Assembly: GCA_947304065.1 (NCBI GenBank)
Contig: CAMZAI010000001.1
Location: 1 to 38,438 of the forward strand
Source of the DNA: an uncultured Clostridia bacterium
GTDB lineage: Bacteria; Bacillota; Clostridia; Lachnospirales; Lachnospiraceae
DNA length: 38,438 nt
Direction of reading: 5' to 3'
Shown: piece by piece, positions 1 through 38,438 of the stretch
Position numbering within the stretch: the first letter of the stretch is position 1
How the letters are laid out: every line of letters begins with the position of its first letter
Made by a program: the position numbers and the translations under genes
Notes under the pieces: model-generated
Told to the model about the DNA's origin: nothing
Databases searched by the model: none
The model's input: the letters and a program-made list of their open reading frames with translations, nothing else

Positions 1-81
1 CGGTATCTAGTCACTTATTATTTTTCATTGTCCCCTTGACGGGTAGCACACCACCAATCTTTCCCGGGAGTCTTTTTTTGT

Positions 82-169
82 GCGATAAGCGAATGCCCTC
101 GGCAGCAAGCTCGCTTGCTGGACGAGGGCTGAGTGAACGGTCATTGAGCGGACTTCGTACGCGAGATCG
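82..169 (+). ncRNA. Unassigned structured RNA-like element, copy A (paralog of part of the metY leader)
   Basis: It follows a T-run (72-79). GCGATAAGCGA lies at 82-92. A 7+7 bp extended hairpin spans 95-129 (GCCCTCG/CGAGGGC enclosing CAGCAAG/CTTGCTG). CGAT..GCG (83-91) can pair with CGC..ATCG (160-169). Three collinear blocks match the minus-strand metY leader. No downstream + strand gene. Confidence 0.3.
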
Positions 170-205
170 TCGAGGAATACTACAGGAATCGTACGAGAAA
201 ACATC

Positions 206-222
206 AAATCAGGATTTAATAA
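206..222. repeat. 17-nt direct repeat AAATCAGGATTTAATAA, copy 1 (contains the palindrome AAATC-AG-GATTT)
   Basis: An identical 17-mer recurs at 428-444. Flanks are partly similar (..CAG.AAA). Confidence 0.7.
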
Positions 223-254
223 AACAGAAATCTTATCAAATTTTCGTCTACAGG

Positions 255-336
255 TGTGGATTATGTGGATAAATCTGTGGATATATGGGCTTCCACCGAG
301 GTAGAAGCCACATACCCGTACTACGGGTGTGGATAA
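255..336. promoter_or_regulatory. Cluster of four DnaA boxes
   Basis: On the + strand: TGTGGATTA 255-263, TGTGGATAA 264-272, TGTGGATAT 276-284, TGTGGATAA 328-336. These are reverse complements of TTATCCACA: two perfect matches and two with one mismatch, all in the same orientation within 82 bp. Confidence 0.6.
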
Positions 337-346
337 GATCCGGGAT

Positions 347-375
347 AAAAAAACGGCTGCCAAAGGTGACAGCCG
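347..375 (-). terminator. Rho-independent terminator (minus strand)
   Basis: Stem CGGCTG (354-359) / CAGCCG (370-375). The A7 run at 347-353 gives U7 on the minus strand. Confidence 0.6.
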
Positions 376-427
376 GGAAGTGGAAATTTGATCAAAAATG
401 GTCAGGAAAGGGATGAAAATTGCGATT

Positions 428-444
428 AAATCAGGATTTAATAA
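428..444. repeat. 17-nt direct repeat AAATCAGGATTTAATAA, copy 2
   Basis: Identical to 206-222. It lies just downstream of the DedA-family gene, next to its 3' hairpin. Confidence 0.7.
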
Positions 445-478
445 GCAGCAAAAGCATTGTATTTAGGGCTTTTGCTGC
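445..478 (-). terminator. Hairpin overlapping the stop codon of the DedA-family gene (possible terminator)
   Basis: 11-bp stem GCAGCAAAAGC (445-455) / GCTTTTGCTGC (468-478). On the minus strand it is followed by only a weak U-rich tract (TTATT). Confidence 0.4.
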
Positions 479-1197
479 TCGAGCGCTTTCTTTTCCTGTC
501 GGTTTTTGATGATGTGTCTGATTATCAGTCCGCCCGAAGTCAGTATTACGACCGAGGCTTCGATGCAGAACGAGATGATGAACTGCGGTGATTTCGGATC
601 GCGTATCTTGTCTCCCATCAAGGGAAACGTGACCGATGAAACGGAGAAGCCGAGTACAGACGCCACCAGATAGGCTCCGAACTTGCTGCCCGAAGCGCCC
701 ATGTAAAAGGCAAGCAGGTCGGACGGCATCGCGCCGGTGAGTCTGAAGAGCAGCGTCAGCAGAAAGTCGTTTTGCTTGCGTCTTTCATGAAGATGGGCAG
801 CTCTGGGATATTTCTCAAAAATGTAATTTACCATGTCGGACCCTAAAAAGCGTCCGATAAAGAACGGGATGGTGACCATTACGACCGTTCCGATCAGATT
901 GACCGGGATCGCTATGCGGAGCGGGAATATGATTCCGCTTGCCGCAAATATGATACCGAAATATATGAATACGCTCACGCTCTTTAAGGCAAAGAAGATC
1001 ATCATGACCAGCGCGGCCAGAAGAGTATGCTCCGGGGTGATCTTCACTATCCCGTCTACGGTGAATTTATCGCGGTTAATTAAACACAATATGATGATCG
1101 CGCACCAGATCACTGCCACGATAATACGTATGATCCGCAGCGTGCGCTTGGTTTTCGTTTCCAGTTTAAAATACCTCCCATACGCTATTCCAAACAT
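463..1197 (-). CDS. DedA / TVP38-TMEM64 (VTT-domain) family membrane protein
   Basis: 244-aa polytopic ORF. The overall pattern (FxGRFLG.., LLFRLTGxxPSDLLxxxxG) is typical of the SNARE-associated/DedA family. No strong RBS at the ATG. Confidence 0.8.
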   Translation of the reverse strand: MFGIAYGRYFKLETKTKRTLRIIRIIVAVIWCAIIILCLINRDKFTVDGIVKITPEHTLLAALVMMIFFALKSVSVFIYFGIIFAASGIIFPLRIAIPVNLIGTVVMVTIPFFIGRFLGSDMVNYIFEKYPRAAHLHERRKQNDFLLTLLFRLTGAMPSDLLAFYMGASGSKFGAYLVASVLGFSVSSVTFPLMGDKIRDPKSPQFIISFCIEASVVILTSGGLIIRHIIKNRQEKKALEQQKP

Positions 1198-1261
1198 TAA
1201 TTATAGCATATGGGAGGTTAGTAAGCAATTAAACTGTTATTTTATAAGAGATATATGAAGA

Positions 1262-2374
1262 TCAGATCTCGGCACGCTGCATGGCTTCCTCGTAATCCCC
1301 GGTTCCCTTGAATACTTCGTTGGAGTATGGATTCTTGCCGAGCTTGACCGCATTGCGGATGATCACGGAGATGCACAGCACATTGGCCGCGAGAGCGAGC
1401 ATTGCAACAAAGCCCTGCATTCTCGGATCTGCGGTAATGCCCATGGACTGAATGATCTGACCGGCCTTGACAGTCTTGCCGTCGCCCGCATTGTAAAGTG
1501 CGATAGCTTTTTCGTAAAGATCCATGGTCGTTACACCGGCAGCTGTTGCTCCGCCGTAAACCGAAGGAAGAACCGCGGCAAAGATGCCCTTAAGCTGGAA
1601 GAGCGGAACGACCTGAGCCCACATGCACCAGATGGCGAGGGTATTCGCACGGTTCTGTATCCATGCGCCCTTGTTCCAGAGGGCGTTCGCGAAGGTAGGC
1701 GCAAGAAGCAGCGCTACGCCGCAGTACCATGTATGTGTGGGAAGGTTGAGGTATGTGTATTCAAAGTTCCAGATATCGTAGGCGATGATGAACCAGATGG
1801 TCATATCGGGCCAGAGCATATCCGATTTGTTCTTGTCTTTGGAAGTATAAAGGTGAACGCAGCCGGTCATGCAGAAGATGTTGATCATACCTGCAAGAGC
1901 GTTGACAACGTTCCACCAGCCTCCGTAAAGGAAAACGCCTTCGTTTGAAGCCCACCATGCACCTGCGAGGTCACCGCTGATCTTATATGCAGCAAGAGCG
2001 GATTCCATATCGGATACATTGGCGATCATGATGTTGGCCGCGACAATGGCCCACGGGAACCATGCGAACCACTTTTCCTTGCCGATGCCCCACTTGTATT
2101 TGATCATCATAAAGCCTACGCAGCCGATGTCCGCAGCGTAAAGCTTGAAGTAGTGGAACCATCCGTCCATGTAGGCAACCGTGGGGTTATCGTGACCACC
2201 GAACAGGCCGGCATGAGCCAGGATGAAATAGACGGTAAGGATACTGGGGATCACAACGAAAATGATCAGTCCGCCGAGCTTTGTACGGCGCCCGAGTTCG
2301 TTCATTACGATGAGTCCGGCAAATACGAGGAACCATCCGAGTATCTGCCACAGATTGGTGATCTGGAATATCAT
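1262..2374 (-). CDS. Trp-rich polytopic membrane protein of unknown function
   Basis: 370-aa ORF with GGAGG 6 nt upstream of the ATG. Many hydrophobic segments and 19 Trp. I could not assign a family motif with confidence. Confidence 0.8.
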   Translation of the reverse strand: MIFQITNLWQILGWFLVFAGLIVMNELGRRTKLGGLIIFVVIPSILTVYFILAHAGLFGGHDNPTVAYMDGWFHYFKLYAADIGCVGFMMIKYKWGIGKEKWFAWFPWAIVAANIMIANVSDMESALAAYKISGDLAGAWWASNEGVFLYGGWWNVVNALAGMINIFCMTGCVHLYTSKDKNKSDMLWPDMTIWFIIAYDIWNFEYTYLNLPTHTWYCGVALLLAPTFANALWNKGAWIQNRANTLAIWCMWAQVVPLFQLKGIFAAVLPSVYGGATAAGVTTMDLYEKAIALYNAGDGKTVKAGQIIQSMGITADPRMQGFVAMLALAANVLCISVIIRNAVKLGKNPYSNEVFKGTGDYEEAMQRAEI

Positions 2375-2492
2375 AAAACGCCTCCTTTATTAAATTGTAG
2401 GCAAAGAAACTCTTTCCTTGCCTTTCGGTTTCTATTATAATGTGCGGGTGCCCGAAAGACAATAAAAAGTTTATAGATTTTTTATAATTTGA

Positions 2493-2521
2493 TTGCCCGG
2501 CAAAGGCATAGAATGTATAAT
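2493..2521 (+). promoter_or_regulatory. Putative sigma-A promoter of the histidine phosphatase gene
   Basis: TTGCCC (2493-2498), 17 nt, TATAAT (2516-2521). Confidence 0.4.
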
Positions 2522-2553
2522 GAAGCGCATGGGAAAAGATCGGAGGATCAGCG

Positions 2554-3093
2554 ATGGGAAAGCTCTATTTTGTAAGGCACGGAGAATCTGAATGGAACGT
2601 TCAGAAGAAAATATGCGGACAGACGGATGTACCGCTCACGGACAAGGGCCGCGAGCAGGCGCGCATGTCCGGCGCAAAGATAATCGAAAGAGGTATAAAG
2701 GCAGATGAGATCTGGTGCTCGCCGCTTCAGCGCGCAAGGGAGACCGCGGAGATCATCGCGGGTATCACAGGACTTCCGGTCCGTGTGGAGCCGAGGCTTA
2801 TCGAGCAGAACTTCGGGAGCTACGAGGGAAAGCGCTTTGATACTCAGGATTTCTTTGAGTCGAAGCAGCGTTTTGCGGACGATTACGGCGGAGGAGAGTC
2901 CATGCTCCGCGTGGCGCAGAGGATATACAATGTGATCGACGATGTGAAGGCTTCGGGAAAGACGATCATACTTGCCGCGCACAACGGTATCGTAAGATCC
3001 GTACAGTCGTATTTCTACAGCGAGACCAATGAGGAATACGCCGGTTTCGGTATCCCGAACTGTGAAGTTGTCGAGTATTCATGGGAAGATTGA
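2554..3093 (+). CDS. Histidine phosphatase family protein (phosphoglycerate mutase-like, GpmB/CobC type)
   Basis: N-terminal RHGESEWN catalytic motif, SPLxRAxxTA, and a late AHNG histidine. RBS GGAGGA. Confidence 0.9.
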   Translation: MGKLYFVRHGESEWNVQKKICGQTDVPLTDKGREQARMSGAKIIERGIKADEIWCSPLQRARETAEIIAGITGLPVRVEPRLIEQNFGSYEGKRFDTQDFFESKQRFADDYGGGESMLRVAQRIYNVIDDVKASGKTIILAAHNGIVRSVQSYFYSETNEEYAGFGIPNCEVVEYSWED

Positions 3094-3110
3094 GGCGCGT
3101 CGATTTATAC

Positions 3111-3138
3111 TTGATTTTTAAAAACATTATGATATAAT
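3111..3138 (+). promoter_or_regulatory. Putative promoter of tRNA-Ala
   Basis: TTGATT (3111-3116), 16 nt, TATAAT (3133-3138), 13 nt upstream of the tRNA 5' end. Confidence 0.45.
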
Positions 3139-3151
3139 CAGACACGTTGAC

Positions 3152-3224
3152 GGGCTTTTAGCTCAGCTGGGAGAGCGCCAGGTTCGCAATCTGGAGGTCA
3201 GGGGTTCGATCCCCCTAAGGTCCA
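3152..3224 (+). tRNA. tRNA-Ala (anticodon CGC)
   Basis: Hand-folded cloverleaf: acceptor GGGCTTT/AAGGTCC with the G3:U70 alanine identity pair. D arm GCTC/GAGC, anticodon stem CCAGG/TCTGG with loop TTCGCAA, T arm AGGGG-TTCGATC-CCCCT. CCA is not encoded. Confidence 0.93.
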
Positions 3225-3237
3225 CGCATAATTAAAA

Positions 3238-3262
3238 GAGACGGAATGTTCCGTCTCTTTTT
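3238..3262 (+). terminator. Rho-independent terminator after tRNA-Ala
   Basis: Stem GAGACGGAA / TTCCGTCTC followed by TTTTT. Confidence 0.7.
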
Positions 3263-3323
3263 GTTTACTTGTATTGGAATACAGAATTGGGGTATAATTC
3301 CAGTAATGAGGAGGTTTTACGTT

Positions 3324-4793
3324 ATGGGGGATAATTACGCGTATATCGCGAAGACGAGCGGCCTGAAGGGAAAAGACTATGTGGGGTACGCCCTGGTGGA
3401 TGCGGCGGGATGCCTGGTGTTCAGCCTGGTTACGTCCATTCTGCAGAAGTATTACACGGATGTTTTTAACTTAAGTCCGCTGTTTATCATGTTTATGTTC
3501 ATCGGAGCCAGAGTCTGGGACGCGGTCAACGATCCTATCATGGGAAGGATCTGCGACACTGTCAGGGCCGGGAGATACGGCCGTTACAGACAGTGGTTCC
3601 TGTATATCGCATTTCCGCTGGCGATATCGACGATGCTGATGTTCGTCAAGTGGCCGGGACTGGGCGGAGATGTGAATTATACCGCGACCTGCGTTTATGC
3701 GACGGTCACTTATATCCTGTTCGGCATGCTCTACACCGTGCTTCAGATCCCTTACGGATCGCTGGCGTCGGTGGTTACGACGGATGTACATGAGAGGAGC
3801 AAGCTCTCGGTATTCCGCTCGATAGGCGCCGCGGTGGGCAGTATTCCGGTATTTGTTCTGATCTCCTTTGCCTACGCCAAGAGGACAGACGCCGCAGGCA
3901 ATTATGTTTACGGCGAGAACGGGCAGATCATTACCGACATGCAGTACAAGCCCGTGATCATCGGAGTCGTCGTAATGGCGATATGCTCGGCGCTCCTGCT
4001 CCTGCTTGCGTTTACGATGAACAAAGAGCGCGTTGTGACAAAGCCGAAGAAGGCCGTGAAAGGCGCTGCGAAGGCTGCTGTCAAAGCATTGTTCACGAAC
4101 AGGGCGTTCATCGCGATCAGCCTTGCCGCAATGCTCCTGCTCGCAGGTCAGATGTTCACACAGAGCTTTTATCTGTATCTGTTCAACGATTATTTCAATG
4201 CGAACTGGATGAATCTGGCTTCGCAGGCATGCACATATTCGCCGATGATCGTGCTGATGTTCTTCATGCCGAAGCTCGCCAGGACGATCGGCAAAAAAGA
4301 GGTCTGCGCGGTGGGTACCGCGATAGCGGCCGCTGCCAATCTCGTGCTGTTCTTCTTAAGAGGCATGGCTCCCGCGGATCTGATGTGGATATTCCTGGCG
4401 CTCTGCCTGGTGAGCGGCTGCGGTCTTACGACCCTTGTGCTGCAGCTCTGGGCCATGGCGACCGACGTTATCGATGATATCGAGGTCAGGACCGGAAGCA
4501 AAGACGTGGGAACAGCATACTCGGTATTCAATTTCTTCCGCAAGCTCGGTCAGGTTGTCGCTGCGATCTGCGTCAACGGCGCGCTGCTCGGAATGAATTA
4601 CAAATATGAAAAGGGAGCGGTACAGACTCTGGACAATCTGAAGAAGATGTACGACCTCGCGACACTGATCCCCGCGGTCATGTTCGCACTGATGTCGCTC
4701 ATACTGTTTGTATTCTATCCGCTCTCAAGAGATAAGGTCGCAGAGCTTCAAAACGGCAAAGAAGAACTGCTCAAAAAAGAGCTTGAACATTGA
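3324..4793 (+). CDS. Glycoside-pentoside-hexuronide (GPH):cation symporter family sugar transporter
   Basis: GPH signature GARVWDAVNDPIMG near the N-terminus and about 12 hydrophobic segments. I chose the ATG at 3324 (GAGGAGG 9 nt upstream) over the ORF-track start 3246, which lies inside the tRNA terminator. Confidence 0.9.
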   Translation: MGDNYAYIAKTSGLKGKDYVGYALVDAAGCLVFSLVTSILQKYYTDVFNLSPLFIMFMFIGARVWDAVNDPIMGRICDTVRAGRYGRYRQWFLYIAFPLAISTMLMFVKWPGLGGDVNYTATCVYATVTYILFGMLYTVLQIPYGSLASVVTTDVHERSKLSVFRSIGAAVGSIPVFVLISFAYAKRTDAAGNYVYGENGQIITDMQYKPVIIGVVVMAICSALLLLLAFTMNKERVVTKPKKAVKGAAKAAVKALFTNRAFIAISLAAMLLLAGQMFTQSFYLYLFNDYFNANWMNLASQACTYSPMIVLMFFMPKLARTIGKKEVCAVGTAIAAAANLVLFFLRGMAPADLMWIFLALCLVSGCGLTTLVLQLWAMATDVIDDIEVRTGSKDVGTAYSVFNFFRKLGQVVAAICVNGALLGMNYKYEKGAVQTLDNLKKMYDLATLIPAVMFALMSLILFVFYPLSRDKVAELQNGKEELLKKELEH

Positions 4794-4856
4794 TCAAAAG
4801 TCTGCAAAGCCGCATAGACAGGGCGTTTTCGGCACAGCAGAGGAAAGGGGCAAAAT

Positions 4857-6068
4857 ATGCTGTACAGGAAGGACAAAAAAGGCAATCTTATATCGCAGCT
4901 GGGCTACGGCTGCATGAGATTTACGAAAAACGGCGGCAAGATAGATTATGAAAAGGCCGAAAAGGAGATACTGCGCGGCATAGAGCTCGGTATCAACTAT
5001 TTCGATACCGCTTACATTTACCCCGGCAGTGAGGAATGTCTGGGCCGGATACTGGCCGAGAACAACTGCCGCGACAAGGTCTGTATCGCGACAAAACTGC
5101 CCCAGTATATCATGAGGTCGGCAAAGGCGATCGACAAAACCTTTGCGGAGGAGCTGGCGAGGCTCAGAACAGACTACATCGATTATTATCTGATGCACAT
5201 GTTCACCGACTATATGGAGTGGGAGAACCTGAAAAAGCTGGGCATCGAGGAGTGGATCGACGCGCGTAAGGCAGACGGGAGCGTTCGCAATATCGGTTTC
5301 TCGTTCCACGGCGATACCGATACGTTCTTAAAGCTGCTGAATGCCTATGACTGGGATTTCTGCCAGATACAGTACAACTATTTCGATGAGTTCAGCCAGG
5401 CGGGACGCGCGGGGCTTGAGGCGGCGCAGAAAAAGGGCGTGCCCGTGATTATCATGGAGCCTCTGCGCGGCGGAAAACTCGCCACACTGCCCGATAAGGC
5501 GATGGAAGAACTGAAAGCTTCGGGAACAGGTTTTACGCCCGCCGAGCTCGGATTCAGGTGGTTATGGGACCAGGAGGGCGTTACCTGCGTGCTCTCGGGT
5601 ATGAATTCGATCGAAATGCTCGAGGAAAATGTAAGAGTCGCTTCCGATGCCGCGGCAGGCAGTTTTACGGATAAGGAATACGGCCTAACCGACCGTATCA
5701 GGAACATCATCAAGGAGCGCGAAAAGGTCGGCTGCACAGGCTGCAGATACTGCATGCCCTGTCCTAAGGGAGTTGATATCCCGGGCAATTTCCACTACTA
5801 TAATCTCATGTATCTGGAGAAAAAGGGACGCGCGCGGTTCGAGTTTTTCCGGAATGTCGGCATGCGAAAGGATCCCGCGTTCGCGTCGCAGTGCGTAGGC
5901 TGCGGTAAATGCGAGTCGCACTGTCCCCAGCATCTGCCCATCAGGGAGAAGCTCAAAGAGGCCGATAAGGCGCTCAGACCCTTACCTTACAGGGTGGGAC
6001 TCTCGGCGGCGAGAGCGATCCTCGGCAGGAGATCCCGGAAGGACAAGGGAGAAAACGGCAAGGCATAA
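4857..6068 (+). CDS. Aldo/keto reductase with a C-terminal 4Fe-4S ferredoxin-type domain
   Basis: AKR-like N-terminus (LGYGCMRF, INYFDTAYIY). C-terminal CTGCRYCMPCP and CVGCGKCESHCP cysteine clusters. Confidence 0.9.
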   Translation: MLYRKDKKGNLISQLGYGCMRFTKNGGKIDYEKAEKEILRGIELGINYFDTAYIYPGSEECLGRILAENNCRDKVCIATKLPQYIMRSAKAIDKTFAEELARLRTDYIDYYLMHMFTDYMEWENLKKLGIEEWIDARKADGSVRNIGFSFHGDTDTFLKLLNAYDWDFCQIQYNYFDEFSQAGRAGLEAAQKKGVPVIIMEPLRGGKLATLPDKAMEELKASGTGFTPAELGFRWLWDQEGVTCVLSGMNSIEMLEENVRVASDAAAGSFTDKEYGLTDRIRNIIKEREKVGCTGCRYCMPCPKGVDIPGNFHYYNLMYLEKKGRARFEFFRNVGMRKDPAFASQCVGCGKCESHCPQHLPIREKLKEADKALRPLPYRVGLSAARAILGRRSRKDKGENGKA

Positions 6069-6179
6069 CCTTTGAAAGTTATTGGAAGCAATAAGCCATA
6101 CCCCTGAATCGCAGGGGCTAAAATAATGAGAACGAGCGGACGGATAGGCGTATCTGTTCGTACGCGGAAGGAGCGGAAA

Positions 6180-7028
6180 GTGAAAAAAGGTCTGATAATG
6201 GAAGGCGGCGCGATGCGCGGGGTATTTACCTGCGGGGTCATCGATGTCTTTATGGAAAACGGGATCGAATTCGACGGTGCCGCCGGTATCAGCGCGGGTG
6301 CCGCATTCGGCTGCAATTACAAATCGAAGCAGATAGGGCGCGGCATACGCTATAATAAAAAATACTGCAAGGACCCGAGATACTGCAGCGTTCGGTCGCT
6401 GCTCACCACGGGAAACCTGTACGGCGCGGAGTTCTGCTATAAGACACTGCCCGAGGAGCTCGACGTGTTCGATACCGAGACTTTTAAGGCTAACCCGATG
6501 GAGTTTTACGTGGGCGCGGTGGACGTAAATACCGGCGAGATGCGCTACCACAAGTGCGTGGACGGCGGCAAGCGCGATCTGCGATGGATCAGGGCGTCTG
6601 CGTCGATGCCGATGGTGTCCAAGCCCGTGCGTGTTGAAGGGCATAAGCTCTTGGACGGCGGCATCATTGATTCGGTGCCTTACAAATACATGGAGGATCT
6701 CGGCTATGACCGCAATGTGATCATCCTCACACAGCCGGCCGGCTATGTAAAGAAAAAGAGCGCGGCGCTGCCCTTAGCGCACCTGATGCTCCGCAAATAC
6801 CCCGTGATGCGCGATGTGATGGACGTACGCCATATCCGCTACAACCAGCAGATACGCGAGATCAATGACCGCGAAAAAGCAGGCATCTCACTCGTTATCC
6901 GTCCTCCTTACGACCTCGGCATCAGCCGTACCGAAAGCAACCCGGACGAGCTCGAGCGCGTATATCAGATCGGGCGGCGCGTTGCCACCGAGCGACTGGA
7001 GGAAGTTAAGAAATTCTTAGATATTTAA
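6180..7028 (+). CDS. Patatin-like phospholipase family protein
   Basis: Oxyanion motif EGGAMRG, nucleophile elbow GISAG, catalytic LDGG. The GTG at 6180 has GGAAGGAG 5-6 nt upstream. The in-frame ATG at 6126 is the alternative start. Confidence 0.87.
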   Translation: MKKGLIMEGGAMRGVFTCGVIDVFMENGIEFDGAAGISAGAAFGCNYKSKQIGRGIRYNKKYCKDPRYCSVRSLLTTGNLYGAEFCYKTLPEELDVFDTETFKANPMEFYVGAVDVNTGEMRYHKCVDGGKRDLRWIRASASMPMVSKPVRVEGHKLLDGGIIDSVPYKYMEDLGYDRNVIILTQPAGYVKKKSAALPLAHLMLRKYPVMRDVMDVRHIRYNQQIREINDREKAGISLVIRPPYDLGISRTESNPDELERVYQIGRRVATERLEEVKKFLDI

Positions 7029-7094
7029 ACACTTGAACGCCGCTCAAAAACACCGTTCAAACCCTCTGACCGGCGAAAACAGTGCAAGAAGTGC

Positions 7095-7128
7095 AAAAAA
7101 GCAGTGCGGGCGAACAGCCCGCACTTTT
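7095..7128. terminator. Bidirectional rho-independent terminator between convergent patatin and cysK genes
   Basis: Stem GTGCGGGC (7104-7111) / GCCCGCAC (7117-7124), flanked by A6 and T4. Confidence 0.7.
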
Positions 7129-7178
7129 GTTATCAGGTGGAGTATTTTATGATTGGAGAAAAACTAACTAAGCGGAGA

Positions 7179-8114
7179 TCAGGCCTCTGTGAAGAGCGCG
7201 GTTGAATAGTAACGGTCTCCGCTGTCAGGCAGCAGCGCTACGATAACCTTGCCCTTGTTCTCGGGGCGCTTTGCGAGTGTGATCGCGCCGAACAGAGCAG
7301 CGCCCGAGGAAATACCTACCGAGATGCCCTCCTTCTTTGCGAGGAGCTTAGCGGTTTCGAACGCGTCCTGATTTGAAGCCCTGAATACTTCGTCGTAAAC
7401 CTTGGTATTGAGTACGTCGGGAACGAAACCTGCGCCGATACCCTGGATCTTGTGGGCGCCGCTGCGGCCCTCGGAGAGAACGGGTGAATCATCGGGCTCC
7501 AATGCCACAACCTTTACATTGGGGTTCTGGGACTTGAGATATTCGCCGGTGCCTGTCACCGTTCCGCCGGTACCTACGCCTGCGATGAAAATATCTACCT
7601 TGCCGTCGGTGTCCTTCCAGATCTCGGGACCCGTGGTGGCTCTGTGAATCGCGGGATTGGCGGGGTTAACGAACTGGCCGGGGATAAAGCTGTTCGGGAT
7701 CTCCTTCGCGAGTTCCTCTGCCTTTGCGATGGCGCCCTTCATGCCCTTTGCGCCCTCGGTAAGTACGAGCTCTGCGCCGTATGCCTTAAGAATGTTTCTT
7801 CTTTCAACGCTCATGGTCTCGGGCATGGTCAGGATGATCCTGTAGCCCTTGGCTGCCGCGATCGAAGCGAGTCCGATGCCCGTATTGCCGGATGTGGGCT
7901 CAATGATGACGGAGCCTTCCTTGAGCAGGCCCTTCTGCTCGGCATCCTCGATCATGGCCTTTGCGATACGGTCCTTAACGCTTCCCGCGGGATTAAAATA
8001 CTCGAGCTTTACGAGCACGGTGGCTTCGAGCCCCAGCGCCTTCTCGATGTTTGTTACCTCAACCAGAGGGGTGTTTCCGATAAGTCCCAGTGTTCCTTTG
8101 TAAATGTTTGACAT
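7179..8114 (-). CDS. cysK: Cysteine synthase A (O-acetylserine sulfhydrylase)
   Basis: Hallmarks [17 protein letters not shown] (PLP lysine) and [10 protein letters not shown]. 311 aa. Confidence 0.95.
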
Positions 8115-8159
8115 AGATATTTTCCTCCCATATATTTTTGAATCTATTGTATCACTAAC

Positions 8160-9440
8160 TCAGACTGCCGCAAATCCTTTCTCGAGATCCGCGATGATAT
8201 CGTCGATGTGCTCGGTGCCGATCGAAAGACGGATGGTGTTGCGGTTGATGCCCTGGTCCTTGAGCTCATCGTCGTTAAGCTGCGAATGTGTGGTCGATGC
8301 GGGATGGATAACCAGGCTCTTAACATCCGCTACATTTGCGAGCAGAGAGAAGATCTGCAGTGCGTCGATGAATCTCCATGCCTCGTCCTGGCCGCCCTTG
8401 ATATCGAAGGTGAATATCGAAGCGCCTCCGTTCGGGAAATACTTCTCGTACAGAGCGTGATCGGGATGATCGGGCAGTGAAGGATGGTTTACCTTTTCTA
8501 CCTTGGGATGGTTCTTCAGGAATTCAACGACTTTTTTGGTGTTCTCGGCATGGCGCTCGAGTCTTAAGGACAGTGTCTCCACGCCCTGCAGGAGCAGGAA
8601 TGCGTTGAAGGGTGAAATGGTGGCGCCGGTGTCGCGGAGCAGGATCGCGCGGATGAATGTAACGAACGCTGCGGGGCCAACGACATCATAGAACGAAACG
8701 CCGTGATAGCTGGGATTGGGAGCCGCGATGTTCGGATATTTTCCGGAAGCCTTCCAGTTGAACTTGCCCGACTCAACGATGATGCCGCCGAGGGTGGTTC
8801 CGTGTCCGCCGATGAACTTGGTAGCGGAATGAACTACGATGTCAGCGCCGTGCTCGATGGGCCTGATCAGATAAGGAGTACCGAATGTATTGTCCACAAC
8901 TACGGGCAGGCCGTACTTATGAGCGATAGCGGCGATCGCGTCGATGTCCGGGATATCGCTGTTGGGATTGCCGAGGGTCTCGAGATATACGGCTCTGGTG
9001 TCATCCTTGATCGCAGCCTCAACTTCCGCGAGATTGTGCGCGTCAACGAATGTGGTGGTGATGCCGTACTGGGGAAGTGTGTGCGCGAGCAGGTTGTAAC
9101 TGCCGCCGTAGATGGTCTTCTGGGCTACGATGTGGCCGCCGTTGGCCGCAAGAGCCTCAATGGTGTATGTGATCGCAGCCGCGCCCGATGCCAGCGCGAG
9201 AGCGGCGCTGCCGCCTTCGAGAGCCGCGAGTCTCTTTTCGAGAACGTCCTGAGTGGAGTTGGTGAGTCTTCCGTAGATGTTTCCCGCGTCAGCGAGTCCG
9301 AAGCGGTCGGCTGCGTGCTTGCTGTTGTGGAATACATAGGAAGTGGTCTGGTAGATCGGAACCGCGCGTGCGTCCGTAGCGGGGTCTGCCTGTTCCTGTC
9401 CAACGTGTAACTGAAGGGTTTCAAATTTGTAGTTGCTCAT
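8160..9440 (-). CDS. metY: O-acetylhomoserine (thiol)-lyase / sulfhydrylase
   Basis: The N-terminus [32 protein letters not shown] and [11 protein letters not shown] (PLP lysine) are typical of MetY/CysD. The start is the internal ATG (codon 28 of the ORF-track entry), preceded by AAAGGAG. Confidence 0.93.
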
Positions 9441-9479
9441 AATCTTTATTCTCCTTTTATTTTGATTTATAATGTAGTC

Positions 9480-9636
9480 ATCTCGCGAACTCTGTTCGCT
9501 CGATGTACGTTTGCTCGGCACTCAGCCGCACTTCGTGCGTCTGCCGTTCGTATCGGTGCAATCACAAGCCTGCGGCTCGTGATTGTACCGATATCGTCCG
9601 GCACTGCTCCGCAGGCTGAGTGCGCTCGCTTATCGC
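9480..9636 (-). promoter_or_regulatory. Structured 5' leader element, copy B, between the attenuator terminator and metY
   Basis: On the minus strand: GCGATAAGCGA (9636-9626) directly after the U-run. A 104-nt branched hairpin is closed by CACTCAGCC/GGCTGAGTG (9519-9622). A 3' block CATCGAGCGAACAGAGTTCGCGAGAT lies at 9505-9480. It is collinear with copy A at 82-169. Confidence 0.4.
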
Positions 9637-9638
9637 GC

Positions 9639-9672
9639 AAAAAGCCCGGGAGCTTATGCTTTACTCCCGGGC
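9639..9672 (-). terminator. Intrinsic terminator inside the metY leader (attenuator)
   Basis: Minus-strand GCCCGGGAG (9672-9664), 11-nt loop, CTCCCGGGC (9652-9644), then U5 (9643-9639). It sits about 200 nt upstream of the metY start. Confidence 0.7.
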
Positions 9673-9700
9673 AAATGGCTTACAATATGCTGATGCAGTA

Positions 9701-9820
9701 TTATTGTTTTTTATCGGGGCGTGTGGATGCACAGTCGGACGCCCCGGCCATTTCTGATGCCCGGGAGATGCGCATTCGACAACACATGACGATATTGGTT
9801 ACGATTGCTGATCTGTTCAT
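9701..9820 (-). CDS. Candidate 39-codon leader peptide MNRSAIVTNIVMCCRMRISRASEMAGASDCASTRPDKKQ
   Basis: ATG at 9820, 7 nt after AAGGAGG (9834-9828). Codons 12-16 are Met-Cys-Cys-Arg-Met. The ORF contains the upstream arm of an antiterminator. It is too short for the ORF track, so I translated it by hand. Confidence 0.5.
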   Translation of the reverse strand: MNRSAIVTNIVMCCRMRISRASEMAGASDCASTRPDKKQ

Positions 9821-9854
9821 CACGACGCCTCCTTCTTTCAAATAAGTTAATCGT

Positions 9855-9883
9855 AATATAACACTACCCACCTACTATGTCAA
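9855..9883 (-). promoter_or_regulatory. Putative sigma-A promoter of the metY-cysK operon
   Basis: Minus strand TTGACA (9883-9878), 17 nt, TATATT (9860-9855). The -35 lies inside the inverted repeat CACCTA-N9-TAGGTG (9869-9889). Confidence 0.55.
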
Positions 9884-9909
9884 TAGGTGATTTTAAAAAA
9901 TTTTCCCGG

Positions 9910-9939
9910 TTGAATTACCCTATTACCCTGAGGTATAAT
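9910..9939 (+). promoter_or_regulatory. Putative promoter of the Rrf2 regulator gene
   Basis: TTGAAT (9910-9915), 18 nt, TATAAT (9934-9939). The spacer contains the direct repeat TACCCTAT-TACCCT. Confidence 0.45.
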
Positions 9940-9963
9940 AGGTAAATAGGAGGCGTTGATATT

Positions 9964-10365
9964 ATGATTTCTACGAGAGGAAGATATGCGATCAGAGTGA
10001 TGATCGACCTGGCTGAAAACGACAACGGCAGTTATATCCCCTTAAAGGATATCGCTGCCAGACAGGGTATTTCCAAAAAATACCTTGAGATAATAGTTAA
10101 GGATATGGTGGCGGGCGGACTGCTCGTCGGAGCCAGCGGAAAGGGCGGCGGCTACAAGCTCTGCCGCAAGCCTGAGGAATATACGATAGGAGAGGTCATC
10201 GAGCTGATGGAAGGCACGATGGCGAGTGTGGCATGCCTCGAAGCCAATGCCGCGCCCTGCCCGAAGGCGTCCGAATGCCGCACGATCGCGCTCTGGGCCG
10301 AGTACTATAAGCTTACTCAGGATTTCTTTAACGGCAAGCACCTGAGCGATCTGGTCAGGAAATAA
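9964..10365 (+). CDS. Rrf2 family transcriptional regulator with a three-Cys putative Fe-S ligand set
   Basis: The N-terminus MISTRGRYAIRVMIDLA plus a winged helix is typical of Rrf2. Cys pattern C-x8-C-x5-C (VACLEANAAPCPKASEC). RBS AGGAGG. Confidence 0.92.
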   Translation: MISTRGRYAIRVMIDLAENDNGSYIPLKDIAARQGISKKYLEIIVKDMVAGGLLVGASGKGGGYKLCRKPEEYTIGEVIELMEGTMASVACLEANAAPCPKASECRTIALWAEYYKLTQDFFNGKHLSDLVRK

Positions 10366-10383
10366 GGTAAACGGGAGATTCTT

Positions 10384-11670
10384 ATGCACGGAACAACGGT
10401 AAAGGGGACTGTCAGATACACTTTGCTCAATGTCGCGTATTTCGCGGCTTTTTGTACCGTGCACGCGTATGCCGCGGTCTATCTTATCGCAAAGGGTTTC
10501 AGCAACACCGAGGTCGGCGTACTGCTGGCGGTCGCGAATATCGTATCGGCTGTCCTGCAGCCGGTCATAGCCGATGTCATTGACAGGCCGGGGTATCTGA
10601 CGAACAGGCGGTTCATCATGATCTCCGTGCTCGTGATACTGGCGGGCTCGGCTGTACTGCTGTTCCTGCCCGGGAATAAAGCGGTCATCTTCTTTATATA
10701 TGCGCTCATATATATGATACAGTTTGCATATCAGCCCGTGATGACGGCACTCTGCTTCGAGTATCAGAAGGCGGGATGCAGCATAATGTACGGTCTGGCA
10801 CGCGGGCTCGGATCTGCCAGTTTTGCGGTTACATCGATGATCATCGGCGGTATCGTTGAGAGAAGCGGCGTATCGATATTGCTGTGGGTTAATATCGGTA
10901 CGATGATCGTTTCCGCGGTGATCGTTTATATTTTCAAAAAGCCGGAGACGGCCGATAATGACACGGCAGGCACAGATACCGCAGCTGCCGCAGGAAAAGG
11001 CGAACGTGCCGGTGACGGTGAACCGGATAAAGATGGGGCTGCTCAGGCGAATAAAAAGACCTCCATCGCCTCGTTCGTGGGCGCGTATCCCGCGTTCATG
11101 CTGTTCCTTGTCGCAGCGGTCTGCTTTTTCTTTGCCCACAATATGATCAACGATTTCATGATCCGCATCATAAATGAGCTCGGCGGCAATGAAACGGAGC
11201 TGGGCTACGCGACATTTCTGCAGGCGATACTCGAACTGCCCGTTATGGCGCTGATCGCGCTCGTAATTAAGAGGATATCAGCCGAAAAGCTCCTGGTGTT
11301 CTCGGGATTTGCCTTCTTTGTTAAAATACTCATCCTGATCTTTGCGGGATCGATGCCGATGATGTATCTGAGCCAGTCGCTCCAGCTGTTCGCGTACGCG
11401 GTATTCATACCGGCGGGCGCGTATTACGTGAGCAAAACGATGGAGGAATCCGACCAGGTAAAGGGCCAGGCGTTTATCACCAGCGCGATAACGATAGGCG
11501 GAGTTTTCTCAAATCTGGTCAGCGGAGTGATACTTGACCGCTCCGGGATCAGGGCGATGCTGATCACGGGAACGGCGGTCTGCGCACTCGGAGTGCTGAT
11601 CGCGTATATAGCGATGACAAAGCTCCCGCACTGTGCCGGAGCAAAAAAGGATATGAGACATGAACAATAA
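10384..11670 (+). CDS. MFS transporter
   Basis: 428 aa with about 12 hydrophobic segments split by a low-complexity central loop (TADNDTAGTDTAAAAGKGERAGDGEPDKDG). Substrate not inferable. Confidence 0.87.
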   Translation: MHGTTVKGTVRYTLLNVAYFAAFCTVHAYAAVYLIAKGFSNTEVGVLLAVANIVSAVLQPVIADVIDRPGYLTNRRFIMISVLVILAGSAVLLFLPGNKAVIFFIYALIYMIQFAYQPVMTALCFEYQKAGCSIMYGLARGLGSASFAVTSMIIGGIVERSGVSILLWVNIGTMIVSAVIVYIFKKPETADNDTAGTDTAAAAGKGERAGDGEPDKDGAAQANKKTSIASFVGAYPAFMLFLVAAVCFFFAHNMINDFMIRIINELGGNETELGYATFLQAILELPVMALIALVIKRISAEKLLVFSGFAFFVKILILIFAGSMPMMYLSQSLQLFAYAVFIPAGAYYVSKTMEESDQVKGQAFITSAITIGGVFSNLVSGVILDRSGIRAMLITGTAVCALGVLIAYIAMTKLPHCAGAKKDMRHEQ

Positions 11671-12709
11671 GAAATTCAATCTTATCAGCATATGGGTGAT
11701 AACCGGTACGCTTGCGGTGCTTACCGGTCTTCTTCTCATATTCTTTATCGCGTTTTCCGGGTCTTTGAGCAGCCCGCACGATGATGTGACCTACGGGAAA
11801 TACTATGTGCTGATCACGGACAATCCCGGTTCGTCGTTCTGGCAGTCGGTATATTCTTCGGCGCTGGAGGAGGCTAAGGAGAAGGATGCCTATGTCGAGA
11901 TGATCGCTGAGAATCTTTCCGGCGACTATGCAATGACCGATCTCATGGAAATGGCCATCGCCGCGCGCGCGGACGGCATCATCGTGACCGCGGGAGAGGC
12001 AGACGGCATGACAGAGCTTATCGAAAAGGCTTATAAAGCCGGCATCCCGGTGATCACCCTGCTCAACGACAATACCAACTCAGAGCGCCTCAGCTTTGTC
12101 GGAGTGGGCAACTATAACCTCGGCAAGGAATACGGAAAGCTCATAATAGATATGGCCAATTTCAGGGAGTTTGCCGGAGAAACGATAGATGTGACGGTGC
12201 TGCTCGACGCGGGCTCCGAGGATTCGGGACAGAACGTGCTCGCGGCCGCGATCCAGGAGGCCATAGAAAAGGATATCCCCGACGCGGTGGGCAGGCACAA
12301 GCCGATAGCGATCAGCCTCGAGGCTGTTGACGCTTCAAATAATTTTTCCGTTGAGGAGTCGGTCAGAAAGCTCTTTGTCAGCGGAAAAGAGAACATACCC
12401 GATATAATCGTGTGCCTTAACGAGAACGATACGAACAGCGTATATCAGGCCGTTGTAGATTACAACGAGGTAGGCCGCGTAAACATCCTCGGATATTACG
12501 ATTCCGACGCGATCTTAAAAGGCATCGAAAGAGACGTTATCCGGGCGACGCTTTCGATAGATACGGGGCAGCTCGGCAGATACTGCATCGACGCCCTGAC
12601 GGAATATTACGAAACGGGCAATACCAGCCAGTATTTTACCGCGGACAGCTACGTTATAGATAAGACGAACGTCGGTGAATACAGGAAGGGGGAACAGCAT
12701 GATCAATAA
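11660..12709 (+). CDS. Membrane-anchored periplasmic-binding-protein (LacI/RbsB-type) sugar-binding domain protein, probable sensor partner
   Basis: N-terminal TM anchor followed by a type-I PBP fold pattern (DGIIV, GIPVITL, FVGVGNY). Its start overlaps the MFS stop by 11 nt, and its stop overlaps the kinase start. Confidence 0.85.
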   Translation: MNNKKFNLISIWVITGTLAVLTGLLLIFFIAFSGSLSSPHDDVTYGKYYVLITDNPGSSFWQSVYSSALEEAKEKDAYVEMIAENLSGDYAMTDLMEMAIAARADGIIVTAGEADGMTELIEKAYKAGIPVITLLNDNTNSERLSFVGVGNYNLGKEYGKLIIDMANFREFAGETIDVTVLLDAGSEDSGQNVLAAAIQEAIEKDIPDAVGRHKPIAISLEAVDASNNFSVEESVRKLFVSGKENIPDIIVCLNENDTNSVYQAVVDYNEVGRVNILGYYDSDAILKGIERDVIRATLSIDTGQLGRYCIDALTEYYETGNTSQYFTADSYVIDKTNVGEYRKGEQHDQ

Positions 12710-14183
12710 GATCAAGGGTCTCCCCTTAAGGATAAAGATGACCGGCATCTCGCTGGCCGTAAACATGCTGGTATTCATCATCAATATCGTTCTCCTGGTG
12801 GCCATGAACAGGATGTCGGACAGGATCGATACCGTATATAAGGCCAATCTGCAGCTGAACGAGATATCCGCGGCGATCAAGGACGTGCAGGACAGCATGA
12901 CCGAGTATCTGGACACAAAGACCAGCGACTCGCTCGAGGATTATTACCGCAGCGCGCAGAGTTTCGCGGAGATGACCGAGGTGCTCGGCGATGAGATAAC
13001 GGACAGCAGGCTCGGCAGGATGGAGCGTTCCGTGAAAAACATGTCGGCCGCGTATCTTGATGAGGTAGGCCAGACCGTAGACGCGAAACGAGGCAGGAAC
13101 GTAGAAAAGTACAGGACCCGCTACGAGGAGGCCACGCGACTGTACGGCTATATCAACAACTACATATACAGCCTGAACAACGAGCGATTCATGGACAATA
13201 CCGAGAGCTACAGGGAGATGCTCACGGCGTTCAGACGCTTCGAACTGTTCGGAAACCTGATCATGGGAGCGGTTATTTTCACGACCGCGCTGCTGATACT
13301 TAACCTTACGTCAAACCTTATGAGGCCTTTGAGGTCGCTCGCCGGCATGGCGGACGAGGTAGCGAAGGGAAACTTCGAGATCTCCACGGTGCCTGCGGAG
13401 TCGGACGATGAGATAGGCGTAGTGACCAGGGCTTTCAACAAAATGGTCGCCAGCGTTCAGGATTACATCGAGAAAATACGCCAGAGTGCGGAGAATGAGC
13501 GCATCCTTAAGGAAAAAGAGCTGATGATGGAGACACACCTGAAGGACGCGCAGCTCAAATACCTGCAGGCGCAGATCAACCCGCATTTCCTGTTCAATAC
13601 GCTGAACGCGGGCGCGCAGCTGGCCATGATGGAGGGCGCGGACCGCACCTACGAGTATGTGCAGGTCATGTCCGAGTTCTTCAGATATAATGTCAAAAAA
13701 GGCAGCAGGACCGTAACGATCGGTGAGGAGCTCGAGCTCGTCGACAACTATATCTACATCCTGAACGTGCGCTTTTCCGGCGATATCCACTACGAAAAGG
13801 ATATAGACGCCTCGCTGACGGATGTCGAGATGCCCAGCATGATCCTCCAGCCCATCGTCGAAAACTGCGTGAACCACGGTATACGCGAGATGCTCGGTGA
13901 AGGAAAGATAAAGATGAGCGTCTACGCGCTCGATGACACGGCCTGCATAAGGATAGAGGACAACGGAGCGGGCATGGATGAGGAGACCGTAGAACGCCTG
14001 AGGAACGGCCGTCCCGCATCGGATGAGAAAAAGGATTCGAACGGCATCGGAATGGATAATGTCTATGCCCGCCTGAAGCTTTTCGCGGGAACGGACGACT
14101 GCTTCTCGATAGAGAGCGACGGACCCGGCAAGGGCTCGAGGTTCACGATCTACCTCGATATAAAGGGTTCACGGTATCGTTGA
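12699..14183 (+). CDS. Sensor histidine kinase, YesM/LytS-type (HAMP + His_kinase + HATPase)
   Basis: Two TM segments and a HAMP domain (EIGVVTRAFNKM). Phospho-acceptor box QINPHFLFNTLN, N-box NCVNHG, G-box DNGAGM. ATG at 12699 after GAAGGGGG. Confidence 0.9.
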   Translation: MINKIKGLPLRIKMTGISLAVNMLVFIINIVLLVAMNRMSDRIDTVYKANLQLNEISAAIKDVQDSMTEYLDTKTSDSLEDYYRSAQSFAEMTEVLGDEITDSRLGRMERSVKNMSAAYLDEVGQTVDAKRGRNVEKYRTRYEEATRLYGYINNYIYSLNNERFMDNTESYREMLTAFRRFELFGNLIMGAVIFTTALLILNLTSNLMRPLRSLAGMADEVAKGNFEISTVPAESDDEIGVVTRAFNKMVASVQDYIEKIRQSAENERILKEKELMMETHLKDAQLKYLQAQINPHFLFNTLNAGAQLAMMEGADRTYEYVQVMSEFFRYNVKKGSRTVTIGEELELVDNYIYILNVRFSGDIHYEKDIDASLTDVEMPSMILQPIVENCVNHGIREMLGEGKIKMSVYALDDTACIRIEDNGAGMDEETVERLRNGRPASDEKKDSNGIGMDNVYARLKLFAGTDDCFSIESDGPGKGSRFTIYLDIKGSRYR

Positions 14184-14227
14184 CGCACACAAAAGGACCG
14201 GCGGATAGCGGCCGGACAGGAGAAACG

Positions 14228-15808
14228 ATGTACAAGATAATGCTTGCAGATGACGAAGGCATAGTCATCGATTCATTGAAGTTCATAATACAGAAAGAGT
14301 TCGGCGATGACTGTGAAGTGGAGTTCGCAAAGACCGGACGCAATGTCATAGAGCTCGCGGAGACCTTCCGGCCGGATATCGCGGTAATGGACATACAGAT
14401 GCCGGGCATCAACGGCATAGACGCTATGCGTGAGATACGCAAGACCAACGACAAGGTCGTGTTCATAGTCATGTCCGCCTACGATAAGTTCGATTACGCG
14501 AAGGAAGCGATGAAGCTCGGCGCGATCGAATATATCACTAAGCCCATGGAGCGCGGCAGGATCGTATCTGCCCTCAAAAAGGCGATGGTCATGGTCACTG
14601 AGGAGAAGAACCGGCGCTCGAACGACCTGATGATCAGGGAAAAGCTCGAGACCGTCATCCCGATACTTGAAAACGGCCTGATCTACAATATCCTGTTCCA
14701 TGAGTATTTCGACGAGGACATAGACAATTACAAGACCATGCTCGGTCTCCACGCGGAGAACGCCTATATGATGGTGCTGGTATCGGGTGACGCGAAAGAG
14801 GGCAACCATATGACCAACGCCCTCGGCTCGAGCGTTAAGCTGCAGCAGAACTACAGGGAGATACGTGAGTATATCAAGCTGTATTTCAGCGGCATCGTGG
14901 GCTCGGTAATGAGCAACAAGATCGCGGTACTGGTGCCCTGCGACTATGAGGAGATGGAGTACGGCGAGAGAGTCAGGGTCATTACGAACGCGCGCGAGAT
15001 GATACATAAGCTGAGCCATACCATGGACATCGCGTTCAGGGTAGGCATCGGAAAGGTCAACAGGCTGGCCAGACAGGACAATTCCTACAGGGACGCGATC
15101 AACGCGCTGCTGATGACGACCAACACGGTCGCGCATGCCGACGATCTGCCGATAGGCTGCGATTTCGAGGGAGAATACCCGATCGATCTCGAACTGAGGC
15201 TCTTTGAGGAGATCGCGAAGGGGCGCACCGAGGCTGCGCTCAGCGTTGCGAGGGATTTCTTCGACTGGATCAAGACCAAGGACATCATGGATATCCGTCT
15301 CAAGATCCTCGAGTTCGTCATGCGCGCCGAGACCATAGCATACGAAAAGGGACTTACCTATAAGATTGAGGACCGCCGCGATTATCTGCCGACGGTCATG
15401 CGCGCGAACGACGCGGAGAGCCTATGGGAGTGGTTCAAGGACAGGCTGATATTCTCGGGCACGAGCATTTCCGAGAAAAAGACCGAGACGACAAACGATG
15501 TCGTGGAGGCGTCAAAAGCCTATATCGAGGCCAATTACACAAAGAACATCACGCTCGACGACCTGTCGATGGCGGTAAACATCAGCTCGTATTATCTGAG
15601 CCGCATATTCAAGGAAAACACGGGCGAGAATTTCATCGATTACCTGACCAGACTGCGCATAGAGCACGCGAAGGAGCTGCTTTCAACCACTCAGTACTCG
15701 ATGAAGGAGATAGGCGTCATGTCCGGGTATTCGGACCCGAACTATTTCAGCAAGTCTTTCAAGAAAAACGTGGGTGTGACTCCCACGGAGTACAGGGAAG
15801 GCAAATGA
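14228..15808 (+). CDS. Response regulator with an AraC-type HTH output (YesN-like)
   Basis: Receiver domain (MLADDE, DIAVMDIQMPGINGID). C-terminal AraC HTH (YYLSRIFKENTGENFIDYL, GYSDPNYFSKSFKK). Confidence 0.92.
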   Translation: MYKIMLADDEGIVIDSLKFIIQKEFGDDCEVEFAKTGRNVIELAETFRPDIAVMDIQMPGINGIDAMREIRKTNDKVVFIVMSAYDKFDYAKEAMKLGAIEYITKPMERGRIVSALKKAMVMVTEEKNRRSNDLMIREKLETVIPILENGLIYNILFHEYFDEDIDNYKTMLGLHAENAYMMVLVSGDAKEGNHMTNALGSSVKLQQNYREIREYIKLYFSGIVGSVMSNKIAVLVPCDYEEMEYGERVRVITNAREMIHKLSHTMDIAFRVGIGKVNRLARQDNSYRDAINALLMTTNTVAHADDLPIGCDFEGEYPIDLELRLFEEIAKGRTEAALSVARDFFDWIKTKDIMDIRLKILEFVMRAETIAYEKGLTYKIEDRRDYLPTVMRANDAESLWEWFKDRLIFSGTSISEKKTETTNDVVEASKAYIEANYTKNITLDDLSMAVNISSYYLSRIFKENTGENFIDYLTRLRIEHAKELLSTTQYSMKEIGVMSGYSDPNYFSKSFKKNVGVTPTEYREGK

Positions 15809-15830
15809 CCGGATAACGGAGGGGGAACAA

Positions 15831-16880
15831 GTGAAAAGACCGACAGCATTGGCTCTGGCCGCGATCGTGATGATTAGTGTCATGCTCGCGGGCTGCAAGC
15901 CGGGGGAAAAGACCGTTGAGAAAAACGACGGGGCTGAGGACGACCGCATCGAGATCGCGATGAGCTTCGACTCGTTCGTCATCGAGCGCTGGCAGCGCGA
16001 CAGGGACGTTTTCGTTTCTACCGCAAAGGAGCTCGGAGCCACCGTTAATGTCCAGAACGCTAACGGCGACGTTGAGAAGCAAAAGGAACAGATAGAGTAT
16101 TTTATCAAAAAGGGCGTTGACGCCATCGTTATTGTCTGCATAGATTCCGACTCACTGAAGGAGACCGTTCAGAAGGCAAAGGATGAGGGGATCAAGATCA
16201 TAGCCTACGACAGGCTGGTAACCAACGCGAACGCGGATCTGTACATTACCTTCGATAACGAGATGGTCGGCACGATGATGGCCGAGGCTCTGGCAGCAAA
16301 CGGGGCTGAGGGCGGAAACGTGCTGATGCTGCAGGGCTCGCCGCATGATAACAACGTTCCGGCCGTGGAAAAGGGATTTAAGGCAGTCTGCGCCAATAAG
16401 GGAATGAGCATTGCCGACGCCATTTTCTGCGACGGCTGGAGGGCAGAGATCGCGGGGGAGTACATCTATGAGAACGAGGATATCGTAAAGAGCGTTGACG
16501 GCATAATGTGCGGAAACGACAACCTCGCGGGACAGGTTATCAGGGCTCTGTCGGAGAAGAGACTGGCGGGAGAGATACCTGTGGTCGGGCAGGACGCGGA
16601 CCTCGAGGCATGCCAGAGGATAGTCGAGGGCACCCAGGCGATGACCGTGTACAAGCCGGTCGAAAAGCTCGCGAAGCGTGCGGCTGAGTGCGCGATCGCG
16701 CTGGTAAAGGGCGAGAGCATATTCAGCGCCGATCTGTCCACGATAAACGACGGGACCTACGATATCAGGTATATAGGCCTGACGCCGATAGCGGTCACAA
16801 AGGAAAACCTTGATGAGGTCATCATAGGCAGCGGCTTCCATCTGAAAGAGGATGTTTATCTGAACGTGCCGGAGGACTAA
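15831..16880 (+). CDS. Sugar-binding lipoprotein, XylF-like periplasmic binding protein
   Basis: Lipobox LAGC. The type-I PBP pattern (GVDAIVIV, GIKIIAYDRL, VVGQDAD) resembles D-xylose-binding proteins. GTG start after GGAGGGGG. Confidence 0.87.
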   Translation: MKRPTALALAAIVMISVMLAGCKPGEKTVEKNDGAEDDRIEIAMSFDSFVIERWQRDRDVFVSTAKELGATVNVQNANGDVEKQKEQIEYFIKKGVDAIVIVCIDSDSLKETVQKAKDEGIKIIAYDRLVTNANADLYITFDNEMVGTMMAEALAANGAEGGNVLMLQGSPHDNNVPAVEKGFKAVCANKGMSIADAIFCDGWRAEIAGEYIYENEDIVKSVDGIMCGNDNLAGQVIRALSEKRLAGEIPVVGQDADLEACQRIVEGTQAMTVYKPVEKLAKRAAECAIALVKGESIFSADLSTINDGTYDIRYIGLTPIAVTKENLDEVIIGSGFHLKEDVYLNVPED

Positions 16881-16900
16881 TGGTAATTTTTTGCGTTTTA

Positions 16901-16943
16901 AAATGCAGTGCATGACAAAAAAGTGCACTGCATTTCTTTTTTT
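16901..16943 (+). terminator. Rho-independent terminator
   Basis: 12-bp stem AAATGCAGTGCA / TGCACTGCATTT followed by a T-run. Confidence 0.75.
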
Positions 16944-17051
16944 CAAAGGCAAGTGGGTAAAATAATCAAGATTCGTAAAAATTAATTCCTACCGGGGTAT
17001 GGTATGCTTTTTTTGCAACAATTATTCACCACTATTTCAGGAGGGCATTTT

Positions 17052-18116
17052 ATGAAAAAGATTGTAGTTTTATTACTTGTTCTGGTAATGGGACTTTCGA
17101 CTCTGACCGCATGCGGTAAGAAGTCGGGCGGAACCAAGGTCGGCGTTTCGATGCCTACCAAGGATCTGCAGAGATGGAATCAGGACGGCGACAACATGAA
17201 GAAGAAGCTTGAAGAAGCAGGTTACACCGTAGATCTTCAGTATGCTTCGAATCAGGTTGAGACTCAGGTTTCACAGATCGAGAACATGATCAGCTCGGGC
17301 TGCAAGGTTCTGGTTATCGCATCTATCGAAGGCGATTCACTCGGAACAGTTCTTGAGCAGGCAAAGGAAAAAGGCATCAAGGTTATCGCTTATGACCGCC
17401 TTATCCTGAACTCCGACGCAGTTACCTACTATGCTACATTTGATAACTACATGGTAGGAACCAAGCAGGGCGAGTACATTGAGTCACAGCTTAATCTGAA
17501 GAGCGGCGCAGGCCCCTTCAATATCGAGCTCATCACCGGTGACCCCGGCGACAACAACGCAAGATTCTTCTTCGGCGGCGCTATGGACGTTCTTCAGAAG
17601 TACATCGACAACGGACAGCTCGTTGTAAAGTCCGGCCAGAAGGATTTCGATACCGTTGCAACACAGAGCTGGTCGACAGAGAACGCACAGAACAGATTTG
17701 ACGCTATCATTTCCGCAAACTATGCAGACGGAACACAGCTTGATGCTGTTTTGGCTTCCAACGACTCAACCGCTATGGGCGTTACAAACTCACTTGAAGC
17801 CAACTATGCAGGAAACCACAGCAACTGGCCCATCATCACCGGTCAGGACTGCGATATCGCAAACGTTAAGAACATGATCGCAGGCAAGCAGGCAATGTCG
17901 ATCTTCAAGGATACCCGTGACCTCGCTGCAAAGACCGTAGAGATGGTTGACGCTATCATGCAGGGCAAGGAAGCTCCCGTTAACGATACCAAGACCTATA
18001 ACAATGGAGTGCTCGTTGTTCCTTCATACCTTTGCGAGCCTGTATTCGCAGATGTTAACAACTACAAGAAACTGCTTATCGACTCGGGCTATTACAAGGA
18101 GTCAGATCTTCAGTGA
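17052..18116 (+). CDS. chvE: Multiple-monosaccharide ABC transporter substrate-binding lipoprotein (ChvE-like)
   Basis: Lipobox LTACG. VGVSMPTKDLQRWNQDG and KVIAYDRLI are typical of ChvE-type binding proteins. ATG at 17052 after AGGAGGG. Confidence 0.88.
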   Translation: MKKIVVLLLVLVMGLSTLTACGKKSGGTKVGVSMPTKDLQRWNQDGDNMKKKLEEAGYTVDLQYASNQVETQVSQIENMISSGCKVLVIASIEGDSLGTVLEQAKEKGIKVIAYDRLILNSDAVTYYATFDNYMVGTKQGEYIESQLNLKSGAGPFNIELITGDPGDNNARFFFGGAMDVLQKYIDNGQLVVKSGQKDFDTVATQSWSTENAQNRFDAIISANYADGTQLDAVLASNDSTAMGVTNSLEANYAGNHSNWPIITGQDCDIANVKNMIAGKQAMSIFKDTRDLAAKTVEMVDAIMQGKEAPVNDTKTYNNGVLVVPSYLCEPVFADVNNYKKLLIDSGYYKESDLQ

Positions 18117-18137
18117 TCAATAAATAACACGGAAGGG

Positions 18138-18159
18138 CAGGCGGGCTTTGTCCCGCCTG
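18138..18159 (+). terminator. Intra-operon hairpin between the binding-protein and ATPase genes (partial terminator or stabiliser)
   Basis: Stem CAGGCGGG / CCCGCCTG with a 6-nt loop. Only a short T-tract follows. Confidence 0.4.
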
Positions 18160-18199
18160 TTAATTCTGAACAGATATGAAAAGAAAGGGAGGATTGAAA

Positions 18200-19726
18200 T
18201 TGGCTAAGATATTGCTTGAAATGAGAGACATAACCAAGACCTTCCCCGGTGTTAAAGCGCTCAGCAACGTTAATCTTAAGGTGGAAGAAGGCGAGATCCA
18301 CGCCCTGGTCGGCGAGAACGGCGCCGGAAAATCCACACTGATGAATGTCTTAAGCGGAATATATCCGTACGGTACTTATGAGGGAGACATCGTCTACGAC
18401 GGTGAGGTTTGTAAGTTTAACAAGATCAAGGACAGTGAAGCAAAGGGAATAGTTATCATTCACCAGGAGCTGGCACTGGTTCCTTATATGACGATCGGCG
18501 AGAACATGTTTCTCGGCAATGAACGCGGAAGCAAATTCCGCATTAACTGGAACGAAACGAATGAGCTTGCGGCGAAATACCTGAAAATGGTCGGCTTGAA
18601 TGAGTCTCCGCAGGTTCTGATTAAAGATATAGGTGTCGGTAAACAGCAGCTTGTAGAGATCGCGAAGGCCATGGCCAAAAACGCGCGTCTCCTTATCCTT
18701 GACGAGCCCACCGCGTCGCTTAACGAGGAGGACTCCAGGGCACTTTTGGACCTTCTGCTCAAGTTCAAGCAGAACGGACTTACTTCTATCATCATTTCAC
18801 ACAAGCTGAACGAGGTTTCTTATGTTGCGGACAAGATCACGGTCATCCGTGACGGCTGCACGATCGAGACGCTGGACAAGAATGTCGACGATTTCTCCGA
18901 GGCACGCATCATCAAAGGCATGGTAGGACGAGAGATCGCGGATCGTTTCCCTAAGCGTGAGAAACACATCGGAGACATCAAGCTTGAGGTAAGGAACTGG
19001 ACCGCTTATCATCCTCTCTATTCCGGACGCAAGGTTGTCGACAATGTCAACTTCAACGTGCGCAGGGGCGAGATCGTGGGCATATCCGGACTCATGGGCG
19101 CGGGACGTACGGAGCTCGCGATGAGTCTTTTCGGAAAGAGCTACGGCGACAATATTTCCGGACAGGTATTCATTGACGGCAAGGAAGTTCACATGAATAC
19201 CGTTAAGGAAGCGATCGCTCATAAGCTGGCTTACGTTACCGAGGACAGAAAGGGCAACGGACTTATCCTTTCCAATACGATTAAGCTCAACACGACACTG
19301 GCTAATCTGGAAGAAGTAAGCTCACACAGTGTCATCGACAAGGACAGGGAATTCGCGGCTGCGGACGACTACAGGAAAAAGCTTTCGATCAAATGTCCTT
19401 CGGTTGAACAGAACGTAGGCAATCTTTCGGGCGGAAACATGCAGAAGGTGCTTCTCGCCAAATGGATGTTCGCAACGCCGGATATCCTGATACTCGACGA
19501 ACCCACGAGAGGTATAGATGTCGGCGCCAAGTATGAGATCTACTGCATTATGAACCAGCTGGTGGCAGAAGGAAAATCGGTCATCATGATCTCTTCAGAG
19601 ATGCCCGAGATACTCGGCATGTGTGACAGGATATACATAATGAACGAAGGCAGAATGGTAGGTGAACTTGATGCTTCCGAAGCTTCTCAGGAAGCCATCA
19701 TGTCGCATATCATCAAAGCCGGTTAA
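18200..19726 (+). CDS. gguA: Sugar ABC transporter ATP-binding protein with duplicated NBDs (GguA/MglA/XylG type)
   Basis: Walker [14 protein letters not shown] signatures in both halves, and [10 protein letters not shown] typical of GguA. The TTG at 18200 follows AAGGGAGG by 7 nt. The ATG at 18176 has no RBS. Confidence 0.9.
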
Positions 19727-19742
19727 TTAGTGAGGTTGAAAA

Positions 19743-20930
19743 ATGACAAATACTAAACTGCTTGAATTTACAAAAAAATATACGATGATCATCGTACTTG
19801 TCCTGGTATTCGGACTGTTTGCCATTTTGACCGGAGGAAGCATCCTGCTCCCCGCAAACATTTCAAATATCATCTCACAGAACGCGTACGTATTCATCCT
19901 CGCGACGGGCATGCTGCTCTGTATCCTGACAGGCGGAAACATCGATCTTTCGGTAGGTTCTGTAGTATGCTTCGTAGGCGCTGTCGGAGCGAAGCTGATG
20001 GTAGAGCTTAAAGTCCCGATGATCCTTACGGTACTCATCATGCTGGTCGTAGGTACTGCGATCGGCGCATTCCAGGCCTTCTGGATCGCTTATGTAAGAA
20101 TTCCTCCGTTCATTGTTACCCTGGCAGGCATGCTTGCATTCAGAGGCTTGAGCAACGTAGTCTTAAACGGTCTTACCATTTCGGTCAAGGAATGTACTTC
20201 CTTCGTTAATCTGTTCGGAGGCGGTGCAAACTGCTACATTCCGGATGTCTTTAATTTCGGCGGGATCAACGGATTATGTCTTATCGTAGGCATTGTCTTT
20301 GCGGCACTGTATGTTGTGCTGGAGCTTAAAAAGAGACTTACGAAGATCAAAAAGGATTATGAAGTCGAGTCTGCGGTTTCATTCTGGGTCAAGACAGTAC
20401 TCATTGCGGCGGTTATTTTTGCATTCGCGTTCAGACTGGCTCAGCACAAAGGAATTCCGACGGTACTCATCTGGGTATTCCTGGTGATCCTGATCTACGG
20501 ATATATTACCTCTAACACTACAGTGGGACGTTCGTTCTATGCGGTCGGCGGTAATGAGAAGGCTACCAAGCTTTCCGGTATCAATACCAATAAGGTTTAT
20601 TTCCTCGCATATACCAACATGGGCCTTCTTGCGGCACTTGCGGGAATGGTTACCATCGCGCGTCTGACTTCGGCTCAGCCGACTTACGGACAGAACTACG
20701 AGATGGACGCGATCGGTTCCTGCTTTATCGGCGGCGCTTCGGCTTACGGCGGAATCGGTACCGTTCCCGGCGTTATCGTTGGTGCGGTCCTCATGGGCGT
20801 TATCAATATGGGTATGTCCCTGATGGGCGTTGATGCGAATATGCAGAAAGTTGTAAAGGGTATGGTTCTTCTCGCGGCCGTTATCTTCGATGTAGTATCG
20901 AAGCGCGGCAAGTGGTTTGCAAAGGGCTGA
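19743..20930 (+). CDS. gguB: Sugar ABC transporter permease (GguB/XylH type)
   Basis: 395-aa polytopic protein with the ribose/xylose-family permease pattern (GGNIDLSVGS, TSAQPTYG). Confidence 0.9.
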   Translation: MTNTKLLEFTKKYTMIIVLVLVFGLFAILTGGSILLPANISNIISQNAYVFILATGMLLCILTGGNIDLSVGSVVCFVGAVGAKLMVELKVPMILTVLIMLVVGTAIGAFQAFWIAYVRIPPFIVTLAGMLAFRGLSNVVLNGLTISVKECTSFVNLFGGGANCYIPDVFNFGGINGLCLIVGIVFAALYVVLELKKRLTKIKKDYEVESAVSFWVKTVLIAAVIFAFAFRLAQHKGIPTVLIWVFLVILIYGYITSNTTVGRSFYAVGGNEKATKLSGINTNKVYFLAYTNMGLLAALAGMVTIARLTSAQPTYGQNYEMDAIGSCFIGGASAYGGIGTVPGVIVGAVLMGVINMGMSLMGVDANMQKVVKGMVLLAAVIFDVVSKRGKWFAKG

Positions 20931-20956
20931 TTACTGTTTCTTCATAATTTTACGGG

Positions 20957-20990
20957 GGACCGGGTAAAACCGGTCCTTCGTATTTTTTTT
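20957..20990 (+). terminator. Rho-independent terminator
   Basis: Stem GGACCGG / CCGGTCC with loop GTAAAA. A T8 run ends at 20990. Confidence 0.75.
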
Positions 20991-21084
20991 GGAAAGATTG
21001 CAGAAAAAAAAGAATGCGCTATAATGCAAGTAGAGGGGATTAACGCGCCTTGCACGATGCGTATAAAAGAGGAGGCAGTATCCG

Positions 21085-24000
21085 ATGAATAAGTGGAAGA
21101 CATGGCATATCGTTCTGTTTGTAGCAATGTGCGTAAGCTTAAATGTTGGCGGCAGACTTTTGGCGGTCAAATGGGAGCTTCCGCTCTGGGCAGATTCATT
21201 TGGGACTGCTCTTTGCGCGTATATCGCGGGTCCTGTATGCGGCGCCGTGGTCGGACTGACCGGCAATCTGGCGTACAGCGTGGTCAATAACTTTTCTGCT
21301 GCGTATTCCGTAACCAGCATCGCATTGGGCATAATTGTGGGCATGGCCGCGAAGCACAGATGGTTCGATCAGTTCTACGGCTTCATGAAGGCTGCTTCCC
21401 TCGCAGTGCTTACCGCGCTGATCGTATCGGTGCCCGTGAATATCATCCTTAACGAGGGCCTTACCGGCAATAAATGGGGCAACGGCGTCATTGCCTATCT
21501 CCTCGGAAAGAGATGGCCGGACCTGATCTGCTCAATACTTGGCCAGCTGGCCATCGAGTTCCCCGATAAGGTGCTCACGATCGCCGCTGTTTATATAGTA
21601 ATTCTTATCAGGCGAATCCACCGCAGCCGCAGTGCAGAAGAAACCTTAAAGCACGATGCGGAGGTAGCTTCGCTTGCGCTTCTTTGTGTTCTTATAGGCT
21701 TTTCTTCGCCGGTGAGTGCGAGTGCGGCAGCTTCAGCCGAAACAACCGACTATAACGATTATGTCCAGAGCGTCTACAGCAGCAATAACGGACTTCCCTG
21801 CGGTGAAGCCAACGATATCGCGCAGACGAACGACGGCGTGCTCTGGATCGGTACATACGCGGGACTTTACCGCTATAACGGACGTGAGTTTCGCTGGGTA
21901 GACAACTACGAATCCGTTAAGAATGTCAACTGCCTTTACGTGGATCAGGAGGGACGTCTCTGGATCGGTACGAACGATAACGGTCTGGCGATCGCTATCC
22001 GCGAGAAGGTTGTAAATGTGCTCGATCAGTCGAGCGGACTTCCTTCCAATTCGGTCAGATGCATTATCCGTGCCGAGGACGGCTATTATTATGTCGGAAC
22101 CACGGGCGCGATGCAGATACTCGAGATGAATAACGGTCTGAAGGCCGTGAAAACGCTGGATGATGTCAATTACGCGGACAGCATTACCGCGGACCGCCGG
22201 GGCTATGTGGCGGCGATCGCTTCCGACGGCAGGATGTTTCTGTTGAAAGGCGGACAGATACTTACTTCACTGCAGCTGCCCGACGGGCAGGATATCTTCA
22301 ACTGCTGCGCGTTCGCACCCGGAGGCACGCTGATGGTCGGCACTTCGACCAATCATATCTACTGCTACGATGTTTCGGGAGATGAATTTAAGCAGATCAG
22401 CGTCACAACATGTGAGGATGTTGCAAGCATCAACAATCTGAACTATCTGGATGATGGAACACTGTTCATATCCACCGACAGCGGCATATCCTACATTGAT
22501 ACGACCGGCTACCATAAGCTGAATACAAACGATTTCAATAACTCGATCGACAACATGCTCTATGACTACCAGGGCAATCTCTGGTTCACTTCCTCCAGAC
22601 TCGGACTGCTGCGCCTTGCAAAGTCCCCTTTCAAGGATGTGTACGGTTCTGTGGGAATGGAGAGAAGAGTTGTCAATGCGATCGTTTTCTGGGAAGGCGA
22701 CTATTACATCGGCACCGACAAGGGACTCGACGTAGTGGATAAGGCCTGCAGGAACGAAATAGAGAACGATCTGACAAAGGAACTGGAAGGCAAGCGTATC
22801 CGCTGCATGTACGTGGACGGACGCAATCATCTCTGGGTCTGCACCTACGGAAGCGGTCTGATGGAGTATGCACCGAACGGCGAGTCATGGTCCTACAACG
22901 CCGAGAACGGAAGCTTCGGAAGCCGCGCGAGACTGGTTACCGGACTTTCGGACGGAACTATTCTGGCAGCAGGCGATACGGGCATCAGCTTCATAAAGGA
23001 TCATAAGATAGAGCGCACCATCAGCAACGGGGACGGACTGATCAATTCGATGATCCTGACGGCTACCGAAATGAGCGACGGAACTATCCTTGCAGGCACG
23101 GACGGCGACGGTATCGCAGTCATTAAAGACGGCGCGGTAACCAGAATGCTGACGCGCGACGACGGCCTAAGCAGCGGAGTTATCCTGCGTACGGTAAAGG
23201 ACACGAAGTCCGAGGGCGTGTTCGTTGTTACAAGCAACAGCCTGTGCTATCTCGGACCGACCGGTCTGATCACGGTACTCGATAAGTTCCCTTATTTCAA
23301 CAACTATGACATCTGGGTAAAGGATGAAGATACGCTCTTTGTTATGTCCAGCGCCGGAATCTATGTCGTGGAGCGCGACGAGCTCGTGTCGGGCGGCGAT
23401 ATGGTCTGGGAGCTTCTGGACGCGAGAAGAGGTCTGGGTACATCCCTTACGGCGAATTCCTGGAACTATTACAACGGCAAAGGCGAGCTGTTCCTTCCCT
23501 GCGATACCGGCGTATACAAGATCGACGTGGATAAGTATAACAGCGATGTGCGTTCTTACCGCATGCAGCTGGCATCGGTACGTCTGGAAGATGTTCTGCA
23601 GCCTCCCGTAAGAGCGGGAGCAATCACGGTCGGGCAGGGTGTTACCCGTATCGAGCTGAGCCCCGAGATACTGAATTATACGATCCAGGAGCCCAATGTC
23701 GGTTACCGTCTTGACGGTTTTGACAGGGAGGGGTATTGGACGATAGTGCCCCAGAGCAGCCTGGGCAATATCAATTATCCAAATCTTCGCGCAGGAAAAT
23801 ATACCTTCCGCCTTGCGATCTTTGACAGTGCGGGAGAGAAGGTGCTTGAGGAGCGTACCTTTGAGATAGTAAAAGAGGGCGAGTTCTATGAGAAGCCCGG
23901 GTTCACCACATATATGCTGCTGGTTCTTTCAGCCTTCATCGTATGGGTCACATGGATGACGGTGCAGAGGCAGCTCAACAAGCAGCAGATCAAGCTGAAT

Positions 24001-24744
24001 ATGGCCAATGAAACAGTCATGGCCATAGCGAACGCAGTCGATGCCAAGGATGTGCGTACACATCAGCATTCGCAGCGTGTTGCCGAGTATTCGGAGATGA
24101 TCGCGCAGGAGATGAACTGCTTCAAATGGTGGGAGCGCAGAAAAGCTCTTTCCAACCTTAAAAAGGCTGCGCAGATGCACGATATCGGTAAGATCGGTAT
24201 CCCCGACAGCGTACTGAACAAGGTCGGGCGACTGACCGACGAAGAATACGCGAAGATGAAGTCGCATGTAATACGCGGTGCCGAGATCCTGAAGGATTTC
24301 ACGCTCGTTGAGCATGTTGAGGACGGAACGAAATACCATCATGAGCGCTATGACGGACGCGGATATCCCGAAGGCCTCGCAGGCGAGCAGATCCCGCTGT
24401 TCGCAAGGATCATCGGGGTGGCGGACGCATTCGATGCGATGACTTCAAACCGTGTTTACCGCAACCACATGGACACCGATTATGTAATGAATGAAATGAA
24501 GCGCGGAAGGGGAACACAGTTCGATCCCGATGCACTGGACGCGTTCCTTCGTCTGGTCGACAAAAATGTGATAAATCTGGAAGAACTCTACGCGCAGAAG
24601 CGTGCCGAGATACAGGCGGCGGAAGACGAAGAGGCGCAGGAAGAACTCCGGAGACGTGTGGAAGAGGATAAGAAGATACAGGCTTCCGAGATGCAAAGCG
24701 GCGGAAAGAGCGATCCTACCGACGAGAAAGGAGAGAAGGCATGA
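21085..24744 (+). CDS. Multidomain HD-GYP protein: N-terminal polytopic membrane module + Reg_prop beta-propeller repeats + Y_Y_Y domain + TM + HD-GYP c-di-GMP phosphodiesterase domain
   Basis: Repeats such as NDGVLWIGTYAGLYRYNG and DQEGRLWIGTNDNGL. Y_Y_Y-like YRLDGFDREGYW..AGKYTFRL. HD-GYP motifs MHDIGK and HHERYDGRGYP. About 185 N-terminal residues form roughly 5-6 hydrophobic helices. Confidence 0.9.
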   Translation: MNKWKTWHIVLFVAMCVSLNVGGRLLAVKWELPLWADSFGTALCAYIAGPVCGAVVGLTGNLAYSVVNNFSAAYSVTSIALGIIVGMAAKHRWFDQFYGFMKAASLAVLTALIVSVPVNIILNEGLTGNKWGNGVIAYLLGKRWPDLICSILGQLAIEFPDKVLTIAAVYIVILIRRIHRSRSAEETLKHDAEVASLALLCVLIGFSSPVSASAAASAETTDYNDYVQSVYSSNNGLPCGEANDIAQTNDGVLWIGTYAGLYRYNGREFRWVDNYESVKNVNCLYVDQEGRLWIGTNDNGLAIAIREKVVNVLDQSSGLPSNSVRCIIRAEDGYYYVGTTGAMQILEMNNGLKAVKTLDDVNYADSITADRRGYVAAIASDGRMFLLKGGQILTSLQLPDGQDIFNCCAFAPGGTLMVGTSTNHIYCYDVSGDEFKQISVTTCEDVASINNLNYLDDGTLFISTDSGISYIDTTGYHKLNTNDFNNSIDNMLYDYQGNLWFTSSRLGLLRLAKSPFKDVYGSVGMERRVVNAIVFWEGDYYIGTDKGLDVVDKACRNEIENDLTKELEGKRIRCMYVDGRNHLWVCTYGSGLMEYAPNGESWSYNAENGSFGSRARLVTGLSDGTILAAGDTGISFIKDHKIERTISNGDGLINSMILTATEMSDGTILAGTDGDGIAVIKDGAVTRMLTRDDGLSSGVILRTVKDTKSEGVFVVTSNSLCYLGPTGLITVLDKFPYFNNYDIWVKDEDTLFVMSSAGIYVVERDELVSGGDMVWELLDARRGLGTSLTANSWNYYNGKGELFLPCDTGVYKIDVDKYNSDVRSYRMQLASVRLEDVLQPPVRAGAITVGQGVTRIELSPEILNYTIQEPNVGYRLDGFDREGYWTIVPQSSLGNINYPNLRAGKYTFRLAIFDSAGEKVLEERTFEIVKEGEFYEKPGFTTYMLLVLSAFIVWVTWMTVQRQLNKQQIKLNMANETVMAIANAVDAKDVRTHQHSQRVAEYSEMIAQEMNCFKWWERRKALSNLKKAAQMHDIGKIGIPDSVLNKVGRLTDEEYAKMKSHVIRGAEILKDFTLVEHVEDGTKYHHERYDGRGYPEGLAGEQIPLFARIIGVADAFDAMTSNRVYRNHMDTDYVMNEMKRGRGTQFDPDALDAFLRLVDKNVINLEELYAQKRAEIQAAEDEEAQEELRRRVEEDKKIQASEMQSGGKSDPTDEKGEKA

Positions 24745-25934
24745 AGCGTGTATACATCACGGTTGTGCTGACCTGTCTGGTCATGCTGGCAGCCTTCGTA
24801 GGACTTTTCAGAGTCCTTAACCTTTCGGGCGGACGAGATCATCTGACGATCGGATTTATCTACGATAATGACGAAAGTACTCCGTATACCTACAATTTCT
24901 CGCTCGCGAAGGACGCGGTTGAGAAGAAATACGGAAAACAGGTTGATATACTGACGCGAAGCAATGTTCTGGACAATGAAATGGAGGAGCCGCTCCGCGA
25001 ACTCGCGAACGCAGGCTGTGACATCATCTTCTTCAACGGCTACAGTGAAACGGTGATCAAGATGGCGCCGGAGTATCCGGACATTGAGTTCTGCCAGACT
25101 TCGTACATGGATATGAGCGGGCAGACGGTTCCGGAGAATTATCACACCTTTAAGGGTGAGGCATATCAGGGAAGATATGTGAGCGGAATAGCCGCGGGCA
25201 TGAAGATCAGGCAGATGATCGGCGAAGGCGTCATTACGGATGATCAGGCACTGGTGGGTTTTGTGGCCGCCTTCCCGACTTCCGAAGTAATATCGGGCTA
25301 TACAGCCTTTATCCTTGGTGTCCGTTCCGTTGTGCCCAAGGCAGTGATGAGAGTCAGATATACCCAGACCTGGAGCAGTTACGCAGAGGAAAAGAGCGCG
25401 GCAGAGAAGCTGATATCCGAGGGCTGCGTGATCATTTCGCAGCATACCGATACCATCGGTCCCGCTATTGCATGTGAGGAAACATCCGGTAAAAGGAAGG
25501 TTTACTTCGTTGGCTATAACCAGAGTATGTCAGAGGTTGCACCCGGTACATCACTTGTGACTTCGAGAGTTTGCTGGGAGCCTTATGTAGTCGCTGCAGT
25601 GGATGCCCTTATGATCAATAAGGAGATCGAAGAGGTCGTATCCGGAAAGAAACACGGAAACGACGTATCTGCGGGCTTTGAAAGAGGCTGGGTAGAGATG
25701 ATCGACCTGAACGTTCCGGTTGCGGCACCCGGCACGATGGGAGCCATCAATAACGCGATAGAGCAGTTTAAGCGCAGCGGCGGAGACTTCGTGTTCAGAG
25801 GTAATTATATCGGTGTAGATCCCGACAATCCTACAAATACGATCGATCTGACATACGGATATTCGGAGAACGCGAATACATCATATCCTTTGTTCGGATA
25901 CATTCTTACGGATATAATAACGGTAGAAGAGTAA
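24741..25934 (+). CDS. BMP-family (PnrA/Med-like) substrate-binding protein with an N-terminal membrane anchor
   Basis: A TM anchor, then the BMP-like pattern (IGFIYD.., GYNQS). Its ATG overlaps the preceding stop (ATGA). No ABC permease or ATPase is adjacent. Confidence 0.82.
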   Translation: MKRVYITVVLTCLVMLAAFVGLFRVLNLSGGRDHLTIGFIYDNDESTPYTYNFSLAKDAVEKKYGKQVDILTRSNVLDNEMEEPLRELANAGCDIIFFNGYSETVIKMAPEYPDIEFCQTSYMDMSGQTVPENYHTFKGEAYQGRYVSGIAAGMKIRQMIGEGVITDDQALVGFVAAFPTSEVISGYTAFILGVRSVVPKAVMRVRYTQTWSSYAEEKSAAEKLISEGCVIISQHTDTIGPAIACEETSGKRKVYFVGYNQSMSEVAPGTSLVTSRVCWEPYVVAAVDALMINKEIEEVVSGKKHGNDVSAGFERGWVEMIDLNVPVAAPGTMGAINNAIEQFKRSGGDFVFRGNYIGVDPDNPTNTIDLTYGYSENANTSYPLFGYILTDIITVEE

Positions 25935-25951
25935 AAAGAAATACGCATGAT

Positions 25952-25980
25952 AAAGGCCATGGGACGATCCCATGGCCTTT
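25952..25980. terminator. Bidirectional hairpin terminator between the BMP gene and the convergent dtxR-family gene
   Basis: 13-bp stem AAAGGCCATGGGA / TCCCATGGCCTTT with a 3-nt loop. Confidence 0.7.
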
Positions 25981-25986
25981 AGTTTC

Positions 25987-26367
25987 TTACTTATTTTTCG
26001 TTCCGTACTTTTTCATGTGAGCCTTGATCGCATCGAAGGTTTTGTCGCTGATATAGTGCTCGATGCGGCAGGCGTCCTCAGCGGCAGTCTCTTCGTCCAC
26101 GCCGAGATTCATGAAGAGGGTGGAGAGCACCGTGTGACGTTCGTAAATACGTTTCGCGAGTATCTCGCCCGCAGTGGTCAGTTTAAGGTAACCGTCGTTA
26201 TCCTTTTTTACCAGGCCTTCATCCTTTAAAAGCCCGAGAGCACGGCTGACAGACGGCTTTGAATAGCCGAGATAGTCGCCGACGTCTATCGCGCGGACAG
26301 CGCTCGAATTCTGTGAAAGCACATATATGGCCTCAATATACATTTCTCCCGATTCCTGCAACGCCAT
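25987..26367 (-). CDS. DtxR/MntR-family metal-dependent transcriptional repressor (short form, no SH3-like domain)
   Basis: The HTH KPSVSRAL and metal-site motif ACRIEH match DtxR-type site-2 residues (Cys, Glu, His). ATG at 26367 follows GGGAGGAGG. Confidence 0.9.
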   Translation of the reverse strand: MALQESGEMYIEAIYVLSQNSSAVRAIDVGDYLGYSKPSVSRALGLLKDEGLVKKDNDGYLKLTTAGEILAKRIYERHTVLSTLFMNLGVDEETAAEDACRIEHYISDKTFDAIKAHMKKYGTKNK

Positions 26368-26478
26368 ATCAGGGGACCTCCTCCCATATTTCCTTATTAG
26401 AAACAGTTTACCACATTGCGCCGCATCGTTCAATCGGATTGCCTAAGAAGTGATTCTAAAAAAAATATAAAATAATGC

Positions 26479-26507
26479 TTGACAAGTTAGTCTAGGCTAA
26501 TTATAAT
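26479..26507 (+). promoter_or_regulatory. Putative feo operon promoter
   Basis: TTGACA (26479-26484), 17 nt, TATAAT (26502-26507). The spacer is occupied by the first TTAG-N6-CTAA box. Confidence 0.55.
26487..26500. promoter_or_regulatory. TTAG-N6-CTAA box 1 (candidate DtxR-family operator)
   Basis: TTAGTCTAGGCTAA lies between the -35 and -10 of the feo promoter. Confidence 0.5.
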
Positions 26508-26514
26508 CGGTTTT

Positions 26515-26531
26515 GGTTAGCGGGAGCTAAC
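26515..26531. promoter_or_regulatory. TTAG-N6-CTAA box 2
   Basis: GGTTAGCGGGAGCTAAC. The arms GTTAGC/GCTAAC are perfectly complementary. Confidence 0.55.
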
Positions 26532-26547
26532 ACTTTTTAAGGCATTG

Positions 26548-26563
26548 GGTTAGCCAAGGCTAA
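26548..26563. promoter_or_regulatory. TTAG-N6-CTAA box 3
   Basis: GGTTAGCCAAGGCTAA. The arms TTAGCC/GGCTAA are perfectly complementary. Confidence 0.55.
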
Positions 26564-26588
26564 TCATAAAGATATAAGGAGGAACAGC

Positions 26589-26801
26589 ATGATGCCTCTG
26601 ATCTATGCGGAAAAGGGACAGCCCCAGATCATCAGGAAAATAGGCGGGAGTCCCGAGGTAAAGCAGCACCTGGAAGACCTCGGCTTTCACGCGGGAGGGC
26701 AGGTAAGCGTTGTAAGCTCGCTCGGCGAGAACCTTATCGTGAAGGTAAAGGAAAGCAGAGTTGCGGTCAGCGATGAGCTGGCAAAAAAGATTTTTGTTTA
26801 G
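26589..26801 (+). CDS. feoA: FeoA family protein
   Basis: 70-aa SH3-like FeoA pattern (GxxxxIxxIxG.., LEDLGFHAGGQVSVV). RBS AAGGAGG. Confidence 0.9.
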   Translation: MMPLIYAEKGQPQIIRKIGGSPEVKQHLEDLGFHAGGQVSVVSSLGENLIVKVKESRVAVSDELAKKIFV

Positions 26802-26813
26802 GAGGAGTTCAAA

Positions 26814-27035
26814 GTGAAGACACTGAGAGACGCGAAGATCGGCGAAACGGTCAAGGTAGTTAAGCTTCATGGTGAAGGCGCTGTAAAACGCAGGATCATG
26901 GACATGGGAATCACAAAACATACGGAGATCTATATCCGGAAGGTTGCACCCCTGGGCGACCCCATCGAAGTAACCGTGAGAAATTATGAGCTTTCGCTTC
27001 GTAAAGCGGACGCAGAGATGGTGGAGGTAGAATAA
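26814..27035 (+). CDS. feoA: FeoA family protein (second copy)
   Basis: LRDAKIGETVKVVKLHGEGAVKRRIMDMGI is a typical FeoA sequence. GTG start after AGGAGG. Confidence 0.9.
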   Translation: MKTLRDAKIGETVKVVKLHGEGAVKRRIMDMGITKHTEIYIRKVAPLGDPIEVTVRNYELSLRKADAEMVEVE

Positions 27036-29524
27036 TGAGCATACGTATTGCACTTGCGGGTAACCCCAACAGCGGTAAAACAACCCTGTTCAACGCACTT
27101 ACCGGATCCAACCAGTTCGTCGGAAACTGGCCCGGAGTAACTGTAGAGAAGAAGGAAGGTAAACTGAAGAAGCACGATGATGTGATCGTCACCGACCTCC
27201 CCGGAATATATTCCCTTTCTCCCTATACCCTGGAGGAAGTGGTTGCCAGAAATTATCTGATCGGAGAGCGTCCCGACGCGATCCTGAACATCGTGGACGG
27301 TACAAACCTTGAGAGAAACCTGTACCTTACCACACAGCTTACCGAGCTTGGAATTCCTGTGGTCGTAGCCGTTAACATGATGGATATCGTAAAGAAGAAC
27401 GGCGACCAGATCAATCTTGTGGAGCTGTCACGCCAGCTCGGATGCAAGGTAATGGATATCTCGGCACTCAAGGGCGACGGTATCGACGCCGCAGCGGAAG
27501 AGGCAATCAAGGCTGCAAAGAACGGAAAGACCGTTCCGCTCCATACCTTCTCCGGCCCCGTAGAGCACGCCATTGCGCATATTGAGGAAGCAGTTGTTCA
27601 CGATATGCCCGAGGAGCAGCAGAGATGGTACGCTATCAAGATCTTTGAGCGCGACGATAAGGTTCTTGCCCAGCTGAACATCCCTGCGGACAAGATGTCC
27701 CATATTGAAAATGACATTCAGGCGGCCGAAAAGGAACTCGACGATGATTCCGAGAGCATTATCACCAACGACCGTTATGTATATATCGCGGAAGTTATCA
27801 AGGCCTGCTACAAAAAGAAGAACGCGGGCGCGCTGTCGACTTCCGATAAGATCGATAAGATCGTTACAAACAGATGGCTCGGCCTTCCCATTTTCGCGGC
27901 GGTTATGTTCCTCGTATACTGGATCGCGATGGTAGGCGTGGGCGCATCCGCTACGGACTGGGCAAACGACGGCCTCTTCGGTGACGGCTGGCACCTGTTC
28001 GGCATCGGCGGAAAAGCAGCCGGTGAGGCAGCTGAGGAGTACGGCGCTGCAATGAGCGCTATCGGCGGCTATCTCGACGTTGACGTTGAAGACGAAGAAT
28101 TCGATGCAGATGCAGCGATAGAAGAACTGAAGGGCATTACCGGACCTGCGACCTCCACTGTAGAGGTTGAGGACGAGGAGACCCTCGCTGTCAGCGAAAT
28201 GACCGTATATTACGAAAACGTGCCCGAGGACGCCGATGAGGAAGAAGTTATCGGAATGTCCTTTAAGGACGCCGTTGCATATGTTGAAGAAAACGGTTTT
28301 GAAGAGCCCGATCCCGCGGATTACGGAGTATGGGTACCCGGCGTGCCTGTTCTTATCGAGAGTCTTCTCGACAAGATCGGAACCGCAGACTGGCTCAAGA
28401 GCCTTATACTTGACGGTATCGTAGCCGGCGTAGGCGCGGTACTCGGCTTTGTTCCCCAGATGCTCGTACTGTTCCTGATGCTTGCATTCCTTGAGGCGTG
28501 CGGATACATGGCACGTATCGCATTCGTGCTCGACCGTATCTTCAGAAGATTCGGTCTTTCGGGCAAGTCCTTCATTCCCATGCTGGTCGGCACCGGCTGC
28601 GGTATCCCCGGCATCATGGCATCACGTACCATCGAGAATGAGCGTGACCGCCGTATGACGATCATGACCACGACATTTATCCCCTGCGGCGCTAAGGTTC
28701 CCTTCATCGCGATGATCGCAGGCGCGATCTTCGGCGGAAGCGCATGGATCTCGACCGGCGCTTACTTCATCGGTATGGCTGCGATCATTATTTCCGGCGT
28801 AATGCTGAAGAAGACGAGGATTTTCGCAGGCGATCCCGCTCCGTTCGTTATGGAGCTTCCCGCTTACCATATGCCGACACTCGGCAATGTACTCCGCTCC
28901 ATGTGGGAGCGCGGCTGGTCCTTCATCAAGAAGGCAGGCACGATCATCCTTATCTCGCAGATCGTTGTATGGTTCCTTTCGGGCTTCGGCTTCGCGGAGG
29001 ACGGCTTCAGGATGCTTGAGGAGGATGAGATCTCGATCTCGATCCTTGCAAAGGTCGGAAATGCCATCGCATGGCTGTTCACTCCTCTCGGATGGGGCAA
29101 CTGGCAGGCAGCGGTCGCATCGTTTACAGGTCTCGTAGCTAAGGAGAACATCGTAGGTACGATGGGCGTTCTCTACGGAGGCGGAGAAGAGGGCCTCTAT
29201 GCTACACTCGCAGGCGTATTCACCGGAGTTACCGGTATGTCGTTCCTGGTATTCAATCTTCTGTGCGCACCCTGCTTCGCGGCTATCGGCGCGATCAAGC
29301 GTGAGATGAACAACGCAAAGTGGACATGGTTCGCGATCGGCTATCAGTGCGGTTTTGCTTATATCGTTGCGCTGATGATCAACCAGTTCGGCGGACTCTT
29401 CACAGGAAATGTAAGTGTGATCGGCCTGATCTTTGCCATTGCGTTCCTTGCGGCAATCATTTACATGCTGTTCTTCAAGAAGTACAGCGAAGCTACAAAG
29501 TTTACAAAGGCAGTTAAAGTTTGA
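27035..29524 (+). CDS. feoB: Ferrous iron transporter FeoB with a long acidic insertion
   Basis: N-terminal G domain GNPNSGKTTLFN, DLPG and NMMD. Membrane gate motifs GVGAVLGFVPQ and EACGYMARIAF. The start overlaps the feoA stop (TAATG). Confidence 0.95.
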   Translation: MSIRIALAGNPNSGKTTLFNALTGSNQFVGNWPGVTVEKKEGKLKKHDDVIVTDLPGIYSLSPYTLEEVVARNYLIGERPDAILNIVDGTNLERNLYLTTQLTELGIPVVVAVNMMDIVKKNGDQINLVELSRQLGCKVMDISALKGDGIDAAAEEAIKAAKNGKTVPLHTFSGPVEHAIAHIEEAVVHDMPEEQQRWYAIKIFERDDKVLAQLNIPADKMSHIENDIQAAEKELDDDSESIITNDRYVYIAEVIKACYKKKNAGALSTSDKIDKIVTNRWLGLPIFAAVMFLVYWIAMVGVGASATDWANDGLFGDGWHLFGIGGKAAGEAAEEYGAAMSAIGGYLDVDVEDEEFDADAAIEELKGITGPATSTVEVEDEETLAVSEMTVYYENVPEDADEEEVIGMSFKDAVAYVEENGFEEPDPADYGVWVPGVPVLIESLLDKIGTADWLKSLILDGIVAGVGAVLGFVPQMLVLFLMLAFLEACGYMARIAFVLDRIFRRFGLSGKSFIPMLVGTGCGIPGIMASRTIENERDRRMTIMTTTFIPCGAKVPFIAMIAGAIFGGSAWISTGAYFIGMAAIIISGVMLKKTRIFAGDPAPFVMELPAYHMPTLGNVLRSMWERGWSFIKKAGTIILISQIVVWFLSGFGFAEDGFRMLEEDEISISILAKVGNAIAWLFTPLGWGNWQAAVASFTGLVAKENIVGTMGVLYGGGEEGLYATLAGVFTGVTGMSFLVFNLLCAPCFAAIGAIKREMNNAKWTWFAIGYQCGFAYIVALMINQFGGLFTGNVSVIGLIFAIAFLAAIIYMLFFKKYSEATKFTKAVKV

Positions 29525-29624
29525 TGCCTATTCCTTATTCTCCAATATTTTTCCTTCCCGGCGACGGTCCTCCTGTCCCGGGAGGGATTATTAAGGAGAG
29601 ACTGAGCGAAAGGAAGTGACATAT

Positions 29625-29798
29625 ATGACAGAGTTTTTATCCGCAAATATCGGCACCATAGTCGCGGCACTGATCGTGCTTTTGATAGTTTTCCTTGCGG
29701 TCAGGGCCTTAGTGAGGGAAAAGAAAAAAGGGCAGAGCTGTTCGTGCGGATGCAATTGCGGAAGCTGCGCAATGAGCGGGGCCTGCCATAAAAAATAA
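29625..29798 (+). CDS. FeoB-associated Cys-rich small membrane protein
   Basis: One TM helix followed by KKKGQSCSCGCNCGSCAMSGAC. ATG at 29625 after AAGGAAG. Confidence 0.8.
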   Translation: MTEFLSANIGTIVAALIVLLIVFLAVRALVREKKKGQSCSCGCNCGSCAMSGACHKK

Positions 29799-29839
29799 GA
29801 GATTTAACGACCTGTTAGGTCTTTTATTTTTGATATTGA

Positions 29840-29857
29840 GGTTAGGCTATGCTAACC
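29840..29857. promoter_or_regulatory. TTAG-N6-CTAA box 4
   Basis: GGTTAGGCTATGCTAACC, 50 nt upstream of the second dtxR-family gene. Confidence 0.55.
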
Positions 29858-29906
29858 AGATGCGGTGCGATCATATCGCGCATGTAAAAGGGAGTTGGTT
29901 ATTTAT

Positions 29907-30284
29907 ATGAAGTTGGCTGAAACACATAATTCGTCTGAGGATTATCTGAAAAATATATTGCTCCTGCACAACAGGAACGGCAGTGTCAGGGCGTTTGAGC
30001 TGGCTGCGGAGATGGGTGTGACAAAGCCCAGCGTCAGCGTGGCAATGAAGCGGCTTCGTGATAAGAAGCTGATCAGCATAACCGAAAGAGGTCATATATG
30101 TCTGACCGAAGCGGGAAGGGCGATCGCCGAAAAAGTTAGCAGCAAACATGAGCTTATAAAGAATTTTCTTATGAGCATAGGAGTTACCGAGAGTACAGCA
30201 GCGACGGAGGCGTGCCGTATAGAGCATGCCATCGGGGAAGAGACCTACAAGAGGCTGGGAGAATTCTGCAAGAGCTGTAAATAA
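29907..30284 (+). CDS. DtxR/MntR-family metal-dependent transcriptional repressor (second, short form)
   Basis: HTH KPSVSVAMKRL and metal-site ACRIEH. ATG at 29907. Its RBS is only moderate, so the start is less certain. Confidence 0.87.
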   Translation: MKLAETHNSSEDYLKNILLLHNRNGSVRAFELAAEMGVTKPSVSVAMKRLRDKKLISITERGHICLTEAGRAIAEKVSSKHELIKNFLMSIGVTESTAATEACRIEHAIGEETYKRLGEFCKSCK

Positions 30285-30305
30285 AGGAAAACGAGGAGAG
30301 CTGAT

Positions 30306-30683
30306 ATGGGAAATGCTGTTATTATCGCGGTTCTTGCGATCATCGTAGGCCTGGCCGTATACAGCACGGTCAAGAGGATACGCTACGGCTCGTCATGCTG
30401 CGGTGAGCGCGAGCCCGGCGAAAAGAAGGTCCGTGTTAAGGACAGGAACAAAGCGAATTATCCCTTCGCATATACAATGAAAGTGGACGGAATGCACTGC
30501 TCGAACTGCGCCCTGCGCGTAGAGAACGCGCTTAACAAATGCGGGTACAGATGGGCAAAGGCGGATGTCGGCGGCAAAAAGGTGGAGCTTTTGTCAAAGC
30601 AGGAAGAGATCGATACGGATCTTGGCAGGCTGATCGCGGCTTCGGGTTATACGATGCTCTCCTGCGAAAAGAAAGCAGTATGA
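30306..30683 (+). CDS. Membrane-anchored heavy-metal-associated (HMA) domain protein with a Cys-rich linker
   Basis: N-terminal TM helix, then SSCCGE. The HMA motif GMHCSNCALRVENAL (MxCxxC) follows. Confidence 0.85.
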   Translation: MGNAVIIAVLAIIVGLAVYSTVKRIRYGSSCCGEREPGEKKVRVKDRNKANYPFAYTMKVDGMHCSNCALRVENALNKCGYRWAKADVGGKKVELLSKQEEIDTDLGRLIAASGYTMLSCEKKAV

Positions 30684-30745
30684 CTTTGGACCGCAGTCTG
30701 CGGTTTGAGGATATATTTTCAGAGTTAGTATAGTATAACTATATT

Positions 30746-30767
30746 GCGGTTAGCAATTGCTAACCGC
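30746..30767. promoter_or_regulatory. TTAG-N6-CTAA box 5, a perfect 22-bp palindrome
   Basis: GCGGTTAGCAATTGCTAACCGC is perfectly self-complementary. It ends 41 nt upstream of the DUF2325 ATG. Confidence 0.6.
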
Positions 30768-30807
30768 AGGAAGAAGCGCATTACAGAAAGACAAGGGGGT
30801 ATCTGCT

Positions 30808-31092
30808 ATGAGCGTTGTGATAATAGGCGGAAATGAATGTATGGAGCGTCAATATACAAATCTTTGTAAGGAGTACGGCTGCAAGGCCAAGATATTCCTT
30901 AAGCCGTGCGGCAGTATGAAAGACAGGATAGGATCGCCCGATCTGCTGATCCTTTTTACGCATACGGTGTCTCATAAGATGATAAACTGTGCGCTGAGCA
31001 ATATAGACAAGGCTACGCGCATCATCAGGTCGCATACGAGTTCGATCGCATCTCTGAAGGATATCCTGAATGATGCGGTAGGGGTGGCGTAA
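30808..31092 (+). CDS. DUF2325-like small protein
   Basis: VVIIGGNECMERQY..CKEYGCKAKIF...GSPDLLILFTHTVSHKM..SHTSSIASL matches my recollection of the DUF2325 family pattern. ATG at 30808 after AAGGGGG. Confidence 0.75.
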   Translation: MSVVIIGGNECMERQYTNLCKEYGCKAKIFLKPCGSMKDRIGSPDLLILFTHTVSHKMINCALSNIDKATRIIRSHTSSIASLKDILNDAVGVA

Positions 31093-31142
31093 GTACAGCA
31101 AAAACCGCACATAATGTATCGGGGCTTTACTTCTTTTGATCA

Positions 31143-31157
31143 TATGATAATATCATA
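31143..31157. promoter_or_regulatory. 15-nt perfect palindrome TATGATA-A-TATCATA upstream of the ZIP transporter gene
   Basis: It lies 20 nt upstream of the ATG at 31177 and overlaps a second palindrome, ATCATATGAT. Confidence 0.35.
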
Positions 31158-31176
31158 GATATGAGGAGGTGGAGCT

Positions 31177-31959
31177 ATGACCAAGACCATATTGATAGGA
31201 CTGCTGATACCGTTTATCGGAACGGCTGCGGGAGCCGCCTGCGTTTTCATCCTGAAGAAGGATCTGAAGACCGGCGTCCAGAAAGCGTTATCGGGATTTG
31301 CGGCCGGCGTAATGGTTGCCGCTTCCATATGGAGCCTGATCGTTCCTGCGATCGAGCAGTGTTCCGACAAGGGAAGATTTGCATTCCTGCCCGCATTCAT
31401 CGGATTCTGGCTGGGTATCCTCTTCCTGCTTTTGCTGGATCACGTGATACCTCATCTTCACAGGAGCATCGATCAGGTGGAGGGACCCAGGAGCCATCTA
31501 ACCAGGACTGCGATGCTGGTACTGGCAGTAACGCTGCATAATATTCCCGAGGGTATGGCGGTAGGCGTAGTGTACGCAGGACTGGCAAGCGGCTCGGCGA
31601 TGATCACTGCGGGCGGAGCACTGGCGCTCGCGCTCGGAATAGCGATACAGAACTTCCCGGAAGGCGCGATCATATCGATGCCTCTCTACGCGGAAGGAAA
31701 AAGTAAAAAGAAATCATTTGTGCTCGGGATGCTCTCCGGTGCCGTTGAACCGATATTCGGAGGAATTACGGTACTTCTTGCGGGACTGATCGTGCCTGCG
31801 ATGCCGTATCTGCTCTCTTTCGCTGCAGGAGCGATGCTCTATGTGGTAGTAGAAGAGCTGATCCCCGAGATGTCGGCCGGAGAACATACAAATATCGGCG
31901 TAGTGGCCTTTGCACTGGGCTTCAGTATCATGATGGCGCTTGATGTCGCGCTGGGATAA
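31177..31959 (+). CDS. ZIP family divalent metal (zinc/iron) transporter, ZupT-like
   Basis: ZIP signatures LHNIPEGMAVG and IQNFPEGAIIS. 260 aa, about 8 TM segments. RBS GAGGAGG. Confidence 0.92.
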   Translation: MTKTILIGLLIPFIGTAAGAACVFILKKDLKTGVQKALSGFAAGVMVAASIWSLIVPAIEQCSDKGRFAFLPAFIGFWLGILFLLLLDHVIPHLHRSIDQVEGPRSHLTRTAMLVLAVTLHNIPEGMAVGVVYAGLASGSAMITAGGALALALGIAIQNFPEGAIISMPLYAEGKSKKKSFVLGMLSGAVEPIFGGITVLLAGLIVPAMPYLLSFAAGAMLYVVVEELIPEMSAGEHTNIGVVAFALGFSIMMALDVALG

Positions 31960-31994
31960 TAAGCAGAATTTTAGCGACAGGAGAGAGGTTCATT

Positions 31995-32684
31995 ATGATA
32001 ACAACCGTTTTATGGGATGTCGACGGGACATTGCTGGATTTTAACGCGGCCGAGAGAGCTGCGATCAGAACTCTTTTTGCGGAGTTTAAGCTGGGTGAGT
32101 GTACCGATGAAATGCTTGCGCGTTATTCGGCGATAAATATAAGCTTCTGGGAGAGGCTGGAAAGAAATGAGATCACGAAGCCGGAAGTCCTGAGAGGCCG
32201 TTTTGAGCAGTTTTTCGGCGAATACGGGATCGATACGGAGCTTGCGGCTCCGTTCAACGAAAGATATCAGGTGACGCTCGGAGATACGATCGTTTATCTG
32301 GATAACAGTATCGATATTGTGCGTTCTTTACGGGGAAAAGTGAAGCAGTATGTAGTTTCCAACGGAACCGTAGCAGCCCAGACGAAAAAGCTGGACAGAT
32401 CGAAGCTCGGAGAACTTATGGACGGCATTTTTCTCTCGGAAAAGCTGGGAGTCGAAAAGCCCAACATCGGATTCTTTGATAAAGCGTTCGAGGAGATCGG
32501 ATGTAAGGATCGTTCGGAAATGATCATCATCGGGGATTCGCTTACCAGCGATATCCGCGGAGGAATGAACGCCGGTATCAAAACCTGTTGGTATAACCCG
32601 CAAAAGAAACCAGTTCCCGAAGGATACAGGATCGACTATGTGATAGGAGACCTGAAGGAAGTATACGAAATACTCGGAATCTGA
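31995..32684 (+). CDS. HAD-superfamily hydrolase, YjjG-like nucleotidase subfamily
   Basis: Motif I WDVDGTL, motif II SNG, motif IV GDSLTSDIRGG. Confidence 0.88.
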   Translation: MITTVLWDVDGTLLDFNAAERAAIRTLFAEFKLGECTDEMLARYSAINISFWERLERNEITKPEVLRGRFEQFFGEYGIDTELAAPFNERYQVTLGDTIVYLDNSIDIVRSLRGKVKQYVVSNGTVAAQTKKLDRSKLGELMDGIFLSEKLGVEKPNIGFFDKAFEEIGCKDRSEMIIIGDSLTSDIRGGMNAGIKTCWYNPQKKPVPEGYRIDYVIGDLKEVYEILGI

Positions 32685-32701
32685 CAGCATATAGTGAGTA
32701 A

Positions 32702-32917
32702 AAAGAATGCGGATCTGAGACCCTTGCATATGAGGACAAGACGATCATCATGATCGCGCACAGGCTCAAGACCGTAAGGCATGCGGACCGGATCCTTGTG
32801 GTGGCGGACGGAAAGATCACCCAGAAGGGCACGCACGAAGAGCTGATGGCCGAGGACGGCATCTACAGGAATTTCGTCAGCGAGAGGAAAGAAGCCGTAT
32901 CGTGGAAGATCGCGTAA
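32702..32917 (+). pseudogene. 3' remnant of an ABC exporter gene (C-terminal part of the nucleotide-binding domain)
   Basis: Hand translation gives [71 protein letters not shown]. It covers from the D-loop/H-loop (IAHRL) to the stop. Walker A, the signature motif, a start codon and an RBS are all missing, and a TAA lies directly upstream. Confidence 0.7.
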
Positions 32918-32919
32918 AG

Positions 32920-32959
32920 AAGATGACTTCGGAAAAAATTTTTTCCGAAGTCATCTTTT
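32920..32959 (+). terminator. Long perfect hairpin terminator after the ABC remnant
   Basis: AAGATGACTTCGGAAAAAA / TTTTTTCCGAAGTCATCTT inverted repeat followed by TTT. Confidence 0.7.
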
Positions 32960-33034
32960 ACTGTCTTTGTTATTTGATATATTATATATAGTGATATGCT
33001 CAGACAGTTATTGCTATACGGAGGCAGGGAAAAT

Positions 33035-34015
33035 ATGAAGACGGCTGTTTTGATCGACAATTCCATACGCAGTCTGTTCCAGATGATTGTGCTGGTGGAT
33101 GACAATACCGGTCGGTATGTGATAATAGATTATAACCCGGAGTTCGGGAATATACCCACGGGTTCCGACGGGGACGAAAAGCGCGGTTCCTTTGAGGTGC
33201 TGTGCAAAAGCTTTAAGAAGTTCATTCATCCGGAGGAAAGGGATGAATTCAGGATATTCACCACCCGGGACAATTATGTGAAAAGGCTGGAGGATCACGT
33301 GCATATTTCCATGGAGTGCCGGATAAGGCACTCCGACAGGAAATATTACTGGTCCGAGATCATTATGTGCAACACTGCCGCGGAAGACAGCACCGAGGGC
33401 AATGACTGCATTTTCATGATAAGGGACATACATGAAAGGAAGACCGCGGAGCTGGCCCGCGAAGCGGAAGACCGGGCGATCCTGAAGAAGCTTCAGGACA
33501 AATACGACAAGCTCTTCGAAGAGAATATGACGGATCAGCAGACCGGTTGCTATAACCGCAAAGGTCTCAAGTATTATTCGGAGATCGTTATCGACGACGC
33601 GAAGAACACCGGCAGGGATCTGTTCGTGTGCGTTGCGGATCTGAACGGATTAAAGTATCTGAACGACACTTTCGGACATGCTGCGGGTGATGAAGCGATC
33701 AGCGTAGTGTCAAGCGAACTTAGAAATGCGGCTCCGACCGGAAGCAAAGCGGTCCGTCTCGGCGGCGACGAGTTCCTTCTGTTTGCAGCGGTCGATCCGG
33801 AAAGCAGCGAGCCGGAAGAATTCTCCGAAAAGGTGGATGCGGCGATCGAGGCGTATAACAAGGCACATTCCAATCCCTATACGGTCGGCGTAAGCTACGG
33901 ATGGGCACTGTTCCCCGCAAAGGAAGGGATGACCTGCCTGGACGAATACATTGAGATCGCCGATCAGAAGATGTACGAGATGCGCGTACAGCGCGACCAA
34001 TACAGAAGAGATTAA
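33035..34015 (+). CDS. GGDEF-domain diguanylate cyclase with an N-terminal PAS-like sensory region
   Basis: Intact GGDEF (RLGGDEFLLF, codons at 33761-33775). DLNGLKYLNDTFGHAAGD lies upstream of it. ATG at 33035 after GGAGG. Confidence 0.9.
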   Translation: MKTAVLIDNSIRSLFQMIVLVDDNTGRYVIIDYNPEFGNIPTGSDGDEKRGSFEVLCKSFKKFIHPEERDEFRIFTTRDNYVKRLEDHVHISMECRIRHSDRKYYWSEIIMCNTAAEDSTEGNDCIFMIRDIHERKTAELAREAEDRAILKKLQDKYDKLFEENMTDQQTGCYNRKGLKYYSEIVIDDAKNTGRDLFVCVADLNGLKYLNDTFGHAAGDEAISVVSSELRNAAPTGSKAVRLGGDEFLLFAAVDPESSEPEEFSEKVDAAIEAYNKAHSNPYTVGVSYGWALFPAKEGMTCLDEYIEIADQKMYEMRVQRDQYRRD

Positions 34016-34037
34016 GGATGCCGGGGGAGAGATTGTC

Positions 34038-37000
34038 ATGAGCCGCTTTAACTTTGGAAGAAAAAAGATTGTTATATTATTCAGTGTTGTCTTATATGCA
34101 TTGAGCCTTTTGGGGCCGGGAACTGTTCGCGTACATGCGGACGAGCAGGAACAACATAAAATCAGCAGTTATTTTCTGGATGCCATCCGTGACAACACCA
34201 ATTTATCGATGACCGTATATGATGCTTCGAACGGTCTGATGAATTCTTCTGCAAATGCAATAGCAGAAACAAAGGATGGGGTTATCTGGGTAGGAATCTC
34301 CAACGGTCTGGTCAGATATGACGGCAGATCGTTCGAAAGGATAGATCCGGCGGGAAACATATCCAATGTATTGTCTCTCTATACCGATTCCTCGGACAGA
34401 CTCTGGGTCGGCACTTCTTACAGCGGAGCGGTAGTCCTGTCGGGAAACGATGCGAAAGCGTACGACAGAACGAGCGGTCTCGAGTCACTTTCGGTAAAAG
34501 CGATCGCCGAAGACAAAAACGGCAATATATATCTGGGCACGAATGCGGGAATCGGCGTTGTGGCGGCTAAAGACGGTCGTCTGTCCATGATGGCGGATGA
34601 GCGTATCGCCGACAAAAGCATCCGCGAATTCAAAAAAAGTGCACAGGGCGTGGTTTACGCGCTGACGGCATCCGGAGATGTAGTCCTGATCTCAGACGGA
34701 ACCGTGACGGCGTTCTTTTCCGCGGATAATTTTTTGGGACAGATTACGGCTATCCTGCCGGATCCCGAGAAGCCGAATGCTTTCTATGCGGCAGACGGCG
34801 GTCAGGGAGATATTCATTACTGCAGTATCGAAGGCGATGAGCTTATCTTTGACATAGCGTTTGAAGATATTAGCCAGGTAAATACGATTGAGTTTATTGA
34901 CGGAGCTTTCTGGATCGGAAATGAATACGGCGTGATGATCGTTTTTTTCGACGGAGCTGTCACTGGATTCCCCAGACTGAGCAACAGCGTGGAAAATATT
35001 CTGGTTGATTATCAGGGAAATATATGGTGTTCATCTTCCCAGAGAGGCGTGATCAAGATCACGGCTGACCGTTTCTTTGATTTTTACGATTATCTCAACT
35101 ACGGTTTCGATCATTATAAACCGATAGTTTCCGCGGTTGCCGTTCTGGGGGATCGCTTATACCTCTCCGAAAGCACTCGTTCTTCGGAAATATATAGTAA
35201 TATAAACGATCCCGGGCGCATGGTGTTCAAAGATTCATGCGCGATTGAATATGCCGTTGATACAAAAGGCGAAAGAATAAGCCAGTCGTCTGATACGCTT
35301 GATTATCTGTTGGGTGATATATCGGTTCACAGCTACACGACTGACAGCCTGGGAAGGGTATGGATCTGCGGTTTGGGCGATTATCCGCTGATCTGCTATA
35401 ACGGAAAATACGCAGAAGTCTATAGCGTTTCGGACGGATTGCCTTCGGATAATGTTAATATGATCATCGAGCGCGCGGACGGGAGTTTTGCGGCGGCATG
35501 CGAAGGCGGTCTGGCACTTATCTCAGACAACAAGGTCGGTAATGTCTGCACCAAAGATTCATTCATGGGTGCGGAGCCTGTTACGCTTGCGGAGAACGCG
35601 GCGGGAGAACTGGTTATCGGAACGGACGGAGAGGGACTGTTCATACTCGGAAATGACGGACTGACACATATAAGCACTGCTGACGGGCTTCCTTCCGACG
35701 TAGTCCTGAGGGTAAAGAAGGACAGGACGCTCGACACGGTATGGATCATCGCGGGCGATTCCGTTGCCTATATGAATTCCGACCGTAAGATCACCACAGT
35801 CAGCGAATTCCCTTATACCGACAACTATGACCTGTTCGAAAACGATAAGGGAGACATCTGGGTACTGGGAAGCAACGGTATTTATGTGGCGCCTAAGAGC
35901 GCGCTGCTGGAAAACAAAGCGATCGACGCGATACATTACGGTCTCGATAACGGACTGCCGTTCCCTGTAACGCCGAATTCCTACAGTTGCCTGACGGATG
36001 ACGGAAATCTGTATATTGCGGGTCAGAAAGGCATCATTAAAGTAAATATCAACGATGACATCCGGTATTACGATACGGTCAAAATGAGCATTCCCTATGT
36101 GGATGCGGACGGAACGAAGGTTTATCCCGATGCGGACGGTACTTTTGTGCTCGATCACGGGGTAAAAAGGCTGACCGTTTACAGCTATGTCTGCAACTAT
36201 ACTCTGACGGAGCCCGTCATCACATACAGGCTCGACGGCTTTGAGGATGCGGAGAATACCGTATCGGGCAGCGGAAGCATTCAGGCGGTATATACGAACC
36301 TGAAGGGCGGGGAGTATTCATTCACCGTTAATCTGTCGGATATTCAGAATGGTTATAAAAGCGCTGTATCGGTAAAGATCGTCAAGAAGCTTGCGCTGTA
36401 TGAACAGCTGTGGTTTAAGATCGCAGCCGGTGCTGCGGCTGTTGCAGCTGTGGCGACAGCTATAGCCCTGTATTACAGGCATAAGATAAAGATCTACAGC
36501 AGGAAGGCCGAGGAGAATAAGACCCTCGTTCGTGAGATCGTCGAAGCCTTTGCGAAGGTCATCGATATGAAGGACAAGTACACGAACGGCCACTCCACGA
36601 GAGTTGCCGAGTATACCGTGATGCTTGCCAGGGAACTGGGGATTGATGAGGAAACGGTCGATAAGTACAGAAATATCGCACTGATGCACGATATAGGCAA
36701 GGTCGGCGTACCCGTAGATGTGCTCAACAAGCCCGGAAAGCTATCCGACGACGAATATCATATAATTCAGACTCATTCACCTATGGGGTATGATACCCTC
36801 AAAGGAATCAGCATCATGCCCGATCTCGCGGAAGGTGCGAGGTCCCATCATGAGAGACCGGACGGAAAGGGATACCCCCGCGGACTTAAAGGGGACGAGA
36901 TCCCTCGCGTGGCCCAGATCATTGCCGTTGCGGATACATTCGACGCAATGTACTCGAACCGCCCGTACAGAAAGCGCATGAACTTTGAAAAAGCCGTATC

Positions 37001-37151
37001 GATCATACAGGAGAATTCGGGCACGCAGTTTGAAACAGACGTGGTCGATGCGTTCACGAGGCTGGTCGAGAAAGGCATACTGAAGCCCGCAGAGGACGAT
37101 AACGGCGGCGGAACAACAGAGAATATCGATAATATCAGGAAAAATCAATAA
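34038..37151 (+). CDS. Signal-anchored Reg_prop beta-propeller + Y_Y_Y + TM + HD-GYP c-di-GMP phosphodiesterase (paralog of 21085-24744)
   Basis: Repeats KDGVIWVGISNGLVRYDG and SSDRLWVGTSYSG. Y_Y_Y-like ITYRLDGFED..GGEYSFTV. HD-GYP motifs MHDIGK and HHERPDGKGYP. ATG at 34038, 22 nt after the GGDEF stop. Confidence 0.9.
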   Translation: MSRFNFGRKKIVILFSVVLYALSLLGPGTVRVHADEQEQHKISSYFLDAIRDNTNLSMTVYDASNGLMNSSANAIAETKDGVIWVGISNGLVRYDGRSFERIDPAGNISNVLSLYTDSSDRLWVGTSYSGAVVLSGNDAKAYDRTSGLESLSVKAIAEDKNGNIYLGTNAGIGVVAAKDGRLSMMADERIADKSIREFKKSAQGVVYALTASGDVVLISDGTVTAFFSADNFLGQITAILPDPEKPNAFYAADGGQGDIHYCSIEGDELIFDIAFEDISQVNTIEFIDGAFWIGNEYGVMIVFFDGAVTGFPRLSNSVENILVDYQGNIWCSSSQRGVIKITADRFFDFYDYLNYGFDHYKPIVSAVAVLGDRLYLSESTRSSEIYSNINDPGRMVFKDSCAIEYAVDTKGERISQSSDTLDYLLGDISVHSYTTDSLGRVWICGLGDYPLICYNGKYAEVYSVSDGLPSDNVNMIIERADGSFAAACEGGLALISDNKVGNVCTKDSFMGAEPVTLAENAAGELVIGTDGEGLFILGNDGLTHISTADGLPSDVVLRVKKDRTLDTVWIIAGDSVAYMNSDRKITTVSEFPYTDNYDLFENDKGDIWVLGSNGIYVAPKSALLENKAIDAIHYGLDNGLPFPVTPNSYSCLTDDGNLYIAGQKGIIKVNINDDIRYYDTVKMSIPYVDADGTKVYPDADGTFVLDHGVKRLTVYSYVCNYTLTEPVITYRLDGFEDAENTVSGSGSIQAVYTNLKGGEYSFTVNLSDIQNGYKSAVSVKIVKKLALYEQLWFKIAAGAAAVAAVATAIALYYRHKIKIYSRKAEENKTLVREIVEAFAKVIDMKDKYTNGHSTRVAEYTVMLARELGIDEETVDKYRNIALMHDIGKVGVPVDVLNKPGKLSDDEYHIIQTHSPMGYDTLKGISIMPDLAEGARSHHERPDGKGYPRGLKGDEIPRVAQIIAVADTFDAMYSNRPYRKRMNFEKAVSIIQENSGTQFETDVVDAFTRLVEKGILKPAEDDNGGGTTENIDNIRKNQ

Positions 37152-37158
37152 TTGAATT

Positions 37159-37836
37159 ATGGAATTAAAACGACTTACAGAACATATATGGTATATGCCT
37201 TTTGAGACGGAGCGGGACCGCCCGAATCTCGGCTATGTAAAGGGCGACAACTGGAGCCTTGCGATCGACGCCGGCCACTCCGCAGCACATACAAGGGAAT
37301 TCTATGCCCTTCTGGAAAAAGAGAACCTGCCTCTGCCGTCCCTGACGGTCCTTACGCATTGGCACTGGGACCATACTTTCGGAATGCACGCCGTAAACGG
37401 GCTTTGTCTGGCCAATGAAAGAACAAATGAGTACCTTGCGGAATGGAAGGAAAAAATAGAAAAGAACGGGCTGGATGAACTCTTTGCCATCCATGAAAGC
37501 ATCAGGAAGGAATATGCCGGCGGCGCCAAAGTGATCGTAAAAAAGGCGGATCTGGTATTTTCAGGCGATATCGCGCTTGACCCGGGCGGATGCAAGGTCA
37601 GGGCCGTTCGATCCGAGGCACCGCATACGGATGATTCCACGCTTGTCTATATAGAAAATGACAAAATGTTATTCCTTGGGGACTCCACCTGCGACGATTT
37701 TCTTACGGGGATCAAGAGCGCAGATCTTTGCGAAAAGCTGGCCTACACGATCAGAAAGCTCGGCCCGGAAATATGCCTGGAGAGCCATTGGACGCCGCTG
37801 GGGACGCAGGAAACGCTGAATGATCTGATGAACTGA
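37159..37836 (+). CDS. MBL-fold metallo-hydrolase
   Basis: HWHWDH (HxHxDH) motif and a later GDS/H pattern. It starts 7 nt after the HD-GYP stop. The RBS is weak. Confidence 0.82.
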   Translation: MELKRLTEHIWYMPFETERDRPNLGYVKGDNWSLAIDAGHSAAHTREFYALLEKENLPLPSLTVLTHWHWDHTFGMHAVNGLCLANERTNEYLAEWKEKIEKNGLDELFAIHESIRKEYAGGAKVIVKKADLVFSGDIALDPGGCKVRAVRSEAPHTDDSTLVYIENDKMLFLGDSTCDDFLTGIKSADLCEKLAYTIRKLGPEICLESHWTPLGTQETLNDLMN

Positions 37837-37843
37837 ACTTGAT

Positions 37844-37888
37844 ATGCACATTGGCAAAATGAAGAAAAATGCCGATGTGCATTTTTTA
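37844..37888 (+). terminator. Rho-independent terminator after the MBL gene
   Basis: 13-bp stem ATGCACATTGGCA / TGCCGATGTGCAT (one G:U pair) followed by T6. It overlaps the stop of the convergent XRE gene. Confidence 0.7.
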
Positions 37889-38197
37889 TTTCCATATTTT
37901 TATCGTTTCCAGTAATTTTTCCTTTTCTGAAGTACTCATTTTTGAAATCTCAGCTATTATGGCATTGTCTAAAGCCGTTGGAGTGTAGAGAGGTTCAAGA
38001 TTGCCGACCAACTCATCGAGTGTAATTCCCATAATCTTGGCGTAGTAAATCAAGAAGCGCAGTGACATGGCTGTACGACCGTTTTCAACATTGCTGATGT
38101 AACCGGGAGTGACATCCATTTCCGATGCTACCTGGCTCTGTGTAAGGCCAAGTTTGATTCTGTAGGATTTTATCTGCTCTCCATAGTTATCGATCAT
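37886..38197 (-). CDS. XRE-family helix-turn-helix transcriptional regulator
   Basis: IKSYRIKLGLTQSQVASEMDVTPGYISNVENGRT is a canonical Cro/C1 HTH. ATG at 38197 after AGGAGG. Confidence 0.88.
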   Translation of the reverse strand: MIDNYGEQIKSYRIKLGLTQSQVASEMDVTPGYISNVENGRTAMSLRFLIYYAKIMGITLDELVGNLEPLYTPTALDNAIIAEISKMSTSEKEKLLETIKIWK

Positions 38198-38309
38198 GAT
38201 TAAACCTCCTGATAGGATTGGTATATAAAGTATACTATAAGTATTGACGGATGACAAGTAAAGGAATAGTATATATTATATACAAATAATATATAGAAGG
38301 CGGATGTTT

Positions 38310-38438
38310 ATGGGGACCAACTATTTTCTTTTTACAAAAAGTAAGCGACTGGCACGTATGCACTTTGCTATAGAAAGCGATTATGGAGTTACGGATGAAG
38401 AATATGAGATTACTGATGATCCGTATCTTGGATATAAG
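38310..38438 (+). CDS. Partial ORF of unknown function, divergent from the XRE gene and running off the window
   Basis: ATG at 38310, open for 43 codons to the window end (MGTNYFLFTKSKRLARMHFAIESDYGVTDEEYEITDDPYLGYK). No recognisable motif. Confidence 0.35.
   Translation, partial: MGTNYFLFTKSKRLARMHFAIESDYGVTDEEYEITDDPYLGYK

Follow-up and report, generated by a model that had tools for sequence, protein, structure and literature searches.

A translated leader with conserved Met/Cys codons upstream of metY-cysK in Clostridia, a candidate ribosome-mediated transcription attenuator

The metY-cysK locus and its leader

The window, i.e., the whole stretch of 38,438 nt that was analysed, carries a metY-cysK operon on its minus strand. 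The first regulated gene encodes a metY-type O-acetylhomoserine sulfhydrylase (8160..9440; TIGR01326, 629 bits), starts with the ATG at 9440 and is preceded by the Shine-Dalgarno sequence AAGGAG at 9456-9451; the second gene is cysK, encoding cysteine synthase A (7179..8114; TIGR01139, 459 bits). Upstream of metY on the same strand, a sigma-70-type promoter (9855..9883) consists of TTGACA, 17 nt and TG-TATATT, with 11 of 12 matches and a TG extension. The predicted transcription start lies at about 9848 on the minus strand, and the promoter of the leader is aligned likewise in relatives. A further Shine-Dalgarno sequence, AAGGAGG (9828..9834, minus strand), is located 7 nt 5' of the ATG at 9820, which opens a leader ORF of 39 codons plus TAA (9701..9820, minus strand) encoding MNRSAIVTNIVMCCRMRISRASEMAGASDCASTRPDKKQ. 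An exact look-up of this peptide returned no record; homologous peptides are known in relatives, and peptide P0059 differs from it by two residues, with shared synteny. Codons 12 to 16, AUG-UGU-UGU-CGA-AUG (9773..9787, minus strand), specify Met12, Cys13, Cys14, Arg15 and Met16 and are the putative sensor codons, at a fixed spacing to the first of three RNA arms; of these, CGA-AUG (9778-9773) does not vary across the leader family and forms its core. Small ORFs of this family are at present either uncalled or annotated as 'hypothetical protein'.

The three arms, all read on the minus strand, can form two alternative helices. Arm 1 (9747..9767) is the 5' strand of an antiterminator, as indicated by folding, repeats and covariation: its segment CUCCCGGGC (9767-9759) pairs with 9672-9664 and its AAAUGGC (9753-9747) with 9679-9673. 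Arm 2, GCCAUUUGCCCGGGAG (9664..9679), is by folding and covariation the strand common to the antiterminator, in which it pairs with arm 1, and to the terminator, in which it pairs with arm 3. Arm 3, GCUCCCGGGC followed by U5 (9639..9653), provides the 3' half of an intrinsic terminator and its U-tract, as judged by hairpin energy and covariation. An exact 10-nt inverted repeat relates arm 1 (9767-9758) to arm 2 (9673-9664) and an exact 9-nt inverted repeat relates arm 2 (9672-9664) to arm 3 (9652-9644); arm 3 also repeats part of arm 1 exactly and in direct orientation. The terminator, a 10-bp GC-rich stem with U5 at 9673-9639, is situated between the leader ORF and metY, and its hairpin has a predicted energy of -20 kcal/mol. 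The promoter, Shine-Dalgarno sequence, 39-codon ORF, Met-Cys-Cys-Arg-Met run, three arms and U-tract had been proposed in a first-pass annotation of this DNA and were all found in place.

The 196-nt leader was more stable than each of 200 shuffled sequences (z = -3.7), and for the longer transcript the minimum-energy fold was the arm1:arm2 antiterminator around an internal hairpin, GGGGCG...CGCCCC (9716..9745, minus strand), which was identified by folding and lies within the ORF. Across species, 74% of the cells in this hairpin are paired and its covariation is weak; its role may be that of a spacer, a pause element or a relay. In the predicted folds no base pairs involve the Cys codons, and the partner of the switch strand is the terminator arm rather than the metY Shine-Dalgarno sequence. 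The leader transcript also contains a very stable branched hairpin of about 110 nt (9515..9623, minus strand; z = -9.1), a spacer between the terminator and the metY Shine-Dalgarno sequence. It is present in 97%-identical strains, no homolog was found in species-level relatives or elsewhere in the window, and it has no Rfam match; by sequence comparison, it is not part of the conserved leader family.

An operator-like palindrome, CCTATTGACATAGTAGG (9871..9887, minus strand), overlaps the -35 box and is the single exact match in the window, where 0.02 would be expected by chance. The exact operator pattern occurs in 60 of 210 fetched loci, before metY and metQ leaders and upstream of isc-like genes. 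On the plus strand, a divergent gene (9964..10365; TIGR00738, 109 bits) encodes an Rrf2-family regulator with three cysteines (C-x7-C-x5-C, IscR-like), which scores below the IscR and CymR cut-offs. The palindrome CCTATTGACATAGTAGG is probably the site of an Rrf2-type repressor, for which the divergent protein is a candidate binder, and operator and regulator gene probably add a separate repressor layer of transcription-factor control. The conserved operator at -35, the divergent Rrf2 gene and the invariant CGA-AUG had been missed in the first-pass annotation.

Conservation of the leader among relatives

Among 76 species-level genomes that have a close metY, about 45 were found to carry a homologous leader, and it is mainly because of this conservation in other genomes that we regard the leader as beyond chance. 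The family extends across gut and rumen Clostridia, including Faecalibacterium-like genomes, and rumen Treponema, and one cluster of leader peptides was seen on 597 contigs. Leaders were found 5' of metY, MetQ/NlpA, MetNI and ABC systems composed of SBP_bac_3 and permease (polar amino acids), and also 5' of an ECF S component and of cysK and metB/mccB-like (transsulfuration) operons.

In each of the 30 relatives with a Shine-Dalgarno-linked ATG, this start is in frame with CGA-AUG; 2 of 32 lack such a start by the Shine-Dalgarno pattern used. The distance from start to CGA takes seven values between 33 and 54 nt, all of them multiples of three. The distance from CGA-AUG to arm 1 is exactly 5 nt and invariant, whereas every other spacing in the leader varies, with arm 1 and arm 2 being about 90-100 nt apart. 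At the nucleotide level CGAAUG, CUCCCGGGC and GCCAUUUGCCCGGGAG are conserved, and 5' of CGAAUG coding capacity alone is conserved, with no sequence or structure.

Both alternative helices carry compensatory changes. Helix 1 of the antiterminator is 96.5% paired across 32 species, compared to less than 50% in slid controls, and 5 of its 9 pairs have changed on both sides; pairing in the terminator helix amounts to 84%, and both partners differ in 7 of its 10 pairs. The RNAalifold consensus recovered arm1:arm2 independently. A hairpin with a U-tract occupies the terminator position in 32 of 33 arm-bearing relatives, the U-tract of leader L022 being weak. No conserved multi-helix aptamer was found, and the robust helices were only the two alternatives of the switch. 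A conserved complement of CGAAUG was searched for among the leaders and none was found; CAUUUG in arm 2 was rejected as its pairing partner, as leader L005 covaries AUUUGGC with GCCAAAU, which supports AAAUGGC:GCCAUUU instead. Also rejected was the idea that ORF-tail length and stop-to-terminator distance compensate each other to fix the distance between arms 1 and 2 (r = -0.17, not significant). The short and the Treponema forms keep CGA-AUG and have no arms, indicating that the core signal can work with other output platforms. The original proposal of a translated Met/Cys leader peptide with an antiterminator competing against a terminator upstream of metY-cysK was supported by every comparative test run.

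Among the leader peptides, Arg and Met of the Arg-Met pair are the only invariant residues. Cys and Met account for 10% and 9.3% of all residues, and their combined fraction amounts to 0.38, 0.60, 0.67 and 0.60 at codons -4 to -1, just before arm 1. The invariant Arg is encoded by CGA in 41 of 42 species, other Arg positions of the same ORFs using all six codons, and the codon following CGA is ATG or TGT in 67 of 71 cases. Additional CGA-Met/Cys dicodons are in frame in 46 of 55 cases, compared to 26 of 106 for other CGA trinucleotides. As read from the sequences, CGA ahead of Met/Cys codons is a codon-level signature. The number of Met codons within the five codons before the Arg differs with the downstream gene, being 2.0 ahead of metQ/metNI, 1.15 ahead of metY and 0.0 where polar amino-acid ABC transporters follow. 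Two clades can be distinguished. In clade 1, which includes the window, M/C-C-R-M is kept and the residues before Arg-Met are variable save for being Met or Cys. In clade 2, a 12-residue motif, LLRxNFRxGRM, is common to Oscillospiraceae and Treponema, i.e., to two phyla, and the N, F, R and G codons of its NFRxG part vary synonymously. In many clade-2 leaders Cys codons are absent and the AUG of Arg-Met is the sole Met codon of this kind. A single hungry codon would make a weak sensor, and the 12-residue conservation points to an effect of the nascent chain.

Ribosome position, choice of fold and candidate mechanisms

The effect of ribosome position was modelled for 33 leaders by folding transcripts that were cut before arm 3 and masked with an assumed ribosome footprint. 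Full-leader equilibrium folding with masks is uninformative for a kinetic switch, the terminator winning in many sequences whatever the mask. In the cut transcripts, the antiterminator was the minimum-energy fold when no ribosome was present or when the A site lay no further than codon 0 (CGA), and in nearly all 33 leaders it was lost with the A site from +1/+2 to about +12 past Arg15. The Met/Cys run therefore comprises the last ribosome positions that leave arm 1 free, in agreement with the earlier suggestion that a ribosome stalled at the Cys codons would do so. With the A site at AUG16, the first bases of arm 1 are already covered under the assumed footprint and 0-5 of 8 pairs are left.

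The companion claim, that full translation to the stop codon masks arm 1, did not hold, as occlusion of arm 1 is limited to A-site positions some 2-12 codons past Arg15. The stop codon lies 45 nt beyond arm 1; a ribosome there covers neither arm 1 nor arm 2, and the antiterminator remains the preferred fold; structure alone thus does not give the route to termination in plenty, and the mechanism may rely on timing. As a candidate anti-antiterminator, a local arm1:CCGGGG hairpin is 81% paired across species and shows little covariation. A relay in which the ribosome at the stop codon frees CCGGGG for arm 1 was rejected: its helices are moderately kept with weak covariation, in most relatives a ribosome at termination hardly extends to the CGCCCC strand, and arm1:arm2 remains favoured in energy.

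Sequence and cross-genome comparison show the ORF and its frame, its biased codons, both alternative helices, the constant distance to arm 1 and the kinds of gene that follow. We consider it likely that the leader is a ribosome-mediated transcription attenuator which reports the supply of Met and Cys for translation. According to this model, transcription would start at the conserved promoter and the 39-codon ORF would be translated. As arm 1 begins exactly 5 nt past CGA-AUG, a ribosome that has CGA in its P site and AUG in its A site would have its mRNA entrance right next to arm 1 but would not melt it. Under scarcity of Met-tRNA or Cys-tRNA, the ribosome would wait at AUG12, UGU13, UGU14 or AUG16 and leave arm 1 free, and a failure of initiation with fMet-tRNA, by which no ribosome is loaded, would likewise leave it free. 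Free arm 1 would take arm 2 once this is transcribed, no terminator would form and RNA polymerase would enter metY-cysK. With both tRNAs charged, the ribosome would occupy arm 1 (A site at about +2 to +12), arm 2 would pair with arm 3 and transcription would stop at the U-tract. Three of the steps are presumed, i.e., stalling at the Met/Cys sensor codons, a lead ribosome about 100 nt behind the polymerase and hence on arm 1 as arm 2 emerges, and a slowing of the next Met/Cys codon by P-site CGA, which is read by inosine with a poor I:A wobble, such that the sensor would be sharpened. In Bacillus subtilis, the polymerase reportedly runs far ahead of the ribosome.

A more far-reaching reading is put forward tentatively. 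With its position 5 nt upstream of a switch helix and either Met/Cys codons or LLRxNFRxGRM ahead of it, CGA-AUG might constitute a new programmed stalling module, in which the I:A wobble of P-site CGA and the nascent chain together make a single Met/Cys codon gauge charged tRNA or a sulfur metabolite. Such a module might define a Met/Cys regulon ('ribulon') across Lachnospiraceae, Oscillospiraceae/Faecalibacterium and Treponema, with the polymerase running far ahead of the ribosome.

The alternative that survives best, albeit an unlikely one, is a metabolite-sensing arrest peptide, in which a nascent chain ending in Arg-Met stalls on methionine, SAM, homocysteine or cysteine; the stall would cover arm 1 and lead to termination, and without the ligand arm 1 would be free and the operon read. 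The invariant Arg-Met at a fixed distance from arm 1 is compatible with such an arrest, as are the 12-residue motif kept between Oscillospiraceae and Treponema with synonymous codon variation and the leaders that have no Cys codon and only that one Met codon. Moreover, a ribosome-free default of antitermination, blocked by ribosomes at +2 to +12, has a logic that suits arrest induced by an end product. However, in clade 1, to which the window belongs, the residues before Arg-Met vary save for being Met or Cys, the number of Met codons matches the type of gene downstream, a match that no ligand pocket would call for, and the fixation of Arg as CGA with in-frame Met/Cys codons nearly always next indicates a signal at the level of decoding rather than of the peptide.

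We regard it as quite improbable that the leader terminator is constitutive, with sulfur control exerted solely by the Rrf2-type repressor at its operator, the ORF being either a gene for a small protein rich in Cys or a translation-coupled stabiliser, and basal read-through being tuned by the arms. An operator of the form CCTATTGACAnnGTAGG does overlap the -35 box in most loci, the divergent Rrf2 gene occurs in the window and close relatives, and loci L007, L008 and L025 keep the operator without a leader. In contrast, Faecalibacterium-type loci have leader and metY with no Rrf2 among the called genes in 4-kb flanks, and a passive terminator would not be expected to show a fixed CGA-AUG spacing, compensation in both helices or a Met content that matches the gene; furthermore, the peptide, save for Arg-Met and the arm-encoded residues, is not conserved in a protein-like manner. 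A leader that acts as RNA alone, be it a riboswitch or a binder of protein or tRNA, and whose ORF is incidental would fit the nucleotide-level conservation of the core and arms and the control of genes that are usually S-box/T-box-regulated in Firmicutes, but is highly improbable given the lack of an Rfam family match even at E<=10, the in-frame starts with length changes in multiples of three only, the frame preference of the extra CGA-Met/Cys motifs, the region 5' of CGAAUG, which conserves coding capacity only, and the lack of a conserved multi-helix aptamer in the leader.

As an attenuator of the kind favoured here, the translated leader would replace riboswitches and T-boxes in many abundant gut and rumen Clostridia, with biosynthesis and uptake genes both being controlled. 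With it, sensing of Met and Cys by the ribosome could be tested directly, as could, in a natural experiment, a slowing of bacterial decoding by P-site CGA, and the leader may serve as a marker for annotating the sulfur amino-acid regulon in metagenomes.

Relation to known regulatory systems

For methionine and cysteine genes, riboswitches and T-boxes are the textbook devices of Firmicutes; metY, metQ/metNI and the cysteine genes are usually S-box- or T-box-controlled in these bacteria. Leader-peptide attenuation is regarded as rare in Firmicutes, and we know of no Met/Cys leader-peptide attenuator established there. In the whole window no Rfam family matched at the gathering threshold, no relevant match occurred at E<=10 within 9300-10000, and cmscan of 20 related loci against Rfam gave no S-box, T-box or other cis-regulator. 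The literature searched yielded related Cys attenuators and no published description of a Met/Cys leader element. The first-pass view that such control would be unusual for Firmicutes is in line with these searches, and the element appears not to have been described before.

S-box (SAM-I) riboswitches and Met/Cys T-boxes (Grundy and Henkin 1998, as cited in PMC1262725) act on the same kinds of genes, i.e., metY, metQ/metNI and cysteine genes, and likewise use a terminator/antiterminator output in the 5' leader. Here, however, a translated ORF would be the sensor, and there is no aptamer, specifier or T-box sequence. Among arrest peptides, TnaC responds to tryptophan, SpeFL to ornithine and the MTO1 region of plant CGS1 to SAM. 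These couple a nascent peptide, conserved over about 10-20 residues before a fixed site, to the regulatory decision, to which LLRxNFRxGRM of clade 2 and Treponema is similar; yet they need no codon identity, whereas the window's family conserves CGA and has no known ligand, and in the window's clade the peptide before Arg-Met is not conserved beyond Met/Cys.

Closer in the amino acid concerned are the polycysteine short ORFs of mycobacteria, predicted earlier (PMC1262725), which sense cysteine by ribosome occupancy (bioRxiv 10.1101/834739). They similarly place runs of Cys codons upstream of several cysteine-related operons and form a regulon without a protein regulator, but are leaderless and act on translation, with the Cys tract pairing with a downstream Shine-Dalgarno sequence and no terminator involved (bioRxiv 10.1101/834739). 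The window leader is not leaderless and its Cys tract is not paired with a downstream Shine-Dalgarno sequence; it has its own Shine-Dalgarno sequence 7 nt upstream, an intrinsic terminator as output, Met codons and the invariant Arg(CGA)-Met, and no sequence relationship to the mycobacterial ORFs. Likewise, uORFC-8-2, located upstream of cysS in Rhodobacterales, has been predicted to be a ribosome-mediated attenuator; two Cys codons stand in tandem near codons 14-15 of its uORF and a U-run terminator follows (PMC8632094). In contrast to the leader described here, it belongs to Alphaproteobacteria, occurs only upstream of cysS, has its Cys codons inside the first stem and lacks Met codons, CGA-AUG and a regulon of transport and biosynthesis genes (PMC8632094).

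The enterobacterial attenuators (trp, his, leu, thr, ilv, pheA) share with the window leader a Shine-Dalgarno-led short ORF with codons for the pathway's own amino acids and a 5' strand of the terminator that can pair upstream, the position of the translating ribosome picking the fold. They use four segments, compared to three arms here. In trp, termination is the default and segment 2 lies under the ribosome that has reached the stop codon, whereas the ribosome-free default predicted here is the antiterminator and the stop codon lies far from arms 1 and 2, neither of which would be masked. The window leader further differs from the enterobacterial attenuators by its putative sensing of Met and Cys, its invariant CGA-AUG 5 nt from arm 1 and the distance of about 90-100 nt that separates arm 1 from arm 2.

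Leader elements and the predicted RNA switch

All sequence elements named in the first-pass annotation, which had proposed a Cys/Met attenuator ahead of metY-cysK, are present on the minus strand of the window. The promoter TTGACA-17-TATATT (9883..9855), with a TG extension and 11 of 12 matches, precedes the Shine-Dalgarno sequence AAGGAGG (9834-9828), located 7 nt ahead of the start of a 39-codon leader ORF (ATG at 9820, TAA at 9703-9701; product MNRSAIVTNIVMCCRMRISRASEMAGASDCASTRPDKKQ). Arm 1 and arm 2, the partners of the putative antiterminator, are exact complements over 10 nt, and arm 2 is also the exact complement over 9 nt of arm 3, a repeat of arm 1, with which it would form the terminator, a hairpin of -20 kcal/mol with U5 directly 3' of arm 3. 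The fold of the 196-nt leader beats every shuffled sequence (z = -3.7), and with longer 3' sequence the minimum-energy fold becomes the arm1:arm2 antiterminator around the GGGGCG/CGCCCC hairpin. The genes downstream on the same strand are cysK and a metY-type O-acetylhomoserine sulfhydrylase gene, the real start of which is the ATG at 9440.

Relatives were sampled with the MetY protein as query, one genome per species, and thus independently of the leader sequences themselves. The resulting 80 metY loci (L001-L080) come mostly from rumen and gut Lachnospiraceae, Oscillospiraceae and Treponema. MAGs classified as Lachnospiraceae, Oscillospiraceae, Selenomonadaceae, Anaerovoracaceae and Treponema (the isolate T. 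zioleckii kT3 among the latter) have MetY proteins that are 85-93% identical, which suggests that metY moved laterally along with a cassette of promoter and leader. In a covariation alignment of 32 species (A4), the first antiterminator helix was paired in 96.5% of cells, with both-sided changes in five of nine pairs, e.g., CUUCCGGGC/GCCCGGAAG in L047 and CUCCCGGAC/GUCCGGGAG in L038 and L050; as a control, the partner strand was shifted by one to three columns, which lowered pairing to 24-49%. The terminator helix was 84% paired (both-sided changes in 7/10 pairs), 32 of 33 leaders had a hairpin with U-tract 3' of the ORF, and the consensus structure that RNAalifold proposed, given no hint, was arm1:arm2. 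At 58% paired, the second antiterminator helix (AAAUGGC:GCCAUUU) was less regular, with clear covariation in L005. Conservation was moderate and covariation slight both for the internal hairpin and for a hairpin formed locally by arm1:CCGGGG. By this comparison, the predicted RNA switch is maintained through compensatory change.

The stretch from the attenuator terminator to the metY Shine-Dalgarno sequence contains an extremely stable branched hairpin of about 110 nt (9515-9623, minus strand; z = -9.1). It had no Rfam match and was absent from the species-level relatives, but occurs in 97%-identical rumen-metagenome strains, and may be a palindromic insertion or serve to stabilise the mRNA. 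In addition, the 8-nt unit ATGACTAC (about 9473-9480, minus strand) is present as a single copy in the window and the close strain L214, and as three tandem copies in the equally close L215 and L216 (alignment A6, columns 415-430), immediately 5' of the metY ribosome-binding site.

Translation, CGA codons and ribosome position

Of the 76 loci with sufficient upstream DNA, about 45 had a small ORF in which Arg-Met adjoins Cys or Met codons. An ATG linked to a Shine-Dalgarno sequence was identified in 30 of 32 arm-bearing leaders, in all 30 in frame with the CGA-AUG (Arg-Met) core; the other two had no such start by the pattern used. The start-to-CGA distances of 33, 36, 39, 42, 45, 48 and 54 nt in these leaders show that ORF length shifts solely by multiples of three, a mark of translation. 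Arg and Met were the only invariant residues in the peptide alignments, and the Arg of Ser-Arg-Ala was almost invariant. The peptide occurs in the form of the window, ...M[M/C]CC-RM-xx-SRA-xx-MAG..., and in an Oscillospiraceae/Faecalibacterium form, LLxxNFR[F/C]G-RM-xx-SR[A/T]-xx-MAG, in which NFRxG shows synonymous variation (AAT/AAC, TTC/TTT, CGT/CGC/CGA, GGA/GGG/GGT), indicating that this segment is selected as peptide.

Treponema and short leader forms keep CGA-AUG and lack the CCCGGG arms, and those inspected had no obvious terminator. Their ORFs end in ...CGA-AUG-UGA or ...CGA-AUG-UGU.. (L004, L012, L031, L037, L056, Treponema L010, L027, L046 and L079, and L039, which has two tandem leaders); in the four Treponema loci a small hairpin immediately follows the short ORF. 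The existence of armless forms suggests that the core seems to be usable with output platforms other than the arm1/arm2/arm3 switch.

The invariant Arg was encoded by CGA in 41 of 42 species-level leaders, while the remaining Arg positions of the same ORFs used all six codons. The codon after any CGA in the leader ORFs was ATG in 49 cases, TGT in 18 and another in four, and ten ORFs ended in CGA-UGU-stop and four in CGA-AUG-UGA. Many relatives end in CGA-UGU-UGA/UAG (Arg-Cys-stop); the window ORF ends in ...AAA-CAA-TAA (9701-9709, minus strand), and this putative second CGA-Cys site is lost there and in the 97%-identical strains L214-L216. Of 55 additional CGA-Met/Cys dicodons 3' of the core, 46 shared the ORF frame, compared to 26 of 106 other CGA trinucleotides, indicating that the signal is read as codons. 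CGA is decoded by inosine via a poor I:A wobble, as reportedly described for E. coli by Curran (1995) and also for CGA codon pairs in yeast. Placed in the P site, CGA would delay the reading of the codon after it, and even one Met or Cys codon would then respond more sharply as a sensor; such sensitised decoding is a tentative proposal that we would sooner doubt than favor.

To follow the ribosome, leaders were folded as transcripts cut right before arm 3, as the decision is made in that state, and a ribosome footprint was shifted along the ORF. In nearly all leaders arm1:arm2 was the minimum-energy fold when no ribosome was present or when the A site lay no further than the CGA codon (8/8 pairs in the window). 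It was partly lost when the invariant AUG occupied the A site, abolished from codon +2 to about +12 relative to Arg, and restored from +13 to the stop codon. The Met/Cys run therefore comprises the last stall positions that spare arm 1, which agrees with the earlier idea that a ribosome stalled there leaves this arm free. The AUG-to-arm 1 spacing is invariant at 5 nt, while every other spacing varies. The mRNA entrance of the ribosome lies at position about +12, which is roughly where arm 1 would begin for a ribosome with CGA in its P site and AUG in its A site. However, the proposed masking of arm 1 at the stop codon did not hold, as a ribosome there is 45 nt beyond arm 1 and leaves it uncovered. 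Termination in plenty must thus use another route, which we infer from the model to be one of three: a ribosome lagging about 100 nt behind the polymerase would be on arm 1 as arm 2 emerges, ribosomes would queue, or a local hairpin, weakly supported, would form.

Controlled genes and alternative explanations

A profile search over 5.8 billion proteins yielded 34 small 'hypothetical' proteins without Pfam domain; one Faecalibacterium-like cluster was present on 597 contigs. In the two leader-peptide clusters first examined, the next gene encoded a Cys_Met_Meta_PP enzyme in 10/10 places shown, and the remaining neighbors differed between the two. When 1.84 billion representatives were searched exhaustively with HMMER, 113 clusters at 50% identity were recovered. 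A metagenome DNA-pattern scan found, amid chance matches, 61 true leaders ahead of metY, MetQ/NlpA lipoproteins and metNI, SBP_bac_3 binding proteins with permeases (polar amino-acid ABC transporters), an ECF S component, a lipoprotein-cysK operon, and a metB/mccB-like plus cysK-like pair. Within the five codons preceding Arg, Met codons numbered 2.0 in metQ/metNI leaders (n=10), 1.15 in metY leaders (n=27) and 0.0 in ABC-transporter leaders (n=10, about six independent lineages). Cys codons numbered about two in every class, one being fixed by the search pattern itself. Classical attenuators match their regulatory codons to the controlled pathway, and the Met count of this leader likewise varies with the gene.

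By most of the features tested, the candidate leader is classed as a ribosome-mediated transcription attenuator, and we consider it probable that it is a translation-dependent Met/Cys attenuator; apart from the masking at the stop codon, the first-pass interpretation was essentially right. A serious alternative, chiefly for clade 2 (peptide LLRxNFRxGRM), is a ligand-sensing arrest peptide, which would account for the invariant Arg-Met and the default-on fold. This clade conserves a 12-residue motif, and some of its members have no Cys and only one Met codon. However, the arrest-peptide reading leaves the fixed CGA, the CGA-Met/Cys dicodons and the gene-matched Met counts unexplained. Both could be combined, with the nascent chain sensitising a hungry codon.

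The palindrome CCTATTGACAtaGTAGG (9871-9887, minus strand) overlaps the -35 element of the leader promoter and occurs exactly in 60 of 210 loci, including ahead of metQ leaders and of isc-like genes lying upstream. A related palindrome (9914-9947) lies within the promoter region of the divergent Rrf2-family gene (9964-10365, plus strand), the product of which has an IscR-like C-x7-C-x5-C motif. Palindrome and regulator probably provide sulfur or Fe-S control by repression, as a second layer. Control by this putative repressor alone does not explain the switch features, and in Faecalibacterium-type loci the genes called within the displayed 4-kb flanks included no Rrf2 gene. An element acting as RNA only is very unlikely, being contradicted by the frame statistics and having no aptamer-like conserved structure. 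Leaderless relatives (L007, L025, L068, L002, L006, L020, L034, L044) have other conserved inverted repeats upstream of metY, e.g., GTTATAGG..CTATAAC and TTATCACCnnnGATAA, which resemble transcription-factor boxes, indicating that metY is under differing control systems in neighboring species.

Relation to known systems

Besides a tRNA gene (3152-3224, plus strand), the sole match in the window at gathering threshold, Rfam searches of the window, the leader region and related loci gave no family match. A literature search, mostly without subscription journals, retrieved nothing relevant on Met-codon leaders, ribosome-mediated attenuation of methionine biosynthesis in Clostridia, or an O-acetylhomoserine leader peptide. 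Leader ORFs with Cys codons have been predicted in Actinobacteria (PMC1262725) and shown in mycobacteria to be leaderless, translational, cysteine-responsive attenuators by authors who regarded cysteine attenuation by a uORF as previously undescribed (bioRxiv 10.1101/834739). In Rhodobacterales, a Cys uORF with terminator has been predicted ahead of cysS (PMC8632094). The present leaders form a widespread and, to all appearances, undescribed family, which, as judged from its sequences, is set apart by predicted sensing of Met plus Cys in both Firmicutes and Treponema, by its three arms and a fold that is on by default, by an invariant CGA-AUG at a constant distance from arm 1, and by putative use across a regulon.

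Follow-up and report, generated by a model that had tools for sequence, protein, structure and literature searches.

Within membrane receptors, the fold of ECF transporter S-components has already been described for the 5TMR-LYT kinases (Partipilo & Slotboom 2024, PMC11109136); the main text and two supplementary files of that study mention neither propellers nor Reg_prop nor HD-GYP domains. Reuse of the S-component fold in receptors is thus a known concept, and the module described here belongs to a different family from 5TMR-LYT. A second group of related receptors are the Reg_prop/Y_Y_Y sensors of Bacteroides hybrid two-component systems (HTCS), which bind glycans, as exemplified by BT4663 with heparin in the structure-entry descriptions. 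On the output side, HD-GYP enzymes without the third-metal glutamate (E185 in PmGH) form the binuclear class, which lacks the conversion of pGpG to GMP that trinuclear enzymes can carry out (Galperin & Chou preprint). According to a 2021 survey, HD-GYP proteins with an extracytoplasmic sensor have not been characterised.

The window analysed here is a stretch of 38,438 nucleotides (contig CAMZAI010000001.1) from an uncultured Lachnospiraceae bacterium. It contains an open reading frame at 21085..24744 (+) with an ATG start, gene 1, which encodes a protein of 1219 aa. An earlier note, made from the letters alone, had read it as a multi-TM N-terminus, a Reg_prop/Y_Y_Y sensor and an HD-GYP output in one chain, and this architecture was borne out by the ORF, Pfam, hydropathy and AlphaFold. 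The conserved neighbour of gene 1, absent from that reading, is a Bmp-family gene downstream. Both genes form a two-gene operon, since they overlap by 4 nt and terminators flank the pair. We consider it reasonably likely that the operon encodes a membrane receptor complex which probably tunes c-di-GMP breakdown on extracellular cues.

Operon structure, domains and distribution

The following features were assigned, all on the + strand:

20951..20992 (stem 20951-20982), +: intrinsic terminator with a 13-bp stem (8 GC pairs), then TTTTTTTT; ends the ChvE/GguA/GguB operon
20998..21025, +: candidate promoter TTGCAG, 16-nt spacer, TATAAT, as read from the sequence
21070..21075, +: ribosome-binding site AGGAGG, 9 nt before the ATG (sequence)
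21085..21642, +: S-component-fold N-terminal module, aa 1-186, six helices (NF045596, AlphaFold, Foldseek, invariant residues)
21643..21738, +: basic cytoplasmic linker and TM7 signal-anchor, aa 187-218 (hydropathy; low pLDDT at 182-218)
21739..23559, +: tandem beta-propellers, extracellular, with Reg_prop repeats, aa 219-825 (Pfam, PDB matches, Foldseek)
23560..23889, +: Y_Y_Y immunoglobulin-like domain, aa 826-935 (Pfam; beta-sandwich in the model, HTCS alignment)
23896..23970, +: TM8, aa 938-962 (hydropathy; AlphaFold helix 940-988 runs on into the HD-GYP domain)
24028..24561, +: HD-GYP phosphodiesterase domain, aa 982-1159 (Pfam HD_5, PDB matches, residue mapping)
24562..24744, +: charged helical C-terminal tail, aa 1160-1219, and stop codon (sequence; predicted helices 1165-1199)
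24741..25934, +: partner gene, 397-aa membrane-anchored orphan Bmp-family binding protein (Pfam Bmp E = 1.4e-25, PDB matches, neighbourhood)
25951..25990, +: intrinsic terminator with a 14-bp stem (7 GC pairs) and a T-rich tail; closes the two-gene operon

Upstream, GguB ends at 20930. The -35 hexamer of the candidate promoter matches the consensus at 3/6 positions, and the promoter was therefore not listed by a consensus scan.

On the 1219-aa protein, Pfam detected HD_5 at residues 982-1149 (E = 4e-38), HD (E = 1.5e-21), five Reg_prop repeats (E = 4e-22) and Y_Y_Y at 873-929, the latter with 29.1 bits against a cutoff of 26.6. Hydropathy and AlphaFold placed six helices in the N-terminal module between residues 6 and 186 (6-29, 39-64, 75-90, 97-122, 130-141 and 146-186). 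Next come the basic loop RRIHRSRS, a TM resembling a signal anchor at about 192-218, purely beta structure from 225 to 935 and a TM at 938-962. A domain search with the C-terminal tail (aa 1160-1219) gave no match. The full-length AlphaFold model, a monomer with a disordered TM7 region, was of moderate quality (pTM 0.52). Residues 187-218 are a fusion/fission junction, as the propeller genes of split loci begin with an equivalent basic stretch and TM.

Full-length homologues of gene 1 fell into at least 120 clusters with 76-94% identity, and 72 complete ORFs were obtained from 80 species-representative genomes. Thus, the architecture, for which a survey had been proposed, recurs and is neither a one-off nor an assembly artefact. 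The receptor is common across rumen and gut Lachnospiraceae and so far unstudied. A paralogue of 1066 aa at 33951..37151 in the same window lacks the N-terminal module, in agreement with the earlier remark that "this copy" carries extra residues.

The N-terminal module and its relation to ECF S-components

The N-terminal ~185 residues had been likened by eye to an ECF S-component, with a generic multi-TM anchor as the finding that would speak against it. NCBIfam NF045596 (CD3073 putative ECF S-component) matched residues 11-174, covering almost the whole profile (positions 2-166 of 174), with E = 9e-17 and a score of 61 that lies under the curated cutoff of 180; the Pfam score of 12.1 is likewise under its cutoff of 30.7. 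Stand-alone homologues of the module carry PF12822 and score 67-195 bits with NF045596. AlphaFold modelled residues 10-175 with pLDDT >90. The best 10 Foldseek matches were all RibU, ThiT or FolT (probability 0.94-1.0, with a sharp fall after them); their E-values of 0.03-0.5 are weak in absolute terms and the ranking is clean. As judged from these comparisons, the module is homologous to ECF S-components and more than a generic anchor.

Four motifs characterise the module: N20, LPxWxDSxGT (33-41), GxTGNxWG (125-132) and (D/E)FxDK (158-162). Its polar motifs are invariant down to 25% identity. N20, LPxWxDSxGT and DK are common to the sensor clade and its transporter relatives; their conservation may stem from the fold and not from a sensing pocket. 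The GxTGNxWG loop is specific to the sensor clade and was not found in the transporter relatives.

Reg_prop was present in 40 of 48 module-bearing multi-domain representatives, whose outputs included hybrid histidine kinases (9), HD-GYP (8) and GGDEF (2). The stand-alone relatives P0307, P0209 and P0313, which are independent of one another, each lie directly upstream of, and overlap, a gene for 1132-1357 aa that opens with a TM anchor and a propeller start; Pfam identified two of these three downstream genes as Reg_prop hybrid kinases. The module is recurrently coupled to Reg_prop sensors, be it fused or split. It would descend from ECF S-components of the CD3073/QrtT-like lineage and would have given up transport to serve propeller receptors as a subunit that senses or modulates signals.

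It is rather unlikely that the module is instead a structural scaffold of S-component ancestry for anchoring, dimerisation or stabilisation, which binds no ligand and leaves sensing to the propeller with or without the Bmp-like partner. Such a role of the fold, scaffold-type and non-binding, is described for MreD (PMC11109136). In addition, GxTGNxWG sits in the H4-H5 loop on the predicted cytoplasmic side, away from the canonical extracellular pocket, and module-less forms exist, namely the paralogue in the same window and the wider-family variants L171-L174. However, the residues that are invariant across 25-65% identity include D37, T41, N129, D161 and K162, which are polar or charged and lie in the membrane or in loops, and the L1-H2 motif lies at the S-component substrate site, equivalent to the NxR site of 5TMR kinases. 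Moreover, the module is kept with three output types and persists in split loci as a separate gene. Since the propeller protein is anchored by a helix of its own anyway, the module appears to do more than anchor and to have a specific function, and the sensing or signal-modulating subunit is preferred.

Extracellular sensor and Bmp-family partner

The propeller region, earlier compared with Bacteroides HTCS sensors, matched 4A2L (E = 6e-26) as well as 3V9F and 3OTT by sequence. Foldseek with the extracellular part found 3V9F and 4A2M at E = 1e-30 with target-normalised TM-scores of 0.66-0.71. A glycan is a possible propeller ligand, independent of the adjacent ABC locus.

The partner gene starts within the stop of gene 1 (ATGA, 4 nt), with the ribosome-binding site AGGAG at 24729-24733. 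Its product matched 3S99 (E = 3e-25) and AtzT 6PI5 (E = 2.5e-23) in the PDB. Mapping to these structures revealed a purine-type pocket formed by Y49, E182, W211, H235 and D237, all invariant in 119 orthologues. The gene adjoins gene 1 in 70 of 71 species-representative loci and in 71 of 74 wider-family loci (40-47% identity). It is missing in three wider-family loci and is thus not obligatory; in four loci it is present and no S-module was detected.

The partner could be an ordinary substrate-binding protein of a remote nucleoside/purine ABC importer, co-transcribed only and outside the sensor. This agrees with its database annotation ("BMP family ABC transporter substrate-binding protein"), with the Bmp fold and intact pocket and with the three loci that lack it, but it is improbable. 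The 4-nt overlap, which implies translational coupling, is identical in 62 of 71 species, and adjacency is kept over ~45% identity divergence, while a permease and ATPase pair within 6 kb was found in none of the 71 loci. The protein is held by a TM anchor with ~8 linker residues and has no lipoprotein signal, and it diverges at a rate similar to gene 1 (orthologue identity ~77% and ~78%, respectively). There is also a precedent in the Bmp family, to which Med of B. subtilis belongs. KinD signalling requires this lipoprotein, according to the title of Banse et al. 2011 (listed among the references of PMC11210211). The partner is accordingly treated below as a putative part of the receptor complex.

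HD-GYP output

The HD-GYP domain was most similar to PmGH (4MCW, E = 4e-39) and V-cGAP3 (5Z7C, 2e-38), followed by PA4781 (4R8Z, 5e-29). The motifs MHDIGK and HHERYDGRGYP quoted earlier were both found in the protein, with GYP at 1093-1095. Metal-binding residues, whose lack had been named as an argument against the domain, could be mapped for seven of the eight PmGH ligands (H995, H1032, D1033, H1061, H1085, H1086 and D1114). The position of the third-metal glutamate is taken by R991 and is Arg or Leu family-wide, never acidic. K1036 and R1123 align with K225 and R314 of PmGH and are, like the metal ligands and GYP, invariant in 120 orthologues. As Arg replaces the third-metal Glu, the domain is placed in the binuclear class. 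The window also contains a GGDEF gene and a second HD-GYP, so c-di-GMP signalling is present. Homology and the GGDEF gene in the window point to c-di-GMP as the probable substrate.

Action on 3'3'-cGAMP or another nucleotide, or mainly via protein-protein interaction, is decidedly improbable. The cGAMP-specific V-cGAP3 reached nearly the E-value of PmGH, which makes the assignment of the substrate tentative, and PA4781 and similar binuclear members aligned less well. PA4781 itself has been reported as a weak c-di-GMP enzyme. According to a review, some HD-GYP proteins hydrolyse cGAMP and some work by protein-protein interactions. On the other hand, the metal ligands, GYP and the equivalents of PmGH K225 and R314 do not vary, GGDEF genes occur in related loci as well as in the window, and clostridial c-di-GMP hydrolases are predominantly HD-GYPs (Galperin & Chou preprint). 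Hydrolysis of c-di-GMP is therefore the favoured activity.

Transport and the upstream sugar locus

It is very doubtful that the module still works as a transport subunit, i.e. as the part of a transceptor that docks to the shared ECF energising module for the import of a micronutrient, with the other domains reporting on that compound or one related to it. Shared ECF modules are general in Lachnospiraceae, the module is homologous to PF12822/CD3073-family S-components, and the family-wide motifs are kept as in the transporter relatives. The same holds for the small-xxx-small motif G23xxxA27 of helix 1; since it is present in both clades, docking to an ECF module is conceivable. However, the neighbouring position 24 differs between sensor clade (K/R) and transporters (G/A), which argues against transport, and the module scores far under the NCBIfam and Pfam cutoffs. 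True CD3073 and QrtT-like relatives adjoin EcfT/EcfA genes or QueK-like salvage genes, in contrast to the sensor clade with its link to Reg_prop sensors. Transport by S-components needs toppling in the membrane (PMC11109136). A module tethered by ~10 residues to another TM helix, with some 700 residues of extracellular domain behind it, seems ill-suited to such a movement.

Cooperation with the upstream sugar-sensing/ABC locus in sensing a related glycan or monosaccharide, suggested by the glycans bound by characterised Bacteroides Reg_prop/Y_Y_Y sensors and by a physical adjacency that the earlier note had rightly observed, is highly unlikely, as a strong terminator separates that operon from gene 1, the upstream neighbours are wholly different in other genomes and GguB lies upstream in 2 of 80 related loci and ChvE in 0 of 80, which leaves the adjacency without the implied functional link.

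Proposed mechanism

Ligand occupancy of the propeller would alter the packing of a receptor dimer. The Bmp-like partner, docked on the receptor with its ligand bound, and the S-like module may supply further input. The altered packing would be relayed along TM8, which runs on unbroken as the first HD-GYP helix, and would switch c-di-GMP hydrolysis, with pGpG as the most likely product given the lack of the third-metal Glu. The two separate ligand inputs proposed earlier, one in the membrane and one extracellular, are hypothetical; with the Bmp-family partner counted, there may be three input modules.

Comparison with known systems

The 5TMR-LYT kinases (LytS, BtsS and YpdA; PF07694) and gene 1 both reuse the six-helix S-component fold in signalling. 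They share varied outputs, including c-di-GMP enzymes and hybrid kinases, and a polar H1-H2 motif facing the canonical pocket. In contrast, the gene 1 module lacks the additional N-terminal helix H0 (helix 1 begins at residue 6), carries LPxWxDSxGT and not NxR, and is nearer in sequence to PF12822/CD3073 S-components, with 16.5 bits for PF07694 at a cutoff of 24.6. Rather than being wired directly to the output, it is followed by a second TM and an extracellular sensor of 700 residues, and it is also found as a separate gene. With the CD3073 (NF045596) and QrtT-like (PF12822) S-components, the module shares homology, length, the six-helix fold and the motifs N20, LP..D..GT and DK. It differs from them in scoring below both cutoffs, in its association with Reg_prop sensors, by fusion or as a neighbouring gene, and in its GxTGNxWG loop and K/R24.

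The Bacteroides HTCS sensors BT4663, BT3049 and BT4673 (4A2L/4A2M, 3V9F and 3OTT) have tandem propellers and Y_Y_Y between two TMs as in gene 1, alike in sequence and fold over ~780 aligned columns. At 16-17% identity, their ligand is not transferable to gene 1. Their output is a histidine kinase with receiver and AraC, whereas gene 1 has HD-GYP, a Gram-positive-type Lachnospiraceae host, an extra S-like module and a Bmp-family partner. The HD and GYP motifs and seven metal ligands are common to gene 1, PmGH (trinuclear) and PA4781 (binuclear). The input of gene 1 is a membrane receptor and not GAF or REC, and its family differs from PmGH by Arg or Leu at the E185 site.

Accessory binding proteins are also paired with sensors in LuxP-LuxQ, TorT-TorS and ChvE-VirA. 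These analogues and Med-KinD resemble the present pair in a tethered protein of the periplasmic-binding-protein fold that has no transporter of its own and is encoded with, or needed by, a sensor. Here, the putative interaction is joined to an HD-GYP output in a conserved operon of overlapping genes.

Architecture of the gene 1 protein

Gene 1 (21085..24744, + strand) starts with ATG and encodes a protein of 1219 residues, in which the following segments were found with Pfam or from hydropathy:

residues 8-29, 38-60, 70-89, 97-126 and 155-175, hydrophobic segments (hydropathy)
basic loop RRIHRSRS, then residues 192-218, signal-anchor-like helix (hydropathy)
five Reg_prop matches (Pfam, E 4e-22)
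residues 873-929, Y_Y_Y (Pfam, score barely over the cutoff)
residues 938-962, final TM segment (hydropathy)
residues 982-1149, HD_5 (Pfam, E 4e-38)

Pfam HD was matched as well. An earlier note, made from the sequence alone, had described a polytopic N-terminal membrane module fused to an extracytoplasmic sensor and an HD-GYP output; since the ORF, the Pfam and NCBIfam domains and the hydropathy profile agree with it, this description is accurate. Like HTCS-type sensors, the protein has a tandem propeller with Reg_prop and Y_Y_Y between two TM helices. HD-GYP is its sole cytoplasmic domain, and neither HisKA/HATPase nor a receiver or AraC output was found with Pfam. A Bacteroides hybrid two-component system was therefore excluded, as the cytoplasmic part consists of HD-GYP alone.

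The N-terminal S-like module

The earlier note had also claimed a likeness to ECF S-components for the N-terminal ~185 residues, here called the S-like module, and this was borne out by profile and fold searches. Residues 11-174 matched NF045596 (CD3073 family putative ECF transporter S component, NCBIfam) with E 9e-17 and 61.3 bits over profile positions 2-166 of 174, which is significant yet far under the equivalog cutoff of 180 bits. With Pfam, the N-terminus reached 12.1 bits on ECF_trnsprt (PF12822; cutoff 30.7, E 0.19) and 16.5 bits on 5TM-5TMR_LYT (PF07694; cutoff 24.6, E 0.006).

An AlphaFold model of residues 1-230, calculated from a 36-sequence alignment, was confident for the module (pLDDT >90, residues 10-175) with helices predicted at 6-29, 39-64 (kink at G49-P50), 75-90, 97-122, 130-141 and 146-186. 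The top ten Foldseek matches in the PDB were all ECF S-components, namely RibU (T. maritima, S. aureus), ThiT and FolT, with probabilities of 0.94-1.0 and TM-scores of 0.52-0.64 normalised to target length. Lower-ranked matches had probabilities <=0.15, except PanT, another S-component. The Foldseek E-values were weak in absolute terms (0.03-0.5); the ranking was clean and consistent with the sequence evidence. As modelled, the module has the six-helix S-component fold, and the profile matches demonstrate homology to S-components, though under the curated cutoffs.

An exhaustive HMMER search with residues 1-191 over 1.84 billion cluster representatives gave 737 relatives at E <= 1e-3 and 257 at E <= 1e-10. 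They fell into stand-alone proteins of 150-260 aa, intermediate ones that were often fragments, and long ones of ~1175-1260 and 1500-1630 aa. A profile search with the module alignment in a word-indexed protein database yielded mostly contig-end fragments and was useful mainly for a few named stand-alone S-components. The residues D37, G40, T41, G49, N129, W131, D161 and K162 were invariant in 29 modules with 25-65% identity. Given the invariance of these eight residues, a generic multi-TM anchor, as considered in the earlier note, was ruled out. A purely structural role of the conserved module could be envisaged.

5TMR-LYT domains are characterised by an extra H0 helix and an NxR motif between H1 and H2 (PMC11109136). 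Membership of the module was rejected because its PF07694 score is under the cutoff, H0 is missing (helix 1 starts at residue 6) and so is NxR, in place of which LPxWxDSxGT stands between H1 and H2.

Distribution

The earlier note had called for a survey of the architecture, which turned out to be recurrent. It was detected at full length in at least 120 protein clusters (76-94% identity, ~100% coverage), most of them from Lachnospiraceae/Clostridia MAGs and annotated merely as 'HD domain-containing protein'. It is thus common and no artefact. Module relatives were further sought in one genome per GTDB species, using a five-sequence subset of the 29-sequence module alignment as query, and were encoded in 329 stretches. 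The best 80 of these 329 belonged nearly all to rumen Lachnospiraceae/Butyrivibrio, among them the cultured isolates Lachnospiraceae bacterium G11, AC3007, AB2028, YSD2013, KH1P17 and XBB2008 as well as Butyrivibrio sp. FCS014 and XPD2006. The best 80 contained 72 complete ORFs; 70 were 1200-1299 aa long and 71 carried the HDxGK and GYP motifs. Many human-gut metagenome contigs contained members of a wider family with 40-47% identity to a distant representative. Genomic context was drawn from homologues, the exact window protein being absent from the contig index.

Operon structure and neighbouring genes

Gene 1 and a second ORF directly downstream, hereafter the partner, are delimited by these features:

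20951-20982 plus T8, + strand, strong terminator behind gguB
20998-21025, + strand, candidate promoter TTGCAG-16-TATAAT 5' of gene 1, from sequence
24741..25934, + strand, partner ORF of 397 aa with its own RBS, ATGA overlapping the gene 1 stop
25951-25981, + strand, terminator behind the partner ORF

The ATG of gene 1 is preceded by an RBS. No riboswitch or other known RNA was found in its 5' region when the whole window was compared with Rfam at the gathering threshold; the sole match was a tRNA-Ala (anticodon CGC) at 3152-3225.

Upstream, 11660..20930 is a complete sugar-sensing and uptake unit that is ended by the terminator at 20951-20982. Its sensing genes encode an SBP-like sensor partner, a LytS/YesM-type histidine kinase with HAMP and an AraC-type response regulator, its uptake genes a XylF-like SBP and the ChvE/GguA/GguB multiple-monosaccharide ABC transporter (three above NCBIfam cutoffs). 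The earlier note had implied a link of gene 1 to this locus. This did not hold: with the terminator in between and a neighbourhood that is not conserved (gguB upstream in two and ChvE in none of the best 80 of 329 loci), a functional link was rejected.

On the other side, a DtxR/MntR-type repressor gene (25987..26433, - strand) is convergent with the operon, and genes for FeoB (27035..29524, + strand, 829 aa) and a ZIP-family transporter (31177..31959, + strand) belong to the same metal-homeostasis neighbourhood. It may be of interest given that HD-GYP activity depends on Fe2+/Mn2+.

The Bmp-family partner

The partner matched Pfam Bmp (PF02608) with E 1.4e-25 and 90.3 bits (cutoff 24.1) and was the only constant neighbour in homologous loci whose flanks differ entirely. 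Among 71 evaluable species-representative loci, 70 have it next to gene 1, and 62 share the 4-nt overlap of the window; in the one locus where the two are not neighbours, gene 1 is truncated and the partner is still present further downstream. An ABC permease and ATPase pair within 6 kb of the partner was found in none of the 71 loci. Its N-terminus forms a conserved TM anchor, with the first strand of the binding fold within ~8 residues, and a canonical lipobox was not found there. Both the nearby transporter genes and the lipoprotein signal that mark an ABC substrate-binding protein are hence missing.

The nearest structures were Brucella 3S99, with adenine modelled in the site, and guanine-bound AtzT 6PI5 (E 1e-23 to 1e-25), while the nucleoside binder PnrA was not close (E 0.19). 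The AtzT pocket comprises Tyr45, Ser97/Phe98, Glu165, Trp194, Asn218 and Asn220. Its aromatic sandwich is kept in the partner as Y49 and W211, as is the glutamate (E182); at H235 and D237 the partner agrees with the QHTD of 3S99, and two residues are deleted where AtzT has the Ser-Phe pair. The mapped positions were invariant in 119 orthologues save one H235Y.

In the wider family the partner was adjacent in 71 of 74 evaluable loci. The exceptions were three loci without partner, and four more had the partner but no detectable S-like module. The former (L160, L161 and L165; main gene ~3935-7567) form a subclade of S-module/propeller/HD-GYP proteins of 1194-1203 aa with unrelated ORFs and no Bmp-like gene downstream. 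The latter (L171-L174) are metagenome variants in which the propeller/HD-GYP gene encodes 934 aa and overlaps the gene of the Bmp-like partner (L171: 4079-6883 and 6840-8111). No module ORF could be detected upstream within flanks of ~4 kb in L171 and <140 nt in L172-L174, which could reflect true loss or a disrupted gene. Given both kinds of loci, the partner follows the propeller/HD-GYP core of the gene 1 family, and the S-like module follows Reg_prop sensors in general. In one homologous locus (L003/L004), a convergent gene for a further 751-aa HD_5/HD protein (11917-14172, - strand) lies directly behind the Bmp-like partner, with a hybrid kinase and a diacylglycerol-kinase-like gene close by.

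Coupling of the S-like module to propeller sensors

Reg_prop was present in 40 of 48 multi-domain module representatives, whose outputs were hybrid histidine kinase (HisKA, HATPase_c and receiver in 9, Hpt in 6), HD-GYP (8) and GGDEF (2). The module also occurs split from the sensor. Three independent stand-alone relatives (P0307, P0209 and P0313), 31-32% identical to the module in the window, are each encoded directly 5' of a large gene (1132-1357 aa) with which they overlap. By Pfam this gene is a Reg_prop hybrid kinase at P0307 and P0313, and it has no Pfam record at P0209. At all three, its product opens like residues ~176-260 of the gene 1 protein, where a basic stretch is followed by a TM anchor and the propeller opening motif, which places the fusion/fission point exactly between module helix 6 and the propeller protein's own signal anchor.

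The transporter relatives have other neighbours. A true CD3073-family member (195 bits) adjoins a fused EcfT-EcfA-EcfA' gene. At L093 (6001-8716), the true CD3073-family S-component stands beside a single 708-aa gene with CbiQ/EcfT and two ABC ATPase domains, a compact, dedicated ECF transporter. Distant PF12822 stand-alone relatives at L005/L006 (3974-6264) and L094 (4015-6252) are flanked by an inosine-uridine nucleoside hydrolase gene on one side and by an overlapping gene of 229 aa on the other, the latter with a weak radical-SAM match in L005/L006 and no Pfam match in L094. The QueK/QrtT/QueL queuosine-salvage cluster has the same gene order (PMC11130926).

N20, LPxWxDSxGT and the DK motif are common to the sensor-coupled clade and the transporter relatives. 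GxTGNxWG in the helix 4-5 loop is restricted to the sensor-coupled clade; it was found in 46 of 59 representatives of stand-alone length and 31 of 32 representatives >1000 aa. The clade of the window is fused with or adjacent to Reg_prop sensors, not EcfT/EcfA or substrate-salvage genes; the module goes with propeller sensors rather than with transport. If the genome encodes a shared ECF module at another site, the S-like module could still dock to it. The gene 1 protein has two candidates for the EcfT-docking AxxxA motif of helix 1. In the sequence alignment, G23xxxA27 is conserved in the sensor clade and transporter relatives alike, and A14xxxS18 is not conserved within the clade. At position 24, the sensor clade has K/R and the transporters have G/A.

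Extracellular region and HD-GYP domain

The Bacteroides-type Reg_prop/Y_Y_Y sensor proposed in the earlier note was recovered by sequence and by fold. Residues ~219-935 matched periplasmic domains of Bacteroides HTCS in the PDB (4A2L with E 6e-26, 3V9F and 3OTT). A near-full-length AlphaFold model (mean pLDDT 78, pTM 0.52) matched 3V9F and 4A2M/4A2L with E ~1e-30 over ~780 aligned columns and TM-scores of 0.65-0.71 normalised to target, and has the extracellular region in the tandem propeller plus Y_Y_Y arrangement. As identity to the Bacteroides structures is just 16-17%, the ligand is not transferable. The last TM helix, TM8, was predicted as one helix (940-988) running into the first HD-GYP helix, and there is no HAMP or other relay between the two in the model. 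Model confidence was low for the linker and TM7 region (residues 182-218).

The HD-GYP assignment itself is confirmed by the HD_5 match and by HHERYDGRGYP, which fits HHExxDGxGYP with G1093/Y1094/P1095. The nearest solved relatives were PmGH (4MCW, E 4e-39), the cGAMP-specific V-cGAP3 (5Z7C, 2e-38) and PA4781 (4R8Z, 5e-29). Of the metal-binding residues, the lack of which would have spoken against an HD-GYP enzyme, the seven His/Asp ligands were all found: H189, H221, D222, H250, H276, H277 and D305 of PmGH align with H995, H1032, D1033, H1061, H1085, H1086 and D1114. PmGH K225 and R314 correspond to the conserved K1036 and R1123. Ligands, GYP, K1036 and R1123 were invariant in 120 orthologues.

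The acidic third-metal residue of PmGH, E185, is replaced by R991. Orthologues have R (115 of 120) or L (5 of 120) and never an acidic residue, and the trinuclear class was rejected on these grounds. HD-GYPs without this Glu make up the binuclear class, and it is the trinuclear class that can degrade c-di-GMP as far as GMP (Galperin & Chou). With the ligands kept and the third-metal Glu missing, an active domain is predicted, one that halts mainly at pGpG. Its substrate could instead be cGAMP, for which V-cGAP3 is specific; PmGH is the slightly closer match.

A GGDEF gene (32996..34015, 339 aa) in the window is followed by a paralogue (33951..37151) with Reg_prop/Y_Y_Y/HD-GYP. Its product is 31% identical to the gene 1 protein over residues 229-1167, has Tyr at the E185 position and comes with neither the S-like module nor a Bmp partner. 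The TTG listed as its start is probably an artefact of the ORF finder; the signal anchor (MSRFNFGRKKIVILF...) starts ~28 codons in, right behind the GGDEF stop.

Proposed mechanism

The gene 1 protein would be a dimeric receptor (Bacteroides sensors are dimeric) whose extracellular propellers respond to a ligand, which could be a polymer fragment by analogy with those sensors. Extra input would come from the ligand-loaded Bmp-like partner, as from Med for KinD. The B. subtilis lipoprotein Med, which belongs to the Bmp family, is reportedly required for KinD signalling. The S-like module may provide a further input. Relayed along the continuous TM8 helix, the signal would switch c-di-GMP hydrolysis. 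We consider this overall picture somewhat favoured. Confidence in the anatomy of gene 1 is much higher and that in each individual input lower. Modular anatomy, fold assignments, catalytic residues, operon structure, conservation statistics and the fused and split module-propeller coupling were established directly.

A bolder reading, which we regard as rather improbable, is a three-part receptor derived from a transporter. Extracellular capture of a purine-like compound by the orphan Bmp protein and binding of the same or a related ligand by the membrane S-module would gate the double propeller and set c-di-GMP hydrolysis, and Firmicutes would have, in the S-module with its propeller, a sensor cassette of general use that had gone unrecognised. 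The nearest transporter relatives of the module include clusters resembling queuosine-precursor (7-deazapurine) salvage. If true, the cassette would be used with kinase, GGDEF and HD-GYP outputs.

Significance and comparison with known systems

In clostridia, c-di-GMP is described as being hydrolysed mainly by HD-GYP enzymes, and according to a 2021 survey no HD-GYP with an extracytoplasmic sensor had been studied experimentally. The gene 1 family is abundant in rumen Butyrivibrio/Lachnospiraceae, its wider family occurs in human-gut metagenomes, and because cultured isolates exist, it is a tractable entry point. Through the orphan Bmp-type partner, which is conserved, a small molecule, possibly a purine, becomes a candidate input to the control of c-di-GMP in gut bacteria that degrade fibre and for whose function attachment and biofilm behaviour matter.

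A published study (PMC11109136) has already described 5TMR-LYT kinases as receptors that reuse the S-component fold. The combination with propeller and HD-GYP is mentioned neither in the main text and two supplementary files of that study nor in the main text of an HD-GYP architecture survey. It was not found in the other literature searched, where nothing relevant on CD3073 turned up either. Given this and the failed 5TMR-LYT tests, the module was classed as a variant distinct from the published receptors. The idea of the S-component fold in receptors is thereby extended to a second lineage, distinct in sequence and still recognisably related to real transporter subunits, that is caught both fused and split. 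With both forms and this kinship at hand, the transition from transporter to receptor becomes directly testable.

Compared with ECF S-components, the S-like module is homologous, but under the curated cutoffs; compared with 5TMR-LYT, it has neither H0 nor NxR and is under the Pfam cutoff. While 5TMR-LYT is the sole sensor wired to its output, the S-like module supplements a large extracellular sensor, either as an added domain or as a partner subunit.

Follow-up and report, generated by a model that had tools for sequence, protein, structure and literature searches.

A BMP-family binding protein encoded with an HD-GYP sensor as a candidate ligand-binding co-sensor in gut Bacillota and Treponema

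What is the function of a BMP/PnrA-family substrate-binding protein (SBP) whose gene is joined to that of a transmembrane HD-GYP sensor? The question is raised by a locus in the window analyzed here, the whole stretch of 38,438 nucleotides from an uncultured Lachnospiraceae bacterium. The evidence discussed below leads us to favor, with moderate confidence, the reading of the BMP protein as a co-sensor dedicated to ligand binding, the ligand probably being a purine base; we infer the contact between the two proteins, which ligand is bound and the direction of the regulatory effect.

The gene pair and its junction

The two genes and the elements that delimit them are as follows.

21085..24744, + strand: sensor gene, a single open reading frame encoding the HD-GYP sensor of 1219 aa
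24741..25934, + strand: BMP/PnrA-family binding protein gene, 397 aa
24741..24744, + strand: ATGA start/stop overlap of the sensor and BMP genes, four shared bases
24727..24735, + strand: Shine-Dalgarno sequence AAAGGAGAG of the BMP gene, within the 3' end of the sensor gene
20951..20982, + strand: intrinsic-terminator-like hairpin with a 13-bp stem followed by T8, closing the upstream ChvE/GguAB operon
25951..25981, + strand: intrinsic-terminator-like hairpin with a 14-bp stem, closing the two-gene unit

The junction is organized as the initial annotation described it, with the BMP gene starting within the stop codon of the HD-GYP gene, carrying its own ribosome-binding site in the upstream coding sequence (core GGAG at 24730-24733, 7 nt 5' of the ATG) and followed next by a terminator, the hairpin at 25951-25981. 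The overlap is not a chance arrangement because the spacing of the two genes is -4 nt in 69 of the 79 orthologous loci, the remaining spacings being -1 (two loci), 0 (one), +3 (six) and +73 nt (one). In distant relatives, the sensor and BMP genes overlap or are separated by at most 9 nt, and GGAG or GGAGG elements are present at these junctions as well. The ATGA overlap implies translational coupling of the two genes. Hairpins flank the pair on both sides, the 5' one insulating it from the sugar ABC operon. Contigs from two rumen metatranscriptome datasets contain both genes of the pair at similar depth, and none of the contigs in these two datasets spans the junction. On balance, the pair appears to form one bicistronic, translationally coupled unit that would encode a two-subunit surface receptor, a conclusion in which we place somewhat better than even confidence.

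Conservation of the pair and the transporter question

Conservation of the adjacency between BMP and propeller-HD-GYP genes, which had been proposed as a check of the co-sensor idea, was borne out across genomes. Among the 204 loci that are informative for the upstream gene, which come from Lachnospiraceae, Ruminococcus and Treponema (41-82% identity), a signaling gene is located directly upstream of the BMP gene in every case, and the same sensor is found in 202, in a few of which it is cut by contig ends. The sensor gene is located directly 5' of the BMP gene, on the same strand, in 79/79 informative orthologous loci, 7/7 diverse relatives (41-57% identity) and 41/41 informative metagenome loci; the informative loci of the broad genome set carry a signaling gene in this position in 77/77 cases, and one of the same sensor type in 75/77. 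At least 572 relatives are represented in species-representative genomes, among the carriers being Roseburia, Agathobacter, Eubacterium, Butyrivibrio and Ruminococcus as well as several Treponema MAGs; the P0128 search yielded a single genome locus, and the P0155 search none. Isolates with the pair include Butyrivibrio sp. FCS014 and Lachnospiraceae bacterium MC2017.

Apart from the sensor and BMP genes, the flanking genes are unrelated between loci. No third conserved gene was found near the pair, the commonest flanking cluster being a generic ABC ATPase that is present in 34 of 211 loci, on varying sides and strands. Genes for DtxR and FeoB in the window, and for Fur/ZnuA in two other loci (L084 and L085), hinted at a link to metal homeostasis, which was rejected: such genes occur in 4/68, 0/47 and 0/22 long loci, and their proximity to the pair is a coincidence. 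All 204 informative loci display the feature by which SBP-dependent receptors are recognized, namely, an SBP gene linked to a receptor gene rather than to a transporter. This adjacency proves functional linkage of the sensor and the BMP protein, not a mechanism.

The window also encodes a CUT2 sugar ABC transporter upstream of the pair, the components of which are as follows.

17004-18116: ChvE-type SBP
18176-19726: double ABC ATPase
19743-20930: GguB permease (BPD_transp_2)

This complete ChvE/GguAB transporter ends 155 nt 5' of the sensor gene, with the terminator in between, and BPD_transp_2 is the permease family that is also used by BMP importers. The original remark that there is no ABC permease or ATPase nearby thus fails to the letter but holds in spirit, in the sense that a cognate BMP transporter is absent. 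We reject ChvE/GguAB as the partner of the BMP protein because this transporter has its own SBP, is separated from the pair by the terminator and co-occurs with it in 1 of 81 related loci. In ~200 loci, no BMP-type permease or ATPase adjoins the pair, and the gene set of a BMP importer operon, a double ABC ATPase together with two BPD_transp_2 permeases, is not seen. The neighboring BMP clades keep classic LVACGG-type lipoboxes; because the nearest lipobox-bearing relative, L089, sits in a classical BMP ABC operon (BMP, ABC ATPase and two permeases), the paired clade appears to be a derived branch without a transporter.

These observations bear on the possibility that the BMP protein is an orphan or dual-use transport SBP that feeds purines or nucleosides to a distant BMP-type ABC importer, with the linkage to the sensor reflecting co-regulation or with both partners being served, in the manner of ChvE or MBP. 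A membrane anchor is compatible with such a role, given that TM-anchored SBPs occur in Gram-positive bacteria. Furthermore, the protein is a bona fide member of the BMP family with a conserved transport-type pocket, and many signaling SBPs feed transporters too (PMC8050422), but the lack of adjoining transporter genes, the loss in this clade of the lipobox that the transporter-linked relatives keep, and the invariant partnership with a sensor gene through a start/stop overlap all argue against this explanation, which we consider unlikely. A dedicated co-sensor remains our preferred reading.

The sensor, the binding protein and its putative pocket

The sensor consists, in this order, of an ECF-S-like membrane domain, a TM helix, an extracellular propeller/Y_Y_Y region, another TM helix, a cytoplasmic HD-GYP domain and an acidic tail.

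21085..21618, + strand: N-terminal multi-TM domain resembling ECF S components (CD3073 family), aa 1-178, delineated by profile, alignment and hydropathy
21664..21720, + strand: TM helix, aa 194-212, preceded by a positively charged loop and taking the chain to the cell exterior, from hydropathy
21721..23907, + strand: extracellular region with Reg_prop beta-propeller repeats and Y_Y_Y, aa 213-941
23701-23871, + strand: Y_Y_Y domain, aa 873-929
23908..23964, + strand: second signaling TM helix, aa 942-960, from hydropathy
24028..24531, + strand: HD-GYP (HD_5) c-di-GMP phosphodiesterase domain, aa 982-1149, with HD and HHERYDGRGYP motifs intact

The cytoplasmic domain matches Pfam HD_5 with an E-value of 3.8e-38 and contains the sequences MHDIGK and HHERYDGRGYP, and the HD-GYP motifs are retained in 7 distant partner sensors, in three of which the Pro of GYP varies. 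By domain and motif, the sensor is an HD-GYP c-di-GMP phosphodiesterase, with hydrolysis predicted. The Pfam matches to Reg_prop (75.8 bits) and Y_Y_Y (29.1 bits, cutoff 26.6) both lie between the two TM helices, which is the Reg_prop/Y_Y_Y extracytoplasmic sensor architecture of the HTCS type, and the BMP protein presumably docks on this extracellular region.

The N-terminal domain is similar to the NCBIfam family NF045596 (E 9e-17 over profile positions 2-166 of 174, with 61 bits, below the cutoff of 180) and weakly matches Pfam ECF_trnsprt (E 0.035); its hydropathy profile includes five clear hydrophobic helices and a weak one, and the motifs P[LV]W.DS.GT, GP, TGN.WG and DF.DK are kept across the family. 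The domain is retained in all partners, including the hybrid-kinase variant discussed below, as would befit a scheme in which the ECF-S-like domain receives the ligand from the BMP protein and binds or translocates it, the occupancy of the domain governing the output and the propeller sensing another cue, such as a glycan. Also in favor of this scheme, small aromatic heterocycles are bound by some BMP proteins (RfuA, 4iil) and by some ECF S components; against it, the NF045596 match scores under the NCBIfam cutoff, the surroundings of the pair revealed no EcfT or EcfA genes, and no SBP-dependent ECF S component is known. We regard such a handover as very improbable and retain the view that the BMP protein acts as a co-sensor by docking.

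The BMP protein matches Pfam Bmp (PF02608) with an E-value of 1.4e-25 (90.3 bits, cutoff 24.1), and a search of the NCBIfam profiles returned no equivalog. The initial annotation assigned it a membrane anchor instead of a lipobox, and so it proves: the N-terminus, MKR followed by VYITVVLTCLVMLAAFVGL, is a single hydrophobic anchor by hydropathy, with the signal-anchor TM helix spanning aa 4-22 (24750-24806) and followed by an extracellular type I PBP fold (aa ~32-397). The conserved 'LTC' was rejected as a lipoprotein signal: the Thr that precedes Cys12 is not lipobox-compatible, the hydrophobic stretch runs 11 residues past this Cys, and the Cys is not conserved more widely, position 12 being Ala, Ser or Val in 80 of 102 broad-clade sequences. 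The AF2 model of the protein (pLDDT 78) is matched best by AtzT (6pi5/6pi6) and 3s99 in Foldseek, with E-values of 1e-18 to 1e-19 and target-normalised TM-scores of 0.80-0.84, and further matches include BmpD, Lbp, Med, RfuA (4iil) and PnrA. Among the specific features of the protein are an 11-residue insertion (aa ~154-170) and a diverged C-terminal region of ~100 aa; two motifs located outside the pocket, GPAxACEE (aa 240-246) and the C-terminal S.P.F.Y.L, are clade-specific. A 955-aa protein, P0124, in which HD-GYP runs into BMP with no TM helix between them, was discarded as Rosetta-stone evidence: it is a single metagenomic representative and probably a deletion or assembly artifact because the fusion would put the BMP domain in the cytoplasm.

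The residues of AtzT that contact guanine (PMC6834077) map to Y49, E182, G186, W211, H235 and D237 of the BMP protein. In the adenine-bound 3s99, E182, G186, W211, H235 and D237 are identical, and the equivalent of Y49 is Trp, which is also aromatic; this mapping is a sequence alignment to two crystal structures at ~23% identity, in which the segment equivalent to Ser97/Phe98 aligns ambiguously. Each of the six putative pocket residues is 96-100% conserved among 181 paired-clade sequences, which are 41-80% divergent, and the positions vary in part among the more divergent 50%-cluster representatives P0122-P0130. Judging from the alignments, the putative pocket is under strong purifying selection, and the ligand would most probably be an adenine-type purine. 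This conservation is hard to explain without ligand binding and thus weighs against a purely structural subunit, that is, a BMP protein that senses nothing and serves as a scaffold or chaperone for the folding, dimerization or stability of the ectodomain. The pairing and the translational coupling would suit such a stoichiometric subunit, and the two clade-specific motifs could form an interface; nevertheless, we find this possibility quite improbable.

Alternative outputs, proposed mechanism and precedents

Two loci lack an HD-GYP gene upstream of BMP. The upstream gene of L127 encodes a hybrid-kinase C-terminus (REC+Hpt) and that of L154 a class III cyclase C-terminus, the part by which this partner is known; both overlap the BMP start. 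A full-length relative of the L127 partner, in L214, is a protein of 1510 aa that combines the ECF-S-like domain and propeller with HisKA, HATPase and REC, and a gene for a REC-HD_5 (REC-HD-GYP) regulator adjoins it. Because these two loci carry other signaling outputs, and because L214 keeps the ECF-S-like and propeller input, the BMP protein can be said to travel with the sensory input module: the SBP partner tracks this module when the output is swapped between HD-GYP, hybrid kinase (L127/L214) and class III cyclase (L154). More speculatively, and with considerable doubt, the BMP protein and the ECF-S-like/propeller module might represent a widespread, portable input unit for sensing extracellular purines that Treponema and the Bacillota of gut and rumen have combined with no fewer than three outputs, these being, perhaps, c-di-GMP hydrolysis by HD-GYP, a class III nucleotide cyclase and a hybrid kinase acting on a REC-HD-GYP regulator. 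If true, in its extreme form, ligand handover from the BMP protein to the ECF-S-like domain would be the first binding-protein-dependent S-component 'transceptor'.

The co-sensor reading suggested in the initial annotation draws support from the conserved adjacency, the alternative signaling outputs, the transporter-free clade and the conserved pocket. In the mechanism that we envisage, the BMP protein, which has lost its lipoprotein signal and ABC transporter, is anchored in the membrane through its own N-terminal helix, and its partner is a one-component transmembrane sensor (ECF-S-like, double-propeller/Y_Y_Y, TM and HD-GYP). The BMP ectodomain would bind a small planar ligand, most probably an adenine-type purine base, and close over it in the manner of other Venus-flytrap proteins. 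One of its two conformations would engage the extracellular region of the sensor and alter the signal that passes through the TM helix. The HD-GYP activity and, with it, the cellular level of c-di-GMP would thereby change. Typically, c-di-GMP governs motility, adhesion and exopolysaccharide.

The analogies to LuxP-LuxQ, ChvE-VirA and XylFII-LytS drawn in the initial annotation are apt. In these systems and in TorT-TorS, as in the pair, the ligand subunit has a type I PBP fold, and its gene lies beside that of a membrane sensor; the output of these four systems is phosphotransfer, whereas that of the pair is mainly direct second-messenger hydrolysis, with a hybrid kinase and a REC-HD-GYP regulator found only in the rare L214-type variant. 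Among c-di-GMP enzymes, closer precedents are NspS-MbaA of Vibrio cholerae and ScrB-ScrC of V. parahaemolyticus, SBP-controlled GGDEF-EAL enzymes in which, similarly to the pair, a transporter-free SBP homolog encoded beside a transmembrane c-di-GMP enzyme is thought to dock extracytoplasmically and to set c-di-GMP turnover (PMC8050422, PMC8967002). The SBPs of these proteobacterial systems are soluble and belong to SBP_bac_8 and SBP_bac_3, whereas that of the pair, in gut Bacillota and Treponema, is a Bmp protein with a TM anchor; their receptors are dCache-like with a GGDEF-EAL output, in contrast to the ECF-S-like and propeller/Y_Y_Y receptor with HD-GYP.

The BMP transport SBPs (PnrA of T. 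pallidum, BmpD/BmpA of B. burgdorferi, 3s99 of Brucella, and AtzT) have a type I PBP fold and a Pfam Bmp domain in common with the BMP protein of the pair, the putative pocket residues of which match, by alignment, those of the purine-base binders 3s99 and AtzT. It differs from them in having no lipobox and no ABC operon, in its linkage to a sensor gene, and in the 11-residue insertion, GPAxACEE motif and diverged C-terminus. A regulatory rather than transport role is known for Med of Bacillus subtilis, a BMP-family regulator of comK, which is a lipoprotein with no dedicated sensor partner known. Med and the BMP protein of the pair are only distantly related within the family, the Med homolog of B. 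halodurans (2hqb) ranking 11 among the Foldseek matches of the model at 17% identity. Bacteroides HTCS share with the pair the Reg_prop/Y_Y_Y extracytoplasmic sensor and, with the L214 variant, the hybrid kinase output, but lack the ECF-S-like domain, HD-GYP output and BMP partner; these systems recognize glycans directly and operate without an SBP.

According to a census of HD-GYP proteins, none of the HD-GYP phosphodiesterases characterized so far has an extracytoplasmic sensor (bioRxiv 10.1101/2021.11.05.467447), and a 2021 review includes neither BMP proteins nor HD-GYP enzymes in its list of SBP-dependent signaling (PMC8050422). The pair is not described in the literature that we searched for BMP with HD-GYP, propeller/Y_Y_Y with HD-GYP, PF02608 with c-di-GMP, and Butyrivibrio with HD-GYP. 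Hundreds of proteins that carry the label 'BMP family ABC transporter substrate-binding protein' probably do not belong to a transporter. The BMP ectodomain is small and soluble, and its ligand could be screened for directly, which would reveal the cue for the very large and otherwise opaque sensor. Dominant fiber-degrading and butyrate-producing bacteria of the gut and rumen (Butyrivibrio, Roseburia, Agathobacter, Eubacterium and Ruminococcus) commonly carry the module, as does Treponema, and it may couple extracellular purines, or kindred plant or microbial heterocycles, to decisions on motility and attachment.

The window also holds an SBP-dependent histidine kinase-type system, at 11660-15808.

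Layout and conservation of the gene pair

The sensor gene and the BMP gene are flanked, as a unit of two genes, by terminator-like hairpins:

20951-20982, terminator-like hairpin 5' of the pair
21085-24744, + strand, sensor ORF of 1219 aa with Reg_prop, Y_Y_Y and HD_5/HD domains
24741-25934, + strand, BMP ORF of 397 aa (Pfam Bmp, PF02608, E 1.4e-25)
25951-25981, terminator-like hairpin 3' of the pair

The initial annotation had described the BMP start as overlapping the end of the sensor gene, with a ribosome-binding site inside the upstream coding sequence and a terminator as the next feature. All three hold: the shared sequence is ATGA, a GGAG Shine-Dalgarno element precedes the start by 7 nt, and the hairpin at 25951-25981 follows. 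Evidence from RNA is weak: both genes are represented, at similar depths, among the contigs of two rumen metatranscriptomes, where 0 contigs cross the junction.

The adjacency of BMP and propeller-HD-GYP genes, proposed at the outset as a check of the co-sensor idea, is conserved across genomes in the informative loci (79/79, 7/7 and 41/41), with a different upstream gene in 2 of 79 newly fetched loci. The orthologue set comprises 80 genome loci encoding BMP proteins of 72-80% identity (rumen Lachnospiraceae, Butyrivibrio) and L081, a locus from contig lookup, 81 altogether. A full sensor orthologue (71-82% identity) directly precedes the BMP gene in 79 of the 81, the other 2 ending at a contig edge, and 69 of these 79 have a spacing of -4 nt. 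At 41-57% identity, 7 relatives chosen for their diversity, among them one of a Treponema MAG, each follow immediately upon a Reg_prop/Y_Y_Y/HD_5 gene encoding 1174-1230 aa, in unrelated surroundings. A profile-based scan of species-representative genomes yielded at least 572 BMP relatives, with hosts including Roseburia, Agathobacter, Eubacterium, Jutongia, Wujia, Ruminococcus, Ruminiclostridium and several Treponema/Spirochaetales MAGs. The remaining newly fetched loci have a full sensor (63), a contig-cut sensor (12) or no upstream sequence (2), and among 45 metagenome loci all 41 usable ones carry an ECF-S-like/propeller/HD-GYP gene upstream. Clustering of the flanking ORFs of 211 loci revealed no third gene that is conserved; a generic ABC ATPase, the most frequent cluster, appears in 34/211, on no fixed side or strand.

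Anatomy and origin of the two proteins

The sensor starts with a multi-TM domain (aa 1-178, 21085-21618) whose match to the CD3073 family (putative ECF-transporter S components) spans nearly the whole profile at 61 bits, below the curated cutoff of 180, and which also has a weak Pfam ECF_trnsprt match. A positively charged loop and a TM helix (aa 194-212) are followed by an extracellular stretch of ~730 aa comprising the propeller repeats and the Y_Y_Y domain, a second TM helix (aa 942-960), the cytoplasmic HD-GYP domain, with the HD and HHERYDGRGYP motifs both intact, and a variable acidic tail. This topology puts the HD-GYP domain in the cytoplasm and leaves the propellers outside, on the same side as the type II-anchored BMP ectodomain. 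The ECF-S-like membrane domain, here the N-terminal part of a signalling protein, is kept in all partners including a hybrid-kinase variant (locus L214); no description of it as a sensor domain was found in a census of HD-GYP proteins (bioRxiv 10.1101/2021.11.05.467447). A "transceptor", in which the BMP protein passes its ligand to this domain, is an attractive reading but is without precedent, and we regard it as very improbable.

In the BMP protein, a membrane anchor indeed takes the place of a lipobox: a single hydrophobic helix follows MKR, Thr precedes Cys12, and Cys12 is variable in the wider clade. The AF2 model (pLDDT 78) and a PDB sequence search alike point to AtzT (6pi5/6pi6) and Brucella 3s99 as the nearest structures, followed in the structure matches by the nucleoside binders BmpD, PnrA and Lbp, the riboflavin binder RfuA, and Med. 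The AtzT residues contacting guanine, Tyr45, Glu165, Asn169, Trp194, Asn218 and Asn220 (PMC6834077), align with Y49, E182, G186, W211, H235 and D237; the segment equivalent to AtzT Ser97/Phe98 aligns ambiguously. In 3s99, deposited with adenine, these positions are W, E, G, W, H and D, five of them identical to the BMP residues and the first aromatic in both. Across 181 non-identical paired-clade sequences (41-80% identity), the six positions are 96-100% conserved, and the clade-specific motif GPAxACEE is conserved as strongly. The conservation of the pocket argues that ligand binding is likely to have been maintained, with an adenine-like purine base as our best guess for the candidate ligand, and speaks against a ligand-independent structural subunit, which accordingly appears quite unlikely.

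The next-nearest BMP relatives (<=44% identity) possess classic lipoboxes and linkers, and for one of these (L089) the BMP gene lies in the canonical operon together with genes for a double ABC ATPase and two BPD_transp_2 permeases. This makes it look as if the paired clade branched off within a family of transport SBPs, shedding both lipidation and the transporter, and became tied to the sensor. That the BMP protein remains an orphan or dual-use transport SBP served by a distant importer seems improbable to us. P0124, a metagenomic protein of 955 aa, joins its HD-GYP domain immediately to the BMP domain (...QFDPHIIDI/IYEGDEITPY...), the tail and TM anchor being absent; this topologically odd fusion is probably an in-frame deletion or assembly artefact. 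Other BMP domains, of 37-40% identity, occur in fusions with dockerin, fn3, BspA-type LRR, Peripla_BP_6 or SBP_bac_5 (P0142, P0144, P0154, P0174, P0205, P0168) and are apparently cellulosome- or surface-displayed.

Exchanged outputs and the putative two-subunit receptor

The most informative result is two exceptions to the HD-GYP output. At locus L127, the gene overlapping the BMP start has REC and Hpt domains at its 3' end. On a 2.7 kb Spirochaetaceae MAG contig (L154, 3-2137), a gene whose N-terminus is lost at the contig end terminates in a class III adenylate/guanylate cyclase domain and shares an ATGA overlap with a BMP-clade gene. A longer contig, L214, encodes a BMP protein 89% identical to that of L127 and shows the complete upstream gene within this module:

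2025-10261 of L214: 477-aa REC-HD_5 response regulator, encoded just upstream of the kinase gene; 1510-aa ECF-S/propeller hybrid histidine kinase; BMP; 352-aa membrane GHKL (HATPase_c_5) protein

In the 1510-aa protein, HisKA, HATPase and REC come after an ECF-S-like domain and propellers that share 40-44% identity with the HD-GYP sensors. The L214/L127 module represents this pathway in two-component form, and this variant, too, ends in an HD-GYP enzyme. The BMP protein thus remains with the sensory input when the output domain changes.

As far as sequence data reach, conserved adjacency, pocket and exchanged outputs support the binding-protein co-sensor originally suggested, and we consider it reasonably likely that the pair is a two-subunit receptor in which BMP docking controls c-di-GMP hydrolysis by the HD-GYP domain, a reading that rests on unusually clean comparative genomics. 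The membrane-tethered BMP subunit would capture a ligand and, either ligand-bound or ligand-free, dock on the sensor's extracellular region; through the TM helix the signal would reach the HD-GYP domain and change c-di-GMP hydrolysis.

The binding-protein-dependent c-di-GMP enzymes NspS-MbaA and ScrB-ScrC are both GGDEF-EAL systems of Proteobacteria, and the review of SBP-dependent signalling that covers them mentions neither Bmp nor HD-GYP (PMC8050422). The HD-GYP census (bioRxiv 10.1101/2021.11.05.467447) states that HD-GYP proteins with extracytoplasmic sensors are all uncharacterised, and it does not mention association with propeller, Y_Y_Y, Bmp or ECF; further literature searches on the BMP and HD-GYP sensor pair found nothing. 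We therefore regard the pair as new, relative to the known binding-protein-dependent c-di-GMP systems, in SBP family, enzyme class, input architecture and host range.

Other genes of the window

Genes elsewhere in the window include:

1262-2374, - strand, DUF5692 membrane protein
4857-6068, + strand, aldo-keto reductase fused to a 4Fe-4S dicluster domain
6126-7028, + strand, patatin-like phospholipase with DUF6363
11660-12709, TorT/XylFII-like binding protein, overlapping the LytS-type kinase gene
12675-14183, LytS-type histidine kinase
14180-15808, AraC/YesN-type response regulator
15831-16880, XylF-like SBP
17004-20930, ChvE/GguA/GguB ABC transporter
25987-26433, - strand, DtxR/MntR-type repressor, downstream of the pair
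27035-29524, + strand, FeoB, downstream of the pair

The first three have no relation to the pair. Fur and ZnuA adjoin two distant pairs (L084, L085); a metal link through these genes or DtxR/MntR and FeoB fails across loci, with such genes in 4/68, 0/47 and 0/22 long loci. The initial annotation saw no ABC permease or ATPase nearby, but a complete ChvE/GguA/GguB-type sugar transporter ends 155 nt upstream of the pair. As it has its own binding protein, is located beyond the first terminator and is found with the pair at just 1 of 81 related loci, it is not the transporter of the BMP protein. The region 11660-20930 forms a complete sugar-sensing and uptake cluster adjoining the pair. SBP-dependent kinases are already known, and the XylFII/LytS/YesN-like system at 11660-15808 is a textbook case beside the pair.
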